IMG/VR virus record: IMGVR_UViG_3300042296_000700
Coordinates: 32,001 to 96,000 of that record
Length of the DNA: 64,000 bases
Reading direction: 5' to 3' (one strand)
From: a virus
Shown: in pieces, positions 1 through 64,000 of the stretch
Position numbering within the stretch: position 1 is the stretch's first letter
Layout of the letters: the number at the start of each line of letters is the position of its first letter
Made by a program: the position numbers and the translations under genes
The notes under the pieces: generated by a model
What the model was told of the DNA's origin: nothing
The model's input: the letters and a program-made list of their open reading frames with translations, nothing else
Database searches by the model: none

Positions 1-677
1 CGTGGAAGTTTGGGTTTGCTGTTTAACCGCCGTGCTGCGCCGAGCGCAACACCGAGGGCAGAAGGAATATCAAACAACTGTGCACCACATGTTGAATAGC
101 GAGAATCAGTAAATCGTCCACCAAACTGAAATCCTGCAGGACAACGAAATCCTCGTGTCGGTTTTGGTACAACACGGCGAATCTTGCCTAATCCTGGCAC
201 GTTTCCACCAGGAACTAGAGCGGAGTAAACGCGGGAGCGAATCGGGCTGCGAATTCCTGATAGGTCACCAGGTAGGGCGATTGTGCCCGCTGCCTGAATG
301 TTTTGACCAAGAGCGCCACTGGAACCAATCACACCAACTTTGACGCTTACCGATGAACCCATGCGGTTGCGGGTTGGCGTGGAGAATGCTGCTGCCTTAA
401 AGTTGACGACGTTGCGTTCAGTCCCACTTAAATGTTGGTGCATTGCGAGGGACATTGATTTGACGTACGGTTCAAGCGGGCGCTTCTGTGCTGTAAAGTA
501 TTCGCCGTTTTCAATACGTGTACGTGTTACCTGAGACTTTGTACTACTTGGGTTAAATGGAATCTTGATATAACCATCGCCGTCAACAACCGTACGAACA
601 AAAGAACTGTCTTTACGCAGCAAAGGGCGCTGATGTCGCAAAAAACTATTTATTGAACTTTTGCTATCAACGCTCAT
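1..677 (-). CDS. Head-operon protein, runs off the left edge (>225 aa)
   Basis: Not in the ORF track. Read manually from ATG at 677 (MSVDSKSSINSFLRHQRPLL...), open to position 1; contains RCPAGFQFGGRFTDSRYSTC. Confidence 0.8.
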   Translation of the reverse strand, partial: MSVDSKSSINSFLRHQRPLLRKDSSFVRTVVDGDGYIKIPFNPSSTKSQVTRTRIENGEYFTAQKRPLEPYVKSMSLAMHQHLSGTERNVVNFKAAAFSTPTRNRMGSSVSVKVGVIGSSGALGQNIQAAGTIALPGDLSGIRSPIRSRVYSALVPGGNVPGLGKIRRVVPKPTRGFRCPAGFQFGGRFTDSRYSTCGAQLFDIPSALGVALGAARRLNSKPKLP

Positions 678-1128
678 ACAGTGCTGTCCTTAGTCGTTTC
701 TGCTCATTTACTACCCGACTATTTGTCTCAGCATTCAAATCAGTCGCAGTTGGTGACATCTTTTGTTTATTGCCATATATGTCTTCTGGCTTTACCCCTA
801 CACTTGTAAGGATATCAGGGCTTATGGGCTTGGAGCGGGTAGAAAACATGGCTATCCAAGTTTCTGTATCCATCTTTTCTGAGCGTGAAGACATTTCCCA
901 AAACTGCTTGTGGAACTCGGTTGTTTCTATTAACCGCCATTCGTCAAGTTTTGTTTGAATTCCGCCATCGTTTAGGTGAAAGTATAAAGCGTAAACTTTA
1001 ATCGGTGTATCCACGCCGCCCTCAGAAAAATAGCCGTCGTAGTTTGATGACTTTGGCTTTAGGCACGTATAAATAATTGCTTTGTCTACTACTGCGACTG
1101 GTATGGGGAATTCTTTTTTGTCAATCAT
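667..1128 (-). CDS. Hypothetical protein, head operon (153 aa)
   Basis: ORF 667..1266 re-started at ATG 1128 (MIDKKEFPIP), immediately after the upstream stop at 1130. Confidence 0.7.
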   Translation of the reverse strand: MIDKKEFPIPVAVVDKAIIYTCLKPKSSNYDGYFSEGGVDTPIKVYALYFHLNDGGIQTKLDEWRLIETTEFHKQFWEMSSRSEKMDTETWIAMFSTRSKPISPDILTSVGVKPEDIYGNKQKMSPTATDLNAETNSRVVNEQKRLRTALYER

Positions 1129-1129
1129 C

Positions 1130-3511
1130 TTACGAAACACTTTCCTCGTCTGGCGTTGACGGAGCGGACGCCCATCGGATTTGTTGCTGAACGTCTTCAA
1201 GCAACTGTTTACGCACGCGTGCCCCCCAAATGTCGGTAATGCGGTCTCCAGCCTTGCCACCGTCATATTTTGTTGGGTCTCCTAAATCAAGACCATCATA
1301 AGAACCAAAAATGACTTTAGCATTCGGAGCCTTTTCGGCGACCAATGAAGTAATTCGCTCCATTTCCATGGCAGATATCAAACCATTGAGTTTTAACTCA
1401 TCTCTCATTGCAGAAGCCTGATTCTTGGTATTATCTGGTTGAGCGTTTGTTACCTTCCATCCAGAAATTTTTGCACGTGCAACTTCTATCTCGCCCATTG
1501 TGAAACCTGCGGCAAGCAACTGTTCAGTAGAAAGATGCTGGTCTTCAATTTTTTGAATCAATTCTGCGCCATCAACGCCGTTGGGGTTAAACTGGTTTTT
1601 GTAAGTTGGGAACAATTTCGTTGCATCAAGTTTGATTTCCTTAATGTCTTGAGCGGTGAATCCTCCAAGTATTTGTGATTCCGTAAATTGACCATTTTGT
1701 TCTAGTCCACTTTTATTCCAGTTAACAAAATCTTGCGTAACGTGGGTTCGTAATAGGCGATTGATGTTGTCGTTCATGTCGCTGCTGTCCAAGTGACCAG
1801 CGATTGATTCAATTAGTTCCTCGTCTGATGCGCCAACTGCCGCAGTGCCTCTTGCTTGATTAAGGATGCTGTCCTTATGGTGAATTGTTGTCCTATCGGC
1901 AACCTCTGGGTGAAGTACAAATTCCATGTCTCCATAGCCGATTCCATTTCCAGCAAATGCACCTACAAACTCGTCAGTAACCCCTGCTGCACCCCTACCA
2001 GGAATGGTCAAGTAGTGGTCTGTGGTGAATAGTTCCATTCCTTCTTTTGCGTTGTTCTCATCTGTGATTCGTTTTAACTCGTCGTCCCAGAAAGTAAAGC
2101 GACTAAAACCGTATACAGGGCGAACACCAGAACCGTGTACTGCTCCGACACTTGCTTCATATTGTCCACGGCTGCCAAGTAGTGATGACATAGCATCACC
2201 AACCTTGGCATCAGTTTTGACTTCCATCGGAAGGTAGCCATCTGTTAAATATGCTTCTAAATGTTGCCCTTTAGCCCACACTGAGGCTTCAGGTTTGCGG
2301 GCTTTTGCAATCGTTAATGCAGTCTGTTCTATCGCTGCAATTACTTCATCATCAGTGTGCGTGAGGATAAATTCATGCGTTTTGGGGTCTATAACTTTGT
2401 CAAATGGAAGTCCATTTATGTCGGTCTGGATGCCTGATTCAATCATGCTGCGAAGGTCGGAAACCTTTTCTGCCATCATTGTCCTGCGTTGCGTCTGTCG
2501 TTCTTTCAGAGTCAAAATGGCTTTACCTGCATAGAAGCCAGAATCATTTATTGCTTTAATGTCCTCATCCGTAGGCTTGCCCCACTTCGGAGCCTTGGCG
2601 AGAACCTCGGCATTGAAGTCTTTGATTTGTGCAGATGTTGCGTGCTCAGCACTTGGAAGTCCGAGTAAGTCTGAAGAATCGGTAAGTTTCCCAACAGCAC
2701 GGTCAACAGCAGTGGGCTCGTTAGCGTTAATGCCTCTAAAACGTTCTTTTGTTGACTTAATAACATCGTTGAATGAACCTTGCATCTTTTCTGAAAGTTC
2801 GCCACCCTTAATACGGAGACGTTTCATTCTTTCGGCAAATGCCTCCTGATATTCGTCAACCTGTTCTTTGGTTTTGTTCCACTTTTCTTTAGCGTTTGCT
2901 AACGCCACCTTGACAGGCACCATGCCACCAGTAACAAATATGCTCGTCAACATTTCAATACCTTCGTTGGTATCAGAGTCACCACTGGCACCAGTGAAGT
3001 CATTTATCATGCTGCCAATGTCGCCGAAATTGCCAAAAAAAGTGCCCCAGTAAGCCGTAGCCCAAGCAAGTTTTTTCACTATCGCTTTTTGTTCAGGAGT
3101 TAAGCGTCGCTTGTCTTTTTCAAGCGTGTCATCAATATCAATACCAAGCGCCCTGAACTCTGCAATAAGTTTAGGTGACGTCTTGCTAGGCACGAGACTT
3201 GATGCTGCTTGGGCGGCAGCATTCGCCACTGTTTCTGCACTTGGAACCATACAGTTAGACATCTGCATGTCGGTAAACTGGTTAGCATTCGGCGTTCCTG
3301 GCGGACACCGCATTTTGCCATTCTCGTCAATAATGATTCCAGCACGACGAGCAGCATGCTGTCCCACTGAAGGAAGTTTATCGTTGTCGCGAACGGTAGG
3401 TCCAAGGAAACCTTTCACCATTACACTTGTGCGGACAACAGAAACTGCTGACGTGAAACCGTCAATACGTTCGTTCGCTATGTCAGGGAGTGACCTCATA
3501 GTCACGGGCAC
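1130..3511 (-). CDS. Large putative internal/minor head protein with DUF3626-like C-terminal domain
   Basis: 793 aa, GGAGG before the GTG start. N-terminal RCPPGTPNANQFTD motif. C-terminal RPVYG...YGDMEFVLHPEVADRTT...DS...FTESQILGG..DIKEI resembles the DUF3626 pattern from memory. Confidence 0.55.
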   Translation of the reverse strand: MPVTMRSLPDIANERIDGFTSAVSVVRTSVMVKGFLGPTVRDNDKLPSVGQHAARRAGIIIDENGKMRCPPGTPNANQFTDMQMSNCMVPSAETVANAAAQAASSLVPSKTSPKLIAEFRALGIDIDDTLEKDKRRLTPEQKAIVKKLAWATAYWGTFFGNFGDIGSMINDFTGASGDSDTNEGIEMLTSIFVTGGMVPVKVALANAKEKWNKTKEQVDEYQEAFAERMKRLRIKGGELSEKMQGSFNDVIKSTKERFRGINANEPTAVDRAVGKLTDSSDLLGLPSAEHATSAQIKDFNAEVLAKAPKWGKPTDEDIKAINDSGFYAGKAILTLKERQTQRRTMMAEKVSDLRSMIESGIQTDINGLPFDKVIDPKTHEFILTHTDDEVIAAIEQTALTIAKARKPEASVWAKGQHLEAYLTDGYLPMEVKTDAKVGDAMSSLLGSRGQYEASVGAVHGSGVRPVYGFSRFTFWDDELKRITDENNAKEGMELFTTDHYLTIPGRGAAGVTDEFVGAFAGNGIGYGDMEFVLHPEVADRTTIHHKDSILNQARGTAAVGASDEELIESIAGHLDSSDMNDNINRLLRTHVTQDFVNWNKSGLEQNGQFTESQILGGFTAQDIKEIKLDATKLFPTYKNQFNPNGVDGAELIQKIEDQHLSTEQLLAAGFTMGEIEVARAKISGWKVTNAQPDNTKNQASAMRDELKLNGLISAMEMERITSLVAEKAPNAKVIFGSYDGLDLGDPTKYDGGKAGDRITDIWGARVRKQLLEDVQQQIRWASAPSTPDEESVS

Positions 3512-3522
3512 CTCCCGGTGAA

Positions 3523-3753
3523 TTATTCAGCCTCTGCTGCTGGCTCTTCTTTGGCGACTTCAGGTTCAGCAGCAACTTCCTCTGCTGCGACTGGTGCTTC
3601 TTCTTCTTTGACGGCTGCTTCGGTCTTCTTGCTTGCTCGCTTAGATACCTTTTCAACTGCTGGCTCTTCAACGACTTCTGCAATCACTGGGGCTTCTACT
3701 GACTTGTTGTAAACAACGAATCCAGAATCGCTTGGTTGATTAACTTTTTTCAC
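3523..3753 (-). CDS. Small acidic E/A/K-rich low-complexity protein
   Basis: Probable GTG start at 3753 just after the stop at 3755; product VVEEPAVEKVSKRASKK...EEPAAEAE. Confidence 0.65.
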   Translation of the reverse strand: MKKVNQPSDSGFVVYNKSVEAPVIAEVVEEPAVEKVSKRASKKTEAAVKEEEAPVAAEEVAAEPEVAKEEPAAEAE

Positions 3754-3754
3754 C

Positions 3755-5110
3755 TTAGATTCCTTCCTCAATTGTGAGCATTTCAAATTCAAGCAAGTCT
3801 GCAAGGAGTTTTGTTGCTTCTGCATCTTCTGCTGACTTTTCGCCTTCAGCCATCTCTTCTTTAGGCTTTTCGGCTTCTTCGTCCCAACTGTCAGGAATCA
3901 TGTCTTCCTTGCCAAGTTCCTTAGCGCGCTTCTGGCAGTGCATTTTCACTTCATCAGGGTTGGAAGCCCGACCGACAGCCATGATTGCATTCTTCAAGTC
4001 TTCTTCATCCTTGATTGGATAAGAGCCATCAGGCATAGCCATTCCGCCCTTAGCCATTTCCATGCGCTCTTCGTCGCCATACATTGCTTTCAATGCGAGG
4101 TCAGCGACTTCTGCGTCAATGTCTTCTGCTTCACTGGCGTCATATTCATCCCAACCAAGGACTTCACCGTCAAGGCTAACGAACACGTCGTATGACTTTC
4201 CGTCGTCTCCTTCAACTTCAACAGCGTAAGCGTCGTAGCCTTCAAACATGTCGGCATCAACACTGATGACTTCGCCTTCAATGCTCTTAACGGCGATGTC
4301 TGCTGCTTCGTTGAATGAAATAACTCTTTCTCCAGCAATTTCAGCGACTTCTCCAAGAACTTTTTCGTTGAGGAGATGCCAGCCCATTACTTCGCCAGAT
4401 GTTCCGTCAAAGAAAATTTCTACTGGCTTGCCATCTTTGCGTTGAACGTCAACGATGAAAATGTCTGTTTCGTCTGCGTATGCAGAGTCAAGAACTTTTC
4501 CTGAGAACATGTCTTCTGCGATGCCTTCAACTTCAAGTAGTGATGGCATGTCTGCTTCTGAGGCACATCCACCAGGGCATTGTGCACAAACTTGGGAATT
4601 TCCAGCAAGCATTTTGCGTTCAAATGCGCAAACAAATGCGTCGTCATCAAATTCGCCAGACTTTACGCCCATGGTTTCCATGCGCTTCTTGCGTGCCTTC
4701 TTGCGCTTTGCAATAGGGTCGGAATCCAGTTCGTCTTCAACGTCTGATGCCATGCTCTCCATTGGCGACATGCCACCTTTTACTTCAGGAGTTTCTGCTG
4801 TGACCCAGTCTTCTGACTTGGCAGCAATGGTTTCTGCGGCAGCACCACATTTCCCACACACCTTCTGACCAGGCTTGTAACCGCACTCAGAAATAGGTAG
4901 AGCCTTAGCGCACTTGATAGTACCGTCGGCGAGTAGTTGAACAATCGGCTTATCTGCCATTTCGTCTTTCTCCTTGTATTGCATGGTTGATGTTAGGCAG
5001 CCACTTGGTTTTGTGCATCCAGAACATGGTGCCATGCGTTTTTCGCCTGAGACCATGCAACTGTATTTTGTTGAAACTTTGGGTAATCCGTTTTGTGAAG
5101 TATAACTCAT
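3755..5110 (-). CDS. Cys-rich protein with two PepSY-like domains and a C-terminal AMPDGSYPI domain (head assembly accessory)
   Basis: ISFNEAADIAVKSIEGEVISVD...YAVEV...GKSYDVFVSLDGEVL and a preceding repeat match PepSY. Several CxxC clusters. AMPDGSYPI...DLKNAI.AVGRA...RAKELG...IPDSW resembles a domain of phage head proteins. Confidence 0.65.
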   Translation of the reverse strand: MSYTSQNGLPKVSTKYSCMVSGEKRMAPCSGCTKPSGCLTSTMQYKEKDEMADKPIVQLLADGTIKCAKALPISECGYKPGQKVCGKCGAAAETIAAKSEDWVTAETPEVKGGMSPMESMASDVEDELDSDPIAKRKKARKKRMETMGVKSGEFDDDAFVCAFERKMLAGNSQVCAQCPGGCASEADMPSLLEVEGIAEDMFSGKVLDSAYADETDIFIVDVQRKDGKPVEIFFDGTSGEVMGWHLLNEKVLGEVAEIAGERVISFNEAADIAVKSIEGEVISVDADMFEGYDAYAVEVEGDDGKSYDVFVSLDGEVLGWDEYDASEAEDIDAEVADLALKAMYGDEERMEMAKGGMAMPDGSYPIKDEEDLKNAIMAVGRASNPDEVKMHCQKRAKELGKEDMIPDSWDEEAEKPKEEMAEGEKSAEDAEATKLLADLLEFEMLTIEEGI

Positions 5111-5125
5111 TGTTGCACTCCTATA

Positions 5126-7156
5126 TTACCCGTTTATTGACTTATATCCATTAACTGCCGCATTTATTGCTTCAGTTGCTGACGTGGTTAGACCGCTCAA
5201 ATGAATGCCTTCATCATCAATATAACTATGGATGTTGTGGTATTCAAGCACTGGGTCAATTAATGATTTAACTTCAAACATTTCGTCAATTGCTAACGAG
5301 ATTGTTGCTGAGTCGTATTTGACTTCAACTTCTACCCCGCCAGCGGAACTGATGACTTCTTGGAGCATTACGAGCATGTCTTTGAGTTTCTTCAAGTTAC
5401 GGTTATTGAGTACGCGACCAGCCTTGGTCTCCATCTCATAACTCAATGACTTTTCAAGAGCAGTCATTGCTTGAATCATGCCGATTGCTGGCTTGTCAGT
5501 TCCGCACGACCCTGCGCCTCCGCAGCCGCATCCGCAATCACCATGGTCGTCATCGTCATCATTGCGACGAATGTGGACTACCAAGGTGCGACCTTTGCTT
5601 TCGTCATCAGATTCACCGTAGTGTTCCCAGTTTGACTTCTCTCCAATGAATTTAACGAATTCTGGCTGAGCATCAAGGAACTCCTTGAGATACATCATTG
5701 CCTTTTCCTCAACTTCTTGAGGAGGAACGCCGCTCAAGTCATCTTCGCCTTCGCCCAGTCCCATGGTTTTGCCATCGGGAATCTTGTCAAGACGTGCACT
5801 CCATTCGCTGTCATTCCAAATTGAGCCATTAGAAACGCCGCGAATCTTGTTACGGCAGTTCTTCATGCCGGGGTGATGGCATCCCTCGTTCGGCCAAAGT
5901 CCAGTTGTTTCATGGTGAAGCCAAGCACAAATGTTGTTCAATGGATATAGTTCTGGGTGGTCTGCAAGGATTACTTTGCAACGCCTAAATCCGCCTGGTT
6001 TCTTCATGATTGGACGCCAATACTTAAGCAATGCCTCAAGGTTTCCGCGACGAGGACCGTATCCACGCATAACATCGCCAGTAACCCGTTCTTGGGGGAG
6101 GGCGTCTGGAGGAATTGGTGCCTTGACTTCTTCTTCAACCTCTCCAAGTTCACTAGATTCTTTGCCACTCATGCAGCCACACTTGCAGGCTTCGTACTTT
6201 GGCTTTACGCCTTCTGGAACCATCGGGTTCTTGTCCATATCGTAGTTTGACTCGTATGGATTCTGACCTTCATTGTGGTTTGCTGCTGGATTCTTGCCCG
6301 CTTCGTTTTCGTTTGCTGGGAGGTAGACCATCTGTGGTCGGACGGCAACTGGTGTGCCAAACATGAACTCGTCACCGTCAAAATGGTAGGTGACGCGCAT
6401 TGTCGTCGGTTCTTCGTTGCCTTTTTTGTGGTCAAAAATGACCATGTTCTCTTCTGCTGAACGGACTCGTACGGCACCACCGAAGCGTGTTGCGAGGGCG
6501 CGACTAAGGTTCGCCATGCGACCCATTGCAGGGTTCATTGCTGGCACACCACCGTCTTCGCCACGAGGACCAGAGTAGTCAGCCTCGTTATTGTCTGCTT
6601 CGTAGATTTTTACACTTGGCTGTGTTTGTGCGTGCTTGATAGAGATTGTTCCAGTTAACTGGTTTGCTCCGTGGAGAACAGGGCTGACTTCGTAGAGTTC
6701 TACCTCTTTGAGAATGTTCGCTTGGCGCGATGAGTCATATTCAGCATCAAGGGTTTTGTATCCGATAGACCATTCTTGTTCTGTGCCAAAGAATGAGATG
6801 TCAAGGAATGCTTGTTTGCCGCGCTCAGATTTCAAGTTGAATTGGACGCGAGCGTAAAGTCCACCAATTCCAGCACGCTTCATTTTCATTGGCAGGCGCG
6901 GGTCGTTTGGGTTTACTTCGTAAATTTCAATAACTTTGCCGATTGGCTCGTTCCAATTATGTCCCCAAACAACTCGTGGTTTACGGCGTTTGAGACTTTC
7001 AGTAAAGCAGCCTGGTGCACAAATGTCACCAACACCGTCTTTGTTGCCAAGACCAGCAACGAAACATTCAACTATGCCCTGCGCCTCGTCTACATTGATT
7101 TGACCATTGTCAATCGCTTTGTATTCTGTTGCAGTGATTTCTTGCAGTTGCGGCAT
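5126..7156 (-). CDS. HK97-family prohead protease (S78) with long C-terminal extension
   Basis: GNKDGVGDI..PGCF..SL, WGHNWNEPIG (His), EWSIGY (Ser), LYEVSPVLHGAN; about 500 extra aa including KAGRVL..RN. Confidence 0.92.
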   Translation of the reverse strand: MPQLQEITATEYKAIDNGQINVDEAQGIVECFVAGLGNKDGVGDICAPGCFTESLKRRKPRVVWGHNWNEPIGKVIEIYEVNPNDPRLPMKMKRAGIGGLYARVQFNLKSERGKQAFLDISFFGTEQEWSIGYKTLDAEYDSSRQANILKEVELYEVSPVLHGANQLTGTISIKHAQTQPSVKIYEADNNEADYSGPRGEDGGVPAMNPAMGRMANLSRALATRFGGAVRVRSAEENMVIFDHKKGNEEPTTMRVTYHFDGDEFMFGTPVAVRPQMVYLPANENEAGKNPAANHNEGQNPYESNYDMDKNPMVPEGVKPKYEACKCGCMSGKESSELGEVEEEVKAPIPPDALPQERVTGDVMRGYGPRRGNLEALLKYWRPIMKKPGGFRRCKVILADHPELYPLNNICAWLHHETTGLWPNEGCHHPGMKNCRNKIRGVSNGSIWNDSEWSARLDKIPDGKTMGLGEGEDDLSGVPPQEVEEKAMMYLKEFLDAQPEFVKFIGEKSNWEHYGESDDESKGRTLVVHIRRNDDDDDHGDCGCGCGGAGSCGTDKPAIGMIQAMTALEKSLSYEMETKAGRVLNNRNLKKLKDMLVMLQEVISSAGGVEVEVKYDSATISLAIDEMFEVKSLIDPVLEYHNIHSYIDDEGIHLSGLTTSATEAINAAVNGYKSING

Positions 7157-7239
7157 TGCAGACTCCGTTGCTTAGCGTGTTGATACAACAATAAACTACA
7201 TAATCGTTTTGTGCGTGCAACTATCTTGCTAAATGTCGC

Positions 7240-7250
7240 AGGTTTCAGTA
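7240..7250 (-). promoter_or_regulatory. TACTGAAACCT motif copy 1, inside hairpin CAGGTTTCAGTAAACCTG (7239-7256)
   Basis: Identical 11-mer also at 11334-11344 (+) and 63086-63096 (-); each is intergenic and oriented with the downstream gene. Confidence 0.45.
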
Positions 7251-7256
7251 AACCTG

Positions 7257-7574
7257 TTAAGCGACTTTCAGTAAAGTCTTAATCTTTTGGACTAGAGCGT
7301 TCTTCGCAGTTGCGCCGATGACCGACCCAACTGGTTCCCCATCCTTGAACATAATCATGTTTGGGATGCTCATAATGTTATTGGAAGAAGCAAGTTTAGG
7401 GAAATCGTCAATATTTACTTTGAAAAACTTGACTGTTGGTAACTCTTCAGAAACACCAATCAGAATTGGTTCCATCATTTTGCATGGAGCGCACCATTCT
7501 GCCCAAAAGTCAACAAACGCATAACCCGAAGAGATTGATTCCTTAAAATTGGACTCATTCAAATCTTTTATCAT
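7257..7574 (-). CDS. trxA: Thioredoxin
   Basis: FVDFWAEWCAPCKMM active site and SIPNM..FKDG; ATG at 7574 overlaps the portal stop (TGATG). Confidence 0.93.
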   Translation of the reverse strand: MIKDLNESNFKESISSGYAFVDFWAEWCAPCKMMEPILIGVSEELPTVKFFKVNIDDFPKLASSNNIMSIPNMIMFKDGEPVGSVIGATAKNALVQKIKTLLKVA

Positions 7575-9775
7575 CAGTTGAACCTTAGACGGCAACGACA
7601 GTTAATTGTGAGACTTGGTGGGGCAAGGGGGTCACCAGGGAAACGCAGGACTGAGTCATTCAACACAAATCCGTCCCCAAGAGGCACGCTTTTGCCATGA
7701 AGCAGACGGTGCTCGGTGCGAACGGCAGAATCCTTACGCGTTACCCATGTTTTCTCTGTAGCGCCAAGACGCTTACCAGTGAAGTAAATACCAGCATTAT
7801 GTGATGTCTGTGCTTCAAGTTCAGCAATGACTCGCTTCCTCTTGCCAAGCAAATTCACGAATATTGCCGTGAGTGCTGCACGCAATAATCCAATTCTGTC
7901 TTCGTCATCACCAAGCGCCATAGCAATCAAAATTGCTGCTGCAACTTCTTCCTTGGTCGTGCTGTTTGATTTCTTCATCCGTTCAATTTGCTCATCAACG
8001 GTTTTTTCAACATCTGCTTCTTCAACATCTGCAGGCATGTTTGCTTGTTGAGCGCCAGAAGTTACGCCTTCCATGGCGATTGCTTTCAGCACAGGTCGGA
8101 TGTCGTCTTCAAGTTGCTTGTTCCAAGTTGCTTCATCAAAGATTGTGTCAACATCTAATTTCTTGGTTGAAACTGCTTTGCGAGCCTTTGAGCCAGATGC
8201 TTTTTCCAATACGACACGTTGCTGACGCTCATAGACACGCTCTAGGGCGCGTTCAAGAATGTCAGTCCATCGGTCAGTATCTTGTTCTGCCTTTGTATCA
8301 AAATCGTCATACATGTATGAAATGTCTTGTGACTTAACTTCAATGCCACCCATGTTTGCCGAAAGTTGTCCTTCTGGCGGTGGAGGGGTTGCTGTTTCAG
8401 GACTGGTAGGTGCCGCTGCTTCTGGTGCAGGAAGAGCCTCTGGAGCGGGTGGTGATGTTTGAGGAAGACCTTGCTGAGGCATGCCCGCTTGACCAGTGGG
8501 GTCTTGCGCAACTCCAACCATATCAACTGGTTGTTGTTCGTCTGCCTTGAACGGCTTCTCCGTATTTGCAATCGGTGTGAGGTTAGGGTTAGACAGCAGA
8601 CTATCCGCAAGTTCGGAATCAACCTTTTTCTTACCTGTTCCATCACGATATTCGTTAACACTGATGAGACCTTGCTGGTACTCGTCCATGAGGTAACGTG
8701 CGCGTTCCTGTTTTGCAATAATCAGAATTGGGACACTACTGGTATCAAAATCAATGTAATATTTTTCGTCTAGTTCATCAAATGCGCGAGCAAGTGGTTC
8801 TAGGTGAGGGAGCATTGTCTCCATCCAGAACACACGAATTTCTTCCGATGCGTTAGAGAACGTTCGTCCTGCAGCGTTACCAATAACGGATTCAGGAACA
8901 CCAAAGGAAGCAAGAATTTCTTCTTTCTGAATTTGGCGCATTTGCGTATATGCAGCATCGCGTGGAGAAGCGGACGTGTCCACGAAGTCAACGCCATCAT
9001 CTGACGAAATAACAGTAGTTGCGCCAGTGCGACTCAAGTTTCCGCGGAACCTGTTCCGAAGTTCCTCTTTGTCGTCGTCTTCCATTTCTCCACGAACAAC
9101 AAGTAAGCCACCGGGGCGACCGTCGTTTAGGAGGTAGTTGCGATTATAAAGTTTTGAGAGATTTTCAAGTTCAATTGCGATTCCAGCAGACTCCATTGGA
9201 GTGATGGAAAGATATGGGTCTAGCGGGTGTGGGCGACGAATCCAAACAACATCTTCGGGCTTGAGAATAACTTTTGTGCCGTTTCGCATATCCACTTCGT
9301 ATCCAGAGATAAAAGTTTTCGGATGTGGAATTGGTGCTGTGTGCTGGGGCGGAAGAAGGTGGAGGGCAATTATCTCTCCGTTACGTCCTCTTACTTTTTC
9401 AACGAAAACGCCTCTGCTTGACATGAGGAGTTGTGCTGAGAGGCGATAGCGGAAAATAAAAGAGTTTTCGCCTTGGTTTGTTTTGGTATTAAAGATGTCA
9501 AGCAAAGAATTCTTTGACCTGACGATTTCCCCGTGCGGTGAATTGTCTTTGCGTAGAACCATTGGGAGGCGTGCTTGGTTGCCTGCGATGGCGTCAATGC
9601 ATCGGAAGACCCAAGTAACTTTTTGTGCACCTTCGCGATATGCGCGCTCAATGTCCCAATTGTCCTTGTATGGCTTATTTACCATTCCAGGGTTGAATGC
9701 AACTGGGGCACCTGCATTAAGAATGGACTTAGCGTCGCCTTGTTGAAGGTTTTTATTGCTCGTATTCCAACTCAT
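7574..9775 (-). CDS. Portal protein (HK97-like) fused to a C-terminal MuF/gpF-like minor head domain
   Basis: VFRCIDAIA, NDGRPGGLL, EEILASFGVPESVIG, GLISVNEYR; P/A-rich linker; C-terminal KTWVTRKDSAVRTEH..LHG...LRFPGDP...INCRC. Confidence 0.92.
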   Translation of the reverse strand: MSWNTSNKNLQQGDAKSILNAGAPVAFNPGMVNKPYKDNWDIERAYREGAQKVTWVFRCIDAIAGNQARLPMVLRKDNSPHGEIVRSKNSLLDIFNTKTNQGENSFIFRYRLSAQLLMSSRGVFVEKVRGRNGEIIALHLLPPQHTAPIPHPKTFISGYEVDMRNGTKVILKPEDVVWIRRPHPLDPYLSITPMESAGIAIELENLSKLYNRNYLLNDGRPGGLLVVRGEMEDDDKEELRNRFRGNLSRTGATTVISSDDGVDFVDTSASPRDAAYTQMRQIQKEEILASFGVPESVIGNAAGRTFSNASEEIRVFWMETMLPHLEPLARAFDELDEKYYIDFDTSSVPILIIAKQERARYLMDEYQQGLISVNEYRDGTGKKKVDSELADSLLSNPNLTPIANTEKPFKADEQQPVDMVGVAQDPTGQAGMPQQGLPQTSPPAPEALPAPEAAAPTSPETATPPPPEGQLSANMGGIEVKSQDISYMYDDFDTKAEQDTDRWTDILERALERVYERQQRVVLEKASGSKARKAVSTKKLDVDTIFDEATWNKQLEDDIRPVLKAIAMEGVTSGAQQANMPADVEEADVEKTVDEQIERMKKSNSTTKEEVAAAILIAMALGDDEDRIGLLRAALTAIFVNLLGKRKRVIAELEAQTSHNAGIYFTGKRLGATEKTWVTRKDSAVRTEHRLLHGKSVPLGDGFVLNDSVLRFPGDPLAPPSLTINCRCRLRFN

Positions 9776-9951
9776 TAGTCACGTCCCAACAAAAATCCGT
9801 ACAAACCTGAACATACCCCTAAGGAAACCAACCCGATGGGTGGTGCTATCATTGCTATACCTACAGACGTAAAAATTACAAAAGAAGCCATTAAACCGTG
9901 TGCAGCATTTGCTCTGGTTAAACGGGCGTTTAAGATTTTTGATAGTTTCAT
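9775..9951 (-). CDS. Small membrane protein upstream of portal (58 aa)
   Basis: Manual translation MKLSKILNARLTRANAAHGLMASFVIFTSVGIAMIAPPIGLVSLGVCSGLYGFLLGRD; two hydrophobic segments; TAATG coupling to portal. Confidence 0.75.
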   Translation of the reverse strand: MKLSKILNARLTRANAAHGLMASFVIFTSVGIAMIAPPIGLVSLGVCSGLYGFLLGRD

Positions 9952-9967
9952 GTAGATATCACCTTAG

Positions 9968-9997
9968 CGCAGTACTCTGCAATAATACAGTACTGCG
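9968..9997. promoter_or_regulatory. Inverted repeat in the divergent portal/terminase promoter region
   Basis: CGCAGTACT-N12-AGTACTGCG, perfect 9-bp arms within a 68-bp divergent intergenic gap. Confidence 0.5.
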
Positions 9998-10019
9998 AGT
10001 ACAGAATTGGGGCGAAGCA

Positions 10020-11324
10020 ATGACTGACTGGCAGAAAGTTCTTGAGTATTTACAACCAAAGGCGTCTCCTTATTGTCCTGAGGAACCTTCAATCACTCAA
10101 AAGGTTTTTTTAAGAACGAATGCTCTTGAGGGATTATTCGGTGGCGCTGCAGGTGGTGGCAAGAGTTCAGCCCTACTTATGTCTGCCATGCAGTTCGTGG
10201 ATGTGCCTAACTACTCTGCGATTCTTTTCCGTCGCACATACGCCGACCTTTCGTTGCCTGGTGCTTTGATGGACAGATTCAAGGACTGGATTGGTGGAGT
10301 GGAGGAAATCCACTGGAATGCCAATAGTTATGTAGCAACATTCCCTTCTGGTGCAAGAATTTCATTTGGCTATTTAAATAATACCAATGACTATTTACGC
10401 TATAAGGGTTCTGAGTTCCAATTTATTGGCATGGACGAGGTCACGGAAATTCGTGAATCTGACTATAGGTATATGTTCTCCCGCCTTCGTCGTCCCAACT
10501 CTGGGGCACTGTCTCAAGTTCCTCTCCGAATGAGGGCAGCATCCAACCCCGCCCCAAACTGGGTTAGGCAGAGATTTATTGTGGAGGGCAAGGAAACTGG
10601 GCGTATTTTTGTTCCTTCGCTTCTAACCGACAACCCTGGAATTGATGCTGACTCCTATCGTCAGGCGCTTCAGGCTCTTGACCCCGTAGAGCGTCGGCGT
10701 CTTGAATTGGGCGATTGGTGGTCAACGACCTTGGGAACACTGTTTGACCGTAACGATTTTGTAATAATTGACCAGCACGAAGTGCCAATTGTCACATCTG
10801 CTGCTCGCGCTGTCAGATTTTGGGACTTAGCAGCAACAGAACCGCACTCTGGCAACCTTGACCCCGACTGGACAGTCGGAACACTGATGCTATTTGACCA
10901 AGGAATTGGTTATGTCATGGATGTTCGCAAAATTAGGGCAAAAGGGGACAGAGTAGAACAACTGATTGCTCAAACCGCCGCCGAAGATGGTCATAGTGTT
11001 TCAATTCGGATAGAGCAAGAGCCTGGTTCTTCTGGTAAGGCACTAATAGACCAATATGCAAGATATGTAGTCCCAGGTTACGACCTCATTGGTTTACGAG
11101 CATCTGGCGACAAAGTAACAAGAGCACGACCATTCGCTGCCGCTGTAGCAAACGGAAACATCCGACTAGTTCGCGGTCCGTGGCTGACGGACTTCCTTGA
11201 CGAAATGTCTTCATTCCCAGAAGCATGCAACCACGATGACCAAGTTGACTCCTGCGTAGGCGCTTTCACATATTTAGCAGGCTTGGGGTTGCCTCAACGG
11301 CGAAGGGCTGCTATTCTCATCTGA
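10020..11324 (+). CDS. terL: Terminase large subunit
   Basis: Walker A GGAAGGGKS, Walker B FIGMDE, ASNP coupling motif, nuclease motifs FWDLA, PDWT, HDDQVD; start moved to ATG 10020. Confidence 0.95.
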   Translation: MTDWQKVLEYLQPKASPYCPEEPSITQKVFLRTNALEGLFGGAAGGGKSSALLMSAMQFVDVPNYSAILFRRTYADLSLPGALMDRFKDWIGGVEEIHWNANSYVATFPSGARISFGYLNNTNDYLRYKGSEFQFIGMDEVTEIRESDYRYMFSRLRRPNSGALSQVPLRMRAASNPAPNWVRQRFIVEGKETGRIFVPSLLTDNPGIDADSYRQALQALDPVERRRLELGDWWSTTLGTLFDRNDFVIIDQHEVPIVTSAARAVRFWDLAATEPHSGNLDPDWTVGTLMLFDQGIGYVMDVRKIRAKGDRVEQLIAQTAAEDGHSVSIRIEQEPGSSGKALIDQYARYVVPGYDLIGLRASGDKVTRARPFAAAVANGNIRLVRGPWLTDFLDEMSSFPEACNHDDQVDSCVGAFTYLAGLGLPQRRRAAILI

Positions 11325-11333
11325 CATAAACCA

Positions 11334-11344
11334 TACTGAAACCT
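11334..11344 (+). promoter_or_regulatory. TACTGAAACCT motif copy 2
   Basis: Lies in the 31-bp gap between terL and the recombination genes. Confidence 0.4.
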
Positions 11345-11355
11345 TGGAAGGTTAA

Positions 11356-11856
11356 ATGACTGACGTAGACCTAATGCTAAAAAACCTTATGGCTTCCTTG
11401 ATGGAAGCAGACAAACTGCTAAATGAATTTGCTGAAAGTAACCCTGACCTAAAAGATGTTGGCGTAACAGTTGTTGAACTCCATTCCCTCAAAGCGGCAA
11501 TGGGCGACATCTACTCAACTTTCTCCGCAAAAGCAGTCAAACTGTTTGAAGAAGCAGAAGTCATGGATATGTCTCTTGGCGAAAGTCGCATTGAGGTAAG
11601 AGGTGCAGCAGACCGAAAGCAATGGGAGCACCCACGACTCATGGCGGAAGTAGCAAGACGATTAGTCTTTGAATCAATTGACATGGAAACAGGCGAGATA
11701 ATGGTTTCGCCTGAGCAGTTAATTTTAAAGGTTTTGGATTTCGTTCAGCCTTCATACTGGCGAATCAAAGAACTCTCAAAAATAGGTATCAACGCAGACA
11801 AATTCTGCGAAGTTGGAGAACACAAAACAAACATTATTGTTAGAAAGGGCAAGTAA
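11356..11856 (+). CDS. Hypothetical protein associated with the recombination module
   Basis: 166-aa ORF with RBS, directly upstream of the annealing protein. Confidence 0.75.
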   Translation: MTDVDLMLKNLMASLMEADKLLNEFAESNPDLKDVGVTVVELHSLKAAMGDIYSTFSAKAVKLFEEAEVMDMSLGESRIEVRGAADRKQWEHPRLMAEVARRLVFESIDMETGEIMVSPEQLILKVLDFVQPSYWRIKELSKIGINADKFCEVGEHKTNIIVRKGK

Positions 11857-11861
11857 CAGAC

Positions 11862-12650
11862 ATGGCAACAGTAAAGAAAACTACTGCAGTAAACGAGGAC
11901 TCTTCCACTATTGGAGAGTATGAGATTCAGAGTGCTTTTGATTGGGCGAAGGAACGGGCACGCGCACGCGATGAACGCTCAAAACTATTAGTCCAAATGG
12001 GCAAAGAACTATCTGAACCATTCGCTCCCGAAGTTGAAAAAATACTCAAAAAGGGCGGAGCATCACTCACCTACATCCCTGTGAGCGAAGTAATCAATCG
12101 TCTCAATAAAGTATTTGGGATTGACGGGTGGAGTAGTGAGATTGTTAAATGTGAACGTGACCAACTTGACCCCGAGTTCATCGTTGCATGTGTACGACTC
12201 ACAGTGTCTGTTGATGGCGACCATTACGGAACTGTTTCAAAAGATGGTTACGGCGGACAGAAAATTAAGCGCATGAAAAATGGCGACATTGTTGACTTGG
12301 GTGACGAGTTCAAGGGCGCAGTTTCTGACGCACTCAAGAAAGCAGCACAGCAATTTGGTATCGGTCTTTACCTTGCAAGAAGCGAAGAGGCTCTCAGTCT
12401 TGATGAAGCGGAAGAAGTAGCAGCATCAGCACCTCAAGTGAGTGAGAAGTATCCTCAATTCAAAACCTTTTTGGACAAGTTCACTCCTGAGCAAAAAGGT
12501 GAAGTTAAGCAGTTTTGGACGAAGGTTAGCGATGGCAGACCAACACCGAAGCCACATGAATTCACTGACAAGGAATTGCAATCCCTTATTGCGGAATGTG
12601 TTCGCATTGAATTCGGGGGCATTACTTTAGATGAATCCCACAACGGATAA
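11862..12650 (+). CDS. Rad52/Rad22 (Sak-like) single-strand annealing protein
   Basis: LTYIPVSEVINRLNKVFGIDGWS...KDGYG...KGAVSDALKKAAQQFGIGLYL. Confidence 0.9.
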   Translation: MATVKKTTAVNEDSSTIGEYEIQSAFDWAKERARARDERSKLLVQMGKELSEPFAPEVEKILKKGGASLTYIPVSEVINRLNKVFGIDGWSSEIVKCERDQLDPEFIVACVRLTVSVDGDHYGTVSKDGYGGQKIKRMKNGDIVDLGDEFKGAVSDALKKAAQQFGIGLYLARSEEALSLDEAEEVAASAPQVSEKYPQFKTFLDKFTPEQKGEVKQFWTKVSDGRPTPKPHEFTDKELQSLIAECVRIEFGGITLDESHNG

Positions 12651-13410
12651 TTTACCTCTAATACCTCCGCCTCACTTATCGGCGTCTTCAATATCAACAT
12701 TTCAGCAATGCCCTCTGCGGTATAAGTATTCTCGCATTGACAATTTGCCTGAGCCACCATCGGTTGACTCATTAAGAGGCAACTTTGTGCATGATGTTCT
12801 TGAAAATGTTTACCGAGAAGAATCTGCGGTTCGGACACTGTCCACTGCTAGGGCGATTGCTAAAACAATTTGGGCAGACTATGAGGAACGGGCACACACT
12901 GTGGCTCGCTCCGAAGAAGCCATTAGGAGATTCAAAGCAACCGCATGGTATTGCATTGAAAATCTTTTCAACATGGAAGACCCAAAAAAATTAGAATTTG
13001 ATGGTCTTGAGGCTGAAATCAACCACGAAGTTAGTGGCGTTCGTGTTAAAGGATTCATTGACAGATGGAACCGTTCTGATGGAGGCATCGTAATTGGTGA
13101 CTACAAAACAGGAAAAACTCCAGCACCCAAATATGTAGACGACAAATTTTTCCAACTCCTTCTATACGGCGTAGTGCTTCGTGAACAGTTGAACGAAGAC
13201 ATCGTTGGCTTGGAGTTACTTTACATCAAAGACGGCGACCGCCTTAAGAAAACGCCAACAGAATTAGACATGCAAAATGTCCATGAAACTGTTGTAGAAA
13301 TAAAAAACAAAATTGATGCCCGATGTGTGACTGGTGAGTTTGAATACAAACCATCACGTCTATGCGACTGGTGTTCATTTAAACCAATATGCCCCCACTG
13401 GAGAAAATAA
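12631..13410 (+). CDS. PD-(D/E)XK RecB-family exonuclease with Cys cluster
   Basis: LSASSISTFQQCPLRY, RGNFVH, E...GFIDR...DYKTG, QLLLY, C-terminal CDWCSFKPICP. Confidence 0.9.
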   Translation: MNPTTDNLPLIPPPHLSASSISTFQQCPLRYKYSRIDNLPEPPSVDSLRGNFVHDVLENVYREESAVRTLSTARAIAKTIWADYEERAHTVARSEEAIRRFKATAWYCIENLFNMEDPKKLEFDGLEAEINHEVSGVRVKGFIDRWNRSDGGIVIGDYKTGKTPAPKYVDDKFFQLLLYGVVLREQLNEDIVGLELLYIKDGDRLKKTPTELDMQNVHETVVEIKNKIDARCVTGEFEYKPSRLCDWCSFKPICPHWRK

Positions 13411-13925
13411 TGAATGACGATACTTTTGCACGCGTAGTAGCCGAGGATGTGAAAAATCGTGCTAGTGATGCACAACGCGATTACTTGATGCTTCCTGAAA
13501 ACTGGAGCAAATGGCAACGTGCTCTAAAGACGCTTGAAGCAAACCTTGCTGACCAACTCGTAAGTATTCAAGAACACGAGATGGGGCAGATTGCCACATA
13601 TAAGGCTCTTGGTAAAGATGGCATCAAACTAGTTGCTGAGGCTGCTGCCGAATTTGAGAGCCGTCGCAAGAAGATTGAACGATTCAAATTCCACGTTACG
13701 AATCGCCTTGATGAGGTATCGCGCATGATTGCCATGGGGACTGATGCTGTTGATGAGCGACTCAAAACAGTGGACTTTTTACGCCGTGCTATTGAGCAAC
13801 ATCGGACAATGATGACATCGTATGACCTTGAACCAACACCAATTGATGTCGCATTATGGGCAACGCTTGATGGGCGCTGGGAGTTTGACAATCTCTCAGA
13901 AGACGACATTCTCGCATTTTCATGA
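13410..13925 (+). CDS. Hypothetical coiled-coil protein
   Basis: ATG 13410 overlaps the upstream stop; helical composition. Confidence 0.75.
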   Translation: MNDDTFARVVAEDVKNRASDAQRDYLMLPENWSKWQRALKTLEANLADQLVSIQEHEMGQIATYKALGKDGIKLVAEAAAEFESRRKKIERFKFHVTNRLDEVSRMIAMGTDAVDERLKTVDFLRRAIEQHRTMMTSYDLEPTPIDVALWATLDGRWEFDNLSEDDILAFS

Positions 13926-15085
13926 CTCGTCAACGGATGTTCTTGGACACTTCGTGCGTTGAAGCCGCTCGCGAACGGATGCGACATGTCTACGATACTT
14001 TTGACACTGTTTGCGTACAATTCTCGGGTGGTAAAGACTCAACCGCGATTCTTTATCTTGCAAAAGAAATCCATGAAGAAAGAAACCTTGGACCAGTCAA
14101 GGTAATTTTCAGGGATGAAGAAATGGTCAGCCCATTAGTTATTGACTTCATTATGAAGGTTCGCGACTATGACTGGGTAGACATGGAGTGGTATTGCTTG
14201 CCAGTTGGGCAAGAGGTCTGGGTTCTTGGGCGACGTGAATACTGTTTACTTTGGTCTCCAGAACGAGCAAAAAGAAACATGCTCATTCGTCAGATGCCAT
14301 CGTTTGCTATTCGTGCAGAACATTTTGGGATTGACCCATCACGCCCAATACCTGAAACCATTGACTTCTATACGATGCAAGGCAAAAAGGGTCGTACCGC
14401 TTTCATTACGGGCGTGCGGGCGAATGAGTCAATGATTCGTTATCGTTCCTGTGTTCAGAAACTCCACGAGAATTACATCAATATTCCTTTCAGGATGAAA
14501 AAGTCTGTACCCCTAAGGTTTGCTAAAGTCATTTATGACTGGACAACCGATGACGTTTTAAAGTTTATTACGGAGGAACATAATGGTGAATACTGTGAGT
14601 ATTACGATTTGGCGGCGATTACGGGAAGCAACACGCGCGTGGGCATTCCGCTACATGCAGTGGCGGCACGGCGCTTAGGTGACGTTGTTGCAACAGAGCC
14701 AGAGTTCTTTGACAGGCTCTACGAGTGTTACCCCCATGTGGATGCCCAGCGCCGCTGGTGGAGTGAGTTTAACGTTGAAGGATTAATCGCTCAATACGTT
14801 GATGACGGGTGGGAGGGTGTTCGTGATTGCATTGAAGACAATATGCTCACACCAGGAATACAGGGTGCTGCAATGAAGTTTGCTGGAGAATTCCGTCGCA
14901 AACAAGCAACTGACCCATTCGGCTACCCTCTTGATTCTTTAATCAGGACACTTTTGCTTAATGAGTTTCAGGTGACATCACCTAACCCAGTTGGTCCGAA
15001 AACACGGGCACACACGATACGAACTCTTGCTGCTCAGCAAGAACAAGACCAAAACGACCTAGACAGTTTGGATGATTTTAAATGA
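13922..15085 (+). CDS. PAPS-reductase family PP-loop protein (IbrA/YbdN-like)
   Basis: AARERMRHVYDTFD...FSGGKDS, FRDEE, GVRANES..RY, IYDWTTDDV. Confidence 0.88.
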   Translation: MTRQRMFLDTSCVEAARERMRHVYDTFDTVCVQFSGGKDSTAILYLAKEIHEERNLGPVKVIFRDEEMVSPLVIDFIMKVRDYDWVDMEWYCLPVGQEVWVLGRREYCLLWSPERAKRNMLIRQMPSFAIRAEHFGIDPSRPIPETIDFYTMQGKKGRTAFITGVRANESMIRYRSCVQKLHENYINIPFRMKKSVPLRFAKVIYDWTTDDVLKFITEEHNGEYCEYYDLAAITGSNTRVGIPLHAVAARRLGDVVATEPEFFDRLYECYPHVDAQRRWWSEFNVEGLIAQYVDDGWEGVRDCIEDNMLTPGIQGAAMKFAGEFRRKQATDPFGYPLDSLIRTLLLNEFQVTSPNPVGPKTRAHTIRTLAAQQEQDQNDLDSLDDFK

Positions 15086-15627
15086 ACATTATGGACGTGC
15101 CTGTAAATTCTATCAAGCCTGCCCCTTGGAGGGTTAATTACGTTTTGAAACCAGATATGCAATTGTTGAAAATTTCAATGATTGAGTATGGCTGGCTTCA
15201 GCCAATCATTGTTCGGGAGAGCACTGGCGAAATTATTGACGGTTTCCACAGGTGGTTAGTCGCGCAAGATAAAGATTTTTGGAAGAAGTACGGCGATGAT
15301 GTTCCCGTTATCTATAGAGATGTTGACAATATTGATGCGATGATTATGCACGTGCGCCTAAATAGGGCACGCGGTGACATTTTTGCCAAACCGTTCAGCA
15401 AACTTATTAGAACCATTGTCGTTTCTGACAAATATTCAACTGACGACGTGGCAGACATGCTAAATATGTCGGCAGACGAGTTTGACCTCATGGTTACGGG
15501 CGGACTCCTGAAACAACGCAAAATTCCGCAACACCAGTATTCAAAGGCATGGGTTCCCATTGAGGCACCGAGCAAAGACGAACTTGACAAGCGGATTATT
15601 GAGCGTCCACCTAATGCTGATAGATGA
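15082..15627 (+). CDS. ParB/Srx-like protein (IbrB/YbdM-like)
   Basis: SMIEYGWLQPIIV...IIDGFHRW...RLNRARG...SKAW; ATGA-type coupling to the IbrA-like gene. Confidence 0.88.
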   Translation: MNIMDVPVNSIKPAPWRVNYVLKPDMQLLKISMIEYGWLQPIIVRESTGEIIDGFHRWLVAQDKDFWKKYGDDVPVIYRDVDNIDAMIMHVRLNRARGDIFAKPFSKLIRTIVVSDKYSTDDVADMLNMSADEFDLMVTGGLLKQRKIPQHQYSKAWVPIEAPSKDELDKRIIERPPNADR

Positions 15628-15647
15628 TAAATGAAAGCGATTTAATG

Positions 15648-15656
15648 TGGTAATGT
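15648..15656 (+). promoter_or_regulatory. Candidate extended -10 (TGG-TAATGT)
   Basis: TGn+TAnnnT in the intergenic gap before GGAGG and the Arg-rich gene. Confidence 0.4.
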
Positions 15657-15686
15657 TGGTCAGACTCGCATTTGGAGGACTGGCTT

Positions 15687-16094
15687 ATGCCCACAAGCAA
15701 TTTAACAGAAGATGTTGAATTTTTAACTGATGTTGATACGCGTGGCGACGTTGTTCGTCGTGCCCGATTCATTCGTCGTCCTCGTCGTGTAGGCGGACGA
15801 AACGTACCAGGAAATGCACGTTACTACCGTCGCCGTCAGCGTGAATTACTCGCTGGCAGGCGCGCGGCACAGCGAGCCGAGCGCGGTGGAGCACGGGCTG
15901 CCGCTGCTGGTCGCGCTGCACGTTCTGCAGGAGGTCGCGCCGCTCGGGCACCACGCGGTGCTGGAGGAGCAGCCCCCGCAGGTGGTCAGCGTCGCGCAGG
16001 GTTACTGACTCGTATTCGCCGCACCATCAGAGATGCCGCACGACGCGTTCAGGCTAACCGCGCTAGAAAACGTCAAGCAGCAAACCGACGATAG
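15687..16094 (+). CDS. Arg/Ala/Gly-rich highly basic protein
   Basis: GGAGG RBS then ATG 15687; short acidic N-terminus followed by RRARFIRRPRR...YYRRRQR...RRAG. Confidence 0.75.
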   Translation: MPTSNLTEDVEFLTDVDTRGDVVRRARFIRRPRRVGGRNVPGNARYYRRRQRELLAGRRAAQRAERGGARAAAAGRAARSAGGRAARAPRGAGGAAPAGGQRRAGLLTRIRRTIRDAARRVQANRARKRQAANRR

Positions 16095-16108
16095 GGAGGT
16101 AACCAGCC

Positions 16109-16975
16109 ATGCTGGTATCTATTTCTGACCTTTCCATGTATATGGATGTTAGGTTCAGCATTCGTCAAGAAGAGGCTGCTGCATTTATTCTTGAAGGTCT
16201 TCAAAGTGAACTTGAGGGCTACTTGCGTCGTCCTGTGGAACTAACAGATTTTGTAGAGACTTATGTTCTTGAATCAAACTTTGTTGGTGTACCGATGTCG
16301 TCGTTCTTCTCAAATGAGACATCCACGTCAGATGACTCTATTGGGACGGTTACATACGCTCAGCCTCCGCAGACTATCTATATTCGTAATTCTCCAGTTG
16401 TTTCGGTGCAGCAGGTGGCTGTTTCCAGTCTTACCGAAACTGGTCGTGTTCTTGGCGAAGCGGTAAGAAGGACTGCAAACATCACTTCGGTAACTGTCGC
16501 TGGAACAACTGTTACCTATACGGCTGCCAACCACGGTTTTACTGTTGGGCAGAACATTAAGGTAAGTGGTTTGAGTACTGCTGCTTTAAATCTTTCTTCT
16601 AATGTAATTTCTTCTGTTACTACTACTACTTTCACAGTGACACAAACTGGTCTTACTGCGGGAACTTTCGCTCAAACTGGAACAGTGGTTGCAGTCGGAA
16701 ATGATTACACCGTCAGAAGGTATGGAATTGACTTCTATCGTGGTTTTGCTAATGACGTCGTCACCATCTCCTACAAAGCAGGTTTGGCGGGAGATGGCAT
16801 AAAGGTTTTCCGTTTGATGATTCTTCGTGCCGCTACACGCGAAATGCAAAACATGCACGATGACGTTGTAGGTATTAAGGACTTGGAGACAAGAAATGTC
16901 GCTTCCCTTGAAACTGGTTTCCTTGAAAAAGAACTTGCCGCAGTAAAACGCTGGCGACGGAGCCGCGTCTCTTGA
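16109..16975 (+). CDS. Head-tail adaptor/connector with inserted beta-rich module
   Basis: Connector-like N- and C-termini (IEGL-like helix, VTISYKAG, LAAVKRWRR); insert TYTAANHGFTVGQNIKVSG; neck position. Confidence 0.7.
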   Translation: MLVSISDLSMYMDVRFSIRQEEAAAFILEGLQSELEGYLRRPVELTDFVETYVLESNFVGVPMSSFFSNETSTSDDSIGTVTYAQPPQTIYIRNSPVVSVQQVAVSSLTETGRVLGEAVRRTANITSVTVAGTTVTYTAANHGFTVGQNIKVSGLSTAALNLSSNVISSVTTTTFTVTQTGLTAGTFAQTGTVVAVGNDYTVRRYGIDFYRGFANDVVTISYKAGLAGDGIKVFRLMILRAATREMQNMHDDVVGIKDLETRNVASLETGFLEKELAAVKRWRRSRVS

Positions 16976-17430
16976 TTCGCATAAACATTGAATGTGATGC
17001 GGATGATGCCATCAAGTTCCTTGATGGGATGATTGACCGTAGTCAAAATTTTACGGTTGTTTTTCAATGGGCTAAAAGATATTTGGCTAAAGCAAATTCG
17101 GAGAACTTTACTAGTGGTGGGTTGCCTGTTGGTGGTTGGTCTCCTTTGAAGCCTAAGTATTCTGCATGGAAGGCAGTGAGATTCCCCGGCATGCCGCTCA
17201 TGCAGCAAACTGGAAAGTTGTTTCGTGACTTAGCGAGCCTTAATGGTTCCCCTAATGAGATAAATCCAACTAGCGCAACATTCGGAACACGTATTGAATA
17301 TGCTAAATTTCATCAGTATGGGACGACGCGCATGCCGAAGCGAGAAATTGTTTTTGAACCACCATTGTTCGCCAAGGAATTGGCAGAAAAGGCAGCCAAG
17401 CACGTTGTTGGGAAAGCGGGTGCTTTGTAA
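16972..17430 (+). CDS. Virion morphogenesis/neck protein (Mu gpG / P2 gpS-like)
   Basis: WSPLKPKY...LMQQTGKL...FGTRIEYAKFHQYGTTRMPKR. Confidence 0.85.
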   Translation: MIRINIECDADDAIKFLDGMIDRSQNFTVVFQWAKRYLAKANSENFTSGGLPVGGWSPLKPKYSAWKAVRFPGMPLMQQTGKLFRDLASLNGSPNEINPTSATFGTRIEYAKFHQYGTTRMPKREIVFEPPLFAKELAEKAAKHVVGKAGAL

Positions 17431-18026
17431 TGCCTAGTAACGAAGATGTTGTCATGTTTGGCGCCCATTACGCTAAAGAGGTTGTAAATAATTACCTTGA
17501 ATATGATATCCCGCGACGCCTAATCAGATACAGGAATGCATGGGGCGTGGACGACTACGCACTTCCCTCGCCGCAAAAGTATTTGGTGTACGAGCCAATC
17601 GCTCTTGACCATTGGCCGACGCTGATTACCGTTGTTATCTCCACAAATTCATTTGACAGAATGATGAATTATGGTGGCGGTGACCCCCTTTACCGTGTTT
17701 CTTATTCAATGCGAACATACATTTGGGCTAAGACTGAGGGTTCAGAGGAAGTCACGTTGATGCGTGACAGGCTTTCTACTGTCGTCAGGTCTGCGTTGCT
17801 TGACTCGCCTTGCATGAAGGGTCTTTCGCAACCAGTTGTGGATGTAATGCTTGACGAAAGCACGATGAGGGAAGAGTTTTCTGATTTGACGCTCATAAAA
17901 GGCGACCGTGTACTAGCGGGAGCATACATAGGGTATGATTTATACTTGAACGAACTTGTTTACCGTCAACCTATTGGTGAGGTAACAGAGATTGAAACAG
18001 AAACCATCAATATGCGAGGTTTGTAA
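17430..18026 (+). CDS. Putative tail completion/terminator protein
   Basis: Position between neck and sheath; size and alternating beta pattern. Confidence 0.55.
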   Translation: MPSNEDVVMFGAHYAKEVVNNYLEYDIPRRLIRYRNAWGVDDYALPSPQKYLVYEPIALDHWPTLITVVISTNSFDRMMNYGGGDPLYRVSYSMRTYIWAKTEGSEEVTLMRDRLSTVVRSALLDSPCMKGLSQPVVDVMLDESTMREEFSDLTLIKGDRVLAGAYIGYDLYLNELVYRQPIGEVTEIETETINMRGL

Positions 18027-18394
18027 TGGCACAAATTAATGTATGGAACGCGACAAGTCATGTTGTAGTTCTTGACAACGGCGCAATGCTTGACCCAGCG
18101 CAAATTTCATCGGCAGACGGCGACGACGAGGGTATCAAAGCACTTCTTCAAAATGGTGAAATTATCAACGTAGACGCCGTGGAAGAGGCTCCCCAGCCAC
18201 TGCCAAGTGTTGAAGAGATGAATGAGGATTCGGCAAAATATGCCGCAAAATCAAAATCTACAAAATCAAAACGGAATGTTTCTGAAGATACTGAAGTCAG
18301 CGAAGAAAATACAGTACAATTACTTAGCGATTCAAACAACGAAGTTGAAAATGAGACACCGTCTGATTCAATACTTCCTGAAGATAGCGAATGA
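18026..18394 (+). CDS. Small acidic protein preceding the sheath
   Basis: TAATG coupling; typical pre-sheath small ORF. Confidence 0.65.
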   Translation: MAQINVWNATSHVVVLDNGAMLDPAQISSADGDDEGIKALLQNGEIINVDAVEEAPQPLPSVEEMNEDSAKYAAKSKSTKSKRNVSEDTEVSEENTVQLLSDSNNEVENETPSDSILPEDSE

Positions 18395-18456
18395 CTTGAG
18401 TATAATCACTCAAAGAAGAATTCATTAGAGTTTTCAATTAGCACGGAGGATGGCGA

Positions 18457-19935
18457 ATGCCTGGTGTACAAATTACAACTGCAGTACGTACAGGGCCTGC
18501 AGTAACTGGTACTGCTCCCGACTCAACATTTTTTATTGTTGGTCGTACGGAGCGAGGGACAGACTCTGGGGCTAAACTCGTAACTAGTCTTGATGAGTAC
18601 GTAACGTACTTTGGTGGCTACGTAGCCGACCAGTACACTTACTCAAGTGTTCGCACGTTCTTTGAAGAGGGTGGAGCAAATTGCTACGTCTCTCGCGCAT
18701 CTGCTGCTGACGGCGTTGCTGCCTTCCGTGACTGCGCCGCCGCAACAGGCGGAATCAAACTTACTGCTGTCGGCAAGGGAACATGGGGCAATAATATCGG
18801 CATTCTTGTTACCGTCGCTGGTGGCACGATGGCTGTCACGTTAACCTACGGAGCAACCCCTGTAACATTTTTCTCTGTAACCGTCAGCAGCATTGCTGAA
18901 CTTGTTACAGCATTAGAGAACGACCTTGTCGCCCCTAACTATGTTTCTGTTGCGCTTCTCGCTTCAACAAACACAAGCACCCTCCTCACAACGATGGCTA
19001 CAGCAGGTTCACTTGCAACTGGTTCTGACGGCGCCATTGCTCTTACCGATTACACCGCCGCACTTGGCGACTTCACCGAAGAACTCGGTGGCGGATGTGT
19101 AGCAATCCCAGGTGTCGCTACTGGCACAATCGGCACAGACGACGATGTCTATGAAGCAATCAAGACACACGCCATGCAGTTCAACCGCATCGGTCTCTGT
19201 TCTTTCGCAAGCGGAGCATCAGATTCAGCGGTTCGTACGAACTCAACAACGTACGGCGCTTCTGACAACACTGGTCACGAATACCTTGCATTCTTCTACC
19301 CATGGGTAACAATCCCATCAGGTACTGGCGTCACACTCACCATTCCGCCTGAAGGATATGTTGCAGCCGTACGGTCAAAGACACAGAACTCAACTGGTTC
19401 ATGGAAAGCGTATGCTGGTGTTGCTTCAAATGCACGATTCGTCACTGGAATCGCTACCGCCATCAGTGCAACCACTGGCGACCTGCTTGACGCAGCACGC
19501 GTCAACGCACTTCGTGTGATTTCTAACGACATCCGCATCTACGGTGCCCGTTCACACTCAACGGTGACTGCACAGTGGCGTTTCATCACGGCACGTGAAG
19601 TTATCAACTATGTGGTCAACCAAGCCAACATCGCTCTTGAGCCGCTCGTTTTCTCAACAATTGATGGTCGTAAGACGATTTATGCTGACGTTACTGCAGC
19701 ACTTCAGTCAGTGCTTGAACCAGTCCGTATCGCTGGAGGCTTGTACGAAGGCTTCAACGCTGCTGGCAAGCGCCTTGACTACGGTTACACCATCAAGGTT
19801 GATGACGCTCTGAACCCTGCAAGTCAACTGGAAACAGGACTTATCAAGGCTCAGGTCGGTATCCGAGTCTCCACTATTGGTGACAAGATTACTGTCAATA
19901 TCGTTAAGTCAAACCTGACAACCGCTCTGGTATAA
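18457..19935 (+). CDS. Contractile tail sheath protein
   Basis: MPGVQI, F+VGRTERG, FFEEGGANCYVSR, GTWGNNI, FYPWV...PPEGYVAA, RVNALR...IYGARS...WRFI. Confidence 0.95.
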   Translation: MPGVQITTAVRTGPAVTGTAPDSTFFIVGRTERGTDSGAKLVTSLDEYVTYFGGYVADQYTYSSVRTFFEEGGANCYVSRASAADGVAAFRDCAAATGGIKLTAVGKGTWGNNIGILVTVAGGTMAVTLTYGATPVTFFSVTVSSIAELVTALENDLVAPNYVSVALLASTNTSTLLTTMATAGSLATGSDGAIALTDYTAALGDFTEELGGGCVAIPGVATGTIGTDDDVYEAIKTHAMQFNRIGLCSFASGASDSAVRTNSTTYGASDNTGHEYLAFFYPWVTIPSGTGVTLTIPPEGYVAAVRSKTQNSTGSWKAYAGVASNARFVTGIATAISATTGDLLDAARVNALRVISNDIRIYGARSHSTVTAQWRFITAREVINYVVNQANIALEPLVFSTIDGRKTIYADVTAALQSVLEPVRIAGGLYEGFNAAGKRLDYGYTIKVDDALNPASQLETGLIKAQVGIRVSTIGDKITVNIVKSNLTTALV

Positions 19936-19945
19936 CGGAGGAAAA

Positions 19946-20410
19946 ATGCCTGATTCAATGCGTAAACTCGCAGCACAACGCCAGATTGTGGCGAAGATTG
20001 CACCAAGTGTCTCTGGCACTGGTCAACTCTTTGCCGACTACTTCACACAGGTTTCTGGTGGAGAGATTTCCGCTTCCGTGGAAAAGGTCTACCACGGCAA
20101 GTCGTTGTTCCCTGAGACACTGTGTGCCCCAGCAGAAATTGGCGACATCACCGTTACTGGCTATGTCTCCTATGACTCTTCGTTTCTTGTCAAGTTGCAA
20201 GACCTCCGTCAACTGGTAGGTCGTATCTATTACGATATTACTGTTCAAATATTTGACTGTGACCTTAGTGTTCCTGGTGCTGACCGCTTCTACTCCAAGG
20301 CTCTCCTTGTTGGTTTGAGCGAAGGCGAAGGCGATGCCTCCTCGGGAACTCCAGCAACTTTTGCGCTGACCTTCAGTATTTCAACTGTTTCTGTTCCAGC
20401 AACAGCATAA
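19946..20410 (+). CDS. Tail tube protein
   Basis: 154 aa directly after the sheath; FTQVSGGE, DITVT, FALTFSI. Confidence 0.8.
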   Translation: MPDSMRKLAAQRQIVAKIAPSVSGTGQLFADYFTQVSGGEISASVEKVYHGKSLFPETLCAPAEIGDITVTGYVSYDSSFLVKLQDLRQLVGRIYYDITVQIFDCDLSVPGADRFYSKALLVGLSEGEGDASSGTPATFALTFSISTVSVPATA

Positions 20411-20430
20411 TTTTTTAAGGCAAGTTGCAC

Positions 20431-20458
20431 TTGCGCTCAAGAAATATAGTGCTAGGCT
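20431..20458 (+). promoter_or_regulatory. Candidate promoter for a leaderless mRNA
   Basis: TTGCGC-N16-TAGGCT with TGn extension; ATG begins after a 6-nt gap; no SD. Confidence 0.5.
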
Positions 20459-20464
20459 CACGGC

Positions 20465-20983
20465 ATGGATGAAAACAACTCATATTCAATCGTAAGCAAT
20501 ATCCCTAGTGATACAAGCGACGAATCGTCAAACAATGTGCTGGCTGCTCTTAAGGCTGTTATCAGCAAGAGCGTAAAACGCCCTGACATTTATATTGAGA
20601 TTCCAGAACGCCCAGGCGTTTCTGTGCGTGTTTCACCGAATATCACACAGCAACAGTTGAAAGCATGGCGCAAAAACGCTGGCGATGACACTAAGGCTGG
20701 AATGGACACCGTCAAGTTTGCTTGTGCCGTTATTGGTCATACGACAACTGGCATCGCTTTCAACAACGAAATTGTTAGCGATGACCGTGGAACTGCTGTC
20801 ACTTTCGCTTCGCCAGAAATCCTTGCGATGACGAACACGACACGCCCACTGCCAGATTGTGTAAAAGCATTCTTTGGTATTGAGCCTCACGTTGAAGCAG
20901 CCGCTGTAGCCATCATGGAGGCTTCAGGTTACGGAGATACGGTGGAAACCGCGGACCCTACGAGGACGTCCTCTTCAGACTGA
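20465..20983 (+). CDS. Tail assembly chaperone (gpG-like)
   Basis: Between tube and tape measure; ends ...ADPTRTSSSD. Confidence 0.75.
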   Translation: MDENNSYSIVSNIPSDTSDESSNNVLAALKAVISKSVKRPDIYIEIPERPGVSVRVSPNITQQQLKAWRKNAGDDTKAGMDTVKFACAVIGHTTTGIAFNNEIVSDDRGTAVTFASPEILAMTNTTRPLPDCVKAFFGIEPHVEAAAVAIMEASGYGDTVETADPTRTSSSD

Positions 20984-21162
20984 CTGAGGACGTCAGAATA
21001 GTAAATGCCGCCCGTTTGGGTGAATTATTTGGGACAGACCCCATAGCGTTGCTCAACTGCTCAGAAGATGAGTGGCTCATAAGATTTGCCTGTGCTAAAG
21101 TTATAGAGCAAGACCGTGAGCGACAGGCTAAAGAGTCTGAAAGAACTCGTGGTAAATTTTAA
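20956..21162 (+). CDS. -1 frame extension of the tail assembly chaperone (gpGT-like, programmed frameshift)
   Basis: The -1 frame is open to TAA 21162 with no ATG (PYEDVLFRLTEDVRIVNAARLGELFGTDPIALL...KF). GAC CCT A is followed by a 9-bp hairpin (20965-20994). Confidence 0.7.
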   Translation, partial: PYEDVLFRLTEDVRIVNAARLGELFGTDPIALLNCSEDEWLIRFACAKVIEQDRERQAKESERTRGKF

Positions 21163-21186
21163 ATAGTTTACGCTTTTGGGGTTCGC

Positions 21187-24100
21187 ATGGCTGAGCAAGT
21201 CACCATTAAAATTAATGTAAAGGCTGACACTGCTGCTATTGAACGCCTCAGGGCACAGTTAAAGTCGCTTTGCCGTGAAGCCGACGATTGTAGCGACACT
21301 TTTGACAAGTACTCCAAAGGACTAAACACCACTAGTACTAGCCAAAAGAAGTTGACAAATACCACAGATGACAACTCTTCAGCAATAAAAAGATTGTCTG
21401 GCGCTACACGTGGGGCAGGGAACGATAACCGCAAGTTTGGCAAGAGCATGGGGATGCTATCCAAGGTTGGAAAATTTTTTGGCAACATGCTCATGGGAGT
21501 AGCCAAGTTAGGTTTTAAATATCTTGCTATTGAAGCGGCTCTCGCGGCAGCAGTTATTGCCTCATCCGTAGTCTGGTTTAAGGTCGCTAGTGCTTCCGCT
21601 AAAGGCTATCAGATGGCTGTTGCAGGTGCTGGATACGCTTTAACGGTGTTTGCTGCGGCTGGGTCGGCATTTCTGGCTGCTCAAGAACAATTTGCCTCCG
21701 TTCAATTTGCCCCCATGTTCACCGAAGGATTAGTGAACACTAGCGACAAGTTTGAAGCAGCGAACCTTGCTATGAAGTCGTTTGTTAACGATTCGCAACT
21801 GGCAGTTTTTGGCACTAAAGCATTGTCGGGTGCATTTGCTGAAATGGCAAAAAACTTAGACGGTCAGAAACTTGGTCAAGCCACTGGCGCCCTGAGGCAA
21901 ATGGGAAATGTTGCTGCTGGCATGGGCGGGGATATTGGTAAGAACTTTGGTGACGTATCCAAGTTTGTTACCTCGTTCATGAAGGAAGGAAAATTAACCG
22001 ACAAGGTTAAGACGCAGGGTGAAGAACTTAGTCCGATATTCAAAAAAGTTATGGAAGAGCAAGTCAAGGCTGGCAACACGACTTATGAAAAGTTTATGGC
22101 GACGGTTGGGGACAACGAGACATTTAAGGAAGCATACGGCGGACAATTAGATGCGTTGAATGACACCGTTGTGGGTCGTTTCAAGTCTGCTATTACAGAA
22201 ATTAAAAAGAGTTTTACTTCTATGGGTGCACCTATGCTCGGTCCTCTCACTAAGGCTATTGGTAAAATTAAGAATCTTATTTTGGCGATGTTGATACGTG
22301 TCCGTGGAAGTGTTGAGGAGGTTGGTTCGGGGAGCCTTCTTAACGGACTGATTAAAGGGGTGGAAAAACTTACTCTCCTTATGGGGCGGATGATGACATC
22401 CGACATGGCGCAGGCTGGTGGTGCTGTTGATAAAATAAAAAACGGGTGGAAGTCTGTTCTCAGGGTTTTTGAAAAAATTTCTGATTATCTGCGTCCTTTG
22501 CAGGAATCGGCACGAGTTCTGTTTGCTGCTCTGCAACCCATTCTTGGTGCGCTGTTTGGGAATCTTGATAACACAATTCAAGGCTTGTCTAAATCACTTA
22601 TTGACAACAAAGACAAGTTCATTCAGTTCACCACAGGTATTGCCAACTTTATTAAACAGGTCGGCGCATTCGGCATGGTGATAAAAGATATTTTCATTTC
22701 GGCTATGCCATTTTTGAGCATAATGTTAAGTACTTTTACGTTGATTTTTAAGGCTGTAACTAATTTAGTTGACGCAATAATGGACCTTTCTGGACCTCTA
22801 GATGTTATTGCTGGTCCGATGCTTGCTATTGCTGGCATCGCTGGCGTCATGGGTGGAAAGGCATTATTTAAAGGCGCTGGAGGAGCCACGGGCTTGTTGG
22901 GCAAAGGGATGCAGAAGGCAGGTGGCGGAGGGGCGCTATCAAAAATTGGGGGTGCGGTCGCAACTAATGCGGCAACGATGACTGTTAATGCTGGTGTCGT
23001 GAATGTTTTGGGAGGTGCTGCAGGGGCGGCGGCAAGTTCAGCAGCAGACCTTGCTACTGGCGGAGGCAAGGCTGGCAAAGGTGGAATGTTGTCAAGAGTG
23101 AAAGGTTTTTTGAAGGGACCTGGAAAATTAGCGAAGATTGGCAAAGTGGCTGGTCCAGCCGCTTTATTGGCTGCTGGTGCTTATGGTGCTCACAAGATTG
23201 GCGACTTCGCAGGTAGTAAATTTAAAGACAACTCAATCAAGTCAAAGGCAGGCGGTGCGCTTACTGGTGCGGCAGGCGGAGCAGCGATTGGTGCAGCAGT
23301 TGGGTCAGTAGTACCAGTTGTTGGTACTGCCATGGGTGCAGTCGTTGGAGGAATTATTGGCGGTGTAAGCGGCTGGTTCTCGGCAGGAAAAAATAAAACA
23401 AAAGCCCAAAAAGCGGCAAAGAATATGGTGGAGTCTTACACGAGCGCGGTTGACGAGGCTTTCGCAGACGGTGATGTTGATGCTCTACTAGAGTTAAAAG
23501 ACGGAATGTTGGCACAAATCGCGGAGTCTGCTGCGGGGGACATAGAGGTATACAACGCGGAAATTGCAAAACTCCAACCCGAATTAGACAAAATCAATAA
23601 TCGCATAGAAAAGTTCTCGTCAAACGCCGAACAAATGGCTAAATGGCTTGGCATAGATGGCGACAAAATGAACGAACTGACCGAAAAATTTGGTTTCCAA
23701 TTCCAAACCAGATTTGTCAGCATTTTTGAAGTCATTGGCAGGGCAGGCGAAGAACTTGGTACTGACCTCGCCACGTTCTTTAAAGATGTCATTGACGAAA
23801 TGAATCAGAAACAGAACGCTGGAATTTTGGATTTGATGGACCAGCCAGCAAAAATTGCTGCACTTGGTAAGGAAGTTGATGCCTCGCAAGCCGCATATAT
23901 GAGCGGCGACAACACTGATGAAGCAAAAGATAAACTAATCAAAGACCAATATGCGTATGCCTTAGAACAAACTGGTGGCGATGCGATGAAGGCTCTCGCT
24001 TTAACTCAAGACATGTTTAAGCAAGGTGACTTAGCGGGGGGCGCATACGAGGGTAAGGGTCAGGCTCTCCTAGACCGCATGGGTGCGGGTGGAATGGGTC

Positions 24101-24678
24101 TACTGGGCGACAGTACGGAAAGTAGGCAGAACCTAGTTAACTTGGCTAGAGATTCTGGTTCGGTAAGTCTTGGTGCGACGCAAGTTGCTGGATTGTCGGG
24201 GATTGACCAAAAGTCTGCAGAAAACCTGATGTTGAATCAGATTGCTACGGGTGGCATTGATGCAGCCATGATGCAGCAAGAGTTGGTGAAGAGTTATGCT
24301 TTGACTGCAGCAGGTGAAAAGGGCGGTATATCTCAGCAAGATTTCTTGACAGGTTTGAGTGGTGGAATTGAGCAACTCACGGCAATGACTAATAAGGCGA
24401 TGGAATTGCAATCGTATAGTGACCCGACTTATGGGGGTGGCGGAGTTTTGATGAACGCACCTGTTGCTCCTGGCTCTTTATCAACTGGTACTGACGTGCT
24501 TAAACCGACTACGGCTACACAGACGATTACTGTTGGGGAAACGAAGGTTCAGGTTAGTGGCATTATGAGTCCGAGTGAAGCGCAACTGATTGCTAACGCG
24601 ATTATGAAGACGCAAACTGGCCTTTGGGAACGCATACGCTCTGGCACTCTTATTGGCAAACCGTTGCCAGTGGAATAA
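21187..24678 (+). CDS. Tape measure protein
   Basis: 1163 aa, helical A/G-rich, hydrophobic segments, GAAIGAAVGSVVPVVGTAMGA glycine zipper, canonical position. Confidence 0.92.
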   Translation: MAEQVTIKINVKADTAAIERLRAQLKSLCREADDCSDTFDKYSKGLNTTSTSQKKLTNTTDDNSSAIKRLSGATRGAGNDNRKFGKSMGMLSKVGKFFGNMLMGVAKLGFKYLAIEAALAAAVIASSVVWFKVASASAKGYQMAVAGAGYALTVFAAAGSAFLAAQEQFASVQFAPMFTEGLVNTSDKFEAANLAMKSFVNDSQLAVFGTKALSGAFAEMAKNLDGQKLGQATGALRQMGNVAAGMGGDIGKNFGDVSKFVTSFMKEGKLTDKVKTQGEELSPIFKKVMEEQVKAGNTTYEKFMATVGDNETFKEAYGGQLDALNDTVVGRFKSAITEIKKSFTSMGAPMLGPLTKAIGKIKNLILAMLIRVRGSVEEVGSGSLLNGLIKGVEKLTLLMGRMMTSDMAQAGGAVDKIKNGWKSVLRVFEKISDYLRPLQESARVLFAALQPILGALFGNLDNTIQGLSKSLIDNKDKFIQFTTGIANFIKQVGAFGMVIKDIFISAMPFLSIMLSTFTLIFKAVTNLVDAIMDLSGPLDVIAGPMLAIAGIAGVMGGKALFKGAGGATGLLGKGMQKAGGGGALSKIGGAVATNAATMTVNAGVVNVLGGAAGAAASSAADLATGGGKAGKGGMLSRVKGFLKGPGKLAKIGKVAGPAALLAAGAYGAHKIGDFAGSKFKDNSIKSKAGGALTGAAGGAAIGAAVGSVVPVVGTAMGAVVGGIIGGVSGWFSAGKNKTKAQKAAKNMVESYTSAVDEAFADGDVDALLELKDGMLAQIAESAAGDIEVYNAEIAKLQPELDKINNRIEKFSSNAEQMAKWLGIDGDKMNELTEKFGFQFQTRFVSIFEVIGRAGEELGTDLATFFKDVIDEMNQKQNAGILDLMDQPAKIAALGKEVDASQAAYMSGDNTDEAKDKLIKDQYAYALEQTGGDAMKALALTQDMFKQGDLAGGAYEGKGQALLDRMGAGGMGLLGDSTESRQNLVNLARDSGSVSLGATQVAGLSGIDQKSAENLMLNQIATGGIDAAMMQQELVKSYALTAAGEKGGISQQDFLTGLSGGIEQLTAMTNKAMELQSYSDPTYGGGGVLMNAPVAPGSLSTGTDVLKPTTATQTITVGETKVQVSGIMSPSEAQLIANAIMKTQTGLWERIRSGTLIGKPLPVE

Positions 24679-24686
24679 GGAATATA

Positions 24687-25487
24687 ATGGCTTATCAAAT
24701 TGACAACACAAGAAATGCCACGCGCACTATTGGTACAACGGCAAGAGCAAAACTTGGTACAAAAGTCGTCAAAATTCAGCGCAGCAACATTTCTAAAGCG
24801 ATAAATCTTGACGAAAATAGAACTACTGCTTTCATGCGATTATTGCCAATTCAGGGCGAAGACACGATTTACGAATTTCATTTCCCGTTTTCTCCTATCA
24901 ATATTTCTTATGATGGTTTATCAAACGAAATAGCAGAGATTGACAGACCTGGTGCAACTTCAATTCTTGCTTTCAAAAAACATCAATTGATGAAAGTTTC
25001 TTTTGATTTCGTTGTTGCTGTACCATATGACGGAATAACCACTTCAATTGACTCAGACTTGTTTCTTTTGCGTACGATGGCTGAGCATACGACTCGTCCT
25101 GTCCGTGTTTTTAATCTTGACCAAATGTTTGAGCGCACGGCGCGGCGTAGGTATCAACCCGCAAATACTCGGCATAGGTCATATCAGACGAAATTTCGTA
25201 TTGCCGAGTTAAACTTCACGAGTGTTAAAAGGAACATGGCGGGGAAAATTACTCAGGCTGACTGCAAGATTACATTGATTGAAGACGTGAACCCTAAAAT
25301 TGATGTCGCGCTCATCCCAAGGTTTGTGCCGCCACCAACAATTCCCAAAAAGACCACTAAGACACCCCCACCAGGTAGCAAGAAGGGTCATCCGAAGGCT
25401 TCCACTGGTACTGACGCTATGGCTAAATCAAACTTCCCATGGGTTGTTAAACCAGTAGTGCGAACTGTCGGCCCACGAGACCGTTAG
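24687..25487 (+). CDS. Tail tube initiator / baseplate-proximal protein
   Basis: FPFSPINISY...EIDRPG..., FRIAELNF...ITQADCKITLIE; follows the tape measure; start ATG 24687. Confidence 0.7.
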   Translation: MAYQIDNTRNATRTIGTTARAKLGTKVVKIQRSNISKAINLDENRTTAFMRLLPIQGEDTIYEFHFPFSPINISYDGLSNEIAEIDRPGATSILAFKKHQLMKVSFDFVVAVPYDGITTSIDSDLFLLRTMAEHTTRPVRVFNLDQMFERTARRRYQPANTRHRSYQTKFRIAELNFTSVKRNMAGKITQADCKITLIEDVNPKIDVALIPRFVPPPTIPKKTTKTPPPGSKKGHPKASTGTDAMAKSNFPWVVKPVVRTVGPRDR

Positions 25488-25497
25488 TGTGTGAAAA

Positions 25498-26775
25498 ATG
25501 ATTGATGCAACAATTTTTCGTCCTGTTGGCGCACCCCCACCAGGTTACCCTTACGCCCAAGCAATAAATTCATACGGCAATATAGACATGTTGAACCGCC
25601 CTAGAATTGTTAATGCGGACGGAAGTATTTCAACTGTTCGCAGTATAAGTATTTCGGAAAGTATTACTCGTGGTGACACAAAGTTTACGATTCAAGTATT
25701 GATTCCTACAGTTTTTAAAGATGGAGTCGTTTCTGACGCAGTTGCTATAAGCAGGTATAAAAAAAGCGGTGAGCATCTTGGGAAGTTTTCTACCGTAAAA
25801 GACGTTAATCGTTATTCCATTATGTTGCACGATATGGAAGAAGCAAGAATTAATGGCGAAGAATACGAACAAAAATTTTCTAGTCCTGACCAGACCGCCA
25901 TTTATGATGCGGTAACTTCATTCAAAGTGAATTATGCGTTGACTGCTGGCGCGGAAATATCTGTTGATTTTGCCGACTATCAAGGACAGATGTTCCTAAA
26001 TAACTATTTTCAGATTGGTACACAATACTTTTATCGCGAAGAACCCTTTCAGATGGCATCTGTTGAAGTCTCGCAAGGAGAAGGTGAATACTGGAATGTT
26101 ACGTGCAAACTGCGCACATGGCAACAGCAGCAGATGAAGGAAGATTTACATCCAGAAGTGTTGAAATCTGCTAACGGCTACGATTTTGCTAAAAAACTTG
26201 CTGACAAATATGGATTAAAATTTATTGGTGAAGAAGTTAAAGGTAAACAGCAGGAAATAAAAGTCAAAACTAAAAATAATAAAGAAAGTTCATGGGATGT
26301 ACTTCAGCGTAGTGCTGGAGATAATCAGTATTATGCGTTTATTGCGCAGGGTTCTTTGTTTTTTTGTAGTCCACTTTTCCTGTTGGGTCAATGGGGTATT
26401 GACGAAACGCCTGGTGTCAAAAAAAAGTTGATTCGGTACGTACCTCTCGTGTATCCGACACCAGAATCTGAAACACGTTTTCTTCTTATGGGGTTGCCTG
26501 AGATGCGTTCTTCGTTTGACTCTCCCAAAGAGGCTGAGGGTAGCGCGATGTTGTGGCGTGATAATGCAACACAACTTCGTGCTGGGATGACGGTGTATGT
26601 TAAGCAAATGGGTATTTATGACGGCGCATATATTATTAGTTCGGTTGATTATGCTGAAGGTCAGCCCGAGCCTGTTTCTATCAGTTTTGCTACTGTTACA
26701 AAATTGGCTGATGAGGATAAGAAAAAAGTTGATGAAAAAATTTCAGAAACTACCGTTATTAGTGGGGCGAAATAA
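25498..26775 (+). CDS. Baseplate hub (gp27/gpD-like) with extra N-terminal domain
   Basis: FAKKLADKYGL, ESSWDVLQR, LRAGMTVYV..G.YDGAYIISSV; N-terminal GNIDMLNRP...DGSISTVRS domain. Confidence 0.72.
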   Translation: MIDATIFRPVGAPPPGYPYAQAINSYGNIDMLNRPRIVNADGSISTVRSISISESITRGDTKFTIQVLIPTVFKDGVVSDAVAISRYKKSGEHLGKFSTVKDVNRYSIMLHDMEEARINGEEYEQKFSSPDQTAIYDAVTSFKVNYALTAGAEISVDFADYQGQMFLNNYFQIGTQYFYREEPFQMASVEVSQGEGEYWNVTCKLRTWQQQQMKEDLHPEVLKSANGYDFAKKLADKYGLKFIGEEVKGKQQEIKVKTKNNKESSWDVLQRSAGDNQYYAFIAQGSLFFCSPLFLLGQWGIDETPGVKKKLIRYVPLVYPTPESETRFLLMGLPEMRSSFDSPKEAEGSAMLWRDNATQLRAGMTVYVKQMGIYDGAYIISSVDYAEGQPEPVSISFATVTKLADEDKKKVDEKISETTVISGAK

Positions 26776-26777
26776 TT

Positions 26778-27065
26778 ATGGCTTATGATTTTCTTAGTGA
26801 ACCGCAGTTTTATGGTGGTGGAGGAAGCGAGCCTCAGGCTGCTGGTCTTCATATTGGTATCGTAAAGACTGTTAGTTCAGCCACCAAATCTGTGATGGTT
26901 CTTGTCCCTACTATTAACGAATCTGACATGATTGGTCCTTGTCGTATTGTTGTGCCTTTGGTTTCTGGTGCGACAGTTGTTATGCCAGCAATCAACTCAA
27001 AAGTTGTTGTTGGATTTCTTGACGGTAGTTATGACCAGATGGTCTGTTTCGGGAAACTGCTTTAG
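26778..27065 (+). CDS. Short baseplate spike protein (gpV/gp5 OB-fold only)
   Basis: GIVKTV...VMVLVP...MPAINSKVVVGFLDG. Confidence 0.72.
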   Translation: MAYDFLSEPQFYGGGGSEPQAAGLHIGIVKTVSSATKSVMVLVPTINESDMIGPCRIVVPLVSGATVVMPAINSKVVVGFLDGSYDQMVCFGKLL

Positions 27066-27103
27066 ATAATGAAAATACTTGATTGTTGTGAGAGAATTGA
27101 TTG

Positions 27104-27406
27104 ATGGACACACTATTACTACCCATGTCTTTTAGTTCTGGGCAAGCAAAAGTTCTAACTGACGGTACGGATGAGTATTACGCAACATTACTGTCAAGAC
27201 TTATGCAGATTGAACCAGGCGAATACCCGATTTCAATCTATTTTGGTGTCCCAGACCCCACATTTAGCAACATTAATCGTGCATCACTTGTAGAATTGGC
27301 TTCACAGTTTGTCCCTGAAATTGATATATCTTCTATTGAAAACACGATTGACGAAGATAATCCAGGCGAAGAAACTCTACTCATCTTCTTTGAGAGGGCA
27401 GAATGA
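27104..27406 (+). CDS. Baseplate wedge protein, gp25/gpW-like
   Basis: IEPGEYP...FGVPDPTF...FVPEI. Confidence 0.75.
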   Translation: MDTLLLPMSFSSGQAKVLTDGTDEYYATLLSRLMQIEPGEYPISIYFGVPDPTFSNINRASLVELASQFVPEIDISSIENTIDEDNPGEETLLIFFERAE

Positions 27407-28731
27407 CATCCCCAGATTTTAGACAATATATTGACTTAACCGTCTTTGACACAACACCACAAAAACTGTATGACGATTCCGTAACATACGCACAGACAGC
27501 AATGCCAGAGTTTGACCCACGTATTGGAACAATTGAAGACGCCCTATTGCAGTCAATGTCCTTCGTTGGTGCGGTTCTTGCCACTGGAATCAACAGGCTT
27601 CCAAACGGTTTAATGGAAGGCATTTTGCGTCTTGTTGGATTCACTCGGAACGAAGCAACATTCGCTACAGGTTCAGTACTAATAACAACAAGCATTAACA
27701 CTGGAGCAGTTATTCCTGCTGGCACCGTCGTTACATACGACGTGCTTGACGGGGACATTGTTACCTCTTATCCGTTCGCCACCGATACCGACTTAATCAT
27801 CCCATTAGGTTCAGACAGCGGAACGATTGCCGTTACCGCCACTACAGCAGGAAAGTATCCTTCACTTCTTTCAGGGCAAGCACTGACACTCGTGTCACAA
27901 GTTCAATATGTGTTGACTACAGCATTGACCGCCGACATAGCCGTTGGTACTGACACAGAAACACAAACAGCATACTTTAATCGTGCCTCACAATATCTTG
28001 CATCTTTAAATACGACTCTCGCCACAGCGTCACATATGACAAACTATATTAGTTCAAACTATACTTCTGTTCCAGTTTTTAAAGTCTATGATTTAATGAA
28101 CAGTTCAAACATGTTGTTTGCGACCGCAGACGCACCAGGCTATGTCACCGTTGCTGTCTGCAACACGGACGGTGCTGCTTTAACTACGGACGTCAAAAAT
28201 GAACTTGATGCAGACTTGGAAGACAAGTGTGTTGCTGGGTTGGTTATAGACGTTGTCAACATGCTGAATTTTGGTGTCACAGTAACCATTGCCATAGATG
28301 TTTTGGACGGCTTCACTCCAGCGACAGTTCAAGCAGACGTTGCCACAGTCATTGAGTCATACCTAAGTTATACGGGTTGGGATTTTAGCGAAACAATCAA
28401 CAAAAACATTTTAATTGCCAAAGTGTCTCAAGTTTCTGGCGTAAAATTTGTTTCATCTTTATCTATAAATACAACAAAAACAGCAGGTAGTTTTGTTACT
28501 GGAACTAGTTATACTATTGCTACTGCTGGTACCACAAACTTTACGTTAATTGGCGCAGCAAACAACACTGTTGGCACCGTTTTTACCGCAACTGGTCCTG
28601 GTGCTGGAACTGGCACGGCAACCGCCACTTTCACTACACCCGAAATAGTGAGCAGCGTGGCAACTGGCAACATCACAATTCTTCGCGCTGGCTTAATCCC
28701 AGTTGGAGACGCAGAAGTAACGGTTATCTGA
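27403..28731 (+). CDS. Baseplate J-like protein
   Basis: ATFATGSV, VIPAGTVV, VTATTAGK, GTDTET..Y..R, PGYVTV, QVSGVKFV. Confidence 0.9.
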   Translation: MTSPDFRQYIDLTVFDTTPQKLYDDSVTYAQTAMPEFDPRIGTIEDALLQSMSFVGAVLATGINRLPNGLMEGILRLVGFTRNEATFATGSVLITTSINTGAVIPAGTVVTYDVLDGDIVTSYPFATDTDLIIPLGSDSGTIAVTATTAGKYPSLLSGQALTLVSQVQYVLTTALTADIAVGTDTETQTAYFNRASQYLASLNTTLATASHMTNYISSNYTSVPVFKVYDLMNSSNMLFATADAPGYVTVAVCNTDGAALTTDVKNELDADLEDKCVAGLVIDVVNMLNFGVTVTIAIDVLDGFTPATVQADVATVIESYLSYTGWDFSETINKNILIAKVSQVSGVKFVSSLSINTTKTAGSFVTGTSYTIATAGTTNFTLIGAANNTVGTVFTATGPGAGTGTATATFTTPEIVSSVATGNITILRAGLIPVGDAEVTVI

Positions 28732-28733
28732 CC

Positions 28734-29969
28734 GTGGGACTAACAGTTAATACCCTTGCATCGGATGATTCAAACTTTCTAGCCTTGACCGTACCTACAG
28801 CATGGACTGTAGTAAATGGTGCACTAGGAATTGACCTCAACGAATACAAGAATGTTGGCTCAGGTTCTTTAAAACTAACCCCAAGTAGTGCTTCTCCTGT
28901 AGTTAGGTTTAACTATGACTTGGCGTCACTCACGGCGATAACGACAGCAGATTTTATTGGCGACAGAGCAGAGTCGTACGTATGGATAAGGGCAACAAAG
29001 AACGTAACTATCACCCCAATGATAACTTTGACTCGCGTAATGGCTGGCACGCCACAAGCGGAGGACATAATCACTGATACGGGCAGTTCAGTAAACATCA
29101 CTTCTGGTGAATGGTATCTCGTACGCACTGACCCTTTTGATATCCCGCTATCTCCCGCGAACGCGCACTATAGGGTTACTTTGCAATATACATTTTCTTC
29201 CCCAGAGTACGCAACAACATTTATTTACATTAACAAGCCTACTATTTATAATCAACTGGCTTTTTTGCGTAACTTTTATGTTATGGATGTTTGGGATTTC
29301 TTGCCCCAAATTTTTATAGACAACGACCTTGAAACGCCACTACCCAGTTATCCGATGATTCGCCTAGCAGAAATTGGTATGTCGGCACATGGCATTCTCT
29401 ATGACCTCGCGCGCGGCTTTCAGTACAACGACATCTCAGAAGGCAAGGATGCGACAGACGCTGAAACATTGAGTCTGCTGGTTGAACCTGACAGAGTTCC
29501 ACGTGAATATATGCCTTGGCTCGCCCAGTTCACAGGAACAAAACTCCTCAACCCTGTCGCTGGTGGTACCCCGTGGGCTAACTTGCCAGCAGGATGGCAA
29601 GGTATTGACGCTATTGACGTAACAGTAGACGCAAACGACTCTGTTGCGTGGGGTGCTCTGCAAGGGTTTGCACCAGAAATTGCTGGTTTGGATGAGTTTT
29701 TCCAATGGCAAATTGAGACTGGATATTACGGTTACGCGGCGGGTTCTATTGCGGCTATTCGTGAGGCTACAAAACGTGTTCTTACTGACACCAAAACATG
29801 CACTATTACTAAACGTTATACGGGTTCACCGTGGAAAATATTGATTGAAACAAAACTTGCGGAGACTCCTGACGCGACGACAGTCGGGCAGTCCATAGAT
29901 GAGATGCTTCAATTAATGGAATTATCTCGCCCACTTGGTGTTTCTCTCACTCACGCCATAATCGCATAG
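28734..29969 (+). CDS. Baseplate wedge / tail protein I-like with N-terminal beta-sandwich
   Basis: PDRVPREYMPWLAQFTG, GSIAAIREA, RPLGV. Confidence 0.75.
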   Translation: MGLTVNTLASDDSNFLALTVPTAWTVVNGALGIDLNEYKNVGSGSLKLTPSSASPVVRFNYDLASLTAITTADFIGDRAESYVWIRATKNVTITPMITLTRVMAGTPQAEDIITDTGSSVNITSGEWYLVRTDPFDIPLSPANAHYRVTLQYTFSSPEYATTFIYINKPTIYNQLAFLRNFYVMDVWDFLPQIFIDNDLETPLPSYPMIRLAEIGMSAHGILYDLARGFQYNDISEGKDATDAETLSLLVEPDRVPREYMPWLAQFTGTKLLNPVAGGTPWANLPAGWQGIDAIDVTVDANDSVAWGALQGFAPEIAGLDEFFQWQIETGYYGYAAGSIAAIREATKRVLTDTKTCTITKRYTGSPWKILIETKLAETPDATTVGQSIDEMLQLMELSRPLGVSLTHAIIA

Positions 29970-30013
29970 TTGTATAGTTGTATACTTAAAGAGTATCTGC
30001 TTAGGAGAATTGA

Positions 30014-31504
30014 ATGACAGCCATACAAACCGACCGTCTTGCACTCTATAAATGGGAAAGCAGCAACGACGAGTTCACCCGCGTGCAGATGAACGACACC
30101 CATGAATCATTAGAATTCTTGGCAGCCAAATTCAGCACTGGTGCAGGAGCGCCAACATCAAGCACCACCGCAGATACTAAAGCATTCTACTGGGATACAA
30201 CAAGTGGTTCCTTATATTTCCGTGGAATAGTGGTCGGTGGCGTTGCCCCAACGTGGACACAACTCTCTCACAGTTACGCCACAGCAACACAGATACAAAA
30301 TACTACGGCGACTGCTGGTAGTGGCGTAAGCCTTGCTCGCGCCAACCATGTTCACTCAGTTGAAACAGCAACAGCCGTTGACATCAACGCTGCTTCGGGT
30401 ACTGGTAGCGGCACTGCTCTTGCTCTGGCTAACCACACACACAAAATCCCACCACTATTTATTACCGATGCGATGATTTCTAATACTGCGGCTATCGCAT
30501 CAACAAAAATTAGTGGCGCTGTTGCTTCTGCCACATCGTGGGCGACTGCACGAACAATCAACTTGGCGGGAGATTTAACTGGTTCTGTTTCCATTAACGG
30601 AACTGCAGACGTCACGCTTACAGCAGTTGTTGTTGACGAAAGCCATGCTCACGCATCCCAATATCAGCCTGTTGACGCCGACTTGACGGCGCTTGCAGCA
30701 CTCGCCACTACAGGAATGGTTACGCGAACCGCAGCAAACACTTATGTTCCAAGAACAATAGTCGTTTCTGGTACTGGTTTAACTATCACAAACGCAGACG
30801 GTGTTAGCGGAAACCCGACTATTGCTATTGCTACTGCTACATTAGCAACAGCAAACACTCTTGTTTTGCGTGACGGTACTGGTAGTTTTACTGCAGGAAC
30901 CATCACTGCTGCTCTCGCTGGCAACGCAAACACTGCCACAAAATGGGCTGCGACGCGGACAATCACTCTTTCAACTGATGCCACTGGTTCGGTAACTTTT
31001 GATGGTTCCGCTAACGCCACTTTGGCTATAACGGTAACTAACGCTGCACAAGCAACAAAACTTACTACCGCCCGCACAATCAGTCTCGGCGGTGATGCCT
31101 CTGGTTCAGTGTCTTTTGACGGAAGCAGCGCAACGAACACCATTACTGCGACTGTCGCTACGGCTACTGCTCTGCGTACTGCTCGTACGTTTACTTTTAC
31201 TGGTGATGTTGCTACAACGAACGCTGGTACGACCGATGTTACTGCGTCGTTTGACGGTTCGGCTGCACCTACATTTAACCTTAAAATCAAGAACGACAGT
31301 CACACACACAATACTCAGCACTACACCGAAACAGAAATTAACAGCGCAAAGTTGTACCAATACGGAAATACAACATCTGGACAAGGTGTCGGACTTCCAT
31401 CCGATGCGGCACGCACAACACCACGAGTATATGTTCAGGCAACAGAACCGACATACCCTGCTGGTCAAGTAGCCGTAACTGGTGACATCTGGTTCCAAAT
31501 CTAA
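30014..31504 (+). CDS. Tail fibre protein
   Basis: Repeated ARTI.L.GD..GSV.FDGS shaft motifs, ARANHVH/ANHTH, C-terminal GDIWF. Confidence 0.85.
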   Translation: MTAIQTDRLALYKWESSNDEFTRVQMNDTHESLEFLAAKFSTGAGAPTSSTTADTKAFYWDTTSGSLYFRGIVVGGVAPTWTQLSHSYATATQIQNTTATAGSGVSLARANHVHSVETATAVDINAASGTGSGTALALANHTHKIPPLFITDAMISNTAAIASTKISGAVASATSWATARTINLAGDLTGSVSINGTADVTLTAVVVDESHAHASQYQPVDADLTALAALATTGMVTRTAANTYVPRTIVVSGTGLTITNADGVSGNPTIAIATATLATANTLVLRDGTGSFTAGTITAALAGNANTATKWAATRTITLSTDATGSVTFDGSANATLAITVTNAAQATKLTTARTISLGGDASGSVSFDGSSATNTITATVATATALRTARTFTFTGDVATTNAGTTDVTASFDGSAAPTFNLKIKNDSHTHNTQHYTETEINSAKLYQYGNTTSGQGVGLPSDAARTTPRVYVQATEPTYPAGQVAVTGDIWFQI

Positions 31505-31509
31505 TAGCC

Positions 31510-31704
31510 ATGGGAACTTCACGAGTATTTTTTGATGGTGAATGGAAGCACATTCTGAATGCCTATGCGTGGCATGACGGCTGGGTTCAGGTAAAAGCAC
31601 TCCGCGTCATGGGTGATAGTGGATGGGTTCAAATCCAATTTGAAAACTCAACTGCTATTGCACCAATTGAAGAATGGCGCACAATGTTGGCGATGGCGGC
31701 GTGA
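31510..31704 (+). CDS. Small Trp-rich tail fibre-associated protein
   Basis: DGEWK/DGWV/SGWV repeats directly after the fibre. Confidence 0.6.
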   Translation: MGTSRVFFDGEWKHILNAYAWHDGWVQVKALRVMGDSGWVQIQFENSTAIAPIEEWRTMLAMAA

Positions 31705-31705
31705 C

Positions 31706-32038
31706 ATGTCTGATTTACAAAAGATTGATATTCAACTTGATATTGCTTTAACTTTAAGGCTCGTGTTGGCATTGATGGGATTTATGGCTTTTTCACAAAA
31801 CAGCATGATTATTCCAGGGTTTTTTGCACTCGTCGCTGTCGGTTTTGTTCTTTTTCATATGCTTGTAGGTGTTTATGTTGAGCATAAGCACATGTATCTT
31901 GCCGCTATGTGTATGTGGGCTAGTGCGAGTGTCGCAACCGCTGTTCATGGAGAGGCGGTTTGGCTTACTGTTTTGTTTGCCTGTTTATATTTATACGAAA
32001 TGTTGGTTCTCAATAAATGGGGTTACGTAAATGCCTGA
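31706..32038 (+). CDS. Membrane protein (about 4 TM)
   Basis: ATG 31706; four hydrophobic stretches. Confidence 0.7.
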   Translation: MSDLQKIDIQLDIALTLRLVLALMGFMAFSQNSMIIPGFFALVAVGFVLFHMLVGVYVEHKHMYLAAMCMWASASVATAVHGEAVWLTVLFACLYLYEMLVLNKWGYVNA

Positions 32039-32360
32039 CATGACAAATATAGTTGTTGTCTGTGGTTCGCTTGCTACAGCAGCAATTTCTTCGTTCGTTG
32101 TTTTACGCGGGCAGAAGTTAGCAGCAAAAGTTGACTTCAAAGGTGTTGAGAACGAGCAAGTCAAAACAATTTTTGATGGCTACGGAAGTATTGTTGACGA
32201 CCTACGGAATGAAGTTATGCGCCTCAAGGATGTGATTGAGGGACTACAATTAGAACAAGACGAATGTTTGAAAAAGAATAATGAACTTTTGGCTGAAGTT
32301 GAATTGTTGAAGCAACGCATTGACTACTTGGAGGTCGGAAATGGAAGAGTCGCTGAGTGA
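32031..32360 (+). CDS. N-terminal TM plus coiled-coil protein (lysis-accessory-like)
   Basis: Hydrophobic N-terminus followed by heptad repeats. Confidence 0.65.
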   Translation: MPDMTNIVVVCGSLATAAISSFVVLRGQKLAAKVDFKGVENEQVKTIFDGYGSIVDDLRNEVMRLKDVIEGLQLEQDECLKKNNELLAEVELLKQRIDYLEVGNGRVAE

Positions 32361-32592
32361 AGAACAGATACTCCAAAATTTTACTGAGATGGTTAGGGAC
32401 ACGCTTCCTAGTCGGGTAGTGACTAATTTTATTCTTATAGCCGAGGTTGTTGGTTCGTCTGCTAATGAATTGAGTATTGCGACTTCGGACGGTATGACGC
32501 CGTGGTTGGCTACTGGGATGCTCAGGGCTGGTATGGACATGATTGTTATGGGTACCGATGCTTTTAGCGATGACGAAGAATTGGATAGTTAA
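32341..32592 (+). CDS. Hypothetical protein
   Basis: GGAGG then ATG 32341; NFILIAEV...MTPWLATGML. Confidence 0.7.
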   Translation: MEESLSEEQILQNFTEMVRDTLPSRVVTNFILIAEVVGSSANELSIATSDGMTPWLATGMLRAGMDMIVMGTDAFSDDEELDS

Positions 32593-32677
32593 TAATTGTA
32601 TTGATTTTTACTACGTTGATATGGGTATGTTTACGCTGTTTTGTAGTCTAAAATCTAAATATTGAGTTCTTGGAGAA

Positions 32678-33055
32678 ATGATGATTGCAGGAAATTACAA
32701 CATACTGTGCGAACAGGGAGTTAGTTTTGCGCGCGTCATAGCACTTGAGCAGCCAAGGACACCAACGGAACAGAACCCAGCAGAATATGAGCCTTACCCG
32801 CTTGCAAACCATACGGCACGGATGCAGGTCAGAAGGACGATTGAGTCAACAACTCCAATGATTTCGTTGACAACAGAGAACGGCAGAATCAACATAAATG
32901 GTGGCTCTGGTTTCATAACCATCACCCTTAGTGCTGCGGATACTGCAGCCCTCACTTCTAGTGGGGTTTACGACTTAGAAATTATTAGTTCCACAGGAGT
33001 CGTGTCAAGAGTTATCCAAGGAACATTTACTCTTTCCATGGAGGTAACGCGATGA
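32678..33055 (+). CDS. Beta-sandwich virion protein (fibre attachment, LtfC/BppU-like)
   Basis: AGNYNI..EQG, TARMQVR, GVYDLEI...V.RVIQG.F..S.EVTR. Confidence 0.7.
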   Translation: MMIAGNYNILCEQGVSFARVIALEQPRTPTEQNPAEYEPYPLANHTARMQVRRTIESTTPMISLTTENGRININGGSGFITITLSAADTAALTSSGVYDLEIISSTGVVSRVIQGTFTLSMEVTR

Positions 33056-33366
33056 GCAATACGATTCCAAACAATGTAAATGTTTATCAAGATACCCCAA
33101 ACAAGGTAACCGTTGACCAAGATGCACCAAACCTTGTTGTTGTTCGCTCTAATTCTGCTTCAGGTGCATTTACAAACAGATATGAGTTCACTCAGCAAGC
33201 AGCAGCGGCAACATGGGTGATAACTCACTCGCTTGGAGGCAAACCAACCGTAACCATTGTGGACTCTGCAGATACACACGTATTTGGTGAGGTACAATAC
33301 AATAGTACGACTCAGGTCACGGTGACGTTCTCTGCGGCATTCTCGGGAAAAGCATATCTCACTTAA
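33052..33366 (+). CDS. Small virion structural protein
   Basis: WVITHSLG.KP.VTIVDS...V.Y...VTVTFS.AFSGKAYL. Confidence 0.7.
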   Translation: MSNTIPNNVNVYQDTPNKVTVDQDAPNLVVVRSNSASGAFTNRYEFTQQAAAATWVITHSLGGKPTVTIVDSADTHVFGEVQYNSTTQVTVTFSAAFSGKAYLT

Positions 33367-33378
33367 GGTAGAGGAAAA

Positions 33379-34674
33379 ATGGCTCAAAAATTTCTAACTA
33401 ATATTGACCTTAATCAGAACCAACTGATTAACGCCAAATTTGAGGCACTGGCTACCAACCCATCCTCAGGCAACTTTGAAGGTCGGATGTACTTCAATAC
33501 CGCAACATTCACCCTTATGGTGTATGCAAATGCTGGCTGGAAGAAGTCGGTTCATTCTATTGTTTCGGGTGGCGGCGCAGGCATCGCTGAAGCCCTTACG
33601 GTTTCTGAGTCAAACGGTACAGTAACTCTCACCCTTAATGTTGCTGATACAGATAGTGCTGGTTTGCTGCCTGCCGCAATGTGGAACATGCTTACGGACG
33701 CAACTCCTGACGCTACTTCTTCCAAGTTGGTTAAAAGAGACGGAAGTGGGAACGCCAAAGTTGCCACACCAACTGACCCTGCCCATATTGCTACCAAGGG
33801 TTATGTTGATGCTGCCCGCCAAGGTCTTGATGTCAAGCAGTCGGTAAGAGTTGCTACAACGGCGGCAGTTAACCTCGCCGCTGACCTACAAACTGGCGAT
33901 GTTATTGACGGTGTTACTTTGGCTGCTGGTGACCGCGTTCTTGTCAAGAATCAGGTATCAGGAAGCGAAAACGGCATTTATGTTGCTGTCGCTAGTGGTA
34001 CTGCATTGCGTTCATCTGACGCTAACGGCACTGTTGATACGGGAGAACTAAAGCCTGGAACTTTCGCCTTTGTTGAAGAAGGTACTGTCAACTCGGATAA
34101 GGGCTTTGTTGTTTCCACAAACGGAGCAATCACTATTGACTCTACGGCTATTGCGTGGACACAGTTCTCTGGCGCTGGCTCGTTTGAGGCTGGAGATGGT
34201 CTTTCCCAGAGCGGAAATACAATCAATGTCAACGTCACCTCAAACCGTACCGCGATTACTGCAGACGCTATTGATATTTCAGCCAACTATGTTGGTCAGA
34301 CATCAATCACGACACTTGGAACAATTACCACGGGTGTTTGGGATGGTACAGATGTAGCGGTTACTGCTGGTGGTACTAACTCATCCACAGCATCTGGCGC
34401 TCGTACAAACCTTGCCGCTGACGGCACACAGGGTGCTGGCGTATCCGTTCCTGTTTTGGCACGAGTTGTTGCAAAAGTAATCGGAGACGGCTCAGCAACA
34501 TCATTTGGTGTCCAGCACGGTTTTGCCACTCGTGATGTTCTCGTTCAAGTTTACGACGCAGCCACCTACGACACCGTAATTTGCGATGTAGTACGAACCG
34601 ATACAAATAACGTCACGGTGACGTTCTCTGTTGCTCCAACACTGAACAGTTACCGCGTAGTAATCACAGGATAA
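33379..34674 (+). CDS. Fibre/decoration structural protein
   Basis: ATKGYVD...GLDVKQSVRVATT, IDGVTL.AGDRVLVKNQ..ENGIY, AGDGL..SGN. Confidence 0.8.
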   Translation: MAQKFLTNIDLNQNQLINAKFEALATNPSSGNFEGRMYFNTATFTLMVYANAGWKKSVHSIVSGGGAGIAEALTVSESNGTVTLTLNVADTDSAGLLPAAMWNMLTDATPDATSSKLVKRDGSGNAKVATPTDPAHIATKGYVDAARQGLDVKQSVRVATTAAVNLAADLQTGDVIDGVTLAAGDRVLVKNQVSGSENGIYVAVASGTALRSSDANGTVDTGELKPGTFAFVEEGTVNSDKGFVVSTNGAITIDSTAIAWTQFSGAGSFEAGDGLSQSGNTINVNVTSNRTAITADAIDISANYVGQTSITTLGTITTGVWDGTDVAVTAGGTNSSTASGARTNLAADGTQGAGVSVPVLARVVAKVIGDGSATSFGVQHGFATRDVLVQVYDAATYDTVICDVVRTDTNNVTVTFSVAPTLNSYRVVITG

Positions 34675-34682
34675 GAGGAAAT

Positions 34683-34877
34683 ATGAAACTTACAGAACAA
34701 CACAAATCAATGCTTGCATCGTATGCTCGCACAGCAATCTCTGCTGGTATCGCCGTCTACTTGGCTGGCAATCATGACGCTAAAGCGATTGGTGCTGCTG
34801 CTTTTGCAGCCGTATCTGGTCCGTTAATGCGCTGGTTAAATCCAAACGACAAGGCTTTCGGGCGAGGCGCAGCCTAA
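34683..34877 (+). CDS. Small holin-like membrane protein
   Basis: SYAR...two TM segments...RWLNPNDKAFG. Confidence 0.6.
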   Translation: MKLTEQHKSMLASYARTAISAGIAVYLAGNHDAKAIGAAAFAAVSGPLMRWLNPNDKAFGRGAA

Positions 34878-34928
34878 TCACAATTTGACCTCGCGGGGTC
34901 AGCATCAACATAGGAAGCGATTGAGGTC

Positions 34929-37900
34929 GTGACAAGATTTTTGGGAACACCCCTCAAGGGGGAAGGTTTTAGTTCATCTAGCGACGAGGCTTTTTCAGCC
35001 AAGGTCGCTGCTGATACGCAACCAAGAATACGTATTGATGCTGGCGGAAGAATTACGTGGGGTGGCGGGTCTGCCGCTGGCGATGTTTATGTGTATCGCT
35101 ATGGCGCGGACATCATTAAGTTTGTTGGCAATGTTGCTGTTGACGCATTGTTTGTTGATGGTATTGAAGTTGATACTACTGGTGCCACTCTTGACCAAGT
35201 GCTCAAATACAACGGCACTAAATTTGCTCCTGGTACGAACGTTGCGACAGTTGCTTCTATTGACGCTATTGGTGATGTTGTTATTACATCTCCACTTCAA
35301 TTCCAAGGATTGATGTATGACGGAACCAACTGGGTAAACAGCAACATCCCAAATGTATACCTTGTCAGGAATAATACTGGCTCAACCATACTCAAAGGAA
35401 CCTTGGTTGGTGCTGTTGACGCAGAACCTAGCGGAAGAATAGATGTTGCACCGTTTCAAGTAACAGGAACAGAAAACTCAGAACTTCGTGCGATGGGCAT
35501 TGCTACAAGCAATATATCTAGCGGCGTTAACGGCGAAGTGATGAATTTTGGAACTCTAACTGGTCTTGACACAAGAGGAAGCACCGCCAGTGCACTTGCG
35601 GTTGGTGACGAGACTTGGGCTGCTGGTGACATCCTTTTTGCCCACCCAACCGTTGATGGAAAACTCACAAATGTAAGACCACAACATGACCTTGCTGTTG
35701 CATTCATTACCGTTCGTCATGCTTCCACTGGTCAAATTGCAATAAGAATTATTCCTGGCAACAACCACCTTGAGTGGATGCACGATGTTTCACTTGTTGA
35801 TAAAACATCAGGAGACTTCCTTAAGTACAACGGAACTCTTTGGGTTAATGATGCAATTGACCTCGGTACAGACACGACAGGTAACTACATGTCGGGCATC
35901 TCTGGAACAAGCCCTGTATCTGTGGCGCATACTGCTGGCGAAGGTTCATCGGCTACCGTTTCTTTGGCGGCTAGTTATGGCGATACTCAGAACCCATATG
36001 CATCCAAGACTGCCAACTATGTTTTAGCAGCCCCTGATGGCACCTCTGGCGTTCCTACATTTAGAGCAATTGTTGCTGCCGACATCCCGACTCTCAACCA
36101 AAACACAACTGGCACCGCCGCCACTGTTACTGGAGCGGCTCAAACAGCAATTACTTCTGTAGGTACTCTTAGTTCTTTGGCGGTCACTGGTGGCGTGACA
36201 GCAGCGAGCCTAACTCTCTCTGGAAATCTTATAGTCAATGGCTCTACTACGACTGTCAACTCAACTGTCACCACGATTGACGACCCTGTAATTACTCTTG
36301 GTGGTGACACTGCTCCAAGTTCCGACGACAATAAAGACCGCGGTATTGAGTTTAGATACCACAATGGTGCAGCAGCAAAAATAGGTTTCTTTGGTTACGA
36401 CGACTCTACTGGTCGTTTCGTAATGATTCCCGACGCAACGAATACGAGCGAAGTTTTTGCTGGAACAGTTGGTGACATTCAGGCTGGAACTTTTTTTGGT
36501 GACCTTTCTGGTACTGCCACAAACATTACTGCTTCATCTAATACTTCTTTAACATCGTTATCCAACTTAACGACTGTGGGCACGCTTGGGTCACTTATAG
36601 TAAGTGGGGCTACTGCTGGTGACCTTGTTCGTATTACCCAGACTGGTGCTGGTAATGCTTTTGTTGTTGAGGATTCAACAAACCCTGACTCCACACCTTT
36701 TGTTATTAGTGCAAACGGAAATGTTGGTATTGGCACAACCTCACTCACAATTTCAAATCTTGCGATTGCAAGACCTATAACGGGAGGCACAACTGCTTAC
36801 GGGGTTGTTAGCACTGGAGCGATTCAGTCGGATGTAACCACGCAGGCTAACGGTTTTATTTCTTCAATAAATACCACAACAGCAGCGTTCACTCTTAGTA
36901 ATCTTAATCACTTTGCTGTTTCTGGTGTTACAACTCCTGGTGCTGGTTCAACAATTACAAACCAGTACGGTTATCTCGTAACTTCACAACTTACTGGTGG
37001 AACAAACAACTATGCGTTTGCCAGCAACGTTGCTGCTGCTACTGGTCGCTGGAACCTATACATGGGCGGTACAGCCCAAAACTATATGGCTGGCGGTTTA
37101 GGGATTGGCACCCCAACCCCTGCCTCTATGCTCCATGTTGCGGGCGGCGCATTGGGGGGTACCGCAGGTAACGAACTTATTGTTTCGCAAATTCGTTCAA
37201 CGAACGCAAACCAAGACATTGTTTATACAAAATATAGGCGTGTATCTACTGGTGCTGACTGGACTACTGCACAGGCTAAAATCCAAAGAACCATTGATGC
37301 AACCGATATGGGTTATATCGCATTTGGTGGAACCTCAGCACTTGATGTTCGTATCGGTTCAGGCACTACAGACATGGCAGTATTTGCATCTACTGGTGTT
37401 GATATTGTGGGCAACGTCTCCCTAACAGGGTCAGTTATTTTTGAAGGTGCAACTGCTAACAACTTTGAGACAACTGTCTCGGTTACTGACCCGACTGCCG
37501 ATAGAACAATCACTTTCCCCGATGCCACAGGAACCGTGGCGGTCAGTGGACAGAACGTATCGTTCAACGACGTAACCGTTGCGGGTAACCTGAACGTCAC
37601 TGGTAGTACTTTCGGTAGTGCAACACTTGACGTTGATAACTTCAAAATTACCCTCAACGCCTCTGTTGCAGGAGCCCCAACTCTTAACGGTGAAATTGAA
37701 GTCAACCGTGGCACCTCAACTGATGTCCGTATCCGTTGGAATGAAGTCTCCGACCTCTGGGAATACACAAACGACGGCACCAACTATTCACGTATTGGTT
37801 CCGCCCTAATGACGGTTTCAGACACCCCGCCATCAAGCCCATACACAGGCGACCTATGGTTTGAATCAGACAGTGGTATTACTTTTGTTCGCTACGACAG

Positions 37901-38255
37901 TCATTGGATTGAAATTGGTGCATCAGGAATTGGTGCAGTTACCTCAGATACCGCCCCATCCAGCCCTGCCAATGGACAAATTTGGTTTGAATCTGACACA
38001 AACCAACTAAAGATTTATTATTCGGGAACTTGGATTCAAGTCGGTGGCTCAGATGCCGTTAACGTTATTAACGCAATTAACGCTAAAGGCGACCTTGTCG
38101 TCGGAACCGCAAATGACACGGTGACAAGACTTGGTGCTGGCGCTAATGGTTCAGTGTTATCTGCCAACTCGTCCACGGCATCTGGTCTAGAGTGGGTTTC
38201 ACGTGCAGCCATCGTTGACGACTTTGCTGTGGCGAGTATAATGGGTGCTTACTGA
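34929..38255 (+). CDS. Large modular virion fibre/decoration protein (1108 aa)
   Basis: LKYNGT.W, GNL.V.GS.TTVNST..TIDDP, KDRGIEF, GNVGIGT, two SD.PPSSP..G..WFESD repeats. Confidence 0.78.
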   Translation: MTRFLGTPLKGEGFSSSSDEAFSAKVAADTQPRIRIDAGGRITWGGGSAAGDVYVYRYGADIIKFVGNVAVDALFVDGIEVDTTGATLDQVLKYNGTKFAPGTNVATVASIDAIGDVVITSPLQFQGLMYDGTNWVNSNIPNVYLVRNNTGSTILKGTLVGAVDAEPSGRIDVAPFQVTGTENSELRAMGIATSNISSGVNGEVMNFGTLTGLDTRGSTASALAVGDETWAAGDILFAHPTVDGKLTNVRPQHDLAVAFITVRHASTGQIAIRIIPGNNHLEWMHDVSLVDKTSGDFLKYNGTLWVNDAIDLGTDTTGNYMSGISGTSPVSVAHTAGEGSSATVSLAASYGDTQNPYASKTANYVLAAPDGTSGVPTFRAIVAADIPTLNQNTTGTAATVTGAAQTAITSVGTLSSLAVTGGVTAASLTLSGNLIVNGSTTTVNSTVTTIDDPVITLGGDTAPSSDDNKDRGIEFRYHNGAAAKIGFFGYDDSTGRFVMIPDATNTSEVFAGTVGDIQAGTFFGDLSGTATNITASSNTSLTSLSNLTTVGTLGSLIVSGATAGDLVRITQTGAGNAFVVEDSTNPDSTPFVISANGNVGIGTTSLTISNLAIARPITGGTTAYGVVSTGAIQSDVTTQANGFISSINTTTAAFTLSNLNHFAVSGVTTPGAGSTITNQYGYLVTSQLTGGTNNYAFASNVAAATGRWNLYMGGTAQNYMAGGLGIGTPTPASMLHVAGGALGGTAGNELIVSQIRSTNANQDIVYTKYRRVSTGADWTTAQAKIQRTIDATDMGYIAFGGTSALDVRIGSGTTDMAVFASTGVDIVGNVSLTGSVIFEGATANNFETTVSVTDPTADRTITFPDATGTVAVSGQNVSFNDVTVAGNLNVTGSTFGSATLDVDNFKITLNASVAGAPTLNGEIEVNRGTSTDVRIRWNEVSDLWEYTNDGTNYSRIGSALMTVSDTPPSSPYTGDLWFESDSGITFVRYDSHWIEIGASGIGAVTSDTAPSSPANGQIWFESDTNQLKIYYSGTWIQVGGSDAVNVINAINAKGDLVVGTANDTVTRLGAGANGSVLSANSSTASGLEWVSRAAIVDDFAVASIMGAY

Positions 38256-38274
38256 GATGATTGAGGTTGACTAA

Positions 38275-38580
38275 ATGGCTAATACAGCAAAAGTTCTTTT
38301 TAGAGGGGCTGCGACAACTAATACAAACACTACTTTGTATACGGTTCCTGCCTCAACGTCTACGGTTATAACGAATATTGTTGTTACTAATACGACATCA
38401 AGCCCAGCAACATTCACTTTTTCCCTAAACGGCGTAGTCATTGCACCCACTGTCGCAATTAGTGGCTTCTCAATGACGTCACTGGATATCAAACAAGTTA
38501 TAGCAACCACGCAAACACTTACTGGTGGAGCATCAGCAGCAACAGTCAACTTTCACGTTAGCGGAATGGAAATCGCGTAA
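38275..38580 (+). CDS. Small virion protein (paralog of 41593..41952)
   Basis: TLYTVPASTSTVITNIVVTNTTSS. Confidence 0.7.
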   Translation: MANTAKVLFRGAATTNTNTTLYTVPASTSTVITNIVVTNTTSSPATFTFSLNGVVIAPTVAISGFSMTSLDIKQVIATTQTLTGGASAATVNFHVSGMEIA

Positions 38581-41336
38581 TGGGTATTCAACAGTTCCCT
38601 ATTGGTGATACAACGATTGAAGCAAACGAACTTCTTTACGACCCAGTAAACAAGTTGCGTGTTTCAATGCCGCAGTCACTTATTGACACCGACTTTGAGT
38701 ACGGTACACAGATTTCTAAGTGGGAAAACCTTACAATGACGGACAACCGTCCGTTTGTTTACAACGCACAAACACAATTGGGCGGCATTACAGCAATATC
38801 TTTACCCAACCTTTCGCGCACAGTAACGGTAAGCACCTCATCTACACCAGCAGTCGGAACGCCAATTTCTGTTACAGATACTCATTTGTCTATTGCTAAC
38901 GGAAACTTTATTGTTGAATCAATTTCTTCTGGAGTGTCATTCACATATACTGCGCGTGCAGAAAACACGACAACAGTAACTTCTATCTATGACACAAACA
39001 AAACACAGATTTTTCAAGGCGCATTTTACACTGGCGCAGCAATCGGTGCTGCTCCTACTGTCACCTATTCTGGAACAAAAGTAACTGTAACAACAACAGT
39101 TCCTCACGGTCTTTCTATCGGCAACGAAATAGCACTCACTGGCATCACGACCTCTGGAGCCAACCCACCAAACGGAGCACACTTTGTCGCAGGTGTTTCC
39201 AGTGCGACAGTATTCTTTTATTATGTCCCAACTGCACCGACTGGAACATTGACCGCAACTTCTGCACTCTGTTATGCTCGCCCACAAGGGCAGTTTTTGC
39301 ATCGTCCGTTTGATGGTGGAGTAATTTTTTCCAGCAACTCAACATCAAATCATCAGACAGCAATCCGTCAAACACGACGTTACTTCCGATACCAGTCTGG
39401 TAAAGGTATTCAGATGAGTTCAGGAACACTCATCAAACCATCGCTACAACTAGAATCATTGACCTCATCAGGCACTTTGGTTACTGTTCAAACAAAAGAG
39501 AAGCACAACCTTCAACCTGGTTCAACTATTGAAGTATTCGGCGCAAACGAGACTGCCTACAACGGCAACTTTACGGTCTACACCGTTACTGGTTATAACA
39601 CATTTACATATACGGCATTAAGTGTCCCATCATCAGCAACAGCATCAGGTCTTTACTACGCAAACATTAGCGAATGGTACGGTTGCGCAAACCGCATTGG
39701 TTTGTTTGATAATCAGAACGGGATGTTCTTTGAACATGATGGTCAAGAACTAACAGCAGTTCTCAGAAATTCCACGTATCAGATATCAGGGCGCGTAAGT
39801 GTCACGAACGGTTCTCCAAGCGTCACCCAAACAAACGCATCATTCCCAACACGCTTTGCTAAGCAACTAGACATCGGCGACCACATAGTCATCCGAGGAC
39901 AGTCATACCGCATCATTGACATTGCGAGCGATACATCGTTAACAATTAGTCCTGCATATCGTGGAATAACATCCACAATGGTTATTGCTTCAAAAACGGT
40001 TGATACACACTATAAGCAATCAGAGTGGAACATTGACAAAATGGACGGCACGGGTCCTTCTGGATACAACGCCAACTTTACAAAAATGCAAATGTTCTAC
40101 ATTGACTATTCATGGTATGGCGCTGGTGCAGTTCGCTTTGGCATGCGTGGAACTGATGGTGAAATTAAATATTGTCACAAGTTAGTCAACAACAACGTTA
40201 ACTCAGAAGCGTACATGCGTTCAGGAAACCTTCCAGCACGCTACGAGTCAATAACTCAACCTCCATATACAAAACTTTCAGCAACGCTATCAAACGTGGG
40301 AACTACCGCGTCTGTTGTTTCAACATATGGTTTCCCTGCAGCAGGAACACTACTTGTATCAAACAACCTTTCTGGCTACGAATTTGTGAACTACACAGGA
40401 AAAACTTCAACGTCTTTCACTGGTCTCACTCGGGCACAAACAGGCGTAGCATCACTTGCTACGACCGTAGCGTCTGGTTCAAACGTTCTTACTGTTTCTT
40501 CTACGGCTGGTATTCAGGTTGGGCAGCGTGTGTTTGGAATAGGTAGTCCTGATGTTCCAGAAAACACATTTGTTTCATCAATTACCTCTGGAACTGTGCT
40601 TGCTTTAAGTCAGGCAGTAACAGCAACTAACCCAACACTATTATTCGCACCGATGAATGATGGCACAGCAAAAACTTTCACATATTCTGCGACCAACCCG
40701 ATTGGTGTTGAACTTGCTTGGCCGACATATGCGCCAACTATCTCTCACTGGGGTACTTCGGCAATCATGGATGGTCGTTACGACGACGATAAATCTTTGT
40801 TGTTCACGTACGGTCAGGTAACAAGTACGGCTGTTGCTTCTGGTGCAACGAACTGTTTACTTGCGATTCGTGTAGCACCTTCGGTTGATAATGGTACTTC
40901 TGGTGCTTTTGGTAGTCGCGAACTTGTCAACCGTATGCAGTTGATTTTGCGTGCGCTTGATATCACAACAACTACAGCAAACTCAAACCTGCTTATTACG
41001 GCTGTTCTTAACGGCACACCAAGCGCAGCCGCTACATGGATTTCACCTGCGACAGTCACTTCAAGTCTTGCTCAAGTCGCAGACTACAGCGGTACAGTCA
41101 GGACTATCTCTGGTGGCGAAACAACAGGTGGTTTCTTCGTAGGTACAGGCGCCAACTCTATTGACCTTACGACAGTACGAGACCTCGGTAACTCTATTCT
41201 TGGTGGCGGAACAACGACCACTAATACTGGCATCTACCCTGACGGTCCAGACACGCTACATATTATGGTACGTAACCTTGGTTCCTTATCAGCAAACGTG
41301 TTCTCACGTCTTTCATGGACGGAAGCGCAGGCATAA
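38580..41336 (+). CDS. Large virion structural protein (918 aa)
   Basis: KLRVS.PQSLIDTDFEYG, RQTRRYFRYQSGKG, QMFYIDYSWYGAG.VRFG, LSWTE; HGL/HNL beta repeats. Confidence 0.78.
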   Translation: MGIQQFPIGDTTIEANELLYDPVNKLRVSMPQSLIDTDFEYGTQISKWENLTMTDNRPFVYNAQTQLGGITAISLPNLSRTVTVSTSSTPAVGTPISVTDTHLSIANGNFIVESISSGVSFTYTARAENTTTVTSIYDTNKTQIFQGAFYTGAAIGAAPTVTYSGTKVTVTTTVPHGLSIGNEIALTGITTSGANPPNGAHFVAGVSSATVFFYYVPTAPTGTLTATSALCYARPQGQFLHRPFDGGVIFSSNSTSNHQTAIRQTRRYFRYQSGKGIQMSSGTLIKPSLQLESLTSSGTLVTVQTKEKHNLQPGSTIEVFGANETAYNGNFTVYTVTGYNTFTYTALSVPSSATASGLYYANISEWYGCANRIGLFDNQNGMFFEHDGQELTAVLRNSTYQISGRVSVTNGSPSVTQTNASFPTRFAKQLDIGDHIVIRGQSYRIIDIASDTSLTISPAYRGITSTMVIASKTVDTHYKQSEWNIDKMDGTGPSGYNANFTKMQMFYIDYSWYGAGAVRFGMRGTDGEIKYCHKLVNNNVNSEAYMRSGNLPARYESITQPPYTKLSATLSNVGTTASVVSTYGFPAAGTLLVSNNLSGYEFVNYTGKTSTSFTGLTRAQTGVASLATTVASGSNVLTVSSTAGIQVGQRVFGIGSPDVPENTFVSSITSGTVLALSQAVTATNPTLLFAPMNDGTAKTFTYSATNPIGVELAWPTYAPTISHWGTSAIMDGRYDDDKSLLFTYGQVTSTAVASGATNCLLAIRVAPSVDNGTSGAFGSRELVNRMQLILRALDITTTTANSNLLITAVLNGTPSAAATWISPATVTSSLAQVADYSGTVRTISGGETTGGFFVGTGANSIDLTTVRDLGNSILGGGTTTTNTGIYPDGPDTLHIMVRNLGSLSANVFSRLSWTEAQA

Positions 41337-41338
41337 CA

Positions 41339-41593
41339 ATGGCTATTGACTTCCCTAACTCCCCAGCAACCAACGATACCTTCTCTGATTCTGGTAAAAC
41401 TTGGAAGTACAACGGATATGCATGGTTGTTGCAAACCATTCCTACTGCTCTCGCGAATGGTTCTATTTCTTTAGCGCAGATTGCACAAGGTGGGGCAACT
41501 GCAGGGCAGGCTCTAGTGTGGAGTGGTTCTGTTTGGGCTCCGAATGATGCGTTGCGCGACAATCTTATCAAGTTCTACATGGAGGTCATCTGA
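41339..41593 (+). CDS. Small virion protein
   Basis: MAIDFPNSP...GKTWKYNG.AW; GATAGQALVWSGSVWAP. Confidence 0.7.
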   Translation: MAIDFPNSPATNDTFSDSGKTWKYNGYAWLLQTIPTALANGSISLAQIAQGGATAGQALVWSGSVWAPNDALRDNLIKFYMEVI

Positions 41594-41952
41594 TGGCTGT
41601 AACACAAAAACGTCTTGCTGGTCCTGCCCAGTTGACTGCAACAACCGCTGTCTATTACACGACACCAATCAGCACTACCACGATTGTCAAACAAATTATT
41701 CTAACGAACACTACTTCGTCAGCAAAAACTGTGACTGTTCGTTTGAAACCCCTTGGTGTGGCTGAGGCTGCCACACACGACATTATTAGCGGTATGACTA
41801 TCAACGCTAACGAAACTATGGCTTTCAACTGTTCGCTAGTTCTCAACAACAATGGTTCTACAGCAAACGCAACTAACAGCGACCAGTTGACAGCATTGTG
41901 TAGTTCGGCAACGTCAGTCAATATTACGATTGTAGGTATTCAAGAGGCATAA
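41593..41952 (+). CDS. Small virion protein (paralog of 38275..38580)
   Basis: YYTTPISTTTIVKQIILTNTTSS. Confidence 0.72.
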   Translation: MAVTQKRLAGPAQLTATTAVYYTTPISTTTIVKQIILTNTTSSAKTVTVRLKPLGVAEAATHDIISGMTINANETMAFNCSLVLNNNGSTANATNSDQLTALCSSATSVNITIVGIQEA

Positions 41953-42659
41953 TGGCTGGCATGGTTCGCTACCCGGCGTTGAACGCCATGGCGTCATTTA
42001 TTGATGCCCCTGACTCCGTCTATGGCACTGGCAATGACGGTTCTGTAACCATGGACGGAAGTACTATCGTTATCGGTATTACGCCCTCTTCAAATGTTTA
42101 TACGATGGCTCGCGACACATATTTCTATAATCTGACCATTAGTTCGGGTGTGCGTTTAAACCCAAATGGTTATCGTGTTTTTGTAAAGAATCAGTTAATA
42201 CTCGGTAGCAGCGCAATGATTGGTTATACGACAGGTTTTGCTTCTGCTGGTTCTATCCAACAGGGTGGGGCAGCAAGCACTCCAGTTACTCATAGTCTTG
42301 GAGGTGCGTCGCAAACACAAACTGCCACATTGCCAATCGCTTCGCTTGGCGGCTCGCAATACTTTCAACAGCCGTTGCAGGCAATAGATGGTTTTTCTGT
42401 TACCGCATCTGGCGGACCAACATTTTTACGCGGTGGCGCTGGAGGAGTAGGTCAGGCTGGTGGAGGGGTAGTAATTCTTGCTGCCCGCTACATCTCTGGA
42501 CCGACATCTGGGAGCGCAACAATTTCTGCTAAAGCAACATCTCCTGCTGGTGGTGGAGTGATTCTTCTTGTTTCATCTGGCGCAACATTGCCTACGACTG
42601 TAACAACAGACGTGACTGGTTATGCCTCTGGGATATTCTACTATATGCAGTTGGTATAA
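41952..42659 (+). CDS. Gly-rich virion protein (paralogous to the middle/C-terminal part of the next gene)
   Basis: DSVYGTGNDG.VT...RDTYFYNL.I...NGYRVFVKN; GGAGG..GGGVV. Confidence 0.72.
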   Translation: MAGMVRYPALNAMASFIDAPDSVYGTGNDGSVTMDGSTIVIGITPSSNVYTMARDTYFYNLTISSGVRLNPNGYRVFVKNQLILGSSAMIGYTTGFASAGSIQQGGAASTPVTHSLGGASQTQTATLPIASLGGSQYFQQPLQAIDGFSVTASGGPTFLRGGAGGVGQAGGGVVILAARYISGPTSGSATISAKATSPAGGGVILLVSSGATLPTTVTTDVTGYASGIFYYMQLV

Positions 42660-42660
42660 A

Positions 42661-45600
42661 ATGGCTGCGCTTGAAAGAACAGGAACAAATAGGGAACTGT
42701 ACAGGATTGGAGATATCGGTCCTGGTGGTGGGACGATTTTCCTTACCCCAAGTTCAACAGATAACACTACTGGTAAATATTTTGAAGTCGCTCCTCCCAC
42801 GTGGACGGGGTCACTTGGGAATACGTTAACGCGAACGAACCTATGTAAAACAAGTTCTTTTGATGGTGGTGTTGGTTTATGGACTGCCAATAGTGGGGCA
42901 GTAATCACAACTGATACAAACGAGCATCTTGTCAGTGGAAGTTCACTAAAAATTACGTCTTCAACAAGTAATTACAACAACGCCATACATGCCCTGATAC
43001 CCATTACTGCTGGTCAGAAATATGTTTATAGTGCGTACGTAAAAAATGTTGGCGGAAATACGCGACCTGTTTACCTCGCTGTTATTTGGTTTGCATCAAA
43101 CGGTTCAACTGTTGTAGGAAGCGAAATGAACTCTGTTTCTCAGGGAGACCTTGCTATTGCAGACGGCTGGCGGCGCAGATGGGTTGCTGGAACAGCACCA
43201 ATTGGCTCTGCATTCGCTCGTCTGCATATTTTAAGTGGCACCACGGGTCTGACAACAGCCGACATCACGCGTGCTGACGGTGTTTTGTTTGAACAAAGTT
43301 CTTTTTCTTTTTTATATCCGTTTTTTGATGGTGTGAAATCATATTTAGATTCGTCAATGGCATATACGGCTTTACCAAACCCTGGTACCGCAGATATTAG
43401 AACTCTTACTAATGAGGGTTACAGTATTATTCCAGAAACACGAGCGTGGTCTGGCAGTGCATATAACTCGTCATCAACGAGCACATGGATTGGTGGGACA
43501 GCAACACCAAAACTTAGAACAAGCAACGTTTCTTTAACTGGATACACTTTATATCCTGATATTGGATTAGGGGCGTCACAGACAGATATCATATTTAATT
43601 TTGGTTCACAAGAAAATACTGCAGCATATGTTGCAAAACAATATTCTGGCGGTGGTTATACAGACTGGTTTCTTCCATCAACATATGAACTCAAGGCACT
43701 CGGTGAGGCGCAATTTGCCACTTATAGCGTCGGGGTAGTTTCTACCTCTACGACTACATATGCCACTTCTTCTACTTCTTCTTCTATATTGATGAGAAGT
43801 TGGGTTGGTAGCACAAGTAGTAATGTGGGTATTTATGAGCCAGTCAATGTGCGTCCAGTACGAATGTTTTCTGCAACACCGTCAACGCATGTGCAACGTG
43901 CAGGTAACGACTCGGTGTATGGGAACGGATATGACGGCGATGTCACCATTCTTGGTTCAGGACAAATAACTTATCTTTCCAGAGATATGTATTACAACAA
44001 TTTGGTTATACCATCGCAAACAATGCTTCACACTAATGGTTACAGAGTTTTTGTTCGTAACAAACTAACTGTTAATGGATACATTGGCGTCAGCAGTGGT
44101 TCAAACACGATATTTGGTTTACTTTATGGAGAACCAAGCGCAGTTACGTCAAGGACAGTCTCTGGAACGACATCCACGAATGCTATTACATATCGTATTG
44201 GCGGCAAGGGTGGGGGCGCTACCGCTGATGGTACGAGTCTTCTCCCTACAGGAATTCTGTATTCTTTAGATGTTGCTACTAAAGGTTTGTTCATTGACCC
44301 TAATAACAGTCAGTTGACACCTTTGACTGGTGGTGCTCTTGGTACGCAAGGAAGTCAAGGAACAACATATCCAGCGTTAACTGATTCTGATACTTGGTCT
44401 GGTAAAACTGCTCCTACGTCTTGGCCTAGCCAGTCTGGTAATGCGGGTAATGCGGGTAATGCGGGTGGTGCTGGTGGAACTGTTGTTGCTGGTGCGTTAG
44501 GTGGTGCTGGTGGATATCCACCAAATGCCCATACTGGCACTGGTACCACTCCTGGTGGAAGAGGCAGTACAGGTAACTCTGGTAATCCGGGTACGGCTGG
44601 AAATCCTGGTGCGACAGGCAACTCAGGAAATCCTGGTACGGCAGGCAACCCTGGTACGGCAACTGGAGCAAATCCGAGTGTAGGTGGTGCTGGAGGTTCG
44701 GCTGGGCAAGGTGGCGCTGTCGTTGTTATTGCAGCCAAAACTATTACTGGTACTGGAAGAATTGTTTCGCTAGGTATTTCTGGCGCATTAGGTTCTGCTG
44801 GAACTACTGGTACTGGTGGTACGGCTGGTACGGCTGGTACGGCTGGAAACGCAGGTACTACTGGCGCAGCGGGCAATGCTGGTAGTGCTGGCACGGCTGG
44901 AAATACTGGAGACGCGGCACCAGGTATTAACACAAGTCCATATCATGCTCATCACCGTCTCGGTTCTGGACATATGAATACTCAGTACGCAAATGGCGGA
45001 GGGCATGATAGCGAACCTGGCGCGCATATTCCGCATGCTCATCTTTCGCAGGATTATCATGACCAGCATCGCGGCTCGCGACTTCATTTTCATATGCCTC
45101 ACGGCGGCAATACGGTAAACCATAACCCTCCTGTAGTTACGAGTAACAAGCCATTGACACATGGACCAGGTACGGTCTTTCATAATCCTTCACACATTCA
45201 CCATGCAGGTCACACGCACAACCCGCATCATGATGCTCCTCACGGACATAACCATCACACACATAGAAACGATGGGGCGACTTTACACAGTCCTCATACT
45301 TTCGGACCACACCACGGTGCTGCAAACGGGCAGGGCAATGACGGAACTCATGCCTACTACTACTGGGGCGGACATCACGGAACACAACATGCAGGCGGAC
45401 CTCACACCCATGGGTCGGCAGGCAAACATATCGGGTCACCCCACACTGGTACTCATTATGCAGGAGGTGCTGGTGGCGCAGGCGGACCCGCTGGCATTGC
45501 TGGAACGGCAGGAACAGGTGGTACGGGGGGCACAGGGGGTCTCGCTGGACCAGGAGGCACTGCGGCACCCGCACAACCTCAGGGCGGCACAGGTAAGCGT

Positions 45601-45750
45601 GGGGGTGCAGGCGGTGGAGGAGGTATCATTGTGATAACCGATAGCACCTCATTGGGAAGCGTAACTACCGACGTTACTGCTGGTGCAACTCAAGACTCAG
45701 ATTTCAACACAGCCTCTTCAGGGTTTGTATACTTAATTCAGAACACATAG
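42661..45750 (+). CDS. Modular fibre/adhesin: CBM-like domain, DUF1566-like segment, G-x-x repeats flanking a His-rich domain
   Basis: YRIGDIGPGGG.IF; jelly-roll-like ITAGQKYVYSAYVK; GGYTDWFLPS.YEL...VRPVRMF; (GNA/GTA/GNP)n; 41 His counted in 44944-45456. Confidence 0.8.
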   Translation: MAALERTGTNRELYRIGDIGPGGGTIFLTPSSTDNTTGKYFEVAPPTWTGSLGNTLTRTNLCKTSSFDGGVGLWTANSGAVITTDTNEHLVSGSSLKITSSTSNYNNAIHALIPITAGQKYVYSAYVKNVGGNTRPVYLAVIWFASNGSTVVGSEMNSVSQGDLAIADGWRRRWVAGTAPIGSAFARLHILSGTTGLTTADITRADGVLFEQSSFSFLYPFFDGVKSYLDSSMAYTALPNPGTADIRTLTNEGYSIIPETRAWSGSAYNSSSTSTWIGGTATPKLRTSNVSLTGYTLYPDIGLGASQTDIIFNFGSQENTAAYVAKQYSGGGYTDWFLPSTYELKALGEAQFATYSVGVVSTSTTTYATSSTSSSILMRSWVGSTSSNVGIYEPVNVRPVRMFSATPSTHVQRAGNDSVYGNGYDGDVTILGSGQITYLSRDMYYNNLVIPSQTMLHTNGYRVFVRNKLTVNGYIGVSSGSNTIFGLLYGEPSAVTSRTVSGTTSTNAITYRIGGKGGGATADGTSLLPTGILYSLDVATKGLFIDPNNSQLTPLTGGALGTQGSQGTTYPALTDSDTWSGKTAPTSWPSQSGNAGNAGNAGGAGGTVVAGALGGAGGYPPNAHTGTGTTPGGRGSTGNSGNPGTAGNPGATGNSGNPGTAGNPGTATGANPSVGGAGGSAGQGGAVVVIAAKTITGTGRIVSLGISGALGSAGTTGTGGTAGTAGTAGNAGTTGAAGNAGSAGTAGNTGDAAPGINTSPYHAHHRLGSGHMNTQYANGGGHDSEPGAHIPHAHLSQDYHDQHRGSRLHFHMPHGGNTVNHNPPVVTSNKPLTHGPGTVFHNPSHIHHAGHTHNPHHDAPHGHNHHTHRNDGATLHSPHTFGPHHGAANGQGNDGTHAYYYWGGHHGTQHAGGPHTHGSAGKHIGSPHTGTHYAGGAGGAGGPAGIAGTAGTGGTGGTGGLAGPGGTAAPAQPQGGTGKRGGAGGGGGIIVITDSTSLGSVTTDVTAGATQDSDFNTASSGFVYLIQNT

Positions 45751-45758
45751 GAGAAAAA

Positions 45759-46001
45759 ATGCCTTTATTTGACGAAATTGACACTAAGCAGCGTCTACAG
45801 ATTTTGCGTGGAACTTACAAATCTTTAGAAATTGAACTTTTTGAAGTTTTAACACGTCTGGGAATTGATGTTGATGACTACACTTATGGTGAGCATCCAG
45901 AATTTGCTGATTCAGAAGATAACTGGAATAAACGTCGCGTTATTGAACTAGAAGCAACTTTGGCTACAATTAAGGCAAAGATTGACTCGCTGGCGGCATA
46001 A
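45759..46001 (+). CDS. Hypothetical protein (80 aa)
   Basis: AGGAG RBS; helical. Confidence 0.75.
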   Translation: MPLFDEIDTKQRLQILRGTYKSLEIELFEVLTRLGIDVDDYTYGEHPEFADSEDNWNKRRVIELEATLATIKAKIDSLAA

Positions 46002-46004
46002 GTA

Positions 46005-46424
46005 ATGCAAAGAGTCTTCTATGTGCCTGCATCAACACCAATTACTGCTGAACTAAGCGAGCAAGCGGAATTGCTTGCTCTATCTGTGCTGCATGGTGAA
46101 AGTGCTTTATCGCGTTATGTTGACTTTGACCGCGACATTGCGCAGCCTATTTCTTTGCCATCCGAAAAAATATGCCTTTTCGCTAACGAAGTCCCAATAA
46201 TGCTTCATCAAAGCATTGAGGTAACTAATGATTTTGTTGATATGCGTGACGGCGTAACCCTTGTTTTGAATGGTAAAAAAATTATTGAGCCGTTGATACT
46301 TGAAAAACACTACGCTCGTTATGCCATTGAGTGCACTGGATACGGTGTTCAAGTGTTTGACATATTTGATAAATCTATGCGAATTTTAGAACACGGGGAG
46401 TATTATGTCGTTAACCCTGAGTAA
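46005..46424 (+). CDS. Hypothetical protein (139 aa)
   Basis: Tightly packed in the operon. Confidence 0.7.
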   Translation: MQRVFYVPASTPITAELSEQAELLALSVLHGESALSRYVDFDRDIAQPISLPSEKICLFANEVPIMLHQSIEVTNDFVDMRDGVTLVLNGKKIIEPLILEKHYARYAIECTGYGVQVFDIFDKSMRILEHGEYYVVNPE

Positions 46425-46992
46425 ACCAGCGCCATGTATTTTTGTTTACGAAAATGCTTTGACCGATGGCGAAAAGTTTATTTCAATGCTTGAAGAGCAA
46501 ACCAATGACGAATGGTCACCACTGTCTTGGGATTATTCAAAAACTGGTTCAGGACAAATCAGTGAGTACCGCTCATCGCGCATATGTTCACTGTTGGACA
46601 TTACACGCCCCTGTCCAAGTACGCCAATCTCAGATTTGTTAAATAAATCTATTCTCAAAGATATAGATACGTGCCTTAGTGATTACAGCACATATCACGG
46701 GATTACTGCGTTTATCGGCAATGAAGGTTGGATTGTTCTCAAATATGAGGGTCAAGCGCAATATCGCACCCACTGGGACCACGCACCAGATAACGCCAGA
46801 ACAGTTTCTATTGTGGCATTCCCTTACTCAACAACCAAGGTTGGCGGAGAACTAACATTCCCGCATTTCGGGATAACAATTAAACCCAAAACTGGTTCAG
46901 TAGTTATATTTCCATCTAATTTCCCCTACACGCATACGGCGCATCCAGTTGAAGATGGTGTCAAGTATTCACTTGTTACGTGGTTGAGGTAG
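46405..46992 (+). CDS. 2OG-Fe(II) oxygenase (prolyl-4-hydroxylase-like)
   Basis: LKY...HWD...RTVS...GGEL.F...G.VVIFPSNFPYTH..HPV..GVKYS. Confidence 0.92.
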   Translation: MSLTLSKPAPCIFVYENALTDGEKFISMLEEQTNDEWSPLSWDYSKTGSGQISEYRSSRICSLLDITRPCPSTPISDLLNKSILKDIDTCLSDYSTYHGITAFIGNEGWIVLKYEGQAQYRTHWDHAPDNARTVSIVAFPYSTTKVGGELTFPHFGITIKPKTGSVVIFPSNFPYTHTAHPVEDGVKYSLVTWLR

Positions 46993-46994
46993 AG

Positions 46995-47255
46995 ATGGAA
47001 TACGAAAACATTCCAAATGAAAGATTTGCATGGCTCGGCATTGCACCGCCACCAGATGGTGTTGTTGTTCCAGAAGATAATCCCGTCCCAATTGTTAAGG
47101 ACATATTGCCACCTAATCAAGTGACTGGCGCAGACGAAGGTCTTGGTATATTCAGGTGGCTTATGGCAGACGAAGATGAGCGACAAGACACATTGTCAGG
47201 GTGTAGATTGCTTGACAACTTCGTTTATATGCAAATACCAAAGGAAGACGATTGA
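46995..47255 (+). CDS. Hypothetical protein
   Basis: GAGG RBS; ATG 46995. Confidence 0.65.
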   Translation: MEYENIPNERFAWLGIAPPPDGVVVPEDNPVPIVKDILPPNQVTGADEGLGIFRWLMADEDERQDTLSGCRLLDNFVYMQIPKEDD

Positions 47256-47485
47256 TGGCTATAACATTTGACTACTCTGATAGTAACAATCATATTCAGG
47301 CTTTAACGGCACAGGTTAAAACTTTGATTGATGTTGACTACGATTTTGTTGACGCTAACAACGTTGAGGCTTTTAGGGTTGCTGCAAAAGCAGTGAATGA
47401 ACCAGTGCGCAGTAAATTGCTTCACATGCTCAACTTTATTGTTTTTAATAGTCAAGTAAATAGCGTGTATGGAGATAAACAATGA
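47255..47485 (+). CDS. Hypothetical protein
   Basis: TGATG coupling upstream, ATGA coupling downstream. Confidence 0.65.
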   Translation: MAITFDYSDSNNHIQALTAQVKTLIDVDYDFVDANNVEAFRVAAKAVNEPVRSKLLHMLNFIVFNSQVNSVYGDKQ

Positions 47486-48225
47486 GTGAGATTAATATTG
47501 TCACAGTCGGGAATGCGACTCATCGCATAAGTTCATTTTCGTGTCCTCCACAGTTGCCCTCTATTATTGAGTTCAAGGATTTTAGTCGTGCTATCTATTC
47601 TCGGTTGACAGAATCAGATAAATTTGATTTACGTACTTCTTCACGTTCTGAAGAGTTTCTTGCTTATGGTTTGGTAGGAGCCCCTGGTGGCGAGGACATT
47701 GCCCCAGTTGTTTGGAGTTCACATGGGCAAGCAGAAATGTATGGACGGCTATGTGGGGCAAAGGACGTTTTTATACATAGCGTTCCGTACGCTATTTATT
47801 TTGCTGCCCATAACTACGAAAATGTTTATGTTCTAAATTGTGCTTCAACACTTATTGCGGGTTCGCATGATACTGCGAGTGATGCAGATATCACAAATGT
47901 AACAACACTTTCATGGGACGATGCTTACAACAATATGCCCGAACTTGATATGGCTGTTGTGATGTATTCACATATCTGTGCCGACGATTCCTTATTTGAT
48001 GCAATCATGAACGCTATGAAGCCAAACGGAGTAGTTATCATCCACAACTCAAGCAATGGTGGTGCCCTGTATGAGGTACTTGGAGACAAGAAGCCTCTAG
48101 ATATGGCTGCACAGGTTTCTCTTTCCGCTCTGCTACACAAAAAGATTCTTGACAGAGGCGATTTTTTGACGCAACATTTTCAGGGCTGGGTTTCTCACAC
48201 TGTCTGCGTTAAACTGCCATCATGA
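47482..48225 (+). CDS. Class I SAM-methyltransferase-like protein, possibly degenerate
   Basis: C-terminal LDMAVV...AMKPNGVVIIHN resembles the MTase L.PGG motif region; no clear GxGxG motif I. Confidence 0.5.
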   Translation: MSEINIVTVGNATHRISSFSCPPQLPSIIEFKDFSRAIYSRLTESDKFDLRTSSRSEEFLAYGLVGAPGGEDIAPVVWSSHGQAEMYGRLCGAKDVFIHSVPYAIYFAAHNYENVYVLNCASTLIAGSHDTASDADITNVTTLSWDDAYNNMPELDMAVVMYSHICADDSLFDAIMNAMKPNGVVIIHNSSNGGALYEVLGDKKPLDMAAQVSLSALLHKKILDRGDFLTQHFQGWVSHTVCVKLPS

Positions 48226-49712
48226 CTAACGAACACGAACCTATAAGTTTTGGGATTGTTGGCTCTGGTACGGCAGGGCTAATTTCTGCAATCATGCTCA
48301 GGCAGGCATTTCCGTTATCTAAAGTAACGATTATTTCCTCAAGTACAATCGGCATCATTGGGGTCGGAGAAGGAAGCACTGAACATTGGCGCGAATTTAT
48401 GAATTTGTGCGATATTCCGCTTGAACAGATGTTAGTGAAAACAGCCGCTACACATAAATACGGTATTCGTTTTGAAGGTTGGTCAGGTTCGTTCCCTGAT
48501 TATTTTCATAGTGTTTCTGGCGATGAACAACTTTACGGGTGGGGTCATTACCCGACATATGCGGGCATTCTTGAGAATGGCGACTCATTAACGAGCCAGA
48601 CGAGCAGTATTGGTTTAATTCAAAACAAAATTAAACGCGAGAATTTACATTCCAATACTAACCAATACCATTTTGACACTTTCAAACTTAATAACTATTT
48701 TACCGAACTATGCTTTAAGCGTTCCATCAAAATGATTGATGGTCAAGTTACCGATGTTAAGCGCCACAGTGAAACAGGAAACATCTCTAGCGTACTTCTT
48801 GATAACGGAAGTTCTGTAGAAGCAGACCTTTGGATTGACGCAAGTGGATTCTCCCGTGTATTAATGAACAAACTAGATGCTTCTAATTGGAATTCATTCT
48901 CTGACTACCTCCTCGTTGATTCTGCAATAGCCGCCCCATCCGAATCATCATCAGACGGAATACGTCCATACACGAGAGCAATAGCCAAAGATGCTGGATG
49001 GATATGGGAAATCCCAACACAAGAACGGCGTGGAAATGGATACGTTTACTCATCGCAGTTTGTTTCTGACGATGAGGCTATTGCAACTTTAGAGAAACAA
49101 ATCGGACCGCTATCTATTGCTCCACGAACATTCAAATTTGATGCAGGTCATGTTAAGGAAGTTTGGGTCAAGAATTGTATGGCTATCGGTTTGGCTGCTG
49201 CTTTTGTTGAACCGCTAGAAGCAACATCAATTGGTAGTGCAATTCAGCAAATAAAATATGCAATACCGTATTTTGCGTCATTTGAGCAAAAACATACGGC
49301 ATCGCAAAAGCATTACAACAAACTGTTCACAACAATGATGGATAACATTTTGACGATGATTCGCCTTCATTACATATCGGATAGGCGTGATACTCCATTC
49401 TGGACTGCTTCTTCTGAAATGAAAATTAATGACTCGCTTCAAGAACTTCTTGACCTTTGGCAAGAGAGAGTTCCATGTCGTAATGACGTAGGAACAATCA
49501 ATGGGGAGATGTTCCATGCACCTCACTTATTCCACGTTGCACAAGGACAAGGTGTTTTAAATAGTCGCGCAGCAACCTTGATGATTGACAATTTTAATCT
49601 TCGCAAACAAGTGGAGTTAGATATTTCAAATCGTCGCCATGCCCGTTTTAATCATGAGTTGGTTGACCATCGTGAATCGCTTGATATGCAATTTGAGGAC
49701 AAACTACTGTGA
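48222..49712 (+). CDS. Flavin-dependent (tryptophan-halogenase family) halogenase
   Basis: GSGTAG FAD motif, GVGEGS, ATHKYGIRF (catalytic Lys), IDASGF, GWIWEIP, GNGYVYSS, FVEPLEATSI. Confidence 0.93.
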   Translation: MTNEHEPISFGIVGSGTAGLISAIMLRQAFPLSKVTIISSSTIGIIGVGEGSTEHWREFMNLCDIPLEQMLVKTAATHKYGIRFEGWSGSFPDYFHSVSGDEQLYGWGHYPTYAGILENGDSLTSQTSSIGLIQNKIKRENLHSNTNQYHFDTFKLNNYFTELCFKRSIKMIDGQVTDVKRHSETGNISSVLLDNGSSVEADLWIDASGFSRVLMNKLDASNWNSFSDYLLVDSAIAAPSESSSDGIRPYTRAIAKDAGWIWEIPTQERRGNGYVYSSQFVSDDEAIATLEKQIGPLSIAPRTFKFDAGHVKEVWVKNCMAIGLAAAFVEPLEATSIGSAIQQIKYAIPYFASFEQKHTASQKHYNKLFTTMMDNILTMIRLHYISDRRDTPFWTASSEMKINDSLQELLDLWQERVPCRNDVGTINGEMFHAPHLFHVAQGQGVLNSRAATLMIDNFNLRKQVELDISNRRHARFNHELVDHRESLDMQFEDKLL

Positions 49713-50515
49713 GCCTGCGGAAAATTGATAAGTATAGCGATATTAAAGTTCCTGAGGGAAAGATTGTTATTGTCCCTTGGGATAACCGTCTCCTTGAACT
49801 GCCTCCTTATTCTAACGATAGGGCTCCAGTTCCTCAGTGGATTAAAGATTCTCCTAGCACGCAAGGTTCAATTAGGCGCTGTGCAGCAACAATGGATTTT
49901 GTTTCTTCTGGCATAACAATCCCTGCTTGGACAAACTTTCGTTTTAACAAAACCGAAGGTGAAGATTCATGGGATTTTACTTGCGACCAGTTTGATGGCT
50001 TTGGGGCACATGAACATTTTGTGAATCAACCGTTTGCTTTTGAGCAAACAGGCTCATGTCCTATGACTAAAGTGCGGGCGATGGAAAATGTGGGGTACCC
50101 AAAGTTGGTTAACCCTTTTAGAATCATTACTGCACCAGGTTGGTCAACAATGATTTTGCCAGTTCTTTATGAGCCATCACGACATTTTTCTGTATTACCA
50201 GGCATTGTAAACACCGACTATTATCATGAATCAAACTGTGTGCTTAATTTGCTTGGCAAAGAGTCATTCACTATCCCGTGGGGCGCACCCTTGATGCATC
50301 TAATTCCAATTAAAAGAAGCACGATGGCGCACAGTATTGAATTCCTTGATGAAAGTGCATTCAAGTATGTTGTTGGGCGCGGATTTGGTTCTGGTGCTTT
50401 AAAACCCACTGGGGATGGATGGTCTTCTGCTCGTCTTTATCGCGGTTATAGGTTTAGGCGCGATGCAGAACTCGCTGAAGATAGCCAGAAAAAAAAGTGG
50501 TGGAAAACTAAATGA
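49709..50515 (+). CDS. DUF6065-like protein (dUTPase-like beta fold, oxygenase-cluster associated)
   Basis: PQW.K...IRRC...DF..G..IP.W, K..NPF.I.T.PGWS, GIV.TD.Y, G.PL..LIPIKR. Confidence 0.6.
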   Translation: MSLRKIDKYSDIKVPEGKIVIVPWDNRLLELPPYSNDRAPVPQWIKDSPSTQGSIRRCAATMDFVSSGITIPAWTNFRFNKTEGEDSWDFTCDQFDGFGAHEHFVNQPFAFEQTGSCPMTKVRAMENVGYPKLVNPFRIITAPGWSTMILPVLYEPSRHFSVLPGIVNTDYYHESNCVLNLLGKESFTIPWGAPLMHLIPIKRSTMAHSIEFLDESAFKYVVGRGFGSGALKPTGDGWSSARLYRGYRFRRDAELAEDSQKKKWWKTK

Positions 50516-51207
50516 TTTTCCCTTCTGGCGTTGGTGGCGCTATTGCTTACAAAGATAATGTTTTAAGCGATTCGTTGTGCGCTGACATTATTGAATATGC
50601 GGAAACACACAGCAGCATGATGTACGAAGGTCCAACTATTAGTGGAATTAACAAGCATATAAAGAATTGTTACGATTTTTCTTTGTCGTATTACAGTGAC
50701 CATGCAGAAACTGATGAGCAGCGAAAAGAATTGGCTGCTCTTAATGATTTGGTGTTTGAATCTTTTTCTCCTGCATTGGAAGAATATTGCTCATACTACG
50801 AAGGCTTAAATAACTGGACTAACAGATACGACACTGGATATCAATTTCAAAAATATGCCGCCAATGAAGGGTTCTACAAGCCTCATTGTGATGGCGGAGT
50901 ATATGAGGCTGAGGGTCTTGGAAATCGGGTACTTGGTGTCGTCATGTATCTGAACACCGTAACCAAAGGTGGGGGGACAAACTTTCCGCTGCATGAAGTT
51001 ACTGTTGATTCTGTTTGTGGACGTATTTCGTTTTTCCCTGCTAACTTCACGCATCCTCATGCTGGGTTGATGCCGCTGTCTTCTCCCAAGTACATTATTA
51101 GTACTTTTTGCTATACGGTTCCGAGTGCCCCTAGTGTGGATACTGCGGTTGCGGAACTTGCTTTGAACTATGATGAGCAGTTCAAGCAGACGCCAGATGC
51201 ATTATAA
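50512..51207 (+). CDS. 2OG-Fe(II) oxygenase
   Basis: QKY....FYKPHCD...RVL..VMYLN.V..GG.T.F...FFPANFTHPH.G..P....KYI. Confidence 0.92.
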   Translation: MIFPSGVGGAIAYKDNVLSDSLCADIIEYAETHSSMMYEGPTISGINKHIKNCYDFSLSYYSDHAETDEQRKELAALNDLVFESFSPALEEYCSYYEGLNNWTNRYDTGYQFQKYAANEGFYKPHCDGGVYEAEGLGNRVLGVVMYLNTVTKGGGTNFPLHEVTVDSVCGRISFFPANFTHPHAGLMPLSSPKYIISTFCYTVPSAPSVDTAVAELALNYDEQFKQTPDAL

Positions 51208-51249
51208 TTTTATTCCTTAACAACAAACACCTAACTACGGAGTGGTAAA

Positions 51250-51432
51250 ATGACAGAACAACTTAATCCCCAAATCATTATTGATGAGTTGGTAAAGCGA
51301 GTCAATTCCTTGACGATTGAAAACGTCGTGTTGTCGGCACGAGTACAAATGCTGGCAGACCTCGTTAATTCGCTTAACCATTCACACGATGACGAGGTGG
51401 TTTCGGTAATTGGAGAACCAACGGAGGACTAA
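51250..51432 (+). CDS. Small coiled-coil protein
   Basis: IIDELVKRVNSLTIENVVL. Confidence 0.65.
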   Translation: MTEQLNPQIIIDELVKRVNSLTIENVVLSARVQMLADLVNSLNHSHDDEVVSVIGEPTED

Positions 51433-51435
51433 CAA

Positions 51436-53514
51436 ATGCCTGGTGCCAACGTATTTGCCTACGATGGCACTGGCTATAAGCCCACCAACCGCTCCCTAAC
51501 GGCTGCTATAGCGTCACGTACTGCCTCTGCATACACGGCGGTTTCGTACGCTTATAAGTTAAGTAAAGTGCCTGTAGCAATATCTGGCGCTGCACTCGGT
51601 ACTGGAGCGACAAACTACACGACATCCACACCTCATGGGTTTGTCAATGGCGAAATTATTGCTATTACTGGAATAACTCCAAGTTCTTATAACACAACAG
51701 CCGCAGTCATGGTGGTTAATACTACCCAATTTTATATTGTGGGATTTAACGGTACAACGGGTGGCGCTTACGCATCTGGCGGTGTTGCCACTATTGTTAC
51801 TAACGTCAAGGCAGTTAGTCAGATTTGGCAGGGTTTCCCACCTACTCCGTCACAAGTAACTTTCGTACAGAGTTTTACGGGCACTGCCCCAGACTCAACA
51901 AACCGTACGACTATTTCGTGGACATGCGCAGCAACCACTACTCTTAACCGATTTGAGTTATACCGAAAAGTTGGTGCTGGAGCATTCACTGCTGTCAACA
52001 CAAATATAGGAGCGGGTGTGCGTTCATATGTTGTGGATGGACATGCGGCTGCGACTACATACACTTATTTTGTGAAGTCGGTAGCGAACTCTGGTCTTAC
52101 TTTAAGCGGTGCAGAAAACTCGTTTACTTTGACGGCGTCGGCTCAACCAACCGACTTTATTTTGCAGCAAGGAGTTACTTCTAATTCTGCTACTTGGCGC
52201 GCACGTTTTCCTGCTGGGGTATTCCAAAAAATTCAGTGGTACAACCTTTCTTATGATGGCGTAAATCTGTATTGGGAATTGATAACTTCTGCCACTTTGG
52301 CTAGTAATGCTACGACTAATGACTATACGCGGACTGGTTTGGCTGAACGGGCTGGATATTGGGCGCGATATGTTTTAACTAACTACAATAATCATACGAC
52401 GGGCTCAGATGTAGAAAATCAAAACTATAAATCAATCACAACTCTTAATGCTCCGCCTAATTCACCATCGCTAAATGGGATTAGTACTGGTCCTGCTCAA
52501 AACCCTATACCAGCAGTGGGTTCAAACTCTGGATTCGCAACATCTGGTGAGGTGTTGAAATATATTGGTGTCAACTATACGTTGGCAGCGGATACTGATT
52601 TCTTGAACTGTGAAGTTTATTTGTATTCAGGTACGTCAGCCCCAACAACTTTCGTTAGTAGTCAAGTGTTTACTACGGCACCAGGGGCTGCTCAGGCTGC
52701 GTGGTTTTACGTTTTACCTAACACTAAATATTGGGCTCTCGTCAGACAACGCGACAACAACGGTGGTGAAACTGACAACGCTACTGGCTGGCAGAGTGTT
52801 ACTACCCCCATCGTCTACTCTTTCACGAACGCTAACGCTTTTGACACTGCTACGGGAACAACGTATTCCGAAAGCGCTGCAACGACGGGGATGTATACAG
52901 GTGTTAATTATTTAACAACTGCTATCACTTATGACAGTAATTATAGTGGGACGTTATTGCACGGCGGAAGCACAGCAAACACCACTGACAGAAGTTTGAC
53001 CTCATATCTTTCTTGGAAAGTTGTTAGTTCTGCAACTTCGGGTCAGGATACTGTTGGAAACATCAATTTTGCGATGAGAGACGCCCGCGATAGTTTTCTT
53101 GACTACGGGATTTATGCAACATGGCTGGTTTTTTCTGTAAGAAAGCATAACGTTGTTCTTCAAATGTATAACTCTGCTGGCACATGGCTTGGCGGAGGGG
53201 CGTCGTCACTAGTAAACACAAGAAATAATCAGCCAACTGTTATTGCAAGTTTAAATAACTTTGATTGGGACCATAACTTCAGTTTTGCTACTCAGTCTGT
53301 AAAATCTACGGCTGCTAAAGGCGCGACAACATATGGTGGGGCAGGCAACGGAGGAACACCTTCTTGGAATATGTATTTATCAATAAGAAACCCAGTTAAC
53401 GTGAGCCCCCCTTATGTTCACCTTACGGAATATGAAAGAATAGGACTTCAGTACACTACTGAAACTTCCGTCACAACCTACACAACCACCCCAGCAGTAA
53501 CAAGATATTATTAA
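51436..53514 (+). CDS. Virion protein with FN3-like domains
   Basis: ISW...FELYRK...SY......TTYTYFVKSV; HGFVNGE module; S/T/G-rich. Confidence 0.7.
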   Translation: MPGANVFAYDGTGYKPTNRSLTAAIASRTASAYTAVSYAYKLSKVPVAISGAALGTGATNYTTSTPHGFVNGEIIAITGITPSSYNTTAAVMVVNTTQFYIVGFNGTTGGAYASGGVATIVTNVKAVSQIWQGFPPTPSQVTFVQSFTGTAPDSTNRTTISWTCAATTTLNRFELYRKVGAGAFTAVNTNIGAGVRSYVVDGHAAATTYTYFVKSVANSGLTLSGAENSFTLTASAQPTDFILQQGVTSNSATWRARFPAGVFQKIQWYNLSYDGVNLYWELITSATLASNATTNDYTRTGLAERAGYWARYVLTNYNNHTTGSDVENQNYKSITTLNAPPNSPSLNGISTGPAQNPIPAVGSNSGFATSGEVLKYIGVNYTLAADTDFLNCEVYLYSGTSAPTTFVSSQVFTTAPGAAQAAWFYVLPNTKYWALVRQRDNNGGETDNATGWQSVTTPIVYSFTNANAFDTATGTTYSESAATTGMYTGVNYLTTAITYDSNYSGTLLHGGSTANTTDRSLTSYLSWKVVSSATSGQDTVGNINFAMRDARDSFLDYGIYATWLVFSVRKHNVVLQMYNSAGTWLGGGASSLVNTRNNQPTVIASLNNFDWDHNFSFATQSVKSTAAKGATTYGGAGNGGTPSWNMYLSIRNPVNVSPPYVHLTEYERIGLQYTTETSVTTYTTTPAVTRYY

Positions 53515-53538
53515 TAACTAGTTATTAAGTGCTACACT
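53511..53538 (+). promoter_or_regulatory. Perfect 18-bp palindrome next to an extended -10
   Basis: TTAATAACTAGTTATTAA (53511-53528), then TGC-TACACT (53530-53538), then GGAGGTG RBS. Confidence 0.5.
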
Positions 53539-53554
53539 GTATTGGAGGTGTAGC

Positions 53555-56266
53555 ATGGGGAAAATATCGCGGTTAACACGGCTGCTCATATTCATACCTG
53601 TAGCAGTAATGGCATGGGTCGTACCCCCTATTTCCTCTGTCCACGCAACAGGATATCCCGAAGACCAAAACTGGGAAGCCGTCACCTATGGGGACGGAAA
53701 ATTTGTTGCTGTTGCCTCATCTGGTAACGGTAACCGTGTGATGACGTCAACAGATGGCGACTACTGGGTTTCAAGAACTTCTGCTTCCGACAGCAACTGG
53801 CAAGGGATTACATACGCCGACAATCAGTTTGTTGCAGTTGGCTCAAATGCGGTCATGACCTCGCCTGACGGTGTTACGTGGACATCAAGAACTGCACCAA
53901 CAGGAGAATGGCAAGCAATCACGAACTGTGGCGGTCTTTTTGTTGCTACCGCGACTTGGGGGAGTAGTTATGTAATGTCTTCCACGGATGGTGTTGAATG
54001 GACATTGCGCACTCCCGCCTATGGATGGTCACATGATGCGGTTGCCTGTAGTGCAGAAGTTCCACGGTTTGTTTCCGTGTCTCAGTTCGGTAGAGCATGG
54101 TCTTCCGCTAATGGCACTACTGGCTGGTCTACTCAAAACCCTGGTGCAATTGTAGATATCCGAACAGTTGCGTTTGGCAATGGTCGCTTTACATGGCTTG
54201 AGTACAGCACAAACTCGGGAAATAGATATGGTGGTTACTCCACGAACGGATTGAACTGGTCTGCTGGAATTGTTCCATCTAATCAATGGAAGTACATCAC
54301 CTACGGCGGAGATAAATTTATTGCGGTAGCGGAAGGCGGATTAAATTCCCGTTCTGCTTATTCAACTGATGGCGCGAACTGGACGCTAGGTTCTGGGGTT
54401 CCGAATAACTCGTGGCAAGGTGTTGCTTATGGGGCTGGGAAATATGTTGCTGTAGCAAACTCTGGAACAGACAACAGGGTTATGACTTCTACGGATGGTC
54501 AATCATGGGAGAGTTTGTCTGTCACGCCACCTCCGTACTTTAATGCGGTCACAAACTTGACGGCTGTTGCCAACGCAGATGGAAGCGTTGACCTTGATTG
54601 GGATGCGCCAACGTCAAGCAATGTTGATATCTACGCCTACGCGGTTACGTTCTATGACCTTGACGAAATTGACGGTACCACCTCTGGCGGTTGGGGGGTT
54701 TGGACTAACCAAGGAACTACTTACTCACTGGGTGAATGGATGTTCTCTGGAGGCAACCCCGTAACTACTGGATTCGGACCCGTTCGTTTTGGTATCAAAG
54801 CGGGAAATCAAAGTTGTTTCTCTAACGAAGGTGTGGGTCCATGCGTTTACGGACCCGAAACCACTGTTGATGTAACGGTTCTTGACCCAACTCCACCTTC
54901 AACTACAACAACTGAACCTGAAACAACTACGACCACTCAACCAGAACCAACCACTACTACTCAACCAGAACCAGAAATTACTCAACCAGAAACAACTACA
55001 ACAGAGCCAGAAACTGTTGTAACCATTCCAGAAACCACGACTACCGTTCCAGAATCACCGCCTTCAGGAACAACAACAACCGTTCCATTAGAGGAGGAAA
55101 CGACAGTTGAGACACCCACGAACACGGATAATTCCGAAGATACAGAATCCACCACCTCGCTACCACAATATGCCCCAGAACAAGAGGCAACAACGGATGA
55201 AACGCCGATAGTTGTTCCCGAAGATACGCAAGACGCAGCCGATACTGCGGTTGCAGACATTTTTGACGGTCCTATGTCAGACGACAAACTCGCGGACGCT
55301 GTTGATGATTTGGTTGCTGACGCTGAAACACCTGAAGAACTAACGGCGGTTGTTACTGCGCTTCTTGACCAAGAACTATCGGATGAACAGTTCTCTACCG
55401 TTATTGATTCTGTTTTCTCTGAACCTTTATCTGATGAAAATTTTGCTGCTGCTATAGACGCTGTGTTTGAAGACCCGACTCAACTATCGGAAGCACAGTT
55501 TGAGGATGCAGTTGCCGCAGTGTTTGATGCACCTCTTTCTGATGAGCAGTTCCAAGACGCCGTTGCAGCAGTCTTTGAAGACACCGAGTCTCTGAGTGAC
55601 GAGCAGTTTGATACCGCAGTACAGGCAGTCTTTGATGAGCCTCTAAGTACAGAGCAATTCGCTGAAGCCCTTAGTGCAGTCTTTGATGAACCTATTTCTG
55701 ACGATAAATTTGATGCGATTATTGATGCTGTTTTGGATGAACCAATTTCCGATGAGCAATTTGAGGAACTGGTTAATGTCTTGGAATCTGACACAGTTAC
55801 TGAGGAGCAGGTTTCGGCTGCTGTTGACTCGGTTATTGAAAATGGGGTTACGGAAGACCAAGCCGTTGACCTCGCTACGAGCGAAAAAGTTTTGCAAAGT
55901 ATTGACGGTGAGCAGGCAGCAGAAATCTTTGATGCTGTTGATATCTCAAATGTAAACCCAGAAGAGGCAGCGCAACTGGTTGCAGCGGTTCAAGACGCCC
56001 CAACCGAGGTTAGGGAATCTCTGGAATCTGAAATTAACGTTTTTGACGGAGCCATTGATATCTATGTTCCGCTCGGCTCTGGGGTTGACGTCGGCACACG
56101 TCGCGTCATTGTTGCTGCTGCTGGTGTATTATTTGTAGCACCAACTATTATGCCTATTACTCCAACAGCCCCATTAAATGGTAGTGGTAATAATAATCCA
56201 TCTCCAAATGGTGGCGGAGGTGCTTCGGTGTCAACAGAACCACGCAGAAGGGTTAGAGGAAAATGA
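53555..56266 (+). CDS. Secreted, C-terminally anchored surface protein (propeller-like repeats, FN3, Thr/Pro linker, acidic repeats)
   Basis: Signal peptide ending VHA; W..(V/I)(T/A)YG.G.FVAV repeats; PETTTT linker; AVFDEPLSDEQF repeats; hydrophobic segment and RRRVRGK tail. Confidence 0.75.
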   Translation: MGKISRLTRLLIFIPVAVMAWVVPPISSVHATGYPEDQNWEAVTYGDGKFVAVASSGNGNRVMTSTDGDYWVSRTSASDSNWQGITYADNQFVAVGSNAVMTSPDGVTWTSRTAPTGEWQAITNCGGLFVATATWGSSYVMSSTDGVEWTLRTPAYGWSHDAVACSAEVPRFVSVSQFGRAWSSANGTTGWSTQNPGAIVDIRTVAFGNGRFTWLEYSTNSGNRYGGYSTNGLNWSAGIVPSNQWKYITYGGDKFIAVAEGGLNSRSAYSTDGANWTLGSGVPNNSWQGVAYGAGKYVAVANSGTDNRVMTSTDGQSWESLSVTPPPYFNAVTNLTAVANADGSVDLDWDAPTSSNVDIYAYAVTFYDLDEIDGTTSGGWGVWTNQGTTYSLGEWMFSGGNPVTTGFGPVRFGIKAGNQSCFSNEGVGPCVYGPETTVDVTVLDPTPPSTTTTEPETTTTTQPEPTTTTQPEPEITQPETTTTEPETVVTIPETTTTVPESPPSGTTTTVPLEEETTVETPTNTDNSEDTESTTSLPQYAPEQEATTDETPIVVPEDTQDAADTAVADIFDGPMSDDKLADAVDDLVADAETPEELTAVVTALLDQELSDEQFSTVIDSVFSEPLSDENFAAAIDAVFEDPTQLSEAQFEDAVAAVFDAPLSDEQFQDAVAAVFEDTESLSDEQFDTAVQAVFDEPLSTEQFAEALSAVFDEPISDDKFDAIIDAVLDEPISDEQFEELVNVLESDTVTEEQVSAAVDSVIENGVTEDQAVDLATSEKVLQSIDGEQAAEIFDAVDISNVNPEEAAQLVAAVQDAPTEVRESLESEINVFDGAIDIYVPLGSGVDVGTRRVIVAAAGVLFVAPTIMPITPTAPLNGSGNNNPSPNGGGGASVSTEPRRRVRGK
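55240..55790 (+). repeat. About 10 degenerate 17-18-aa acidic tandem repeats
   Basis: Examples: SVFSEPLSDENFAAAID, AVFDAPLSDEQFQDAVA, AVFDEPLSTEQFAEALS, AVFDEPISDDKFDAIID. Confidence 0.85.
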
Positions 56267-56442
56267 AATATTTGAAAAAACTAGTAAATGAGGGTCACGC
56301 TCTTGCATGGACTTTGGCTGGAACTGCGTTAGTTCTCATCACCCTTTCAGGTGAAACAAAAACCAAGGGGCTTTGGATTAGTGGCGTTGCTTTACTTATT
56401 CACATTATTGGTGTCCTTCTCAAGAAGGAAGAAAACGAGTAA
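56263..56442 (+). CDS. Small 2-TM membrane protein (59 aa)
   Basis: Manual translation MKYLKKLVNEGHALAWTLAGTALVLITLSGETKTKGLWISGVALLIHIIGVLLKKEENE; ATGA overlap. Confidence 0.75.
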   Translation: MKYLKKLVNEGHALAWTLAGTALVLITLSGETKTKGLWISGVALLIHIIGVLLKKEENE

Positions 56443-56445
56443 AAT

Positions 56446-56700
56446 ATGAAAATTCTAAATAATGTTCTGCTGCGCATCGTTGCAGTATTCGCAGCATCGG
56501 GTCTGGGTGTTATTGGTGCTGGCGCAATTGCTGGTGTCACCTTGTGGAAAGCCTGCTTCATGGCTGGCATGGCTGGCGTCGCAACTGTTGTTGAAGGTCT
56601 CGCCAGAGAATTCTTAGATGACGGCAAACTTGAACTCGCTGAAATAAACAGTGTTTTTACAAGGGTTGACAAAAAGGCGCAACAATCAGTATCTGAATAA
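56446..56700 (+). CDS. Holin-like membrane protein
   Basis: Two TM segments, DDGKL..AEIN..F; adjacent to the endolysin. Confidence 0.65.
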   Translation: MKILNNVLLRIVAVFAASGLGVIGAGAIAGVTLWKACFMAGMAGVATVVEGLAREFLDDGKLELAEINSVFTRVDKKAQQSVSE

Positions 56701-56772
56701 TAGGTTCAAACGGTTTGGTATAATATAGTTGAGGGACAAAACCCCCAACGAAATATCAACCGAAGGAAAACC

Positions 56773-57567
56773 ATGAGCCTCCCATACATCAAACTCGTAG
56801 TCCCAACTGCACTCAAGCAGTATAAGAACGGTCAGTTGGCTGACAGCGTTTTGGCTTCCGTTAAAACTGGCGGAAAGATGTACGCACCAGTCGCAGCGCA
56901 ATTCAATAAGTTGTACGACGCCGCCCTGGCTGCTGGTCATAAACTCAGGAATGTTGGCGACTACCGTTCGTTTGAAGGTCAACTCGCAATGTTCCGTGAC
57001 CGCTATGTGCTTGAAAATACTGGTACTGGCGTAACCCGCACTTTTGAAGGAAAGACTTGGTACCTCAAGAAGGGCAAGGCTCCTTCTGCGGCTCCAGACC
57101 CAACAGGTCTCAAAGGCTCAAATCATGGCTGGGGGCTGGCTATTGACCTCGGATACGAGTCTCGCGGTCAGTTGCTTGGCATGGGTGGCGCTTGTTTTGA
57201 CTGGATGTGTGCAAACGCTCCCAAGTACGGTTTCTATCTCCAAGGTAACGATAAGAAATCTAAAGAGTTTGAAGCATGGCACTGGCAGTATGCTCTCGGA
57301 GATGCATCGCCTGATGGCTCGGCTCCAGCCGCTGCTCCTGCTGCTGCTCCTGTAGCAGGCGGACTTCACTTTGATTACCCTGGCTTTGATGTCAAAAAAG
57401 GTTACAAGGGCGATGTCGCGAAACTGGTACAAGCAGTTATCGGCGCTAAGCCCGATGGCGACTTCGGTGCTAAGTCTGAGGCTTCACTCAAGGCATGGCA
57501 AACAAGTAAGGGTCTTCACGCTAACGGCGTAGTTTGCAAAGATTGCTGGAAGGTAATGTTCGGCTGA
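56773..57567 (+). CDS. Endolysin: M15 (VanY-like) Zn peptidase plus peptidoglycan-binding domain
   Basis: YRS...Q, SNHGWGLAID, EAWHW; Ala/Pro linker; DGDFG...WQ..GL.ANGVV. Confidence 0.92.
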   Translation: MSLPYIKLVVPTALKQYKNGQLADSVLASVKTGGKMYAPVAAQFNKLYDAALAAGHKLRNVGDYRSFEGQLAMFRDRYVLENTGTGVTRTFEGKTWYLKKGKAPSAAPDPTGLKGSNHGWGLAIDLGYESRGQLLGMGGACFDWMCANAPKYGFYLQGNDKKSKEFEAWHWQYALGDASPDGSAPAAAPAAAPVAGGLHFDYPGFDVKKGYKGDVAKLVQAVIGAKPDGDFGAKSEASLKAWQTSKGLHANGVVCKDCWKVMFG

Positions 57568-57656
57568 TTATCTATCACCTAGCCGAATGGTTAGGGTACG
57601 CCTGATTTTTCAAATTTACATAGTGCTCAAGAGTTCTAGTGTAATGTGTTCCCAGT

Positions 57657-57989
57657 ATGGAAGATGACAAAGAGGTCTCGTGGCACAATGACGGGCATAT
57701 TCTTGTCATGCAACTCAACCACAGTGCCGTAAAAATCATTGAAGTCATCTGTCCTCACGCTTCCTCAGATGAAGCGACGTGCCGTCACGCTGACGCCAAA
57801 TGCGCAGTTGAATGGTTCATCAACAGGTTTGGTCTTGACTGCAACGTTGGCGTATGTCCACCTCAGGAAAACCTTCAAGTCGCTTGGACTTTCGCTGGAG
57901 AGTGGCACCATGAACTTGACCAAGGTCAAATATGGGTTATGCCAGTAGATGATGAGGCTTTTTCTGCTTGGATTATCACTCAGCAGTAG
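57657..57989 (+). CDS. Hypothetical Cys/Trp-containing protein
   Basis: 110-aa ORF. Confidence 0.7.
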   Translation: MEDDKEVSWHNDGHILVMQLNHSAVKIIEVICPHASSDEATCRHADAKCAVEWFINRFGLDCNVGVCPPQENLQVAWTFAGEWHHELDQGQIWVMPVDDEAFSAWIITQQ

Positions 57990-58003
57990 GTGCTATCACT
58001 CTG

Positions 58004-58465
58004 CTATTCGGCTGACCTTTTCATGAGTCGCTTAATGACGGTAAATAAGCCTCTGATATCACTGTGATTTTCAAGAGTTGACCCGACAATTTGATATTCA
58101 TTTCTTCCATTGACTTTTGTTCTTGCTATGAGCGAATCATCAAGGAGTTTTGCTATTGCTTTCCCAACGTTTGTTTCCGTCGTACCTAACAAAACAGACA
58201 TCTCGCGAATAGTTAAGTAAGGCTTTTGAATAAGCAACGAAATAACTCGTCCTGCTGGAGTCAACAAACTCGTTACGTTGTTGTCGCCGTATTGAATAAT
58301 GTTTTGTTCGCCAAGAGTTTGAAGTATTGATTCAACCATTGACACAACATCATCACCATTTTTCACACACTCGTCAACTGTATGTTCAAGAGGCGTGCGT
58401 AAAACATGGTCTCTTTTATTTGAATAACGTGAAGACATTGAACTCCTAGACATAGACGCAAACAT
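58004..58465 (-). CDS. Winged-HTH DNA-binding protein
   Basis: PYLTIREMSVLLGTTETNVGKAIAKL.D.SLI.R.K..GRN.Y. Confidence 0.75.
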   Translation of the reverse strand: MFASMSRSSMSSRYSNKRDHVLRTPLEHTVDECVKNGDDVVSMVESILQTLGEQNIIQYGDNNVTSLLTPAGRVISLLIQKPYLTIREMSVLLGTTETNVGKAIAKLLDDSLIARTKVNGRNEYQIVGSTLENHSDIRGLFTVIKRLMKRSAE

Positions 58466-58524
58466 AGTATATAGTTACACCTGTCCACGTGCGTTTCCAA
58501 TTGCACGATTAGTGGGGGTCACAT

Positions 58525-58767
58525 ATGTCAGAACTTGCATCAAGGTTAATGAGATTAGATGCCGAGCAAAATCAACCATGCCCTGTAACAAAACTTCTCA
58601 ATTCACTAGATGGTGAAACATCAGAAGTTTTAAAAAGAGTAATGGATGGTAGGGCATCTACGCGAGAAATACATAGTGAACTTACTGCTGGTGGATACAG
58701 GATAGGTAGAGACACAATAGCCGCACATCGCAACGGCTGGTGCCGCTGTCAAGGAGAAACCAAATGA
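58525..58767 (+). CDS. Small putative Zn-binding protein
   Basis: CPV...HRNGWCRC; directly precedes the phosphoesterase. Confidence 0.7.
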   Translation: MSELASRLMRLDAEQNQPCPVTKLLNSLDGETSEVLKRVMDGRASTREIHSELTAGGYRIGRDTIAAHRNGWCRCQGETK

Positions 58768-60011
58768 GTAAGAAACCAACGACATTGGCAGCCCGTCTTG
58801 CAGCGGTAGAAAATAAAGCAGAACATGAGGATGATGTTAAAAGTCGCAAGACTCCGCCAGGTTGGGAACCTGGTGTTATCTGGGATGGAAAAACTGGAAC
58901 TATCACAACTGACACAATCTATGAGACTCCAGAAGATTGGTCAGATTTATTACGTGCTCGCGGTTTAGACCCAGAGAAGTACGAAATTGTTGGAGACACA
59001 ATCAAATGGTGTTCCTACGATGGCTGGAAACGAGAGAGCCAAGAGGACACTGCAACGAGTGCTATCTGCTACTCGTTCAAAGCAGAGATTCGCTTGAAGT
59101 CAAAGAACCGTTATAGCGGTGATTTGGAGGCGTTATATCACGACGTTCGCAAGAAGAAGAAGGGTGCTAAAGTCGCCCCAACTGGTGACAGTACTTTTGT
59201 AGTTGCTCTAAGCGACTGGCAAGTCGGAAACAGAGATGGTGGCGGAGTAGAGCGTCAAGCCGAAAAAATCGCCACTCTCGTAGACGCAATTCCCCAGCGT
59301 ATTGCGGATTTGCGCCGTGCAGGCAACAAAATCGGACATATTGTTATTGCTGGATTAGGTGACCTTTGCGAAGGAACTTGCGGACATTATCCAGCACAGC
59401 AATTCCGAATTGAGTTAGACCGACGCGAACAACTCAAACTTGTCCGTCGTGGAGTCCGAGACATCATCATGGCTTGTGCACCGTTAGCGGAAAAGGTAAC
59501 AGTGACCGCAGTAGGCGGAAACCATGGCGAGAACCGTGGCTTAACTGGCAAAGCATTCACAACTACTGGCGACAACGACGATGTAGCAATCTTTGAACAG
59601 ATTGCCGAAATCCTTTCAATCAACCCAGAGGTTTATGGGCATGTCGGATTCAGACTTCCGCTAGAACGCCTTACTGTTTCGTTAAATCTGTCTGGACATA
59701 ATGTCGCATTCACGCACGGACACCTATCCAAAGCAAGTGGTAACGCTGCGCAATCAGTATGGAACTGGTGGAAAGACCAGACTTTAGGTCGCGCCCACGC
59801 AGGAGTAGCCGACGCAGACATCCTTATCACAGGGCATTATCACCACTTGAACGTTAAAGAGCAGGAAGGACGCGCCGTTTTTGTTTGTCCAAGTCTCACA
59901 TCTGTTGGTGAATACTTCCAAGATGCCTATGGAGTGAGAACCCGTGAAGGGACATTGTCAATTCTTATCTCTGAAGAAAACGGGTGGGGCGAACTCCACC
60001 TTATTAACTGA
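58764..60011 (+). CDS. Calcineurin-like metallophosphoesterase
   Basis: SDWQ, GDLCE, GNHGE, THGH, GHYHH motifs. Confidence 0.88.
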   Translation: MSKKPTTLAARLAAVENKAEHEDDVKSRKTPPGWEPGVIWDGKTGTITTDTIYETPEDWSDLLRARGLDPEKYEIVGDTIKWCSYDGWKRESQEDTATSAICYSFKAEIRLKSKNRYSGDLEALYHDVRKKKKGAKVAPTGDSTFVVALSDWQVGNRDGGGVERQAEKIATLVDAIPQRIADLRRAGNKIGHIVIAGLGDLCEGTCGHYPAQQFRIELDRREQLKLVRRGVRDIIMACAPLAEKVTVTAVGGNHGENRGLTGKAFTTTGDNDDVAIFEQIAEILSINPEVYGHVGFRLPLERLTVSLNLSGHNVAFTHGHLSKASGNAAQSVWNWWKDQTLGRAHAGVADADILITGHYHHLNVKEQEGRAVFVCPSLTSVGEYFQDAYGVRTREGTLSILISEENGWGELHLIN

Positions 60012-60018
60012 GGCGACC

Positions 60019-60411
60019 ATGGCAAAAGAGGAAACTGAAGTTGAACGCAAGATAGCCCACATTGAATCCTTGATGCACAAGGACTATGCGGGTTACATTG
60101 AATGTGACCACGGCTGGGATGAACTCATCATCAAATGCCATGAGGAACTGATAGCACTAGACCCCAACTATGTGCTTATACAAATTAAACAGAAGTTTGG
60201 TGGTCTTCGCTACTACTTTGAAACAGAGGCAGACAACAGAATACGCCTCAAAATGTATGAAGTAACAGGGAGATACGAGGCGCTATCACTCAAAACTTGT
60301 GAAGTCACAGGCGAAGCAGGCATCCTCATGAAACATCAAGGACAATACTTTACAGTCAACCCCGACTACGCCCCAGACGGAGCAGTGGAAGTAAACCGTG
60401 ATGGACAATGA
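60019..60411 (+). CDS. Conserved phage hypothetical protein
   Basis: CDHGW..L...QIKQKFGGLRYY...S.KTCEVTG..G. Confidence 0.75.
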   Translation: MAKEETEVERKIAHIESLMHKDYAGYIECDHGWDELIIKCHEELIALDPNYVLIQIKQKFGGLRYYFETEADNRIRLKMYEVTGRYEALSLKTCEVTGEAGILMKHQGQYFTVNPDYAPDGAVEVNRDGQ

Positions 60412-60559
60412 AGAATACGAAAGCGTAGAAGAAACCCTACGCATCATGGCTGACGTCATGAACAAAGAAGCCGTGCAATTCAACATTGCCCCAGAGTTCC
60501 TACAAGAAGTAGCCGACGAAATCGCCAACCTCAAACGACAGTTAGCCGAAAAATCGTGA
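60401..60559 (+). CDS. Hypothetical protein (52 aa)
   Basis: Manual translation MDNEEYESVEETLRIMADVMNKE...ADEIANLKRQLAEKS; overlaps both neighbours. Confidence 0.65.
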   Translation: MDNEEYESVEETLRIMADVMNKEAVQFNIAPEFLQEVADEIANLKRQLAEKS

Positions 60560-60765
60560 ACGACACAGCAGACATCATCCACAGAGAACCGAACTACCGT
60601 TGGGCAGTCATTGTACAGGAACCCCTAGAAGAATGGGGAACCCCCGAATTCCTAGTCGTCAAAGGCGACGGATTCAAATATACGGCAGTAGCCAGAACAG
60701 ACTTCCTAGCAGAAGCCGAAGAAATGGCAACAGCCCTCAACTACTGGGAAACACGCCCACTGTAA
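60556..60765 (+). CDS. Hypothetical protein
   Basis: GTGA overlap with the previous ORF. Confidence 0.65.
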   Translation: MNDTADIIHREPNYRWAVIVQEPLEEWGTPEFLVVKGDGFKYTAVARTDFLAEAEEMATALNYWETRPL

Positions 60766-60840
60766 CCCTATGAACAAAGCGCCGCATTCCTCCTCCACGT
60801 ACCCAAATGCTGGATTGTCCTATATACGGAGACACTACTG

Positions 60841-61464
60841 ATGACGACGATTGTGGGTATTCAGGGGGATGGTTTTGCTTTGCTTGCGACGGATAGTCGT
60901 ATCTCTAGTTTTGATGAGAAGGGTACTGCGTATCAGTATACGACTTTGGGTGGGGGGTCTAGCAAACTTGCTTATAACGGGAAGTATCTGTTAGGTGCAG
61001 CAGGGGATGTGAGAGCAATTAACATTTTGCATCATGCTTTCCATCCGCCGTTGTGTGCTCTGACTCTTAAAGGGAAACGGTTGGATACTTTTATTACAAC
61101 CAAATTCATTCCTGCTTTACGTCACTGCTTTGAAGAACAGGGGTATGCGGCTCCTAACGATAAGGAGAACAGTCATATCGCTGAGCATGATTCAACAATC
61201 ATCGCCGTCATCAACGCAACCATTTACATCATAGATGGTGACTACTCATGGACAAACGACGCCACAGGACTATACGCAGCAGGCACAGGGTCAAGTTACG
61301 CACTAGGCGCACTACAAGCACTCAACCACAAAAACCCCACACCCCAACAAGCCAAAACAATCGCACTCAAAGCACTCAACATCGCAGCCAAATACGACCC
61401 CTACACAGGGGCACCACACCACACATACCTGCAAGAACACAACCGAAACAGCACCCAACAATGA
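60841..61464 (+). CDS. Ntn-hydrolase, proteasome-beta/HslV-like protease
   Basis: M-TTIVGI (Thr nucleophile), ATDSR, K, GAAGD, AAGTGSSYALGAL, D.YTG. Confidence 0.88.
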   Translation: MTTIVGIQGDGFALLATDSRISSFDEKGTAYQYTTLGGGSSKLAYNGKYLLGAAGDVRAINILHHAFHPPLCALTLKGKRLDTFITTKFIPALRHCFEEQGYAAPNDKENSHIAEHDSTIIAVINATIYIIDGDYSWTNDATGLYAAGTGSSYALGALQALNHKNPTPQQAKTIALKALNIAAKYDPYTGAPHHTYLQEHNRNSTQQ

Positions 61465-61982
61465 CACACCCAAACCAAATAAACTTAACCGATATACAGG
61501 GAATACCCCCCACCCCACAGACATGGTACGACCAAGCCAACTGCAAAGGGAAAACCCACCTCATGTTCCCAAAAGAACACAAAGACATCACATACATCAA
61601 ACAAGCACGCAACATCTGCAAACAATGCACAGTCAAAGAACAATGCCTCACCACCGCACTCCAATACCCAGCAATAGACATGCACGGAGTATGGGCAGGA
61701 CTCACCAGCAGACAACTAGCAACAGAACAAAAACGCAGAGGCATCAAAGCCACCCGCCCATCACTAGCCCAAATGTTCCCCGCTACCCACAACGCACCCC
61801 GCACAAATCGCAAAACAAAAGCCCACCAAACTCAACAGGCACAGGAACACAATCCGAACGACCACACGGATTCAACACCCTCTCCCCAGCAAGATACGCA
61901 CGCAACACAGAACCAGCATCAGGAAGAACCCTCCCATCAACAAGACGAGGCAACCCCCGACCCTCACGAACAGCAGACATAA
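61461..61982 (+). CDS. whiB: WhiB-family Fe-S transcription factor
   Basis: ATG 61461; W...ANC...F...ARNICKQC.V..QCL..AL...GVWAGLT. Confidence 0.9.
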   Translation: MTHPNQINLTDIQGIPPTPQTWYDQANCKGKTHLMFPKEHKDITYIKQARNICKQCTVKEQCLTTALQYPAIDMHGVWAGLTSRQLATEQKRRGIKATRPSLAQMFPATHNAPRTNRKTKAHQTQQAQEHNPNDHTDSTPSPQQDTHATQNQHQEEPSHQQDEATPDPHEQQT

Positions 61983-62127
61983 CCACAACCGACAACCACT
62001 GCTGCAAAGACACACCCTCCGCCGCACACAAATCAATCACAGCATTCTTATCCGCACCAGACAACACAAACTCCATACGATAAGAAACATCAAGATTCCT
62101 AGCCCGCTCAGGAACCCTCGGCATCAC
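61783..62127 (-). CDS. RHH-like plus Zn-ribbon protein
   Basis: CAAEGVSLQQW; C-terminal CGRSDC...CDLCG. Confidence 0.65.
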   Translation of the reverse strand: MMPRVPERARNLDVSYRMEFVLSGADKNAVIDLCAAEGVSLQQWLSVVVMSAVREGRGLPRLVDGRVLPDAGSVLRAYLAGERVLNPCGRSDCVPVPVEFGGLLFCDLCGVRCG

Positions 62128-62278
62128 GCCTCACCAACGTCGTCACATACTCAGTCAACGTCATGTCATAACCATCAGCCAACGAAACCATCAAATTTTT
62201 AAGTTCGCCGTCTATTTTGAGGGTGAGGGTTGTTTTGTGTTTGGTTGTTGTTTGGGGTGGGCGTCCGTTGCGTTTCAT
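62108..62278 (-). CDS. Ribbon-helix-helix DNA-binding protein
   Basis: GRP...TLTLKIDGELK.......DMTLTEYV..LV; ATG 62278 with ATGA overlap. Confidence 0.75.
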   Translation of the reverse strand: MKRNGRPPQTTTKHKTTLTLKIDGELKNLMVSLADGYDMTLTEYVTTLVRRDAEGS

Positions 62279-62706
62279 TGGTAGGTCTCGTTCCATTGTT
62301 TCGTATAGATTTGTATGAAGTGTTCTCTGTCTGAGTTTGTGTGCAACGCGTAGCCGCCTACCGTTTTGATGGCTTGTTGTAGAACAGGATGCAAATTGGC
62401 GGGGGTGTAGTTCCCTGAGTCTAGTTGTGAGGCGAGGTCACGGTAGATTGCCCATGCTTCGTGTGGGGTTGGGGCGAGGGTGTCGGTGTGCATGTCTCGG
62501 ACACGACGGTATACGGTGCCTGCTCTGGGCATGTAGGTGTCTTCTCTGGCTATGACGTCTATAGCAGTGTGGCATTCAGTGGCGTCAAGTTCTCCGATGA
62601 TTCTCCACCAAGCGTTATACGTCGCCTTAGGGGCACCAGTGTTAGCCAACTGGTTCCAATGCGCGAGCACACGGTCAACTATCTCTACACATTCTTCCTT
62701 AGTCAT
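62275..62706 (-). CDS. Helicase loader/inhibitor-like protein (G39P-like)
   Basis: MTKEE...W..II.EL...AI......YMP.AG....PTPHEAW...AIKTVGG....DREHF..IY. Confidence 0.65.
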   Translation of the reverse strand: MTKEECVEIVDRVLAHWNQLANTGAPKATYNAWWRIIGELDATECHTAIDVIAREDTYMPRAGTVYRRVRDMHTDTLAPTPHEAWAIYRDLASQLDSGNYTPANLHPVLQQAIKTVGGYALHTNSDREHFIQIYTKQWNETYQ

Positions 62707-63085
62707 CTAAGAACCCTTTCGCACCTAAGTTACCGTCCGCTTCAGTGAGGTCACAGAACTTCTCAATATGGTCTGCGTCCCTGAAGATGAGTTCTAGGCT
62801 GTCATACCGTTTCTTGTTACGGTTCGCTCCCATATGGAAGGGTGACTTGGAACAGCCTGTGATTGCTTTCATGCAGTCGTCTATGCCGTAGTCGTGTATC
62901 GCTGCGCCGATGAAGAGTTTGCGCTTGTCATCCAACTTAGTTCTGCTAGATTTATTTGAACGCAGTGTGGTGACCCAGAAGTCAAACACTTTCTGGATGT
63001 CAGCATCAGCCACAGTTCTGCACTTGGCAGCCTGACCAACAGCGCGACCTTTTCTTACGGGTTCAGTAGAAGGAAGAGAGTCCAT
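62699..63085 (-). CDS. Stand-alone replication-initiator C-terminal-like domain
   Basis: KVFDFW...LDDKRK..I......GIDDCMKAI.GC..SPFHMG.N...YDSLELIFR; ATG 63085. Confidence 0.6.
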   Translation of the reverse strand: MDSLPSTEPVRKGRAVGQAAKCRTVADADIQKVFDFWVTTLRSNKSSRTKLDDKRKLFIGAAIHDYGIDDCMKAITGCSKSPFHMGANRNKKRYDSLELIFRDADHIEKFCDLTEADGNLGAKGFLDD

Positions 63086-63098
63086 AGGTTTCAGTATA
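63086..63098 (-). promoter_or_regulatory. -10 TATACT of a leaderless transcript overlapping TACTGAAACCT motif copy 3
   Basis: Minus strand reads TATACT-GAAACCT-ATG (7-nt gap), no SD. Confidence 0.55.
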
Positions 63099-63466
63099 CC
63101 CAGTTGGACCACATCAAGCAATAGGAAGAAGAGACCAAATACGAGCAATACAATCCAAGTAGAAAAGAACTTGGAAGAACATCTTCATCAATAACCCATT
63201 TGAAGGGGGTCTGGGGGAAACTTTACGAATCCTCAAAACCTTTTCGGCCATGCAGTGGCTGACCCTCGTATCTGTCTGGGAATGAGAGTTCATTTGGTTT
63301 CGGCGCCGAATGAATTTGTTTACGCCACCGTCGCTCTTGGGGAGAGACGATAACTATGCAGAACTGAAGATAGCAGCATGAGCCCCGCTCCGCAAGCATC
63401 TAAGCAACAAAAATAGACAAGGTGTAATATTTGTTGCGGGACTGTCTATGTTATTCTTGACTAAGA

Positions 63467-63548
63467 CCGCATGCCCCCCGTGCGGCTCTAAGGCGTTGTA
63501 GACGGGACGGGTATGTGAGAGTTCCTCGTCCCGTCTCCGCTTTAGCGG
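63467..63548. other. Three tandem GC-rich hairpins in a long non-coding region
   Basis: CCGCA-N9-TGCGG; AGACGGGACG-N17-CGTCCCGTCT; CCGC-TTTA-GCGG. Confidence 0.55.
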
Positions 63549-63553
63549 GGCTG

Positions 63554-64000
63554 TTACTCTGCCAGTGGTAGAAGGAACAGGCGGGACTCCCACATGATTC
63601 CGATGGCTGCGTATCCGATGACATCCATAATGTTGTCTTCTATAGATTCGTTGTTGGGCTTTACGCCACCGTCAGGACTTGAGAGTAGGTTTTCTAGTCT
63701 TGCGACTTTGTCGTGCATTCTGACCATGAGTCCTTGCCGCCCGAAGCGGCGGATGTTCTCGTGTCCGTAGTCGCGCTGCTTCCTTATGAGGGTCGCATGA
63801 ACGTTGTCAATCGTTTGCGGGATGCCGCGCTTGATTGAGAGTTCTACTGCATCGCCGCCGATGACAGCCCACATTGCTGTGGCTTTCTGGAATCCTGCTG
63901 GCGCGTGGAATAGGTCGTCTATGAAACCATCCAAATCGCTGCGTACTTGTAGGAGGTCAGCGCGAGGCTTCTTCCTTACTTGAGTGAAGATTCCGTCTAG
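63554..64000 (-). CDS. DUF1599 / nucleotide-modification-associated domain 1 protein (start beyond the right edge)
   Basis: LIRKQRDYG..NI...G..G..VRM.DK.ARL.NL...NESIED...D..GYA.I; frame is open to 64000. Confidence 0.85.
   Translation of the reverse strand, partial: LDGIFTQVRKKPRADLLQVRSDLDGFIDDLFHAPAGFQKATAMWAVIGGDAVELSIKRGIPQTIDNVHATLIRKQRDYGHENIRRFGRQGLMVRMHDKVARLENLLSSPDGGVKPNNESIEDNIMDVIGYAAIGIMWESRLFLLPLAE

Follow-up and report, generated by a model that had tools for sequence, protein, structure and literature searches.

Gene content of the fibre locus

The window, the whole stretch of 64,000 nucleotides of viral DNA that was analyzed, carries on its plus strand at 42661–51207 a gene for a Gly/His-rich protein of fibre type (1029 aa) and, behind it, nine closely spaced genes that for the most part overlap (45759–46001, 46005–46424, 46405–46992, 46980–47255, 47252–47485, 47482–48225, 48222–49712, 49709–50515, and 50512–51207, all on the plus strand). 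Seven junctions in this cassette are overlaps of 4–20 nt each. The ORF layout therefore agreed with the original prediction of a tightly packed, partly overlapping run of nine genes. The same prediction placed the run between two structural genes; a structural neighbour was demonstrated for the upstream side only, because the downstream flank (51436–53514) had no family match. The cassette lies in the tail-fibre operon of a phage from an uncultured clade, whose structural genes match tail sheath, tape-measure, and baseplate-like families, which suggests a contractile tail. Several further Gly-rich or collagen-like fibre genes are present in the operon. Both here and in relatives the cassette is located at the fibre/lysis junction, just before the lysis genes; this junction is a common site for cargo genes.

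Directly upstream of the fibre gene is g235 (41952–42659, plus strand), which encodes a 235-aa Gly-rich protein modelled as a beta-solenoid (AF2, pLDDT 83); its structure matches were weak ones to beta-helix and adhesin proteins (Z at most 7.1). Residues 21–126 of g235 align to residues 430–535 of the fibre-type protein, and g235 is a scaffold paralogue of the fibre that lacks the His block and is always found directly upstream of the His-rich paralogue. The fibre ORF is open from 42622, but translation probably begins at the ATG at 42661 (42661–45750), which follows the g235 stop codon immediately, an arrangement also seen in relatives. The N-terminal 418 aa are missing in the closest relatives (L003 and L004), whose proteins align to residues 419–1042, and no match to the fibre-type protein was found in cultured phages. 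This phage-specific extension contains a CBM_4_9-like carbohydrate-binding domain (42838–43083; PF02018, 5.2e-6, 27.3 bits with a cut-off of 25.9). A weak Lcl_C-like stretch lies at 43621–43863 (PF07603, E 0.004, 17.9 bits, below the cut-off of 34.9).

The first Gly-x-x (collagen-like) repeat region (44509–44991, 29% Gly) contains G-N-P-G triplets and, by TRF, arrays with periods of 9, 18, 27, and 45; it scored 25.4 bits with Pfam Collagen, just below the cut-off of 27.2, and had a weak SclB-like match in NCBIfam. The triplet runs of the fibre are G-N-A, G-N-P, and G-T-A. A His/Pro/Asn-rich block, recognized by its composition (4 or more His per 30 aa), sits as an insertion in the final loop of the g235-type scaffold (44884–45498). 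It is approximately 20–23% His with 8–9 HxH motifs, and TRF found no tandem repeat within it. A second Gly-rich region (45472–45747, 31% Gly) includes the C-terminal beta-solenoid rungs that the alignment shows to be common to g235. The His-rich domain and the G-x-P/G-x-A repeats predicted earlier for the fibre were thus confirmed by its translation.

Enzymes of the cassette and their partners

HAL (48222–49712, plus strand) is a flavin-dependent halogenase (Trp_halogenase PF04820, 4.6e-105) with the motifs GSGTAG, THKYG (containing the Lys), GWIWEIP, and VEPLE. K79, E330, E333, and GxGxxG were 100% conserved in 76 homologues. The best matches among solved structures were 9luq (1.4e-62), BrvH (6frl), and VirX1 (6qgm, 2e-47); MibH (5uao) was matched at 3.7e-44, and NCBIfam matches to QhpG, LodB, and GoxB were weak and far below cut-off. 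VirX1 (from cyanophage Syn10) and the BrvH-type enzymes (6frl, 9luq) belong to the same family and have the same catalytic Lys and Glu and flavin motifs, but are only ~30–40% identical to HAL. They have been studied on, and accept, free small aromatics; to our knowledge, neither a natural substrate nor any protein substrate has been established for them. The flavoenzyme fold also works on protein: LodB, GoxB, and QhpG, which mature protein-bound Trp, act on residues of a co-encoded protein, and the RiPP halogenases MibH, SrpI, and ChlH act on peptide residues. Those enzymes target a defined Trp; in the module described here, many His blocks contain no Trp.

Two P4H-like 2OG-Fe(II) oxygenases are encoded on the plus strand, OXY195 (46405–46992; 2OG-FeII_Oxy_3 PF13640, 1.5e-11) and OXY231 (50512–51207; PF13640, 7.1e-9), each with H-x-D...H plus Lys. 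H123, D125, and H177 of OXY195 were 99–100% conserved, and H125, D127, and H183 of OXY231 were 100% conserved. The closest solved structure to OXY195 was Bacillus anthracis prolyl 4-hydroxylase (3itq/5hv0, 1.9e-5), and OXY231 matched 3itq at 8.7e-4; PBCV-1 5c5t and Chlamydomonas 2jig are also among the nearest solved relatives of both. The prolines hydroxylated by bacterial and viral/algal P4Hs lie in peptides that are collagen-like or rich in Pro, but the similarity is weak and covers the catalytic core only, the substrate-binding regions not being alignable. Overall, catalytic residues of the halogenase and the oxygenases were 99–100% conserved in 34–76 homologues, with halogenase identity down to 43%, and the catalytic motifs originally described for all three enzymes are intact.

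HAL is followed by p268 (49709–50515, plus strand; phrog_7084), a dUTPase-fold protein with invariant Cys58 and Cys117. Its AF2 model (pLDDT 83) gave dUTPases as the top Foldseek matches (prob 1.0, TMt ~0.6). By sequence (25% identity, 2e-8) this 268-aa gene belongs to the family of Syn9 gp43, and it is a constant partner of the halogenase, being present in 67 of 67 unique modules. It had been called DUF6065-like; p268 itself had no DUF6065 match, and weak ones were seen in 6 of 29 relatives. Among 185,579 prokaryote genomes, relatives of p268 occurred in three MAG contigs only, all with the same phage gene order. The accessory protein p247 (47482–48225, plus strand; 247 aa), found in a minority of relatives, possibly has a degenerate methyltransferase fold. 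Its Atlas language-model look-alikes at 0.89–0.90 are methyltransferases, a weak lead in favor of the earlier MTase-like assignment; Pfam and NCBIfam gave no match, and the GxGxG motif is missing.

The remaining plus-strand genes are small. The position of s80 (45759–46001), which looks like a coiled coil by eye, is filled by a 75–82-aa gene in most relatives according to gene maps, and our own HMM found 67 such ORFs in the loci. For s139 (46005–46424) the corresponding HMM found 119 ORFs, with homologues in many loci at 25–31% identity; an Atlas look-up gave no useful match. The lineage-specific ORFs s91 (46980–47255) and s77 (47252–47485) had homologues in L003 and L004 only. A search of the 107-kb record, with an estimated completeness of 73%, found no flavin reductase (PF01613), and family searches found no transporter or synthetase domains in the cassette, as expected from the predicted absence of reductase, transporter, and small-molecule pathway genes.

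Conservation of the module and of the His block

Relatives were collected from IMG/VR, 42 loci via the halogenase (43–91% identity) and approximately 160 independently via g235 alone; completeness was judged on loci with at least ~5.5 kb of DNA on the downstream side. Each of these contained g235, the His/Gly-rich paralogue, the halogenase, and p268, and nearly always an oxygenase. This survey of synteny, suggested with the original prediction, linked the halogenase cluster to a His/Gly-rich fibre in every sufficiently flanked locus, and it supports the view that the fibre-type protein and the enzymes are inherited as one unit and not as a loose island. One phage carried two diverged full modules, in which the halogenases are 47% and the g235 copies 57% identical, and each fibre paralogue had its own oxygenase, halogenase, and p268. 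At three loci (L031, L034, L038) the halogenase stood behind Gly-rich proteins without a His block and without p268. Within the clade, linkage is partly a matter of shared ancestry.

Equivalent His blocks in 45 sequence clusters were 20% His inside and 0.7% outside the block; the composition of the block is conserved and its sequence is not. His, Gly, Pro, and Asn were the only residue types found in all blocks, and the number of HxH motifs ranged from 0 to 32. The residues proposed earlier as targets fared unevenly. The YYYW patch is present in the fibre, but Trp was missing from the block in ~19 of 45 clusters, and one block had neither Trp nor Tyr, so that it is not a general target; the Pro repeat, likewise, is weakened as a target, G-x-P-G being missing in several fibres. 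The candidate modified residue that we infer is instead the Tyr (45457–45459, plus strand) in H-Y-A-G-G-A-G-G, a motif at the edge where the block ends on its C-terminal side. Of 68 unique homologues, 59 have [Y/W]-x-G-G at this edge (Y 50, W 9, F 1; background Y 56%, F 33%, W 11%) and 8 lack the edge motif; even a distant member not rich in His has kept it.

Covariation of the enzyme set with the composition of the tip, also raised by the original prediction, was seen for one oxygenase. An OXY195-type gene was missing in 3 of 68 unique modules, by three separate changes on the halogenase tree, and these modules had the three His blocks lowest in Pro (2.0, 2.4, and 4.1%, compared to at least 4.6% in the other 65). 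Their Pro content outside the block was ordinary (ranks 24, 38, and 12 of 68). With three events, the sign test gave p = 0.25. Roughly half of the relatives have OXY231 (31 of 67 unique modules); its association with Asn had a naive p of 5e-11, but collapsed to only 4 changes on the tree.

What the enzymes may act on

This type of enzyme cluster was already described in 2010 in Syn9, where gp41–gp54 were read as synthesizing secondary metabolites or small molecules, not as tailoring a fibre (Iyer, Abhiman, de Souza, and Aravind 2010; PMC2938197). Clusters of the Syn9/Syn10 type contain dioxygenases, halogenases, and a "novel dUTPase-fold protein with a conserved cysteine" (PMC2938197). The cassette here shares with the Syn9 cluster the tryptophan-halogenase family, classical 2OG-Fe(II) dioxygenases, and the dUTPase-fold Cys protein (gp43), and the Syn9 cluster, too, begins directly behind fibre and Gly-rich adhesin-type genes. 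Compared with Syn9, fewer enzymes are present, a single halogenase with one or two oxygenases, and no JmjC/MINA-type member was seen in the annotated genes. The phage is not T4-like, and the protein next to the enzymes carries an insertion very rich in His, whereas in Syn9 gp38 His does not exceed 10 per 100 aa. In the T4-like cyanophages Syn9, S-SRM01, and Sf-CH3, halogenase/oxygenase genes adjoin Gly-rich fibre or adhesin genes (more loosely in S-H38), and a p268 homologue is kept in Syn9 and Sf-CH3. Homologous halogenases also occur apart from fibres, an outcome that the original prediction had listed as refuting it: those of the T4-like cyanophages S-PM2, P-SSM2, S-MbCM6, and S-SCSM2R lie in nrd/hli/psbA metabolic-gene islands. 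That of HTVC008M lies between terminase genes.

The conserved module is real, and the reading of it as a fibre with enzymes that would modify it after translation, to which we give an even chance, is partly supported. The conserved unit, the doubled module, the tracking of OXY195 with Pro, the Tyr/Trp at the block edge, and the similar neighbourhoods in T4-like cyanophages favor this earlier proposal; the specific target motifs that it named are weakened, and halogenases are not always linked to fibres. The enzymes might instead act on a host amino acid or peptide to produce or change a halogenated and hydroxylated metabolite, the fibre being a mere neighbour. The small aromatics accepted by VirX1 and BrvH-type enzymes, the cyanophage metabolic-gene islands, and the published reading of Syn9 (PMC2938197) point that way, but synthetase, carrier, transporter, and reductase genes are all missing, in ~70 distinct modules the enzymes occupy the same position, behind a single protein family, the module was doubled together with its fibre, and oxygenase loss follows the Pro content of the block; we regard such a pathway as unlikely. 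Rather unlikely, too, is modification of g235, of other collagen-like fibres of the operon, or of a host surface component, with the His block serving separately, for example in metal binding at the tip. Candidate targets of this kind are at hand in the operon, and the neighbours in L031, L034, L038, and the cyanophages are Gly-rich but not His-rich. HxH motifs, of which there are 9 here, also bind iron in the tip needle of the T4 long-tail-fibre protein gp37. Against this, Pro depletion was specific to the His block, the two-module phage has one His/Gly-rich paralogue per enzyme set, and the wide range of HxH counts speaks against a regular metal ladder as what is conserved. Between the fibre and gp37 there is no sequence similarity, the HxH motifs show no regular spacing or repeat, and the g235-type scaffold is modelled as a single-chain beta-solenoid and not as a trimeric needle.

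The linkage could also be without function, if cargo was inserted once at the ancestral fibre/lysis junction and then carried by synteny. The position before the lysis genes fits, and all positive loci may share one ancestor. That account appears very improbable given the conservation of catalytic residues at 43% identity, the retention of the halogenase and p268 in every g235-fetched locus with enough flank, the second diverged module kept in one phage, and the recurrence of such enzymes beside Gly-rich fibre genes in the unrelated T4-like family. We consider it most improbable of all that the halogenase or oxygenases modify a nucleotide bound by p268. The dUTPase-like fold of its model would allow this, and homologues of p268 or the halogenase lie downstream of nrdA/nrdB in S-RIM4, S-PM2, and P-SSM2; however, the cassette is in a fibre operon and not a replication module, the dUTPase model was matched weakly and by just 8 of 29 p268-family members, and the cyanophage region after nrdB is a general variable island.

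In the fibre-tailoring reading, a g235-type Gly-rich beta-solenoid protein would have been duplicated, and the copy that became the fibre would have acquired G-x-x runs of collagen type, a long loop rich in His, Pro, and Asn ahead of the last beta-rungs, and, in the source phage, two N-terminal sugar-binding-type domains. Because the cassette genes are co-oriented and translationally coupled, the fibre and the enzymes are most likely co-expressed. OXY195, the first P4H-like oxygenase, would hydroxylate prolines of the His block, which is the best-supported step. HAL, with host-reduced flavin and halide, would halogenate an electron-rich ring, for which the conserved edge Tyr/Trp is the best candidate; p268 may be an obligate helper of the halogenase, and OXY231 and p247 may be optional add-ons. 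The jaws of Nereis contain His/Gly-rich, metal-loaded, halogenated structural proteins, a likeness that is an analogy only, since the tissue is animal and the enzymes are different. The genes, their intact catalytic residues, their constant linkage, and the covariation are observed; we infer that the fibre is the substrate of the enzymes, which of its residues are modified, and that it is present in the virion. Comparison of many relatives marks out the fibre-type protein as a definite, though still unproven, candidate substrate of viral halogenases.

Enzyme genes of the cassette

The fibre gene (42661..45750, + strand), which encodes a Gly/His-rich protein of 1029 aa, is followed by nine genes in the order s80, s139, OXY195, s91, s77, p247, halogenase, p268, and OXY231. 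This gene list was correct in the original prediction, and seven junctions among the fibre gene and these nine overlap by 4−20 nt.

The halogenase gene product was unambiguously predicted to be a flavin-dependent halogenase. The whole protein matched PF04820 (352.5 bits, cut-off 21; 4.6e-105) and phrog_2928 of the PHROGs (5e-109). Alignment to solved halogenases identified GSGTAG (the GxGxxG flavin motif), GWIWEIP (WxWxIP), the Lys in THKYG, and VEPLE; the equivalents of the catalytic Lys (PrnA K79) and Glu (E346) were 100% conserved among 76 homologues. With PrnA and RebH, two tryptophan halogenases, the alignments stopped at approximately 416−419 of 496 residues, and the C-terminal part was unmatched. 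Flavin halogenases attack electron-rich rings. Halogenase and 2OG-oxygenase genes are widespread in phages, and at least one viral halogenase, VirX1, is reportedly active in vitro. No flavin reductase gene was found in the record.

The two P4H-like 2OG-Fe(II) oxygenases, OXY195 and OXY231, scored 45.5 and 37 bits against PF13640 (cut-off 27). The H-x-D...H triad and 2OG-binding Lys are H123/D125/H177/K187 in OXY195 and H125/D127/H183/K193 in OXY231; in homologue alignments the triads were 99–100% conserved and the Lys 89–94%. The claim that the catalytic motifs of all three enzymes are intact was thereby borne out, with 99–100% conservation across 34–76 homologues. The nearest solved relative of the oxygenases is BaP4H; this relationship, together with loss of the OXY195-type gene next to Pro-poor blocks, points indirectly to peptidyl-proline hydroxylation as their putative function.

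Two other labels fared differently. The 247-aa product of p247 had been called MTase-like; it had no Pfam or NCBIfam match and lacks the GxGxG SAM-binding motif, and its methyltransferase likeness came only from Atlas (language-model) look-alikes (0.89–0.90), so that the label was not upheld. A degenerate class I SAM methyltransferase fold is possible. The 268-aa product of p268 had been called DUF6065-like. The protein itself had no Pfam match, including to DUF6065 (PF19541) even at E <= 10; weak DUF6065 matches came from 6 of 29 relatives (best 1.2e-4). Some relatives matched dUTPase weakly, and the AlphaFold model of p268 (pLDDT 83) gave Foldseek matches to dUTPases. The protein is homologous to Syn9 gp43, and its Cys58 and Cys117 are 97–100% conserved. 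When one genome per prokaryote species was scanned with the p268 alignment, only three MAG contigs were recovered, all with the same phage gene order. As for the smaller genes, an Atlas search with s139 gave no match, s91 and s77 are shared with the nearest relatives only, and s80, s139, p247, and OXY231 vary among loci.

The fibre, its paralogue, and their setting

The window covers bases 32001-96000 of an IMG/VR virus record of 107 kb, with an estimated completeness of 73%. From approximately 9.9 to 57.6 kb of the window almost every gene lies on the + strand. Together these genes look like a morphogenesis module, with a terminase large subunit, a tail sheath, tape-measure-like and baseplate-like proteins, and several fibre or "virion structural" proteins, and they end with an endolysin-like gene. 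No cultured phage is a close relative: a megablast search with the region gave no match, the terminase was at most ~41% identical to that of any isolate (nearest, psiM2 and Gordonia phages), and tblastn with the fibre and with g235 (the 235-aa gene just upstream, 41952..42659, + strand) against cultured phages gave nothing useful. A 918-aa protein encoded at 38580-41336 showed 44–46% full-length identity to "virion structural proteins" of T4-like cyanophages (S-PM2 p175, S-RIM44, and Syn1), which suggests a fibre-region gene common to different phage families; the rest of the phage is not T4-like, to judge from the terminase. A PAPS-reductase-like gene (13922-15085; phrog_2302, 2.6e-72) lies among the head and packaging genes. 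Downstream of the cassette, two large genes (692 and 903 aa; 51436-56266) had no PHROG match and no convincing Pfam match, and showed little conservation in relatives (partial matches at 42% and 66%); the cassette thus lies at the border of the fibre genes and a variable pre-endolysin region. A consensus promoter scan found 28 sites, fewer than the 33 in shuffled sequences, and terminator-like sites (31 vs. 17 in shuffles) were mostly inside genes, so neither scan gave usable information on transcription units.

The fibre reading frame is open from 42622, and the ATG at 42661 directly follows the stop codon of the upstream gene, which is the arrangement found in relatives. The translation contains a weakly matching CBM_4_9 domain, an Lcl_C-like stretch that is weaker still, and runs of G-x-x triplets, including G-N-P-G, where TRF detected arrays with periods of 9–45. 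The match to collagen PF01391 fell just short of the cut-off (25.4 vs. 27.2 bits), and the longest G-x-x run among fibre homologues ranged from 5 to 32 triplets. A non-repetitive His/Pro/Asn-rich insertion (the His block, 44884..45498) contains approximately 20–23% His and 8–9 HxH motifs. It is followed by a second Gly-rich run and a C-terminus resembling that of g235.

The fibre is a paralogue of g235: fibre residues 430–535 align with the N-terminal part of g235, the C-terminal rungs are common to both by eye, and the Gly repeats and His block form an insertion ahead of the last rungs of the fibre. The g235 protein was predicted with confidence to be a beta-solenoid, which resembles the beta-helices of adhesins and autotransporters in a generic way only; a Foldseek comparison of its model with the PDB gave no significant match, and VIA-align returned generic beta-helices only (Z <= 7.1). 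In the two closest relatives (halogenases 91% and 80% identical) the fibre protein begins at the equivalent of residue 419, so residues 1–418 are an addition specific to this phage. The N-terminal ~405 residues (42661-43875), with the CBM_4_9 and Lcl_C-like stretches, look like a recent domain gain.

Linkage and co-variation across the clade

A halogenase-based scan of the collection yielded 42 loci (43–91% identity), and two g235-family alignment scans, which were blind to the enzymes, yielded 79 and 80. Gene maps were made by ORF, BLAST, and HMM analysis, and loci with at least ~5.5 kb downstream of g235 were considered. Every locus with enough flanking sequence had one order: g235, its paralogue with a His-rich block (11–45 His per 100 aa), halogenase, and p268; no counter-example was found within the clade among these mapped loci. 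An OXY195-type oxygenase was present in 64 of 67 unique modules, a module being g235, the fibre paralogue, and the enzymes. In 45 clusters at <= 70% identity, His made up 20% of the block and 0.7% of the rest, Pro 8.8% and 3.9%, and Asn 9.6% and 6.3%, respectively. Judged from these clusters, the block is conserved by composition, not by sequence. In three more distant loci p268 is missing and the Gly-rich proteins ahead of the halogenase have no His block, and the insert of a distant MAG member is aromatic-rich, not His-rich.

One 100-kb phage contig contained two complete, anciently diverged modules in tandem (L148, 616-17217, IMGVR_UViG_3300042291_001557; also 3300042545_001591). Small proteins, an oxygenase, a halogenase, and p268 accompany each of the two His/Gly-rich paralogues separately; the OXY231-type gene occurs in the second copy only. 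The two halogenases are 47% identical and the g235 copies 57%. It is easier to see why both diverged enzyme sets were kept if each works for the paralogue beside it.

The original prediction raised the question whether the enzyme set co-varies with tip composition, and a suggestive pattern was found for one oxygenase. Three of the unique modules lack an OXY195-type gene. They represent three separate changes on the halogenase tree and have exactly the three lowest-Pro His blocks (2.0, 2.4, and 4.1% vs. at least 4.6% in the 65 others); outside the block, nothing is unusual about their Pro content. With only three pairs the sign test (p = 0.25) could not reach significance, and the association of OXY195 loss with a Pro-poor block is therefore suggestive only. 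An association of OXY231 with Asn (naive p = 5e-11) rested on only four changes on the tree and was dropped. The blocks without an OXY195 neighbour (L032, 7079-8626; L102, 963-2258; L193, 10648-12441) carry Cys residues or CC pairs, with 14 Cys in the L032 protein, and in two of the three the 247-aa MTase-like gene takes the place of the oxygenase. Module-bearing phage contigs were binned in MAGs of two phyla, Actinomycetota (L198, RHAS01000028.1) and Gammaproteobacteria (L199 and L200, SP183); as host evidence for the clade, this binning is conflicting and weak.

Candidate target sites and competing explanations

At the C-terminal edge of the His block, nearly all homologues have [Y/W]-x-G-G-x-G-G; the fibre has H-Y-A-G-G-A-G-G, with the Tyr codon at 45457-45459. 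The edge residue in 68 proteins was Tyr in 50, Trp in 9, and Phe in 1, and the motif was absent from 8; overall aromatic usage in fibre homologues is Y 56%, F 33%, and W 11%. The motif is kept in a distant member that is not His-rich. The avoidance of Phe would fit a need for an electron-rich ring and also a simple hydrogen-bonding role. Other proposed targets were not general. The YYYW patch was put forward originally, and in ~19 of 45 clusters the block lacks Trp, as do several complete proteins; one block lacks Tyr as well. Collagen-type G-x-P-G, a second proposed site, is missing in 9 of 65 oxygenase-bearing modules, so that proline hydroxylation by OXY195, if it occurs, is more likely in the His/Pro block than in the collagen-like triplets. 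The metal needle of the T4 gp37 type has regularly spaced HxH in a repeated trimeric beta-structure; the fibre has 9 HxH motifs without periodicity, and counts vary among homologues. As the conserved feature, a regular ladder of HxH metal sites was unsupported.

Our preferred explanation is that the cassette tailors its own fibre after translation. The fibre would be made late, together with its enzymes; OXY195 would hydroxylate Pro of the His block; and the halogenase, with p268 and flavin reduced by the host, would halogenate Tyr or Trp or, less conventionally, another ring of the insert. OXY231 and p247 would add lineage-specific decorations, and s80 and s139 may be assembly helpers. We give this mechanism as a whole about an even chance. 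The specific version, in which the phage hydroxylates Pro of the His block and halogenates Tyr/Trp at its edge, is put forward tentatively.

The main rival is the published reading of the Syn9 cluster as a pathway for small-molecule synthesis (PMC2938197). The co-directional array here likewise has a halogenase, a dUTPase-fold Cys protein, and classical 2OGFeDOs; no Pfam match to the JOR/JmjC (MINA/NO66-like) dioxygenase of the Syn9-type cluster was found in the nine genes. Halogenases of S-PM2, P-SSM2, S-MbCM6, and S-SCSM2R lie among nrd, hli, and psbA genes, and that of HTVC008M lies between terminase genes, so the halogenase family as a whole is not tied to fibres. The linkage to low-complexity fibres expected from the original prediction is thus strict with the His-rich fibre inside the clade but does not extend to these phages. 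Other T4-like cyanophages, an unrelated family, have a similar arrangement of enzymes and Gly-rich fibres. In Syn9, fibres and the Gly-rich gp36, gp38, and gp39 directly precede two halogenases, gp43, and dioxygenases; in S-SRM01 a fibre gene and an "adhesin tip complex" gene flank the halogenase; and in Sf-CH3 the halogenase, a p268 homologue, and dioxygenases come after three Gly-rich fibre genes. Unlike the fibre here, these neighbours are Gly-rich (23–37%) and not His-rich. We consider the small-molecule reading unlikely, and action on another protein or an envelope target quite unlikely. Inert linkage without function is very improbable. Block composition, the double module, the OXY195/Pro pattern, and the recurrence in T4-like phages point, within their limits, to more than shared ancestry. 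Nucleotide chemistry, to be set beside the dUTPase matches of p268, is scarcely credible.

A 2010 paper described the enzyme set and its occurrence in phages (PMC2938197). For bacterial clusters, but not for phage halogenase arrays, it also proposed that collagen-like or tail-collar proteins encoded alongside the enzymes are hydroxylated (PMC2938197). A literature search for His-rich fibres tied to phage hydroxylases or halogenases found no paper. New here are the phage with two modules, the Tyr/Trp motif at the block edge, the co-variation of oxygenase and Pro content, subject to its phylogenetic caveat, and the negative outcomes for Trp, G-x-P-G, and Asn.

The module is a compact substrate candidate, consisting of a single protein with one or two oxygenases, a halogenase, and a helper, and it makes specific predictions, for Pro of the His block and for the Tyr/Trp-x-G-G edge. 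Should tailoring be refuted, the strict linkage would still need an explanation. If it is true, this would be the first halogenated structural protein of a virus, would supply a natural substrate of viral halogenases, and would provide protein-directed halogenases for biocatalysis. The resulting tip may be loaded with metal, chemically hardened, or tuned to a receptor, and enzymatic halogenation and hydroxylation would join the known ways in which phages diversify their receptor-binding proteins.

What the first reader, a model, noticed from the sequence alone, without database searches (positions are those of the whole stretch)
44437..45625. Symmetric Gly-repeat / His-rich loop / Gly-repeat architecture: possible metal-loaded fibre tip
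Seen: 41 His in 171 codons (44944-45456, about 24%) with many HxH motifs (HAH, HFH, HIH, HTH, HGH, HNH), bracketed by G-N-A/G-T-A/G-N-P triplets and inserted in a domain whose paralog (41952..42659) lacks it. Known: T4 gp37 needles bind iron through HxH, and G-x-x small-residue repeats form polyglycine-II bundles. Inference: an out-and-back stalk presenting a multi-metal tip, possibly exploiting a host metal-uptake receptor or acting as a pH/metal switch.
Basis: partly seen in the sequence, partly recalled or inferred. Interest (0 to 1): 0.78.

Follow-up and report, generated by a model that had tools for sequence, protein, structure and literature searches.

The report
His-rich tip of phage fibre protein
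An uncultured freshwater phage that probably infects actinobacteria has a tail-fibre-region protein with a 171-residue stretch that is one-quarter histidine, held between glycine-repeat arms; the feature is real and shared by hundreds of related phages, probably binds metal, is not the known T4-type iron needle, and has not been tested.

Summary
In detail: 41 His in 171 residues (nt 44944-45456) and 9 HxH. The flanking G-x-x repeats are there. The upstream 235-aa paralog lacks the insert.

- **Topology.** The His segment and its two Gly arms sit between two scaffold strands. These strands are 21-25 aa apart in short paralogs and 129-311 aa apart in long ones, so the insert must run out and back.
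- **Family.** All 59 complete long paralogs in related IMG/VR contigs are His-rich (about 22% His). All 67 short paralogs are His-poor.
- **Constraint.** Among 70-85% identical relatives the loop is as conserved as the scaffold. 35 of 41 His are invariant against 63 of 135 other residues. Distant loops keep only the composition, plus a central PH(N/H)D(G/A)PHG motif in a subset.
- **HxH.** The count is at chance for this His density (9 seen, 9.4 expected). The T4 gp37 iron-needle analogy is therefore not supported.
- **Host.** The genome and five relatives each carry two WhiB genes. An actinobacterial host makes a TonB-type metal receptor unlikely.
- **Fold.** AF2 gives a beta-solenoid core with confidently packed Gly segments. 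The His loop is unmodelled.

Metal binding is plausible but untested. This scan had already noted Gly/His-rich fibre-tip genes beside halogenase/oxygenase islands in at least 7 other genomes; here the same linkage holds in 65-70 of 80 loci.

The parts
41952..42659 (+). Short His-free paralog (235 aa): the bare scaffold, without the Gly/His insertions
   Evidence: BLASTP E 2e-12 to aa 430-484 of the long protein. A short paralog lies directly upstream of the long one in 53 related loci, and all 67 short paralogs have at most 4 His per 100 aa.
42661..45750 (+). Long Gly/His-rich protein (1029 aa from the probable start ATG 42661; the ORF is open from ATG 42622, 1042 aa). Residue numbers in this report count from 42622.
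   Evidence: It lies at the end of the tail-fibre module of a myovirus (sheath, tape measure and fibre-like ORFs).
42838..43083 (+). CBM_4_9 carbohydrate-binding domain (aa 73-154)
   Evidence: Pfam PF02018, E 5e-6, 27.3 bits against a cut-off of 25.9
43621..43863 (+). Lcl_C / DUF1566-like domain (aa 334-414). The match is weak.
   Evidence: Pfam PF07603, E 0.004, below the cut-off. The same family is precomputed on homologues P0009, P0014 and P0034.
43879..44421 (+). N-terminal part of the beta-solenoid scaffold (aa 420-600), including the NDxVYGxGxDG...NGYRVFV module
   Evidence: AF2 pLDDT 84-95. VIA-align gives Z 5-7 to beta-helix adhesins and bactofilin. 334 clusters at 50% identity match this part.
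44422..44691 (+). First Gly-rich insertion (aa 601-690): G-N-A, G-G-A and collagen-like G-N-P/G-N-S/G-T-A triplets
   Evidence: AF2 pLDDT is about 33 in this protein, but 96-98 for the shorter equivalent in homologue L027.
44692..44769 (+). Scaffold strand pair (VVVIAAKTITGTGRIVSLG), the entry anchor of the insertion
   Evidence: AF2 strands at domain residues 281-290 and 294-297, pLDDT about 90. Used as the anchor.
44770..44931 (+). Outward Gly arm (aa 717-770): 14-16 uninterrupted G-x-x triplets of small residues (T, A, N, S, G), with no Pro or charged residue until the end
   Evidence: Pfam Collagen, 25.4 bits, below the 27.2 cut-off.
44932..45459 (+). His-rich segment (aa 771-946; His from 775 to 945): 41 His, 28 Gly, 14 Pro, 12 Asn, no Cys, non-repetitive
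   Evidence: Identity to relatives is 70-81%, with 35 of 41 His invariant. pN is 0.13-0.22 with saturated pS. AF2 pLDDT is about 32.
45211..45264 (+). Central conserved motif HTHNPHHDAPHGHNHHTH (aa 864-881), matching the family pattern PH(N/H)D(G/A)PHG
   Evidence: Present in 29 of 127 loops, at relative position 0.47 +/- 0.08 along the loop. Component patterns occur in 11-13 of the 62 loop clusters.
45460..45597 (+). Return Gly arm (aa 947-992): 11 uninterrupted G-x-x triplets, then the conserved AAPAxxxGGTGKRGGAGGGGG
45598..45750 (+). C-terminal scaffold strands (IIVITD ... FVYLIQNT) and stop codon, the exit anchor of the insertion
   Evidence: AF2 pLDDT about 90. The C-terminal (Y)V(I/L)(I/L)N motif is conserved across the family.

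Best explanation
The gene encodes a tail-fibre-module protein of an uncultured myovirus that probably infects freshwater actinobacteria. Its last ~620 residues form a small beta-solenoid scaffold, the same one that the 235-aa upstream paralog has in bare form. Glycine-rich segments have been inserted into this scaffold.

The last two scaffold strands are 21-25 residues apart in the bare paralogs. Here they are separated by about 285 residues: an outward arm of 14-16 G-x-x triplets, a 171-176-residue non-repetitive segment with 24% His, and a return arm of 11 triplets. The excursion starts and ends at neighbouring strands, so it must go out and come back. The arms are made of small residues only. 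They most likely pair as polyglycine-II/PPII-type helices, as in gp38-type phage adhesins or the snow-flea antifreeze protein, rather than as a parallel collagen trimer (inferred). The His segment is then displayed at the far end, topologically like the variable loops between the glycine-rich motifs of gp38 adhesins.

The His segment is a constrained functional element. It is most likely a multi-site transition-metal (Zn, Ni, Cu or Fe) binding head that only folds with metal, and it serves adhesion to the host envelope or stabilises the fibre tip (inferred).

Shown: the topology, the family-wide presence, the purifying selection and the preferential conservation of His. Inferred: PGII pairing of the arms, metal binding, location in the virion and the adhesion role.
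For: - **His excess.** p is about 1e-30 or lower.
- **Insertion mapping.** The anchor strands are 21-25 aa apart in 56 short paralogs and 129-311 aa apart (median 267) in 91 long ones.
- **Arm lengths.** They co-vary: Spearman 0.61 over 127 sequences and 0.62 over 62 cluster representatives. Relative to the short-loop homologue L027, both arms of this protein are about 27 residues longer.
- **Family-wide presence.** 59 of 59 complete long paralogs have at least 15 His per 100 aa, and 67 short paralogs have at most 4. About 50 of 73 protein-database homologues are His-rich, as are 33 of 50 representatives of 450-799 aa.
- **Loop composition over 127 loops.** H 22%, G 12%, P 8%, N 8%, with K and E 1% each.
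- **Constraint.** The loop is 70-81% identical in relatives whose scaffold is 71-93% identical. 35 of 41 His are invariant against 63 of 135 non-His (odds ratio 6.7, p 1e-5). pN is 0.13-0.22 with pS saturated.
- **Central motif.** PH(N/H)D(G/A)PHG sits mid-loop in 29 of 127 loops.
- **Cysteine.** Some subfamilies add vicinal Cys pairs among the His.
- **Structure prediction.** AF2 of homologue L027 gives mean pLDDT 82. Its Gly-rich segments score 96-98 and are assigned neither helix nor strand. Its His loop scores about 40. The S16 and PP01 gp38 adhesins appear among the structural matches (Z 5.2 and 4.2).
- **Adhesin-type context.** CBM_4_9 and DUF1566-like domains at the N-terminus, position at the end of the fibre gene block, and an upstream 92-aa ORF with a tail-collar-type N-terminus.
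Against: - No metal measurement exists, and composition alone does not show binding.
- AF2 leaves the His loop, and in this protein the long arms too, at pLDDT about 32. That is equally what a disordered region gives.
- HxH is not enriched. His spacings of 3 and 4 are depleted family-wide, so no known metal-site periodicity is seen.
- His positions do not align between distant members: z > 5 for only 5 of 126 loops, and a loop HMM finds only the closest relatives.
- A second arm measure, anchor to first or last His, correlates only weakly (Spearman 0.32, Pearson 0.19).
- The sequences compared are related, so the correlations are inflated.
- The gp38 structural match is weak (rmsd 7.6 A) and lies within the range of generic matches.
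- No proteomic evidence shows that the protein is in the virion.
Confidence: 0.45

Rival explanations
1. The His/Gly-rich excursion is mainly the protein substrate of the enzymes encoded just downstream. These are a prolyl-4-hydroxylase-like 2OG-Fe(II) oxygenase, a VirX1-like flavin-dependent halogenase, a conserved 268-aa partner and a second oxygenase. Pro, Asn, His, Tyr or Trp residues would be hydroxylated, halogenated or cross-linked to harden or diversify the fibre tip. This reading is compatible with metal binding rather than exclusive of it.
For: - The cassette follows the short/long pair in related loci whose proteins are only 35-60% identical: oxygenase in 65 of 80, halogenase in 70 of 80 and the 268-aa gene in 66 of 80. 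The loci without them are mostly cut by contig ends.
- Genes are tightly packed: stop at 45750, next ATG at 45759.
- The oxygenase's best solved relatives are Bacillus anthracis prolyl 4-hydroxylases (E 2e-5), and the protein has G-N-P triplets.
- The halogenase matches VirX1 (6qgm, E 2e-47). VirX1's natural substrate is unknown and its active site is large and open (PMC8407142).
- Iyer et al. 2010 (PMC2938197) proposed collagen-like and tail-collar proteins as dioxygenase substrates in bacteria.
- Earlier notes of this scan report the same neighbourhood in at least 7 other phage genomes (unchecked AI notes).
Against: - All 80 loci come from one viral lineage, so the synteny may be inherited and not functional.
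- Cyanophages such as S-PM2 and Syn9 have halogenases without a detectable member of this protein family. hhalign to Syn9 gp38 gives Prob 2%.
- No flavin reductase or direct evidence of protein halogenation was found.
- Iyer et al. themselves favoured small-molecule products for the phage clusters.
Confidence: 0.22
2. The His segment is an intrinsically disordered, metal-free, pH-titratable tether. It is near neutral above pH 7 and polycationic below about pH 6.5. It sticks reversibly to anionic wall polymers or simply acts as a flexible spacer. Its composition is selected, not a fold.
For: - AF2 pLDDT is about 32-40 in both models.
- The composition is rich in G, P, N, S and T and poor in aliphatic residues, and almost the only titratable residues are His: D 6, E 1, K 2, R 4 against H 41.
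- Distant loops keep the composition but not the sequence, and loop length ranges from 41 to 550 aa.
Against: - Among close relatives the loop is as conserved as the folded scaffold, and individual His are preferentially invariant.
- A 30-residue central block is conserved across many loop clusters.
- Cys pairs appear among the His in some subfamilies.
- A spacer would not need to return to its starting point.
Confidence: 0.2
3. It is a T4 gp37-type trimeric needle in which HxH motifs from three chains coordinate a row of Fe2+ ions. It may be used as a 'Ferrojan horse' to dock on a host siderophore or metal-uptake receptor.
For: - Nine HxH motifs are present.
- gp37 also has an out-and-back chain path (own knowledge of PDB 2XGF).
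- HxH iron sites are widely proposed for marine phage fibres (PMC11705849).
Against: - HxH is at chance for this His density: 9 against 9.4 here, and 507 against 541 over 62 family representatives.
- phmmer finds no solved-structure match at E <= 10 for the loop, and the family profile finds none either.
- 24% His is several-fold denser than a gp37-type needle would need.
- The phage and five complete relatives carry two WhiB genes each, so the hosts are probably Gram-positive actinobacteria without outer-membrane TonB receptors.
Confidence: 0.06
4. The protein is not a virion part. It is a metal-storage or metal-delivery protein made during infection, for example to supply Fe(II) to the neighbouring oxygenases.
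For: His-rich tracts are typical of Ni and Zn chaperones and storage proteins (own knowledge: HypB, SlyD, Hpn). The gene is adjacent to two Fe(II)-dependent oxygenases.
Against: A beta-solenoid scaffold, CBM and DUF1566-like domains, collagen-like repeats and a position inside the fibre gene block all point to an extracellular structural or adhesive protein.
Confidence: 0.05

Closest known systems
gp38-type adhesins of T-even-like phages (S16 gp38, PDB 6F45; PP01 gp38, PDB 9V85)
   Same: Both lie in the fibre-end region. Both have glycine-rich motifs that pack as non-alpha, non-beta (polyglycine-II) helices, with loops between consecutive Gly motifs displayed at one end. Both chains appear among the structural matches of the L027 model (Z 5.2 and 4.2).
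   Different: No sequence relationship was found, and the structural match is weak (rmsd 7.6 A). This family has an N-terminal beta-solenoid module. One loop is expanded to 41-550 residues with about 22% His, whereas gp38 loops are short and not His-rich.
T4 gp37 receptor-binding needle with HxH-coordinated Fe2+ (PDB 2XGF), and the 'Ferrojan horse' proposals built on it (PMC11705849)
   Same: His in a phage fibre, an out-and-back chain path, and a proposed metal role.
   Different: HxH is not enriched beyond composition. There is no sequence similarity. His density is far higher and non-periodic. The flanks are Gly repeats, not intertwined beta strands. The host probably lacks an outer membrane.
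Collagen-plus-histidine structural proteins of animals: mussel byssal preCols, Nereis jaw protein Nvjp-1, histidine-rich glycoprotein GHHPH repeats, prion PHGGGWGQ octarepeat (own knowledge; resemblance only)
   Same: A G-x-x or collagen-like stalk combined with Gly/His-rich metal-binding domains. Local motifs such as HHPH and PHGG(x)HHW recur in the family.
   Different: These proteins are unrelated in sequence and origin, and no evidence of metal cross-linking exists here. This is a lead for how it might work, not a membership.
Fibre-linked halogenase/2OG-oxygenase neighbourhoods of cyanophages (Syn9 gp38-gp54, Iyer et al. 2010, PMC2938197; VirX1 of Syn10, PMC8407142)
   Same: A flavin-dependent halogenase and 2OG-Fe(II) oxygenases lie directly behind Gly-rich fibre-end genes.
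   Different: The cassette here is small (one halogenase, two oxygenases). The lineage infects actinobacteria and not cyanobacteria. The Gly-rich proteins of Syn9 (gp36, gp38, gp39) belong to a different family with only modest His content.

Membership tests
T4 gp37-type HxH iron-binding fibre needle | HxH motifs as a specific, recurrent signature, more frequent than His density alone would give | tested here: not met
   9 observed against 9.4 expected in 2000 shuffles (z -0.2). Over 62 family representatives, 507 against 541 (z -1.8).
T4 gp37-type HxH iron-binding fibre needle | Sequence similarity to the gp37 needle or any solved HxH fibre | tested here: not met
   phmmer of aa 744-973 against all PDB sequences found no match at E <= 10. 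The family profile A2 found only low-complexity matches.
T4 gp37-type HxH iron-binding fibre needle | A trimer with octahedral Fe2+ coordinated by six His | not testable with these tools
   Only monomer AF2 without ligands was available, and the loop comes out at pLDDT about 32.
gp38-type polyglycine-II sandwich adhesin (S16 gp38) | Glycine-rich motifs folded as packed PGII helices | tested here: inconclusive
   In the L027 model the Gly-rich segments have pLDDT 96-98 and are assigned neither helix nor strand.
gp38-type polyglycine-II sandwich adhesin (S16 gp38) | Structural similarity to 6F45 chain D | tested here: inconclusive
   VIA-align Z 5.2, rmsd 7.6 A, 132 of 248 residues aligned, rank 15. 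9V85 gives Z 4.2. Both lie within the range of generic matches.
gp38-type polyglycine-II sandwich adhesin (S16 gp38) | Sequence homology | tested here: not met
   Profile A2 against PDB sequences does not find 6F45. hhalign against Syn9 gp38 gives Prob 2%.
Collagen triple-helix repeat (PF01391) | Uninterrupted G-X-Y triplets | tested here: met
   16 triplets before and 11 after the His segment. 45-nt and 27-nt DNA repeats encode G-N-P and G-T-A units.
Collagen triple-helix repeat (PF01391) | Score over Pfam's gathering threshold | tested here: not met
   25.4 bits against a cut-off of 27.2, E 1.2e-5.
Collagen triple-helix repeat (PF01391) | A parallel homotrimeric helix | not testable with these tools
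   No multimer prediction was available. An out-and-back topology with antiparallel arms fits a parallel collagen trimer poorly (inference).
Beta-helix / beta-solenoid adhesin fold | Stacked beta-rungs superposable on known solenoids | tested here: inconclusive
   Pertactin 2iou_H gives Z 6.2-7.0, and IgA1 protease, FHA, Ag43, EtpA and bactofilin give Z 5.2-6.9, over 70-125 residues. Foldseek finds nothing at E <= 0.001. These Z values are in the 'common arrangement' range.

The most novel reading that the evidence does not exclude
The Gly-arm/His-loop excursion is the natural protein substrate of the co-inherited VirX1-like halogenase and prolyl-hydroxylase-like oxygenases. The phage would build a chemically tailored fibre tip that is hydroxylated, halogenated and metal-cross-linked. 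This would be a viral counterpart of the halogenated His/Gly-rich metal-hardened proteins of worm jaws and mussel threads, and it would give viral halogenases their first natural target.
Probability: 0.15. Interest if true: 0.85.

Novelty: new variant of a known kind. Interest (0 to 1): 0.55.

Why it matters
Metal-binding His sites and glycine-rich scaffolds are both known in phage fibres. A 40-550-residue domain with about 22% His, displayed on paired Gly arms, has not turned up in the papers, Pfam, PHROGs, NCBIfam, PDB or deposited phage genomes I could search.

The family is common. It occurs in 325 IMG/VR stretches and 334 protein clusters at 50% identity. It sits in a lineage of 130-200 kb WhiB-carrying phages that probably infect abundant freshwater actinobacteria, whose receptor biology is almost unknown.

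If the domain binds metal, these virions are an unrecognised pool of organically bound trace metal and a new kind of adhesin. If it is the target of the adjacent halogenase and oxygenases, it makes the open question of what viral halogenases act on directly testable with one co-expression experiment.

Tried and rejected
- **Deposited phages.** tblastn of the whole protein and of its N-terminal scaffold part against 50,697 phage records gave no match. The short paralog gave one weak hit.
- **Family libraries.** PHROGs and NCBIfam have nothing for the core domain.
- **Fold searches.** Foldseek against PDB gave nothing at E <= 0.001 for either model. BFVD returned only collagen-like low-complexity matches.
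- **Solved structures by sequence.** The loop gave no match and the family profile gave only low-complexity matches.
- **ESM Atlas.** Only unnamed viral clusters, at scores below 0.9.
- **Loop homology at distance.** A loop HMM built from the close relatives finds only those relatives. Local alignment z-scores exceed 5 for 5 of 126 loops. His positions are therefore not conserved family-wide.
- **HxH enrichment.** Rejected.
- **Second arm-length measure.** Anchor-to-first/last-His distances correlate only weakly. An earlier regex version missed half the sequences and one script timed out.
- **Syn9 gp38/gp39.** hhalign rejects them as relatives.
- **His-rich ORFs near halogenases.** None in the real frames of the S-PM2 and S-RSM4 regions fetched around the 918-aa structural-protein homologue.
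- **Prokaryote genomes.** Only the ~60-residue N-terminal module is widespread; the full His-rich form is essentially absent.
- **Cassette partners.** Pfam and PDB searches of the conserved 268-aa, 247-aa, 139-aa and 80-aa neighbours found nothing.


Full report
**Setting**

The window is part of a 107-kb IMG/VR viral contig, about 73% complete. It carries a terminase, a tail sheath, a tape-measure-like protein and several fibre-like ORFs. It also has a 918-aa virion structural protein that is about 45% identical to proteins of cyanophages S-PM2 and S-RSM4.

The genome has two WhiB genes. So do five large relatives of 128-203 kb, four of them at least 96% complete by CheckV's estimate. In the control genomes WhiB is found only in Corynebacterium glutamicum. 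This is therefore most likely a lineage of actinobacteria-infecting myoviruses. A published lake MAG, DSL-LC01, has the same WhiB pair plus a halogenase (PMC10611076).

**The observation**

The ORF 42622-45750 (1042 aa) has 41 His in the 171 residues encoded by 44944-45456, and 6 His in the remaining 871. The binomial p is 4e-30 to 6e-50. The probable start is ATG 42661, one base after the stop of the upstream gene.

The nine HxH motifs and the G-N-A, G-N-P and G-T-A repeats are all present. The His segment has no tandem repeat at DNA level.

Shuffling the loop gives 9.4 HxH on average, against 9 observed. Over 62 family representatives HxH is, if anything, slightly under-represented (z -1.8). 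His spacings of 3 and 4 are depleted (z about -7). So histidine is enriched, but HxH motifs are not.

**Architecture**

- The N-terminus has a CBM_4_9 domain (over the Pfam cut-off) and a weak Lcl_C/DUF1566 match.
- Residues 420-1042 share their N-terminal module with the 235-aa upstream ORF (E 2e-12).
- AF2 of residues 420-1042 gives a confident core (pLDDT about 90). The first Gly block and the whole arm/His/arm stretch come out at about 32.
- AF2 of a short-loop homologue, L027 (416 aa), gives mean pLDDT 82. Its Gly-rich segments score 96-98 and are assigned neither helix nor strand. Only its 47-residue His loop stays at about 40.
- VIA-align matches the core to beta-helix adhesins and bactofilin (Z 5-7). 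More weakly, it matches the polyglycine-II adhesins S16 gp38 (Z 5.2) and PP01 gp38 (Z 4.2). Foldseek finds nothing. These scores show a solenoid-type arrangement and no more.

**The insertion**

I used two conserved strands as anchors: the hydrophobic run ending in K/R before the loop, and the GGG-plus-hydrophobic run after it. The distance between them is 21-25 residues in 56 short paralogs. It is 129-311 residues (median 267) in 91 long paralogs. The arm/His/arm unit is therefore a true insertion that leaves and re-enters the scaffold at neighbouring strands.

In this protein the arms are 16 and 11 uninterrupted G-x-x triplets. The longest G-x-x run before the loop correlates with the one after it: Spearman 0.61 over 127 sequences and 0.62 over 62 loop-cluster representatives. 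A cruder measure, anchor to first or last His, correlates weakly at 0.32. The sequences are related, so I treat the covariation as moderate support only.

It is a separate insertion.

**Family**

- The protein database returned 73 hits. About 50 of them, at 573-1204 aa, carry 16-35 His per 100 residues.
- A full HMMER search with the scaffold part found 334 clusters at 50% identity. Of the 50 listed representatives of 450-799 aa, 33 are His-rich.
- IMG/VR holds 325 matching stretches.
- In the 80 loci fetched, 59 of 59 complete long paralogs have at least 15 His per 100 aa. All 67 short paralogs have at most 4. In 53 loci the short gene directly precedes the long one.
- Across 127 non-identical loops the median length is 178 aa (range 41-550) and the median His fraction is 22%. 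Lys and Glu are 1% each.
- No relative exists in 50,697 deposited phage genomes.
- In prokaryote genomes only the first ~60 residues of the scaffold are widespread.

**Constraint on the loop**

Three relatives (L005, L006, P0004) were compared. Their loops are 70-81% identical to this one, and their scaffolds 71-93%. Of the 41 His, 35 are invariant in all three, against 63 of 135 other loop residues (odds ratio 6.7, Fisher p 1e-5). Synonymous sites are saturated, while pN in the loop is 0.13-0.22, about the same as in the scaffold at 0.18. The loop is therefore under purifying selection and is not a drifting low-complexity tract.

At greater distance the loops no longer align beyond composition. 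A block around PH(N/H)D(G/A)PHG does persist in 29 of 127 loops, always near the middle at relative position 0.47 +/- 0.08; its component patterns occur in 11-13 of the 62 loop clusters. Other subfamilies have repeated HSA(V/T)IH(A/E)PH units and vicinal Cys pairs.

**Reading**

The evidence shows a constrained, His-dominated element displayed on an out-and-back Gly excursion of a fibre-module protein. I infer three further points:
- The arms pair as PPII/polyglycine-II-type helices. They have small residues only, with no Pro or charge in the outward arm. AF2 is confident about the shorter equivalents.
- The head binds several transition-metal ions and folds around them.
- It acts in adhesion or in stabilising the tip.

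The T4 gp37 model is not supported. A TonB-type receptor is unlikely for an actinobacterial host. A disordered, pH-titratable tether remains a serious rival.

**Neighbourhood**

Directly downstream lie the following genes:
- a 2OG-Fe(II) oxygenase at 46405, whose best solved relatives are Bacillus anthracis prolyl 4-hydroxylases (E 2e-5);
- a flavin-dependent halogenase at 48222, related to VirX1 at E 2e-47;
- a 268-aa gene at 49709;
- a second oxygenase at 50512.

In the 80 related loci the first oxygenase, the halogenase and the 268-aa gene follow the pair in 65, 70 and 66 cases. The encoded proteins are as low as 35-60% identical.

VirX1's natural substrate is unknown (PMC8407142). Iyer et al. 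2010 described phage dioxygenase/halogenase arrays and proposed collagen-like and tail-collar proteins as dioxygenase substrates in bacteria (PMC2938197).

Earlier notes of this scan report Gly/His-rich fibre-tip genes beside such islands in at least 7 other genomes. I checked Syn9. Its gp36, gp38 and gp39 are Gly-rich with modest His, but they are not detectable relatives of this family. If the linkage is real, it would therefore have arisen with different Gly-rich proteins. That would strengthen it, but I have not verified those other genomes.

**Limits**

- No multimer or ligand-aware prediction was available.
- No experimental data exist.

Noticed in passing
window 45759-51207: A conserved cassette follows the short/long paralog pair: a P4H-like 2OG-Fe(II) oxygenase (46405), a VirX1-like flavin halogenase (48222), a 268-aa unknown gene (49709) and a second oxygenase (50512). 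It is kept in 65-70 of 80 related loci at 35-60% protein identity.
   Followed up: partly
window 42622 vs 42661: The longest ORF starts at ATG 42622, inside the upstream gene. Homologues and the ESM Atlas record start at the ATG at 42661, one base after the upstream stop (TAA 42657-42659). The protein is probably 1029 aa, not 1042.
   Followed up: yes
window 61524-61715 (G000:C1:93524-93715) and G000:C1:8514-8702: The phage genome has two WhiB-family genes, as do five large relatives. The lineage probably infects actinobacteria, although its 918-aa structural protein (38580-41336) is about 45% identical to cyanophage S-PM2 and S-RSM4 proteins.
   Followed up: yes
L011, L015, L017, L048, L075 (short-loop homologues); P0015, P0034, P0043: Some subfamilies have 55-80-residue His loops with vicinal Cys pairs (for example HAPCCT, HTCCG) and internal repeats of HSA(V/T)IH(A/E)PH. 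Mixing Cys with His is a further hint of metal sites.
   Followed up: partly
P0045, P0047, P0056, P0133, P0144, P0153: Giant family members of 1066-1204 aa carry 95-114 His and loops of up to about 550 residues.
   Followed up: no
P0034, P0043 versus window 43621-43863: The DUF1566/Lcl_C-type domain sits N-terminal to the scaffold in this protein. In P0034 and P0043 it is inserted near the C-terminus, after the GGGGAIIV strand. So the putative binding module has been shuffled around the same scaffold.
   Followed up: no
L087-L120 (prokaryote MAG contigs): The first ~60 residues of the scaffold (NDxVYGxGxDG ... NGYRVFVK) occur alone in contigs binned to many phyla: Patescibacteria, Planctomycetota, Chloroflexota, Bacillus, archaea. 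It looks like a widespread phage-tail module of unknown role.
   Followed up: no
window 41315-41593 and 41593-41952: Two small ORFs lie upstream of the pair: a 92-aa ORF with a tail-collar-type N-terminus (phrog_17970 and phrog_3449) and a 119-aa ORF (phrog_20100). They recur in 27 and 29 of the 80 loci and may belong to the same fibre-end module.
   Followed up: partly
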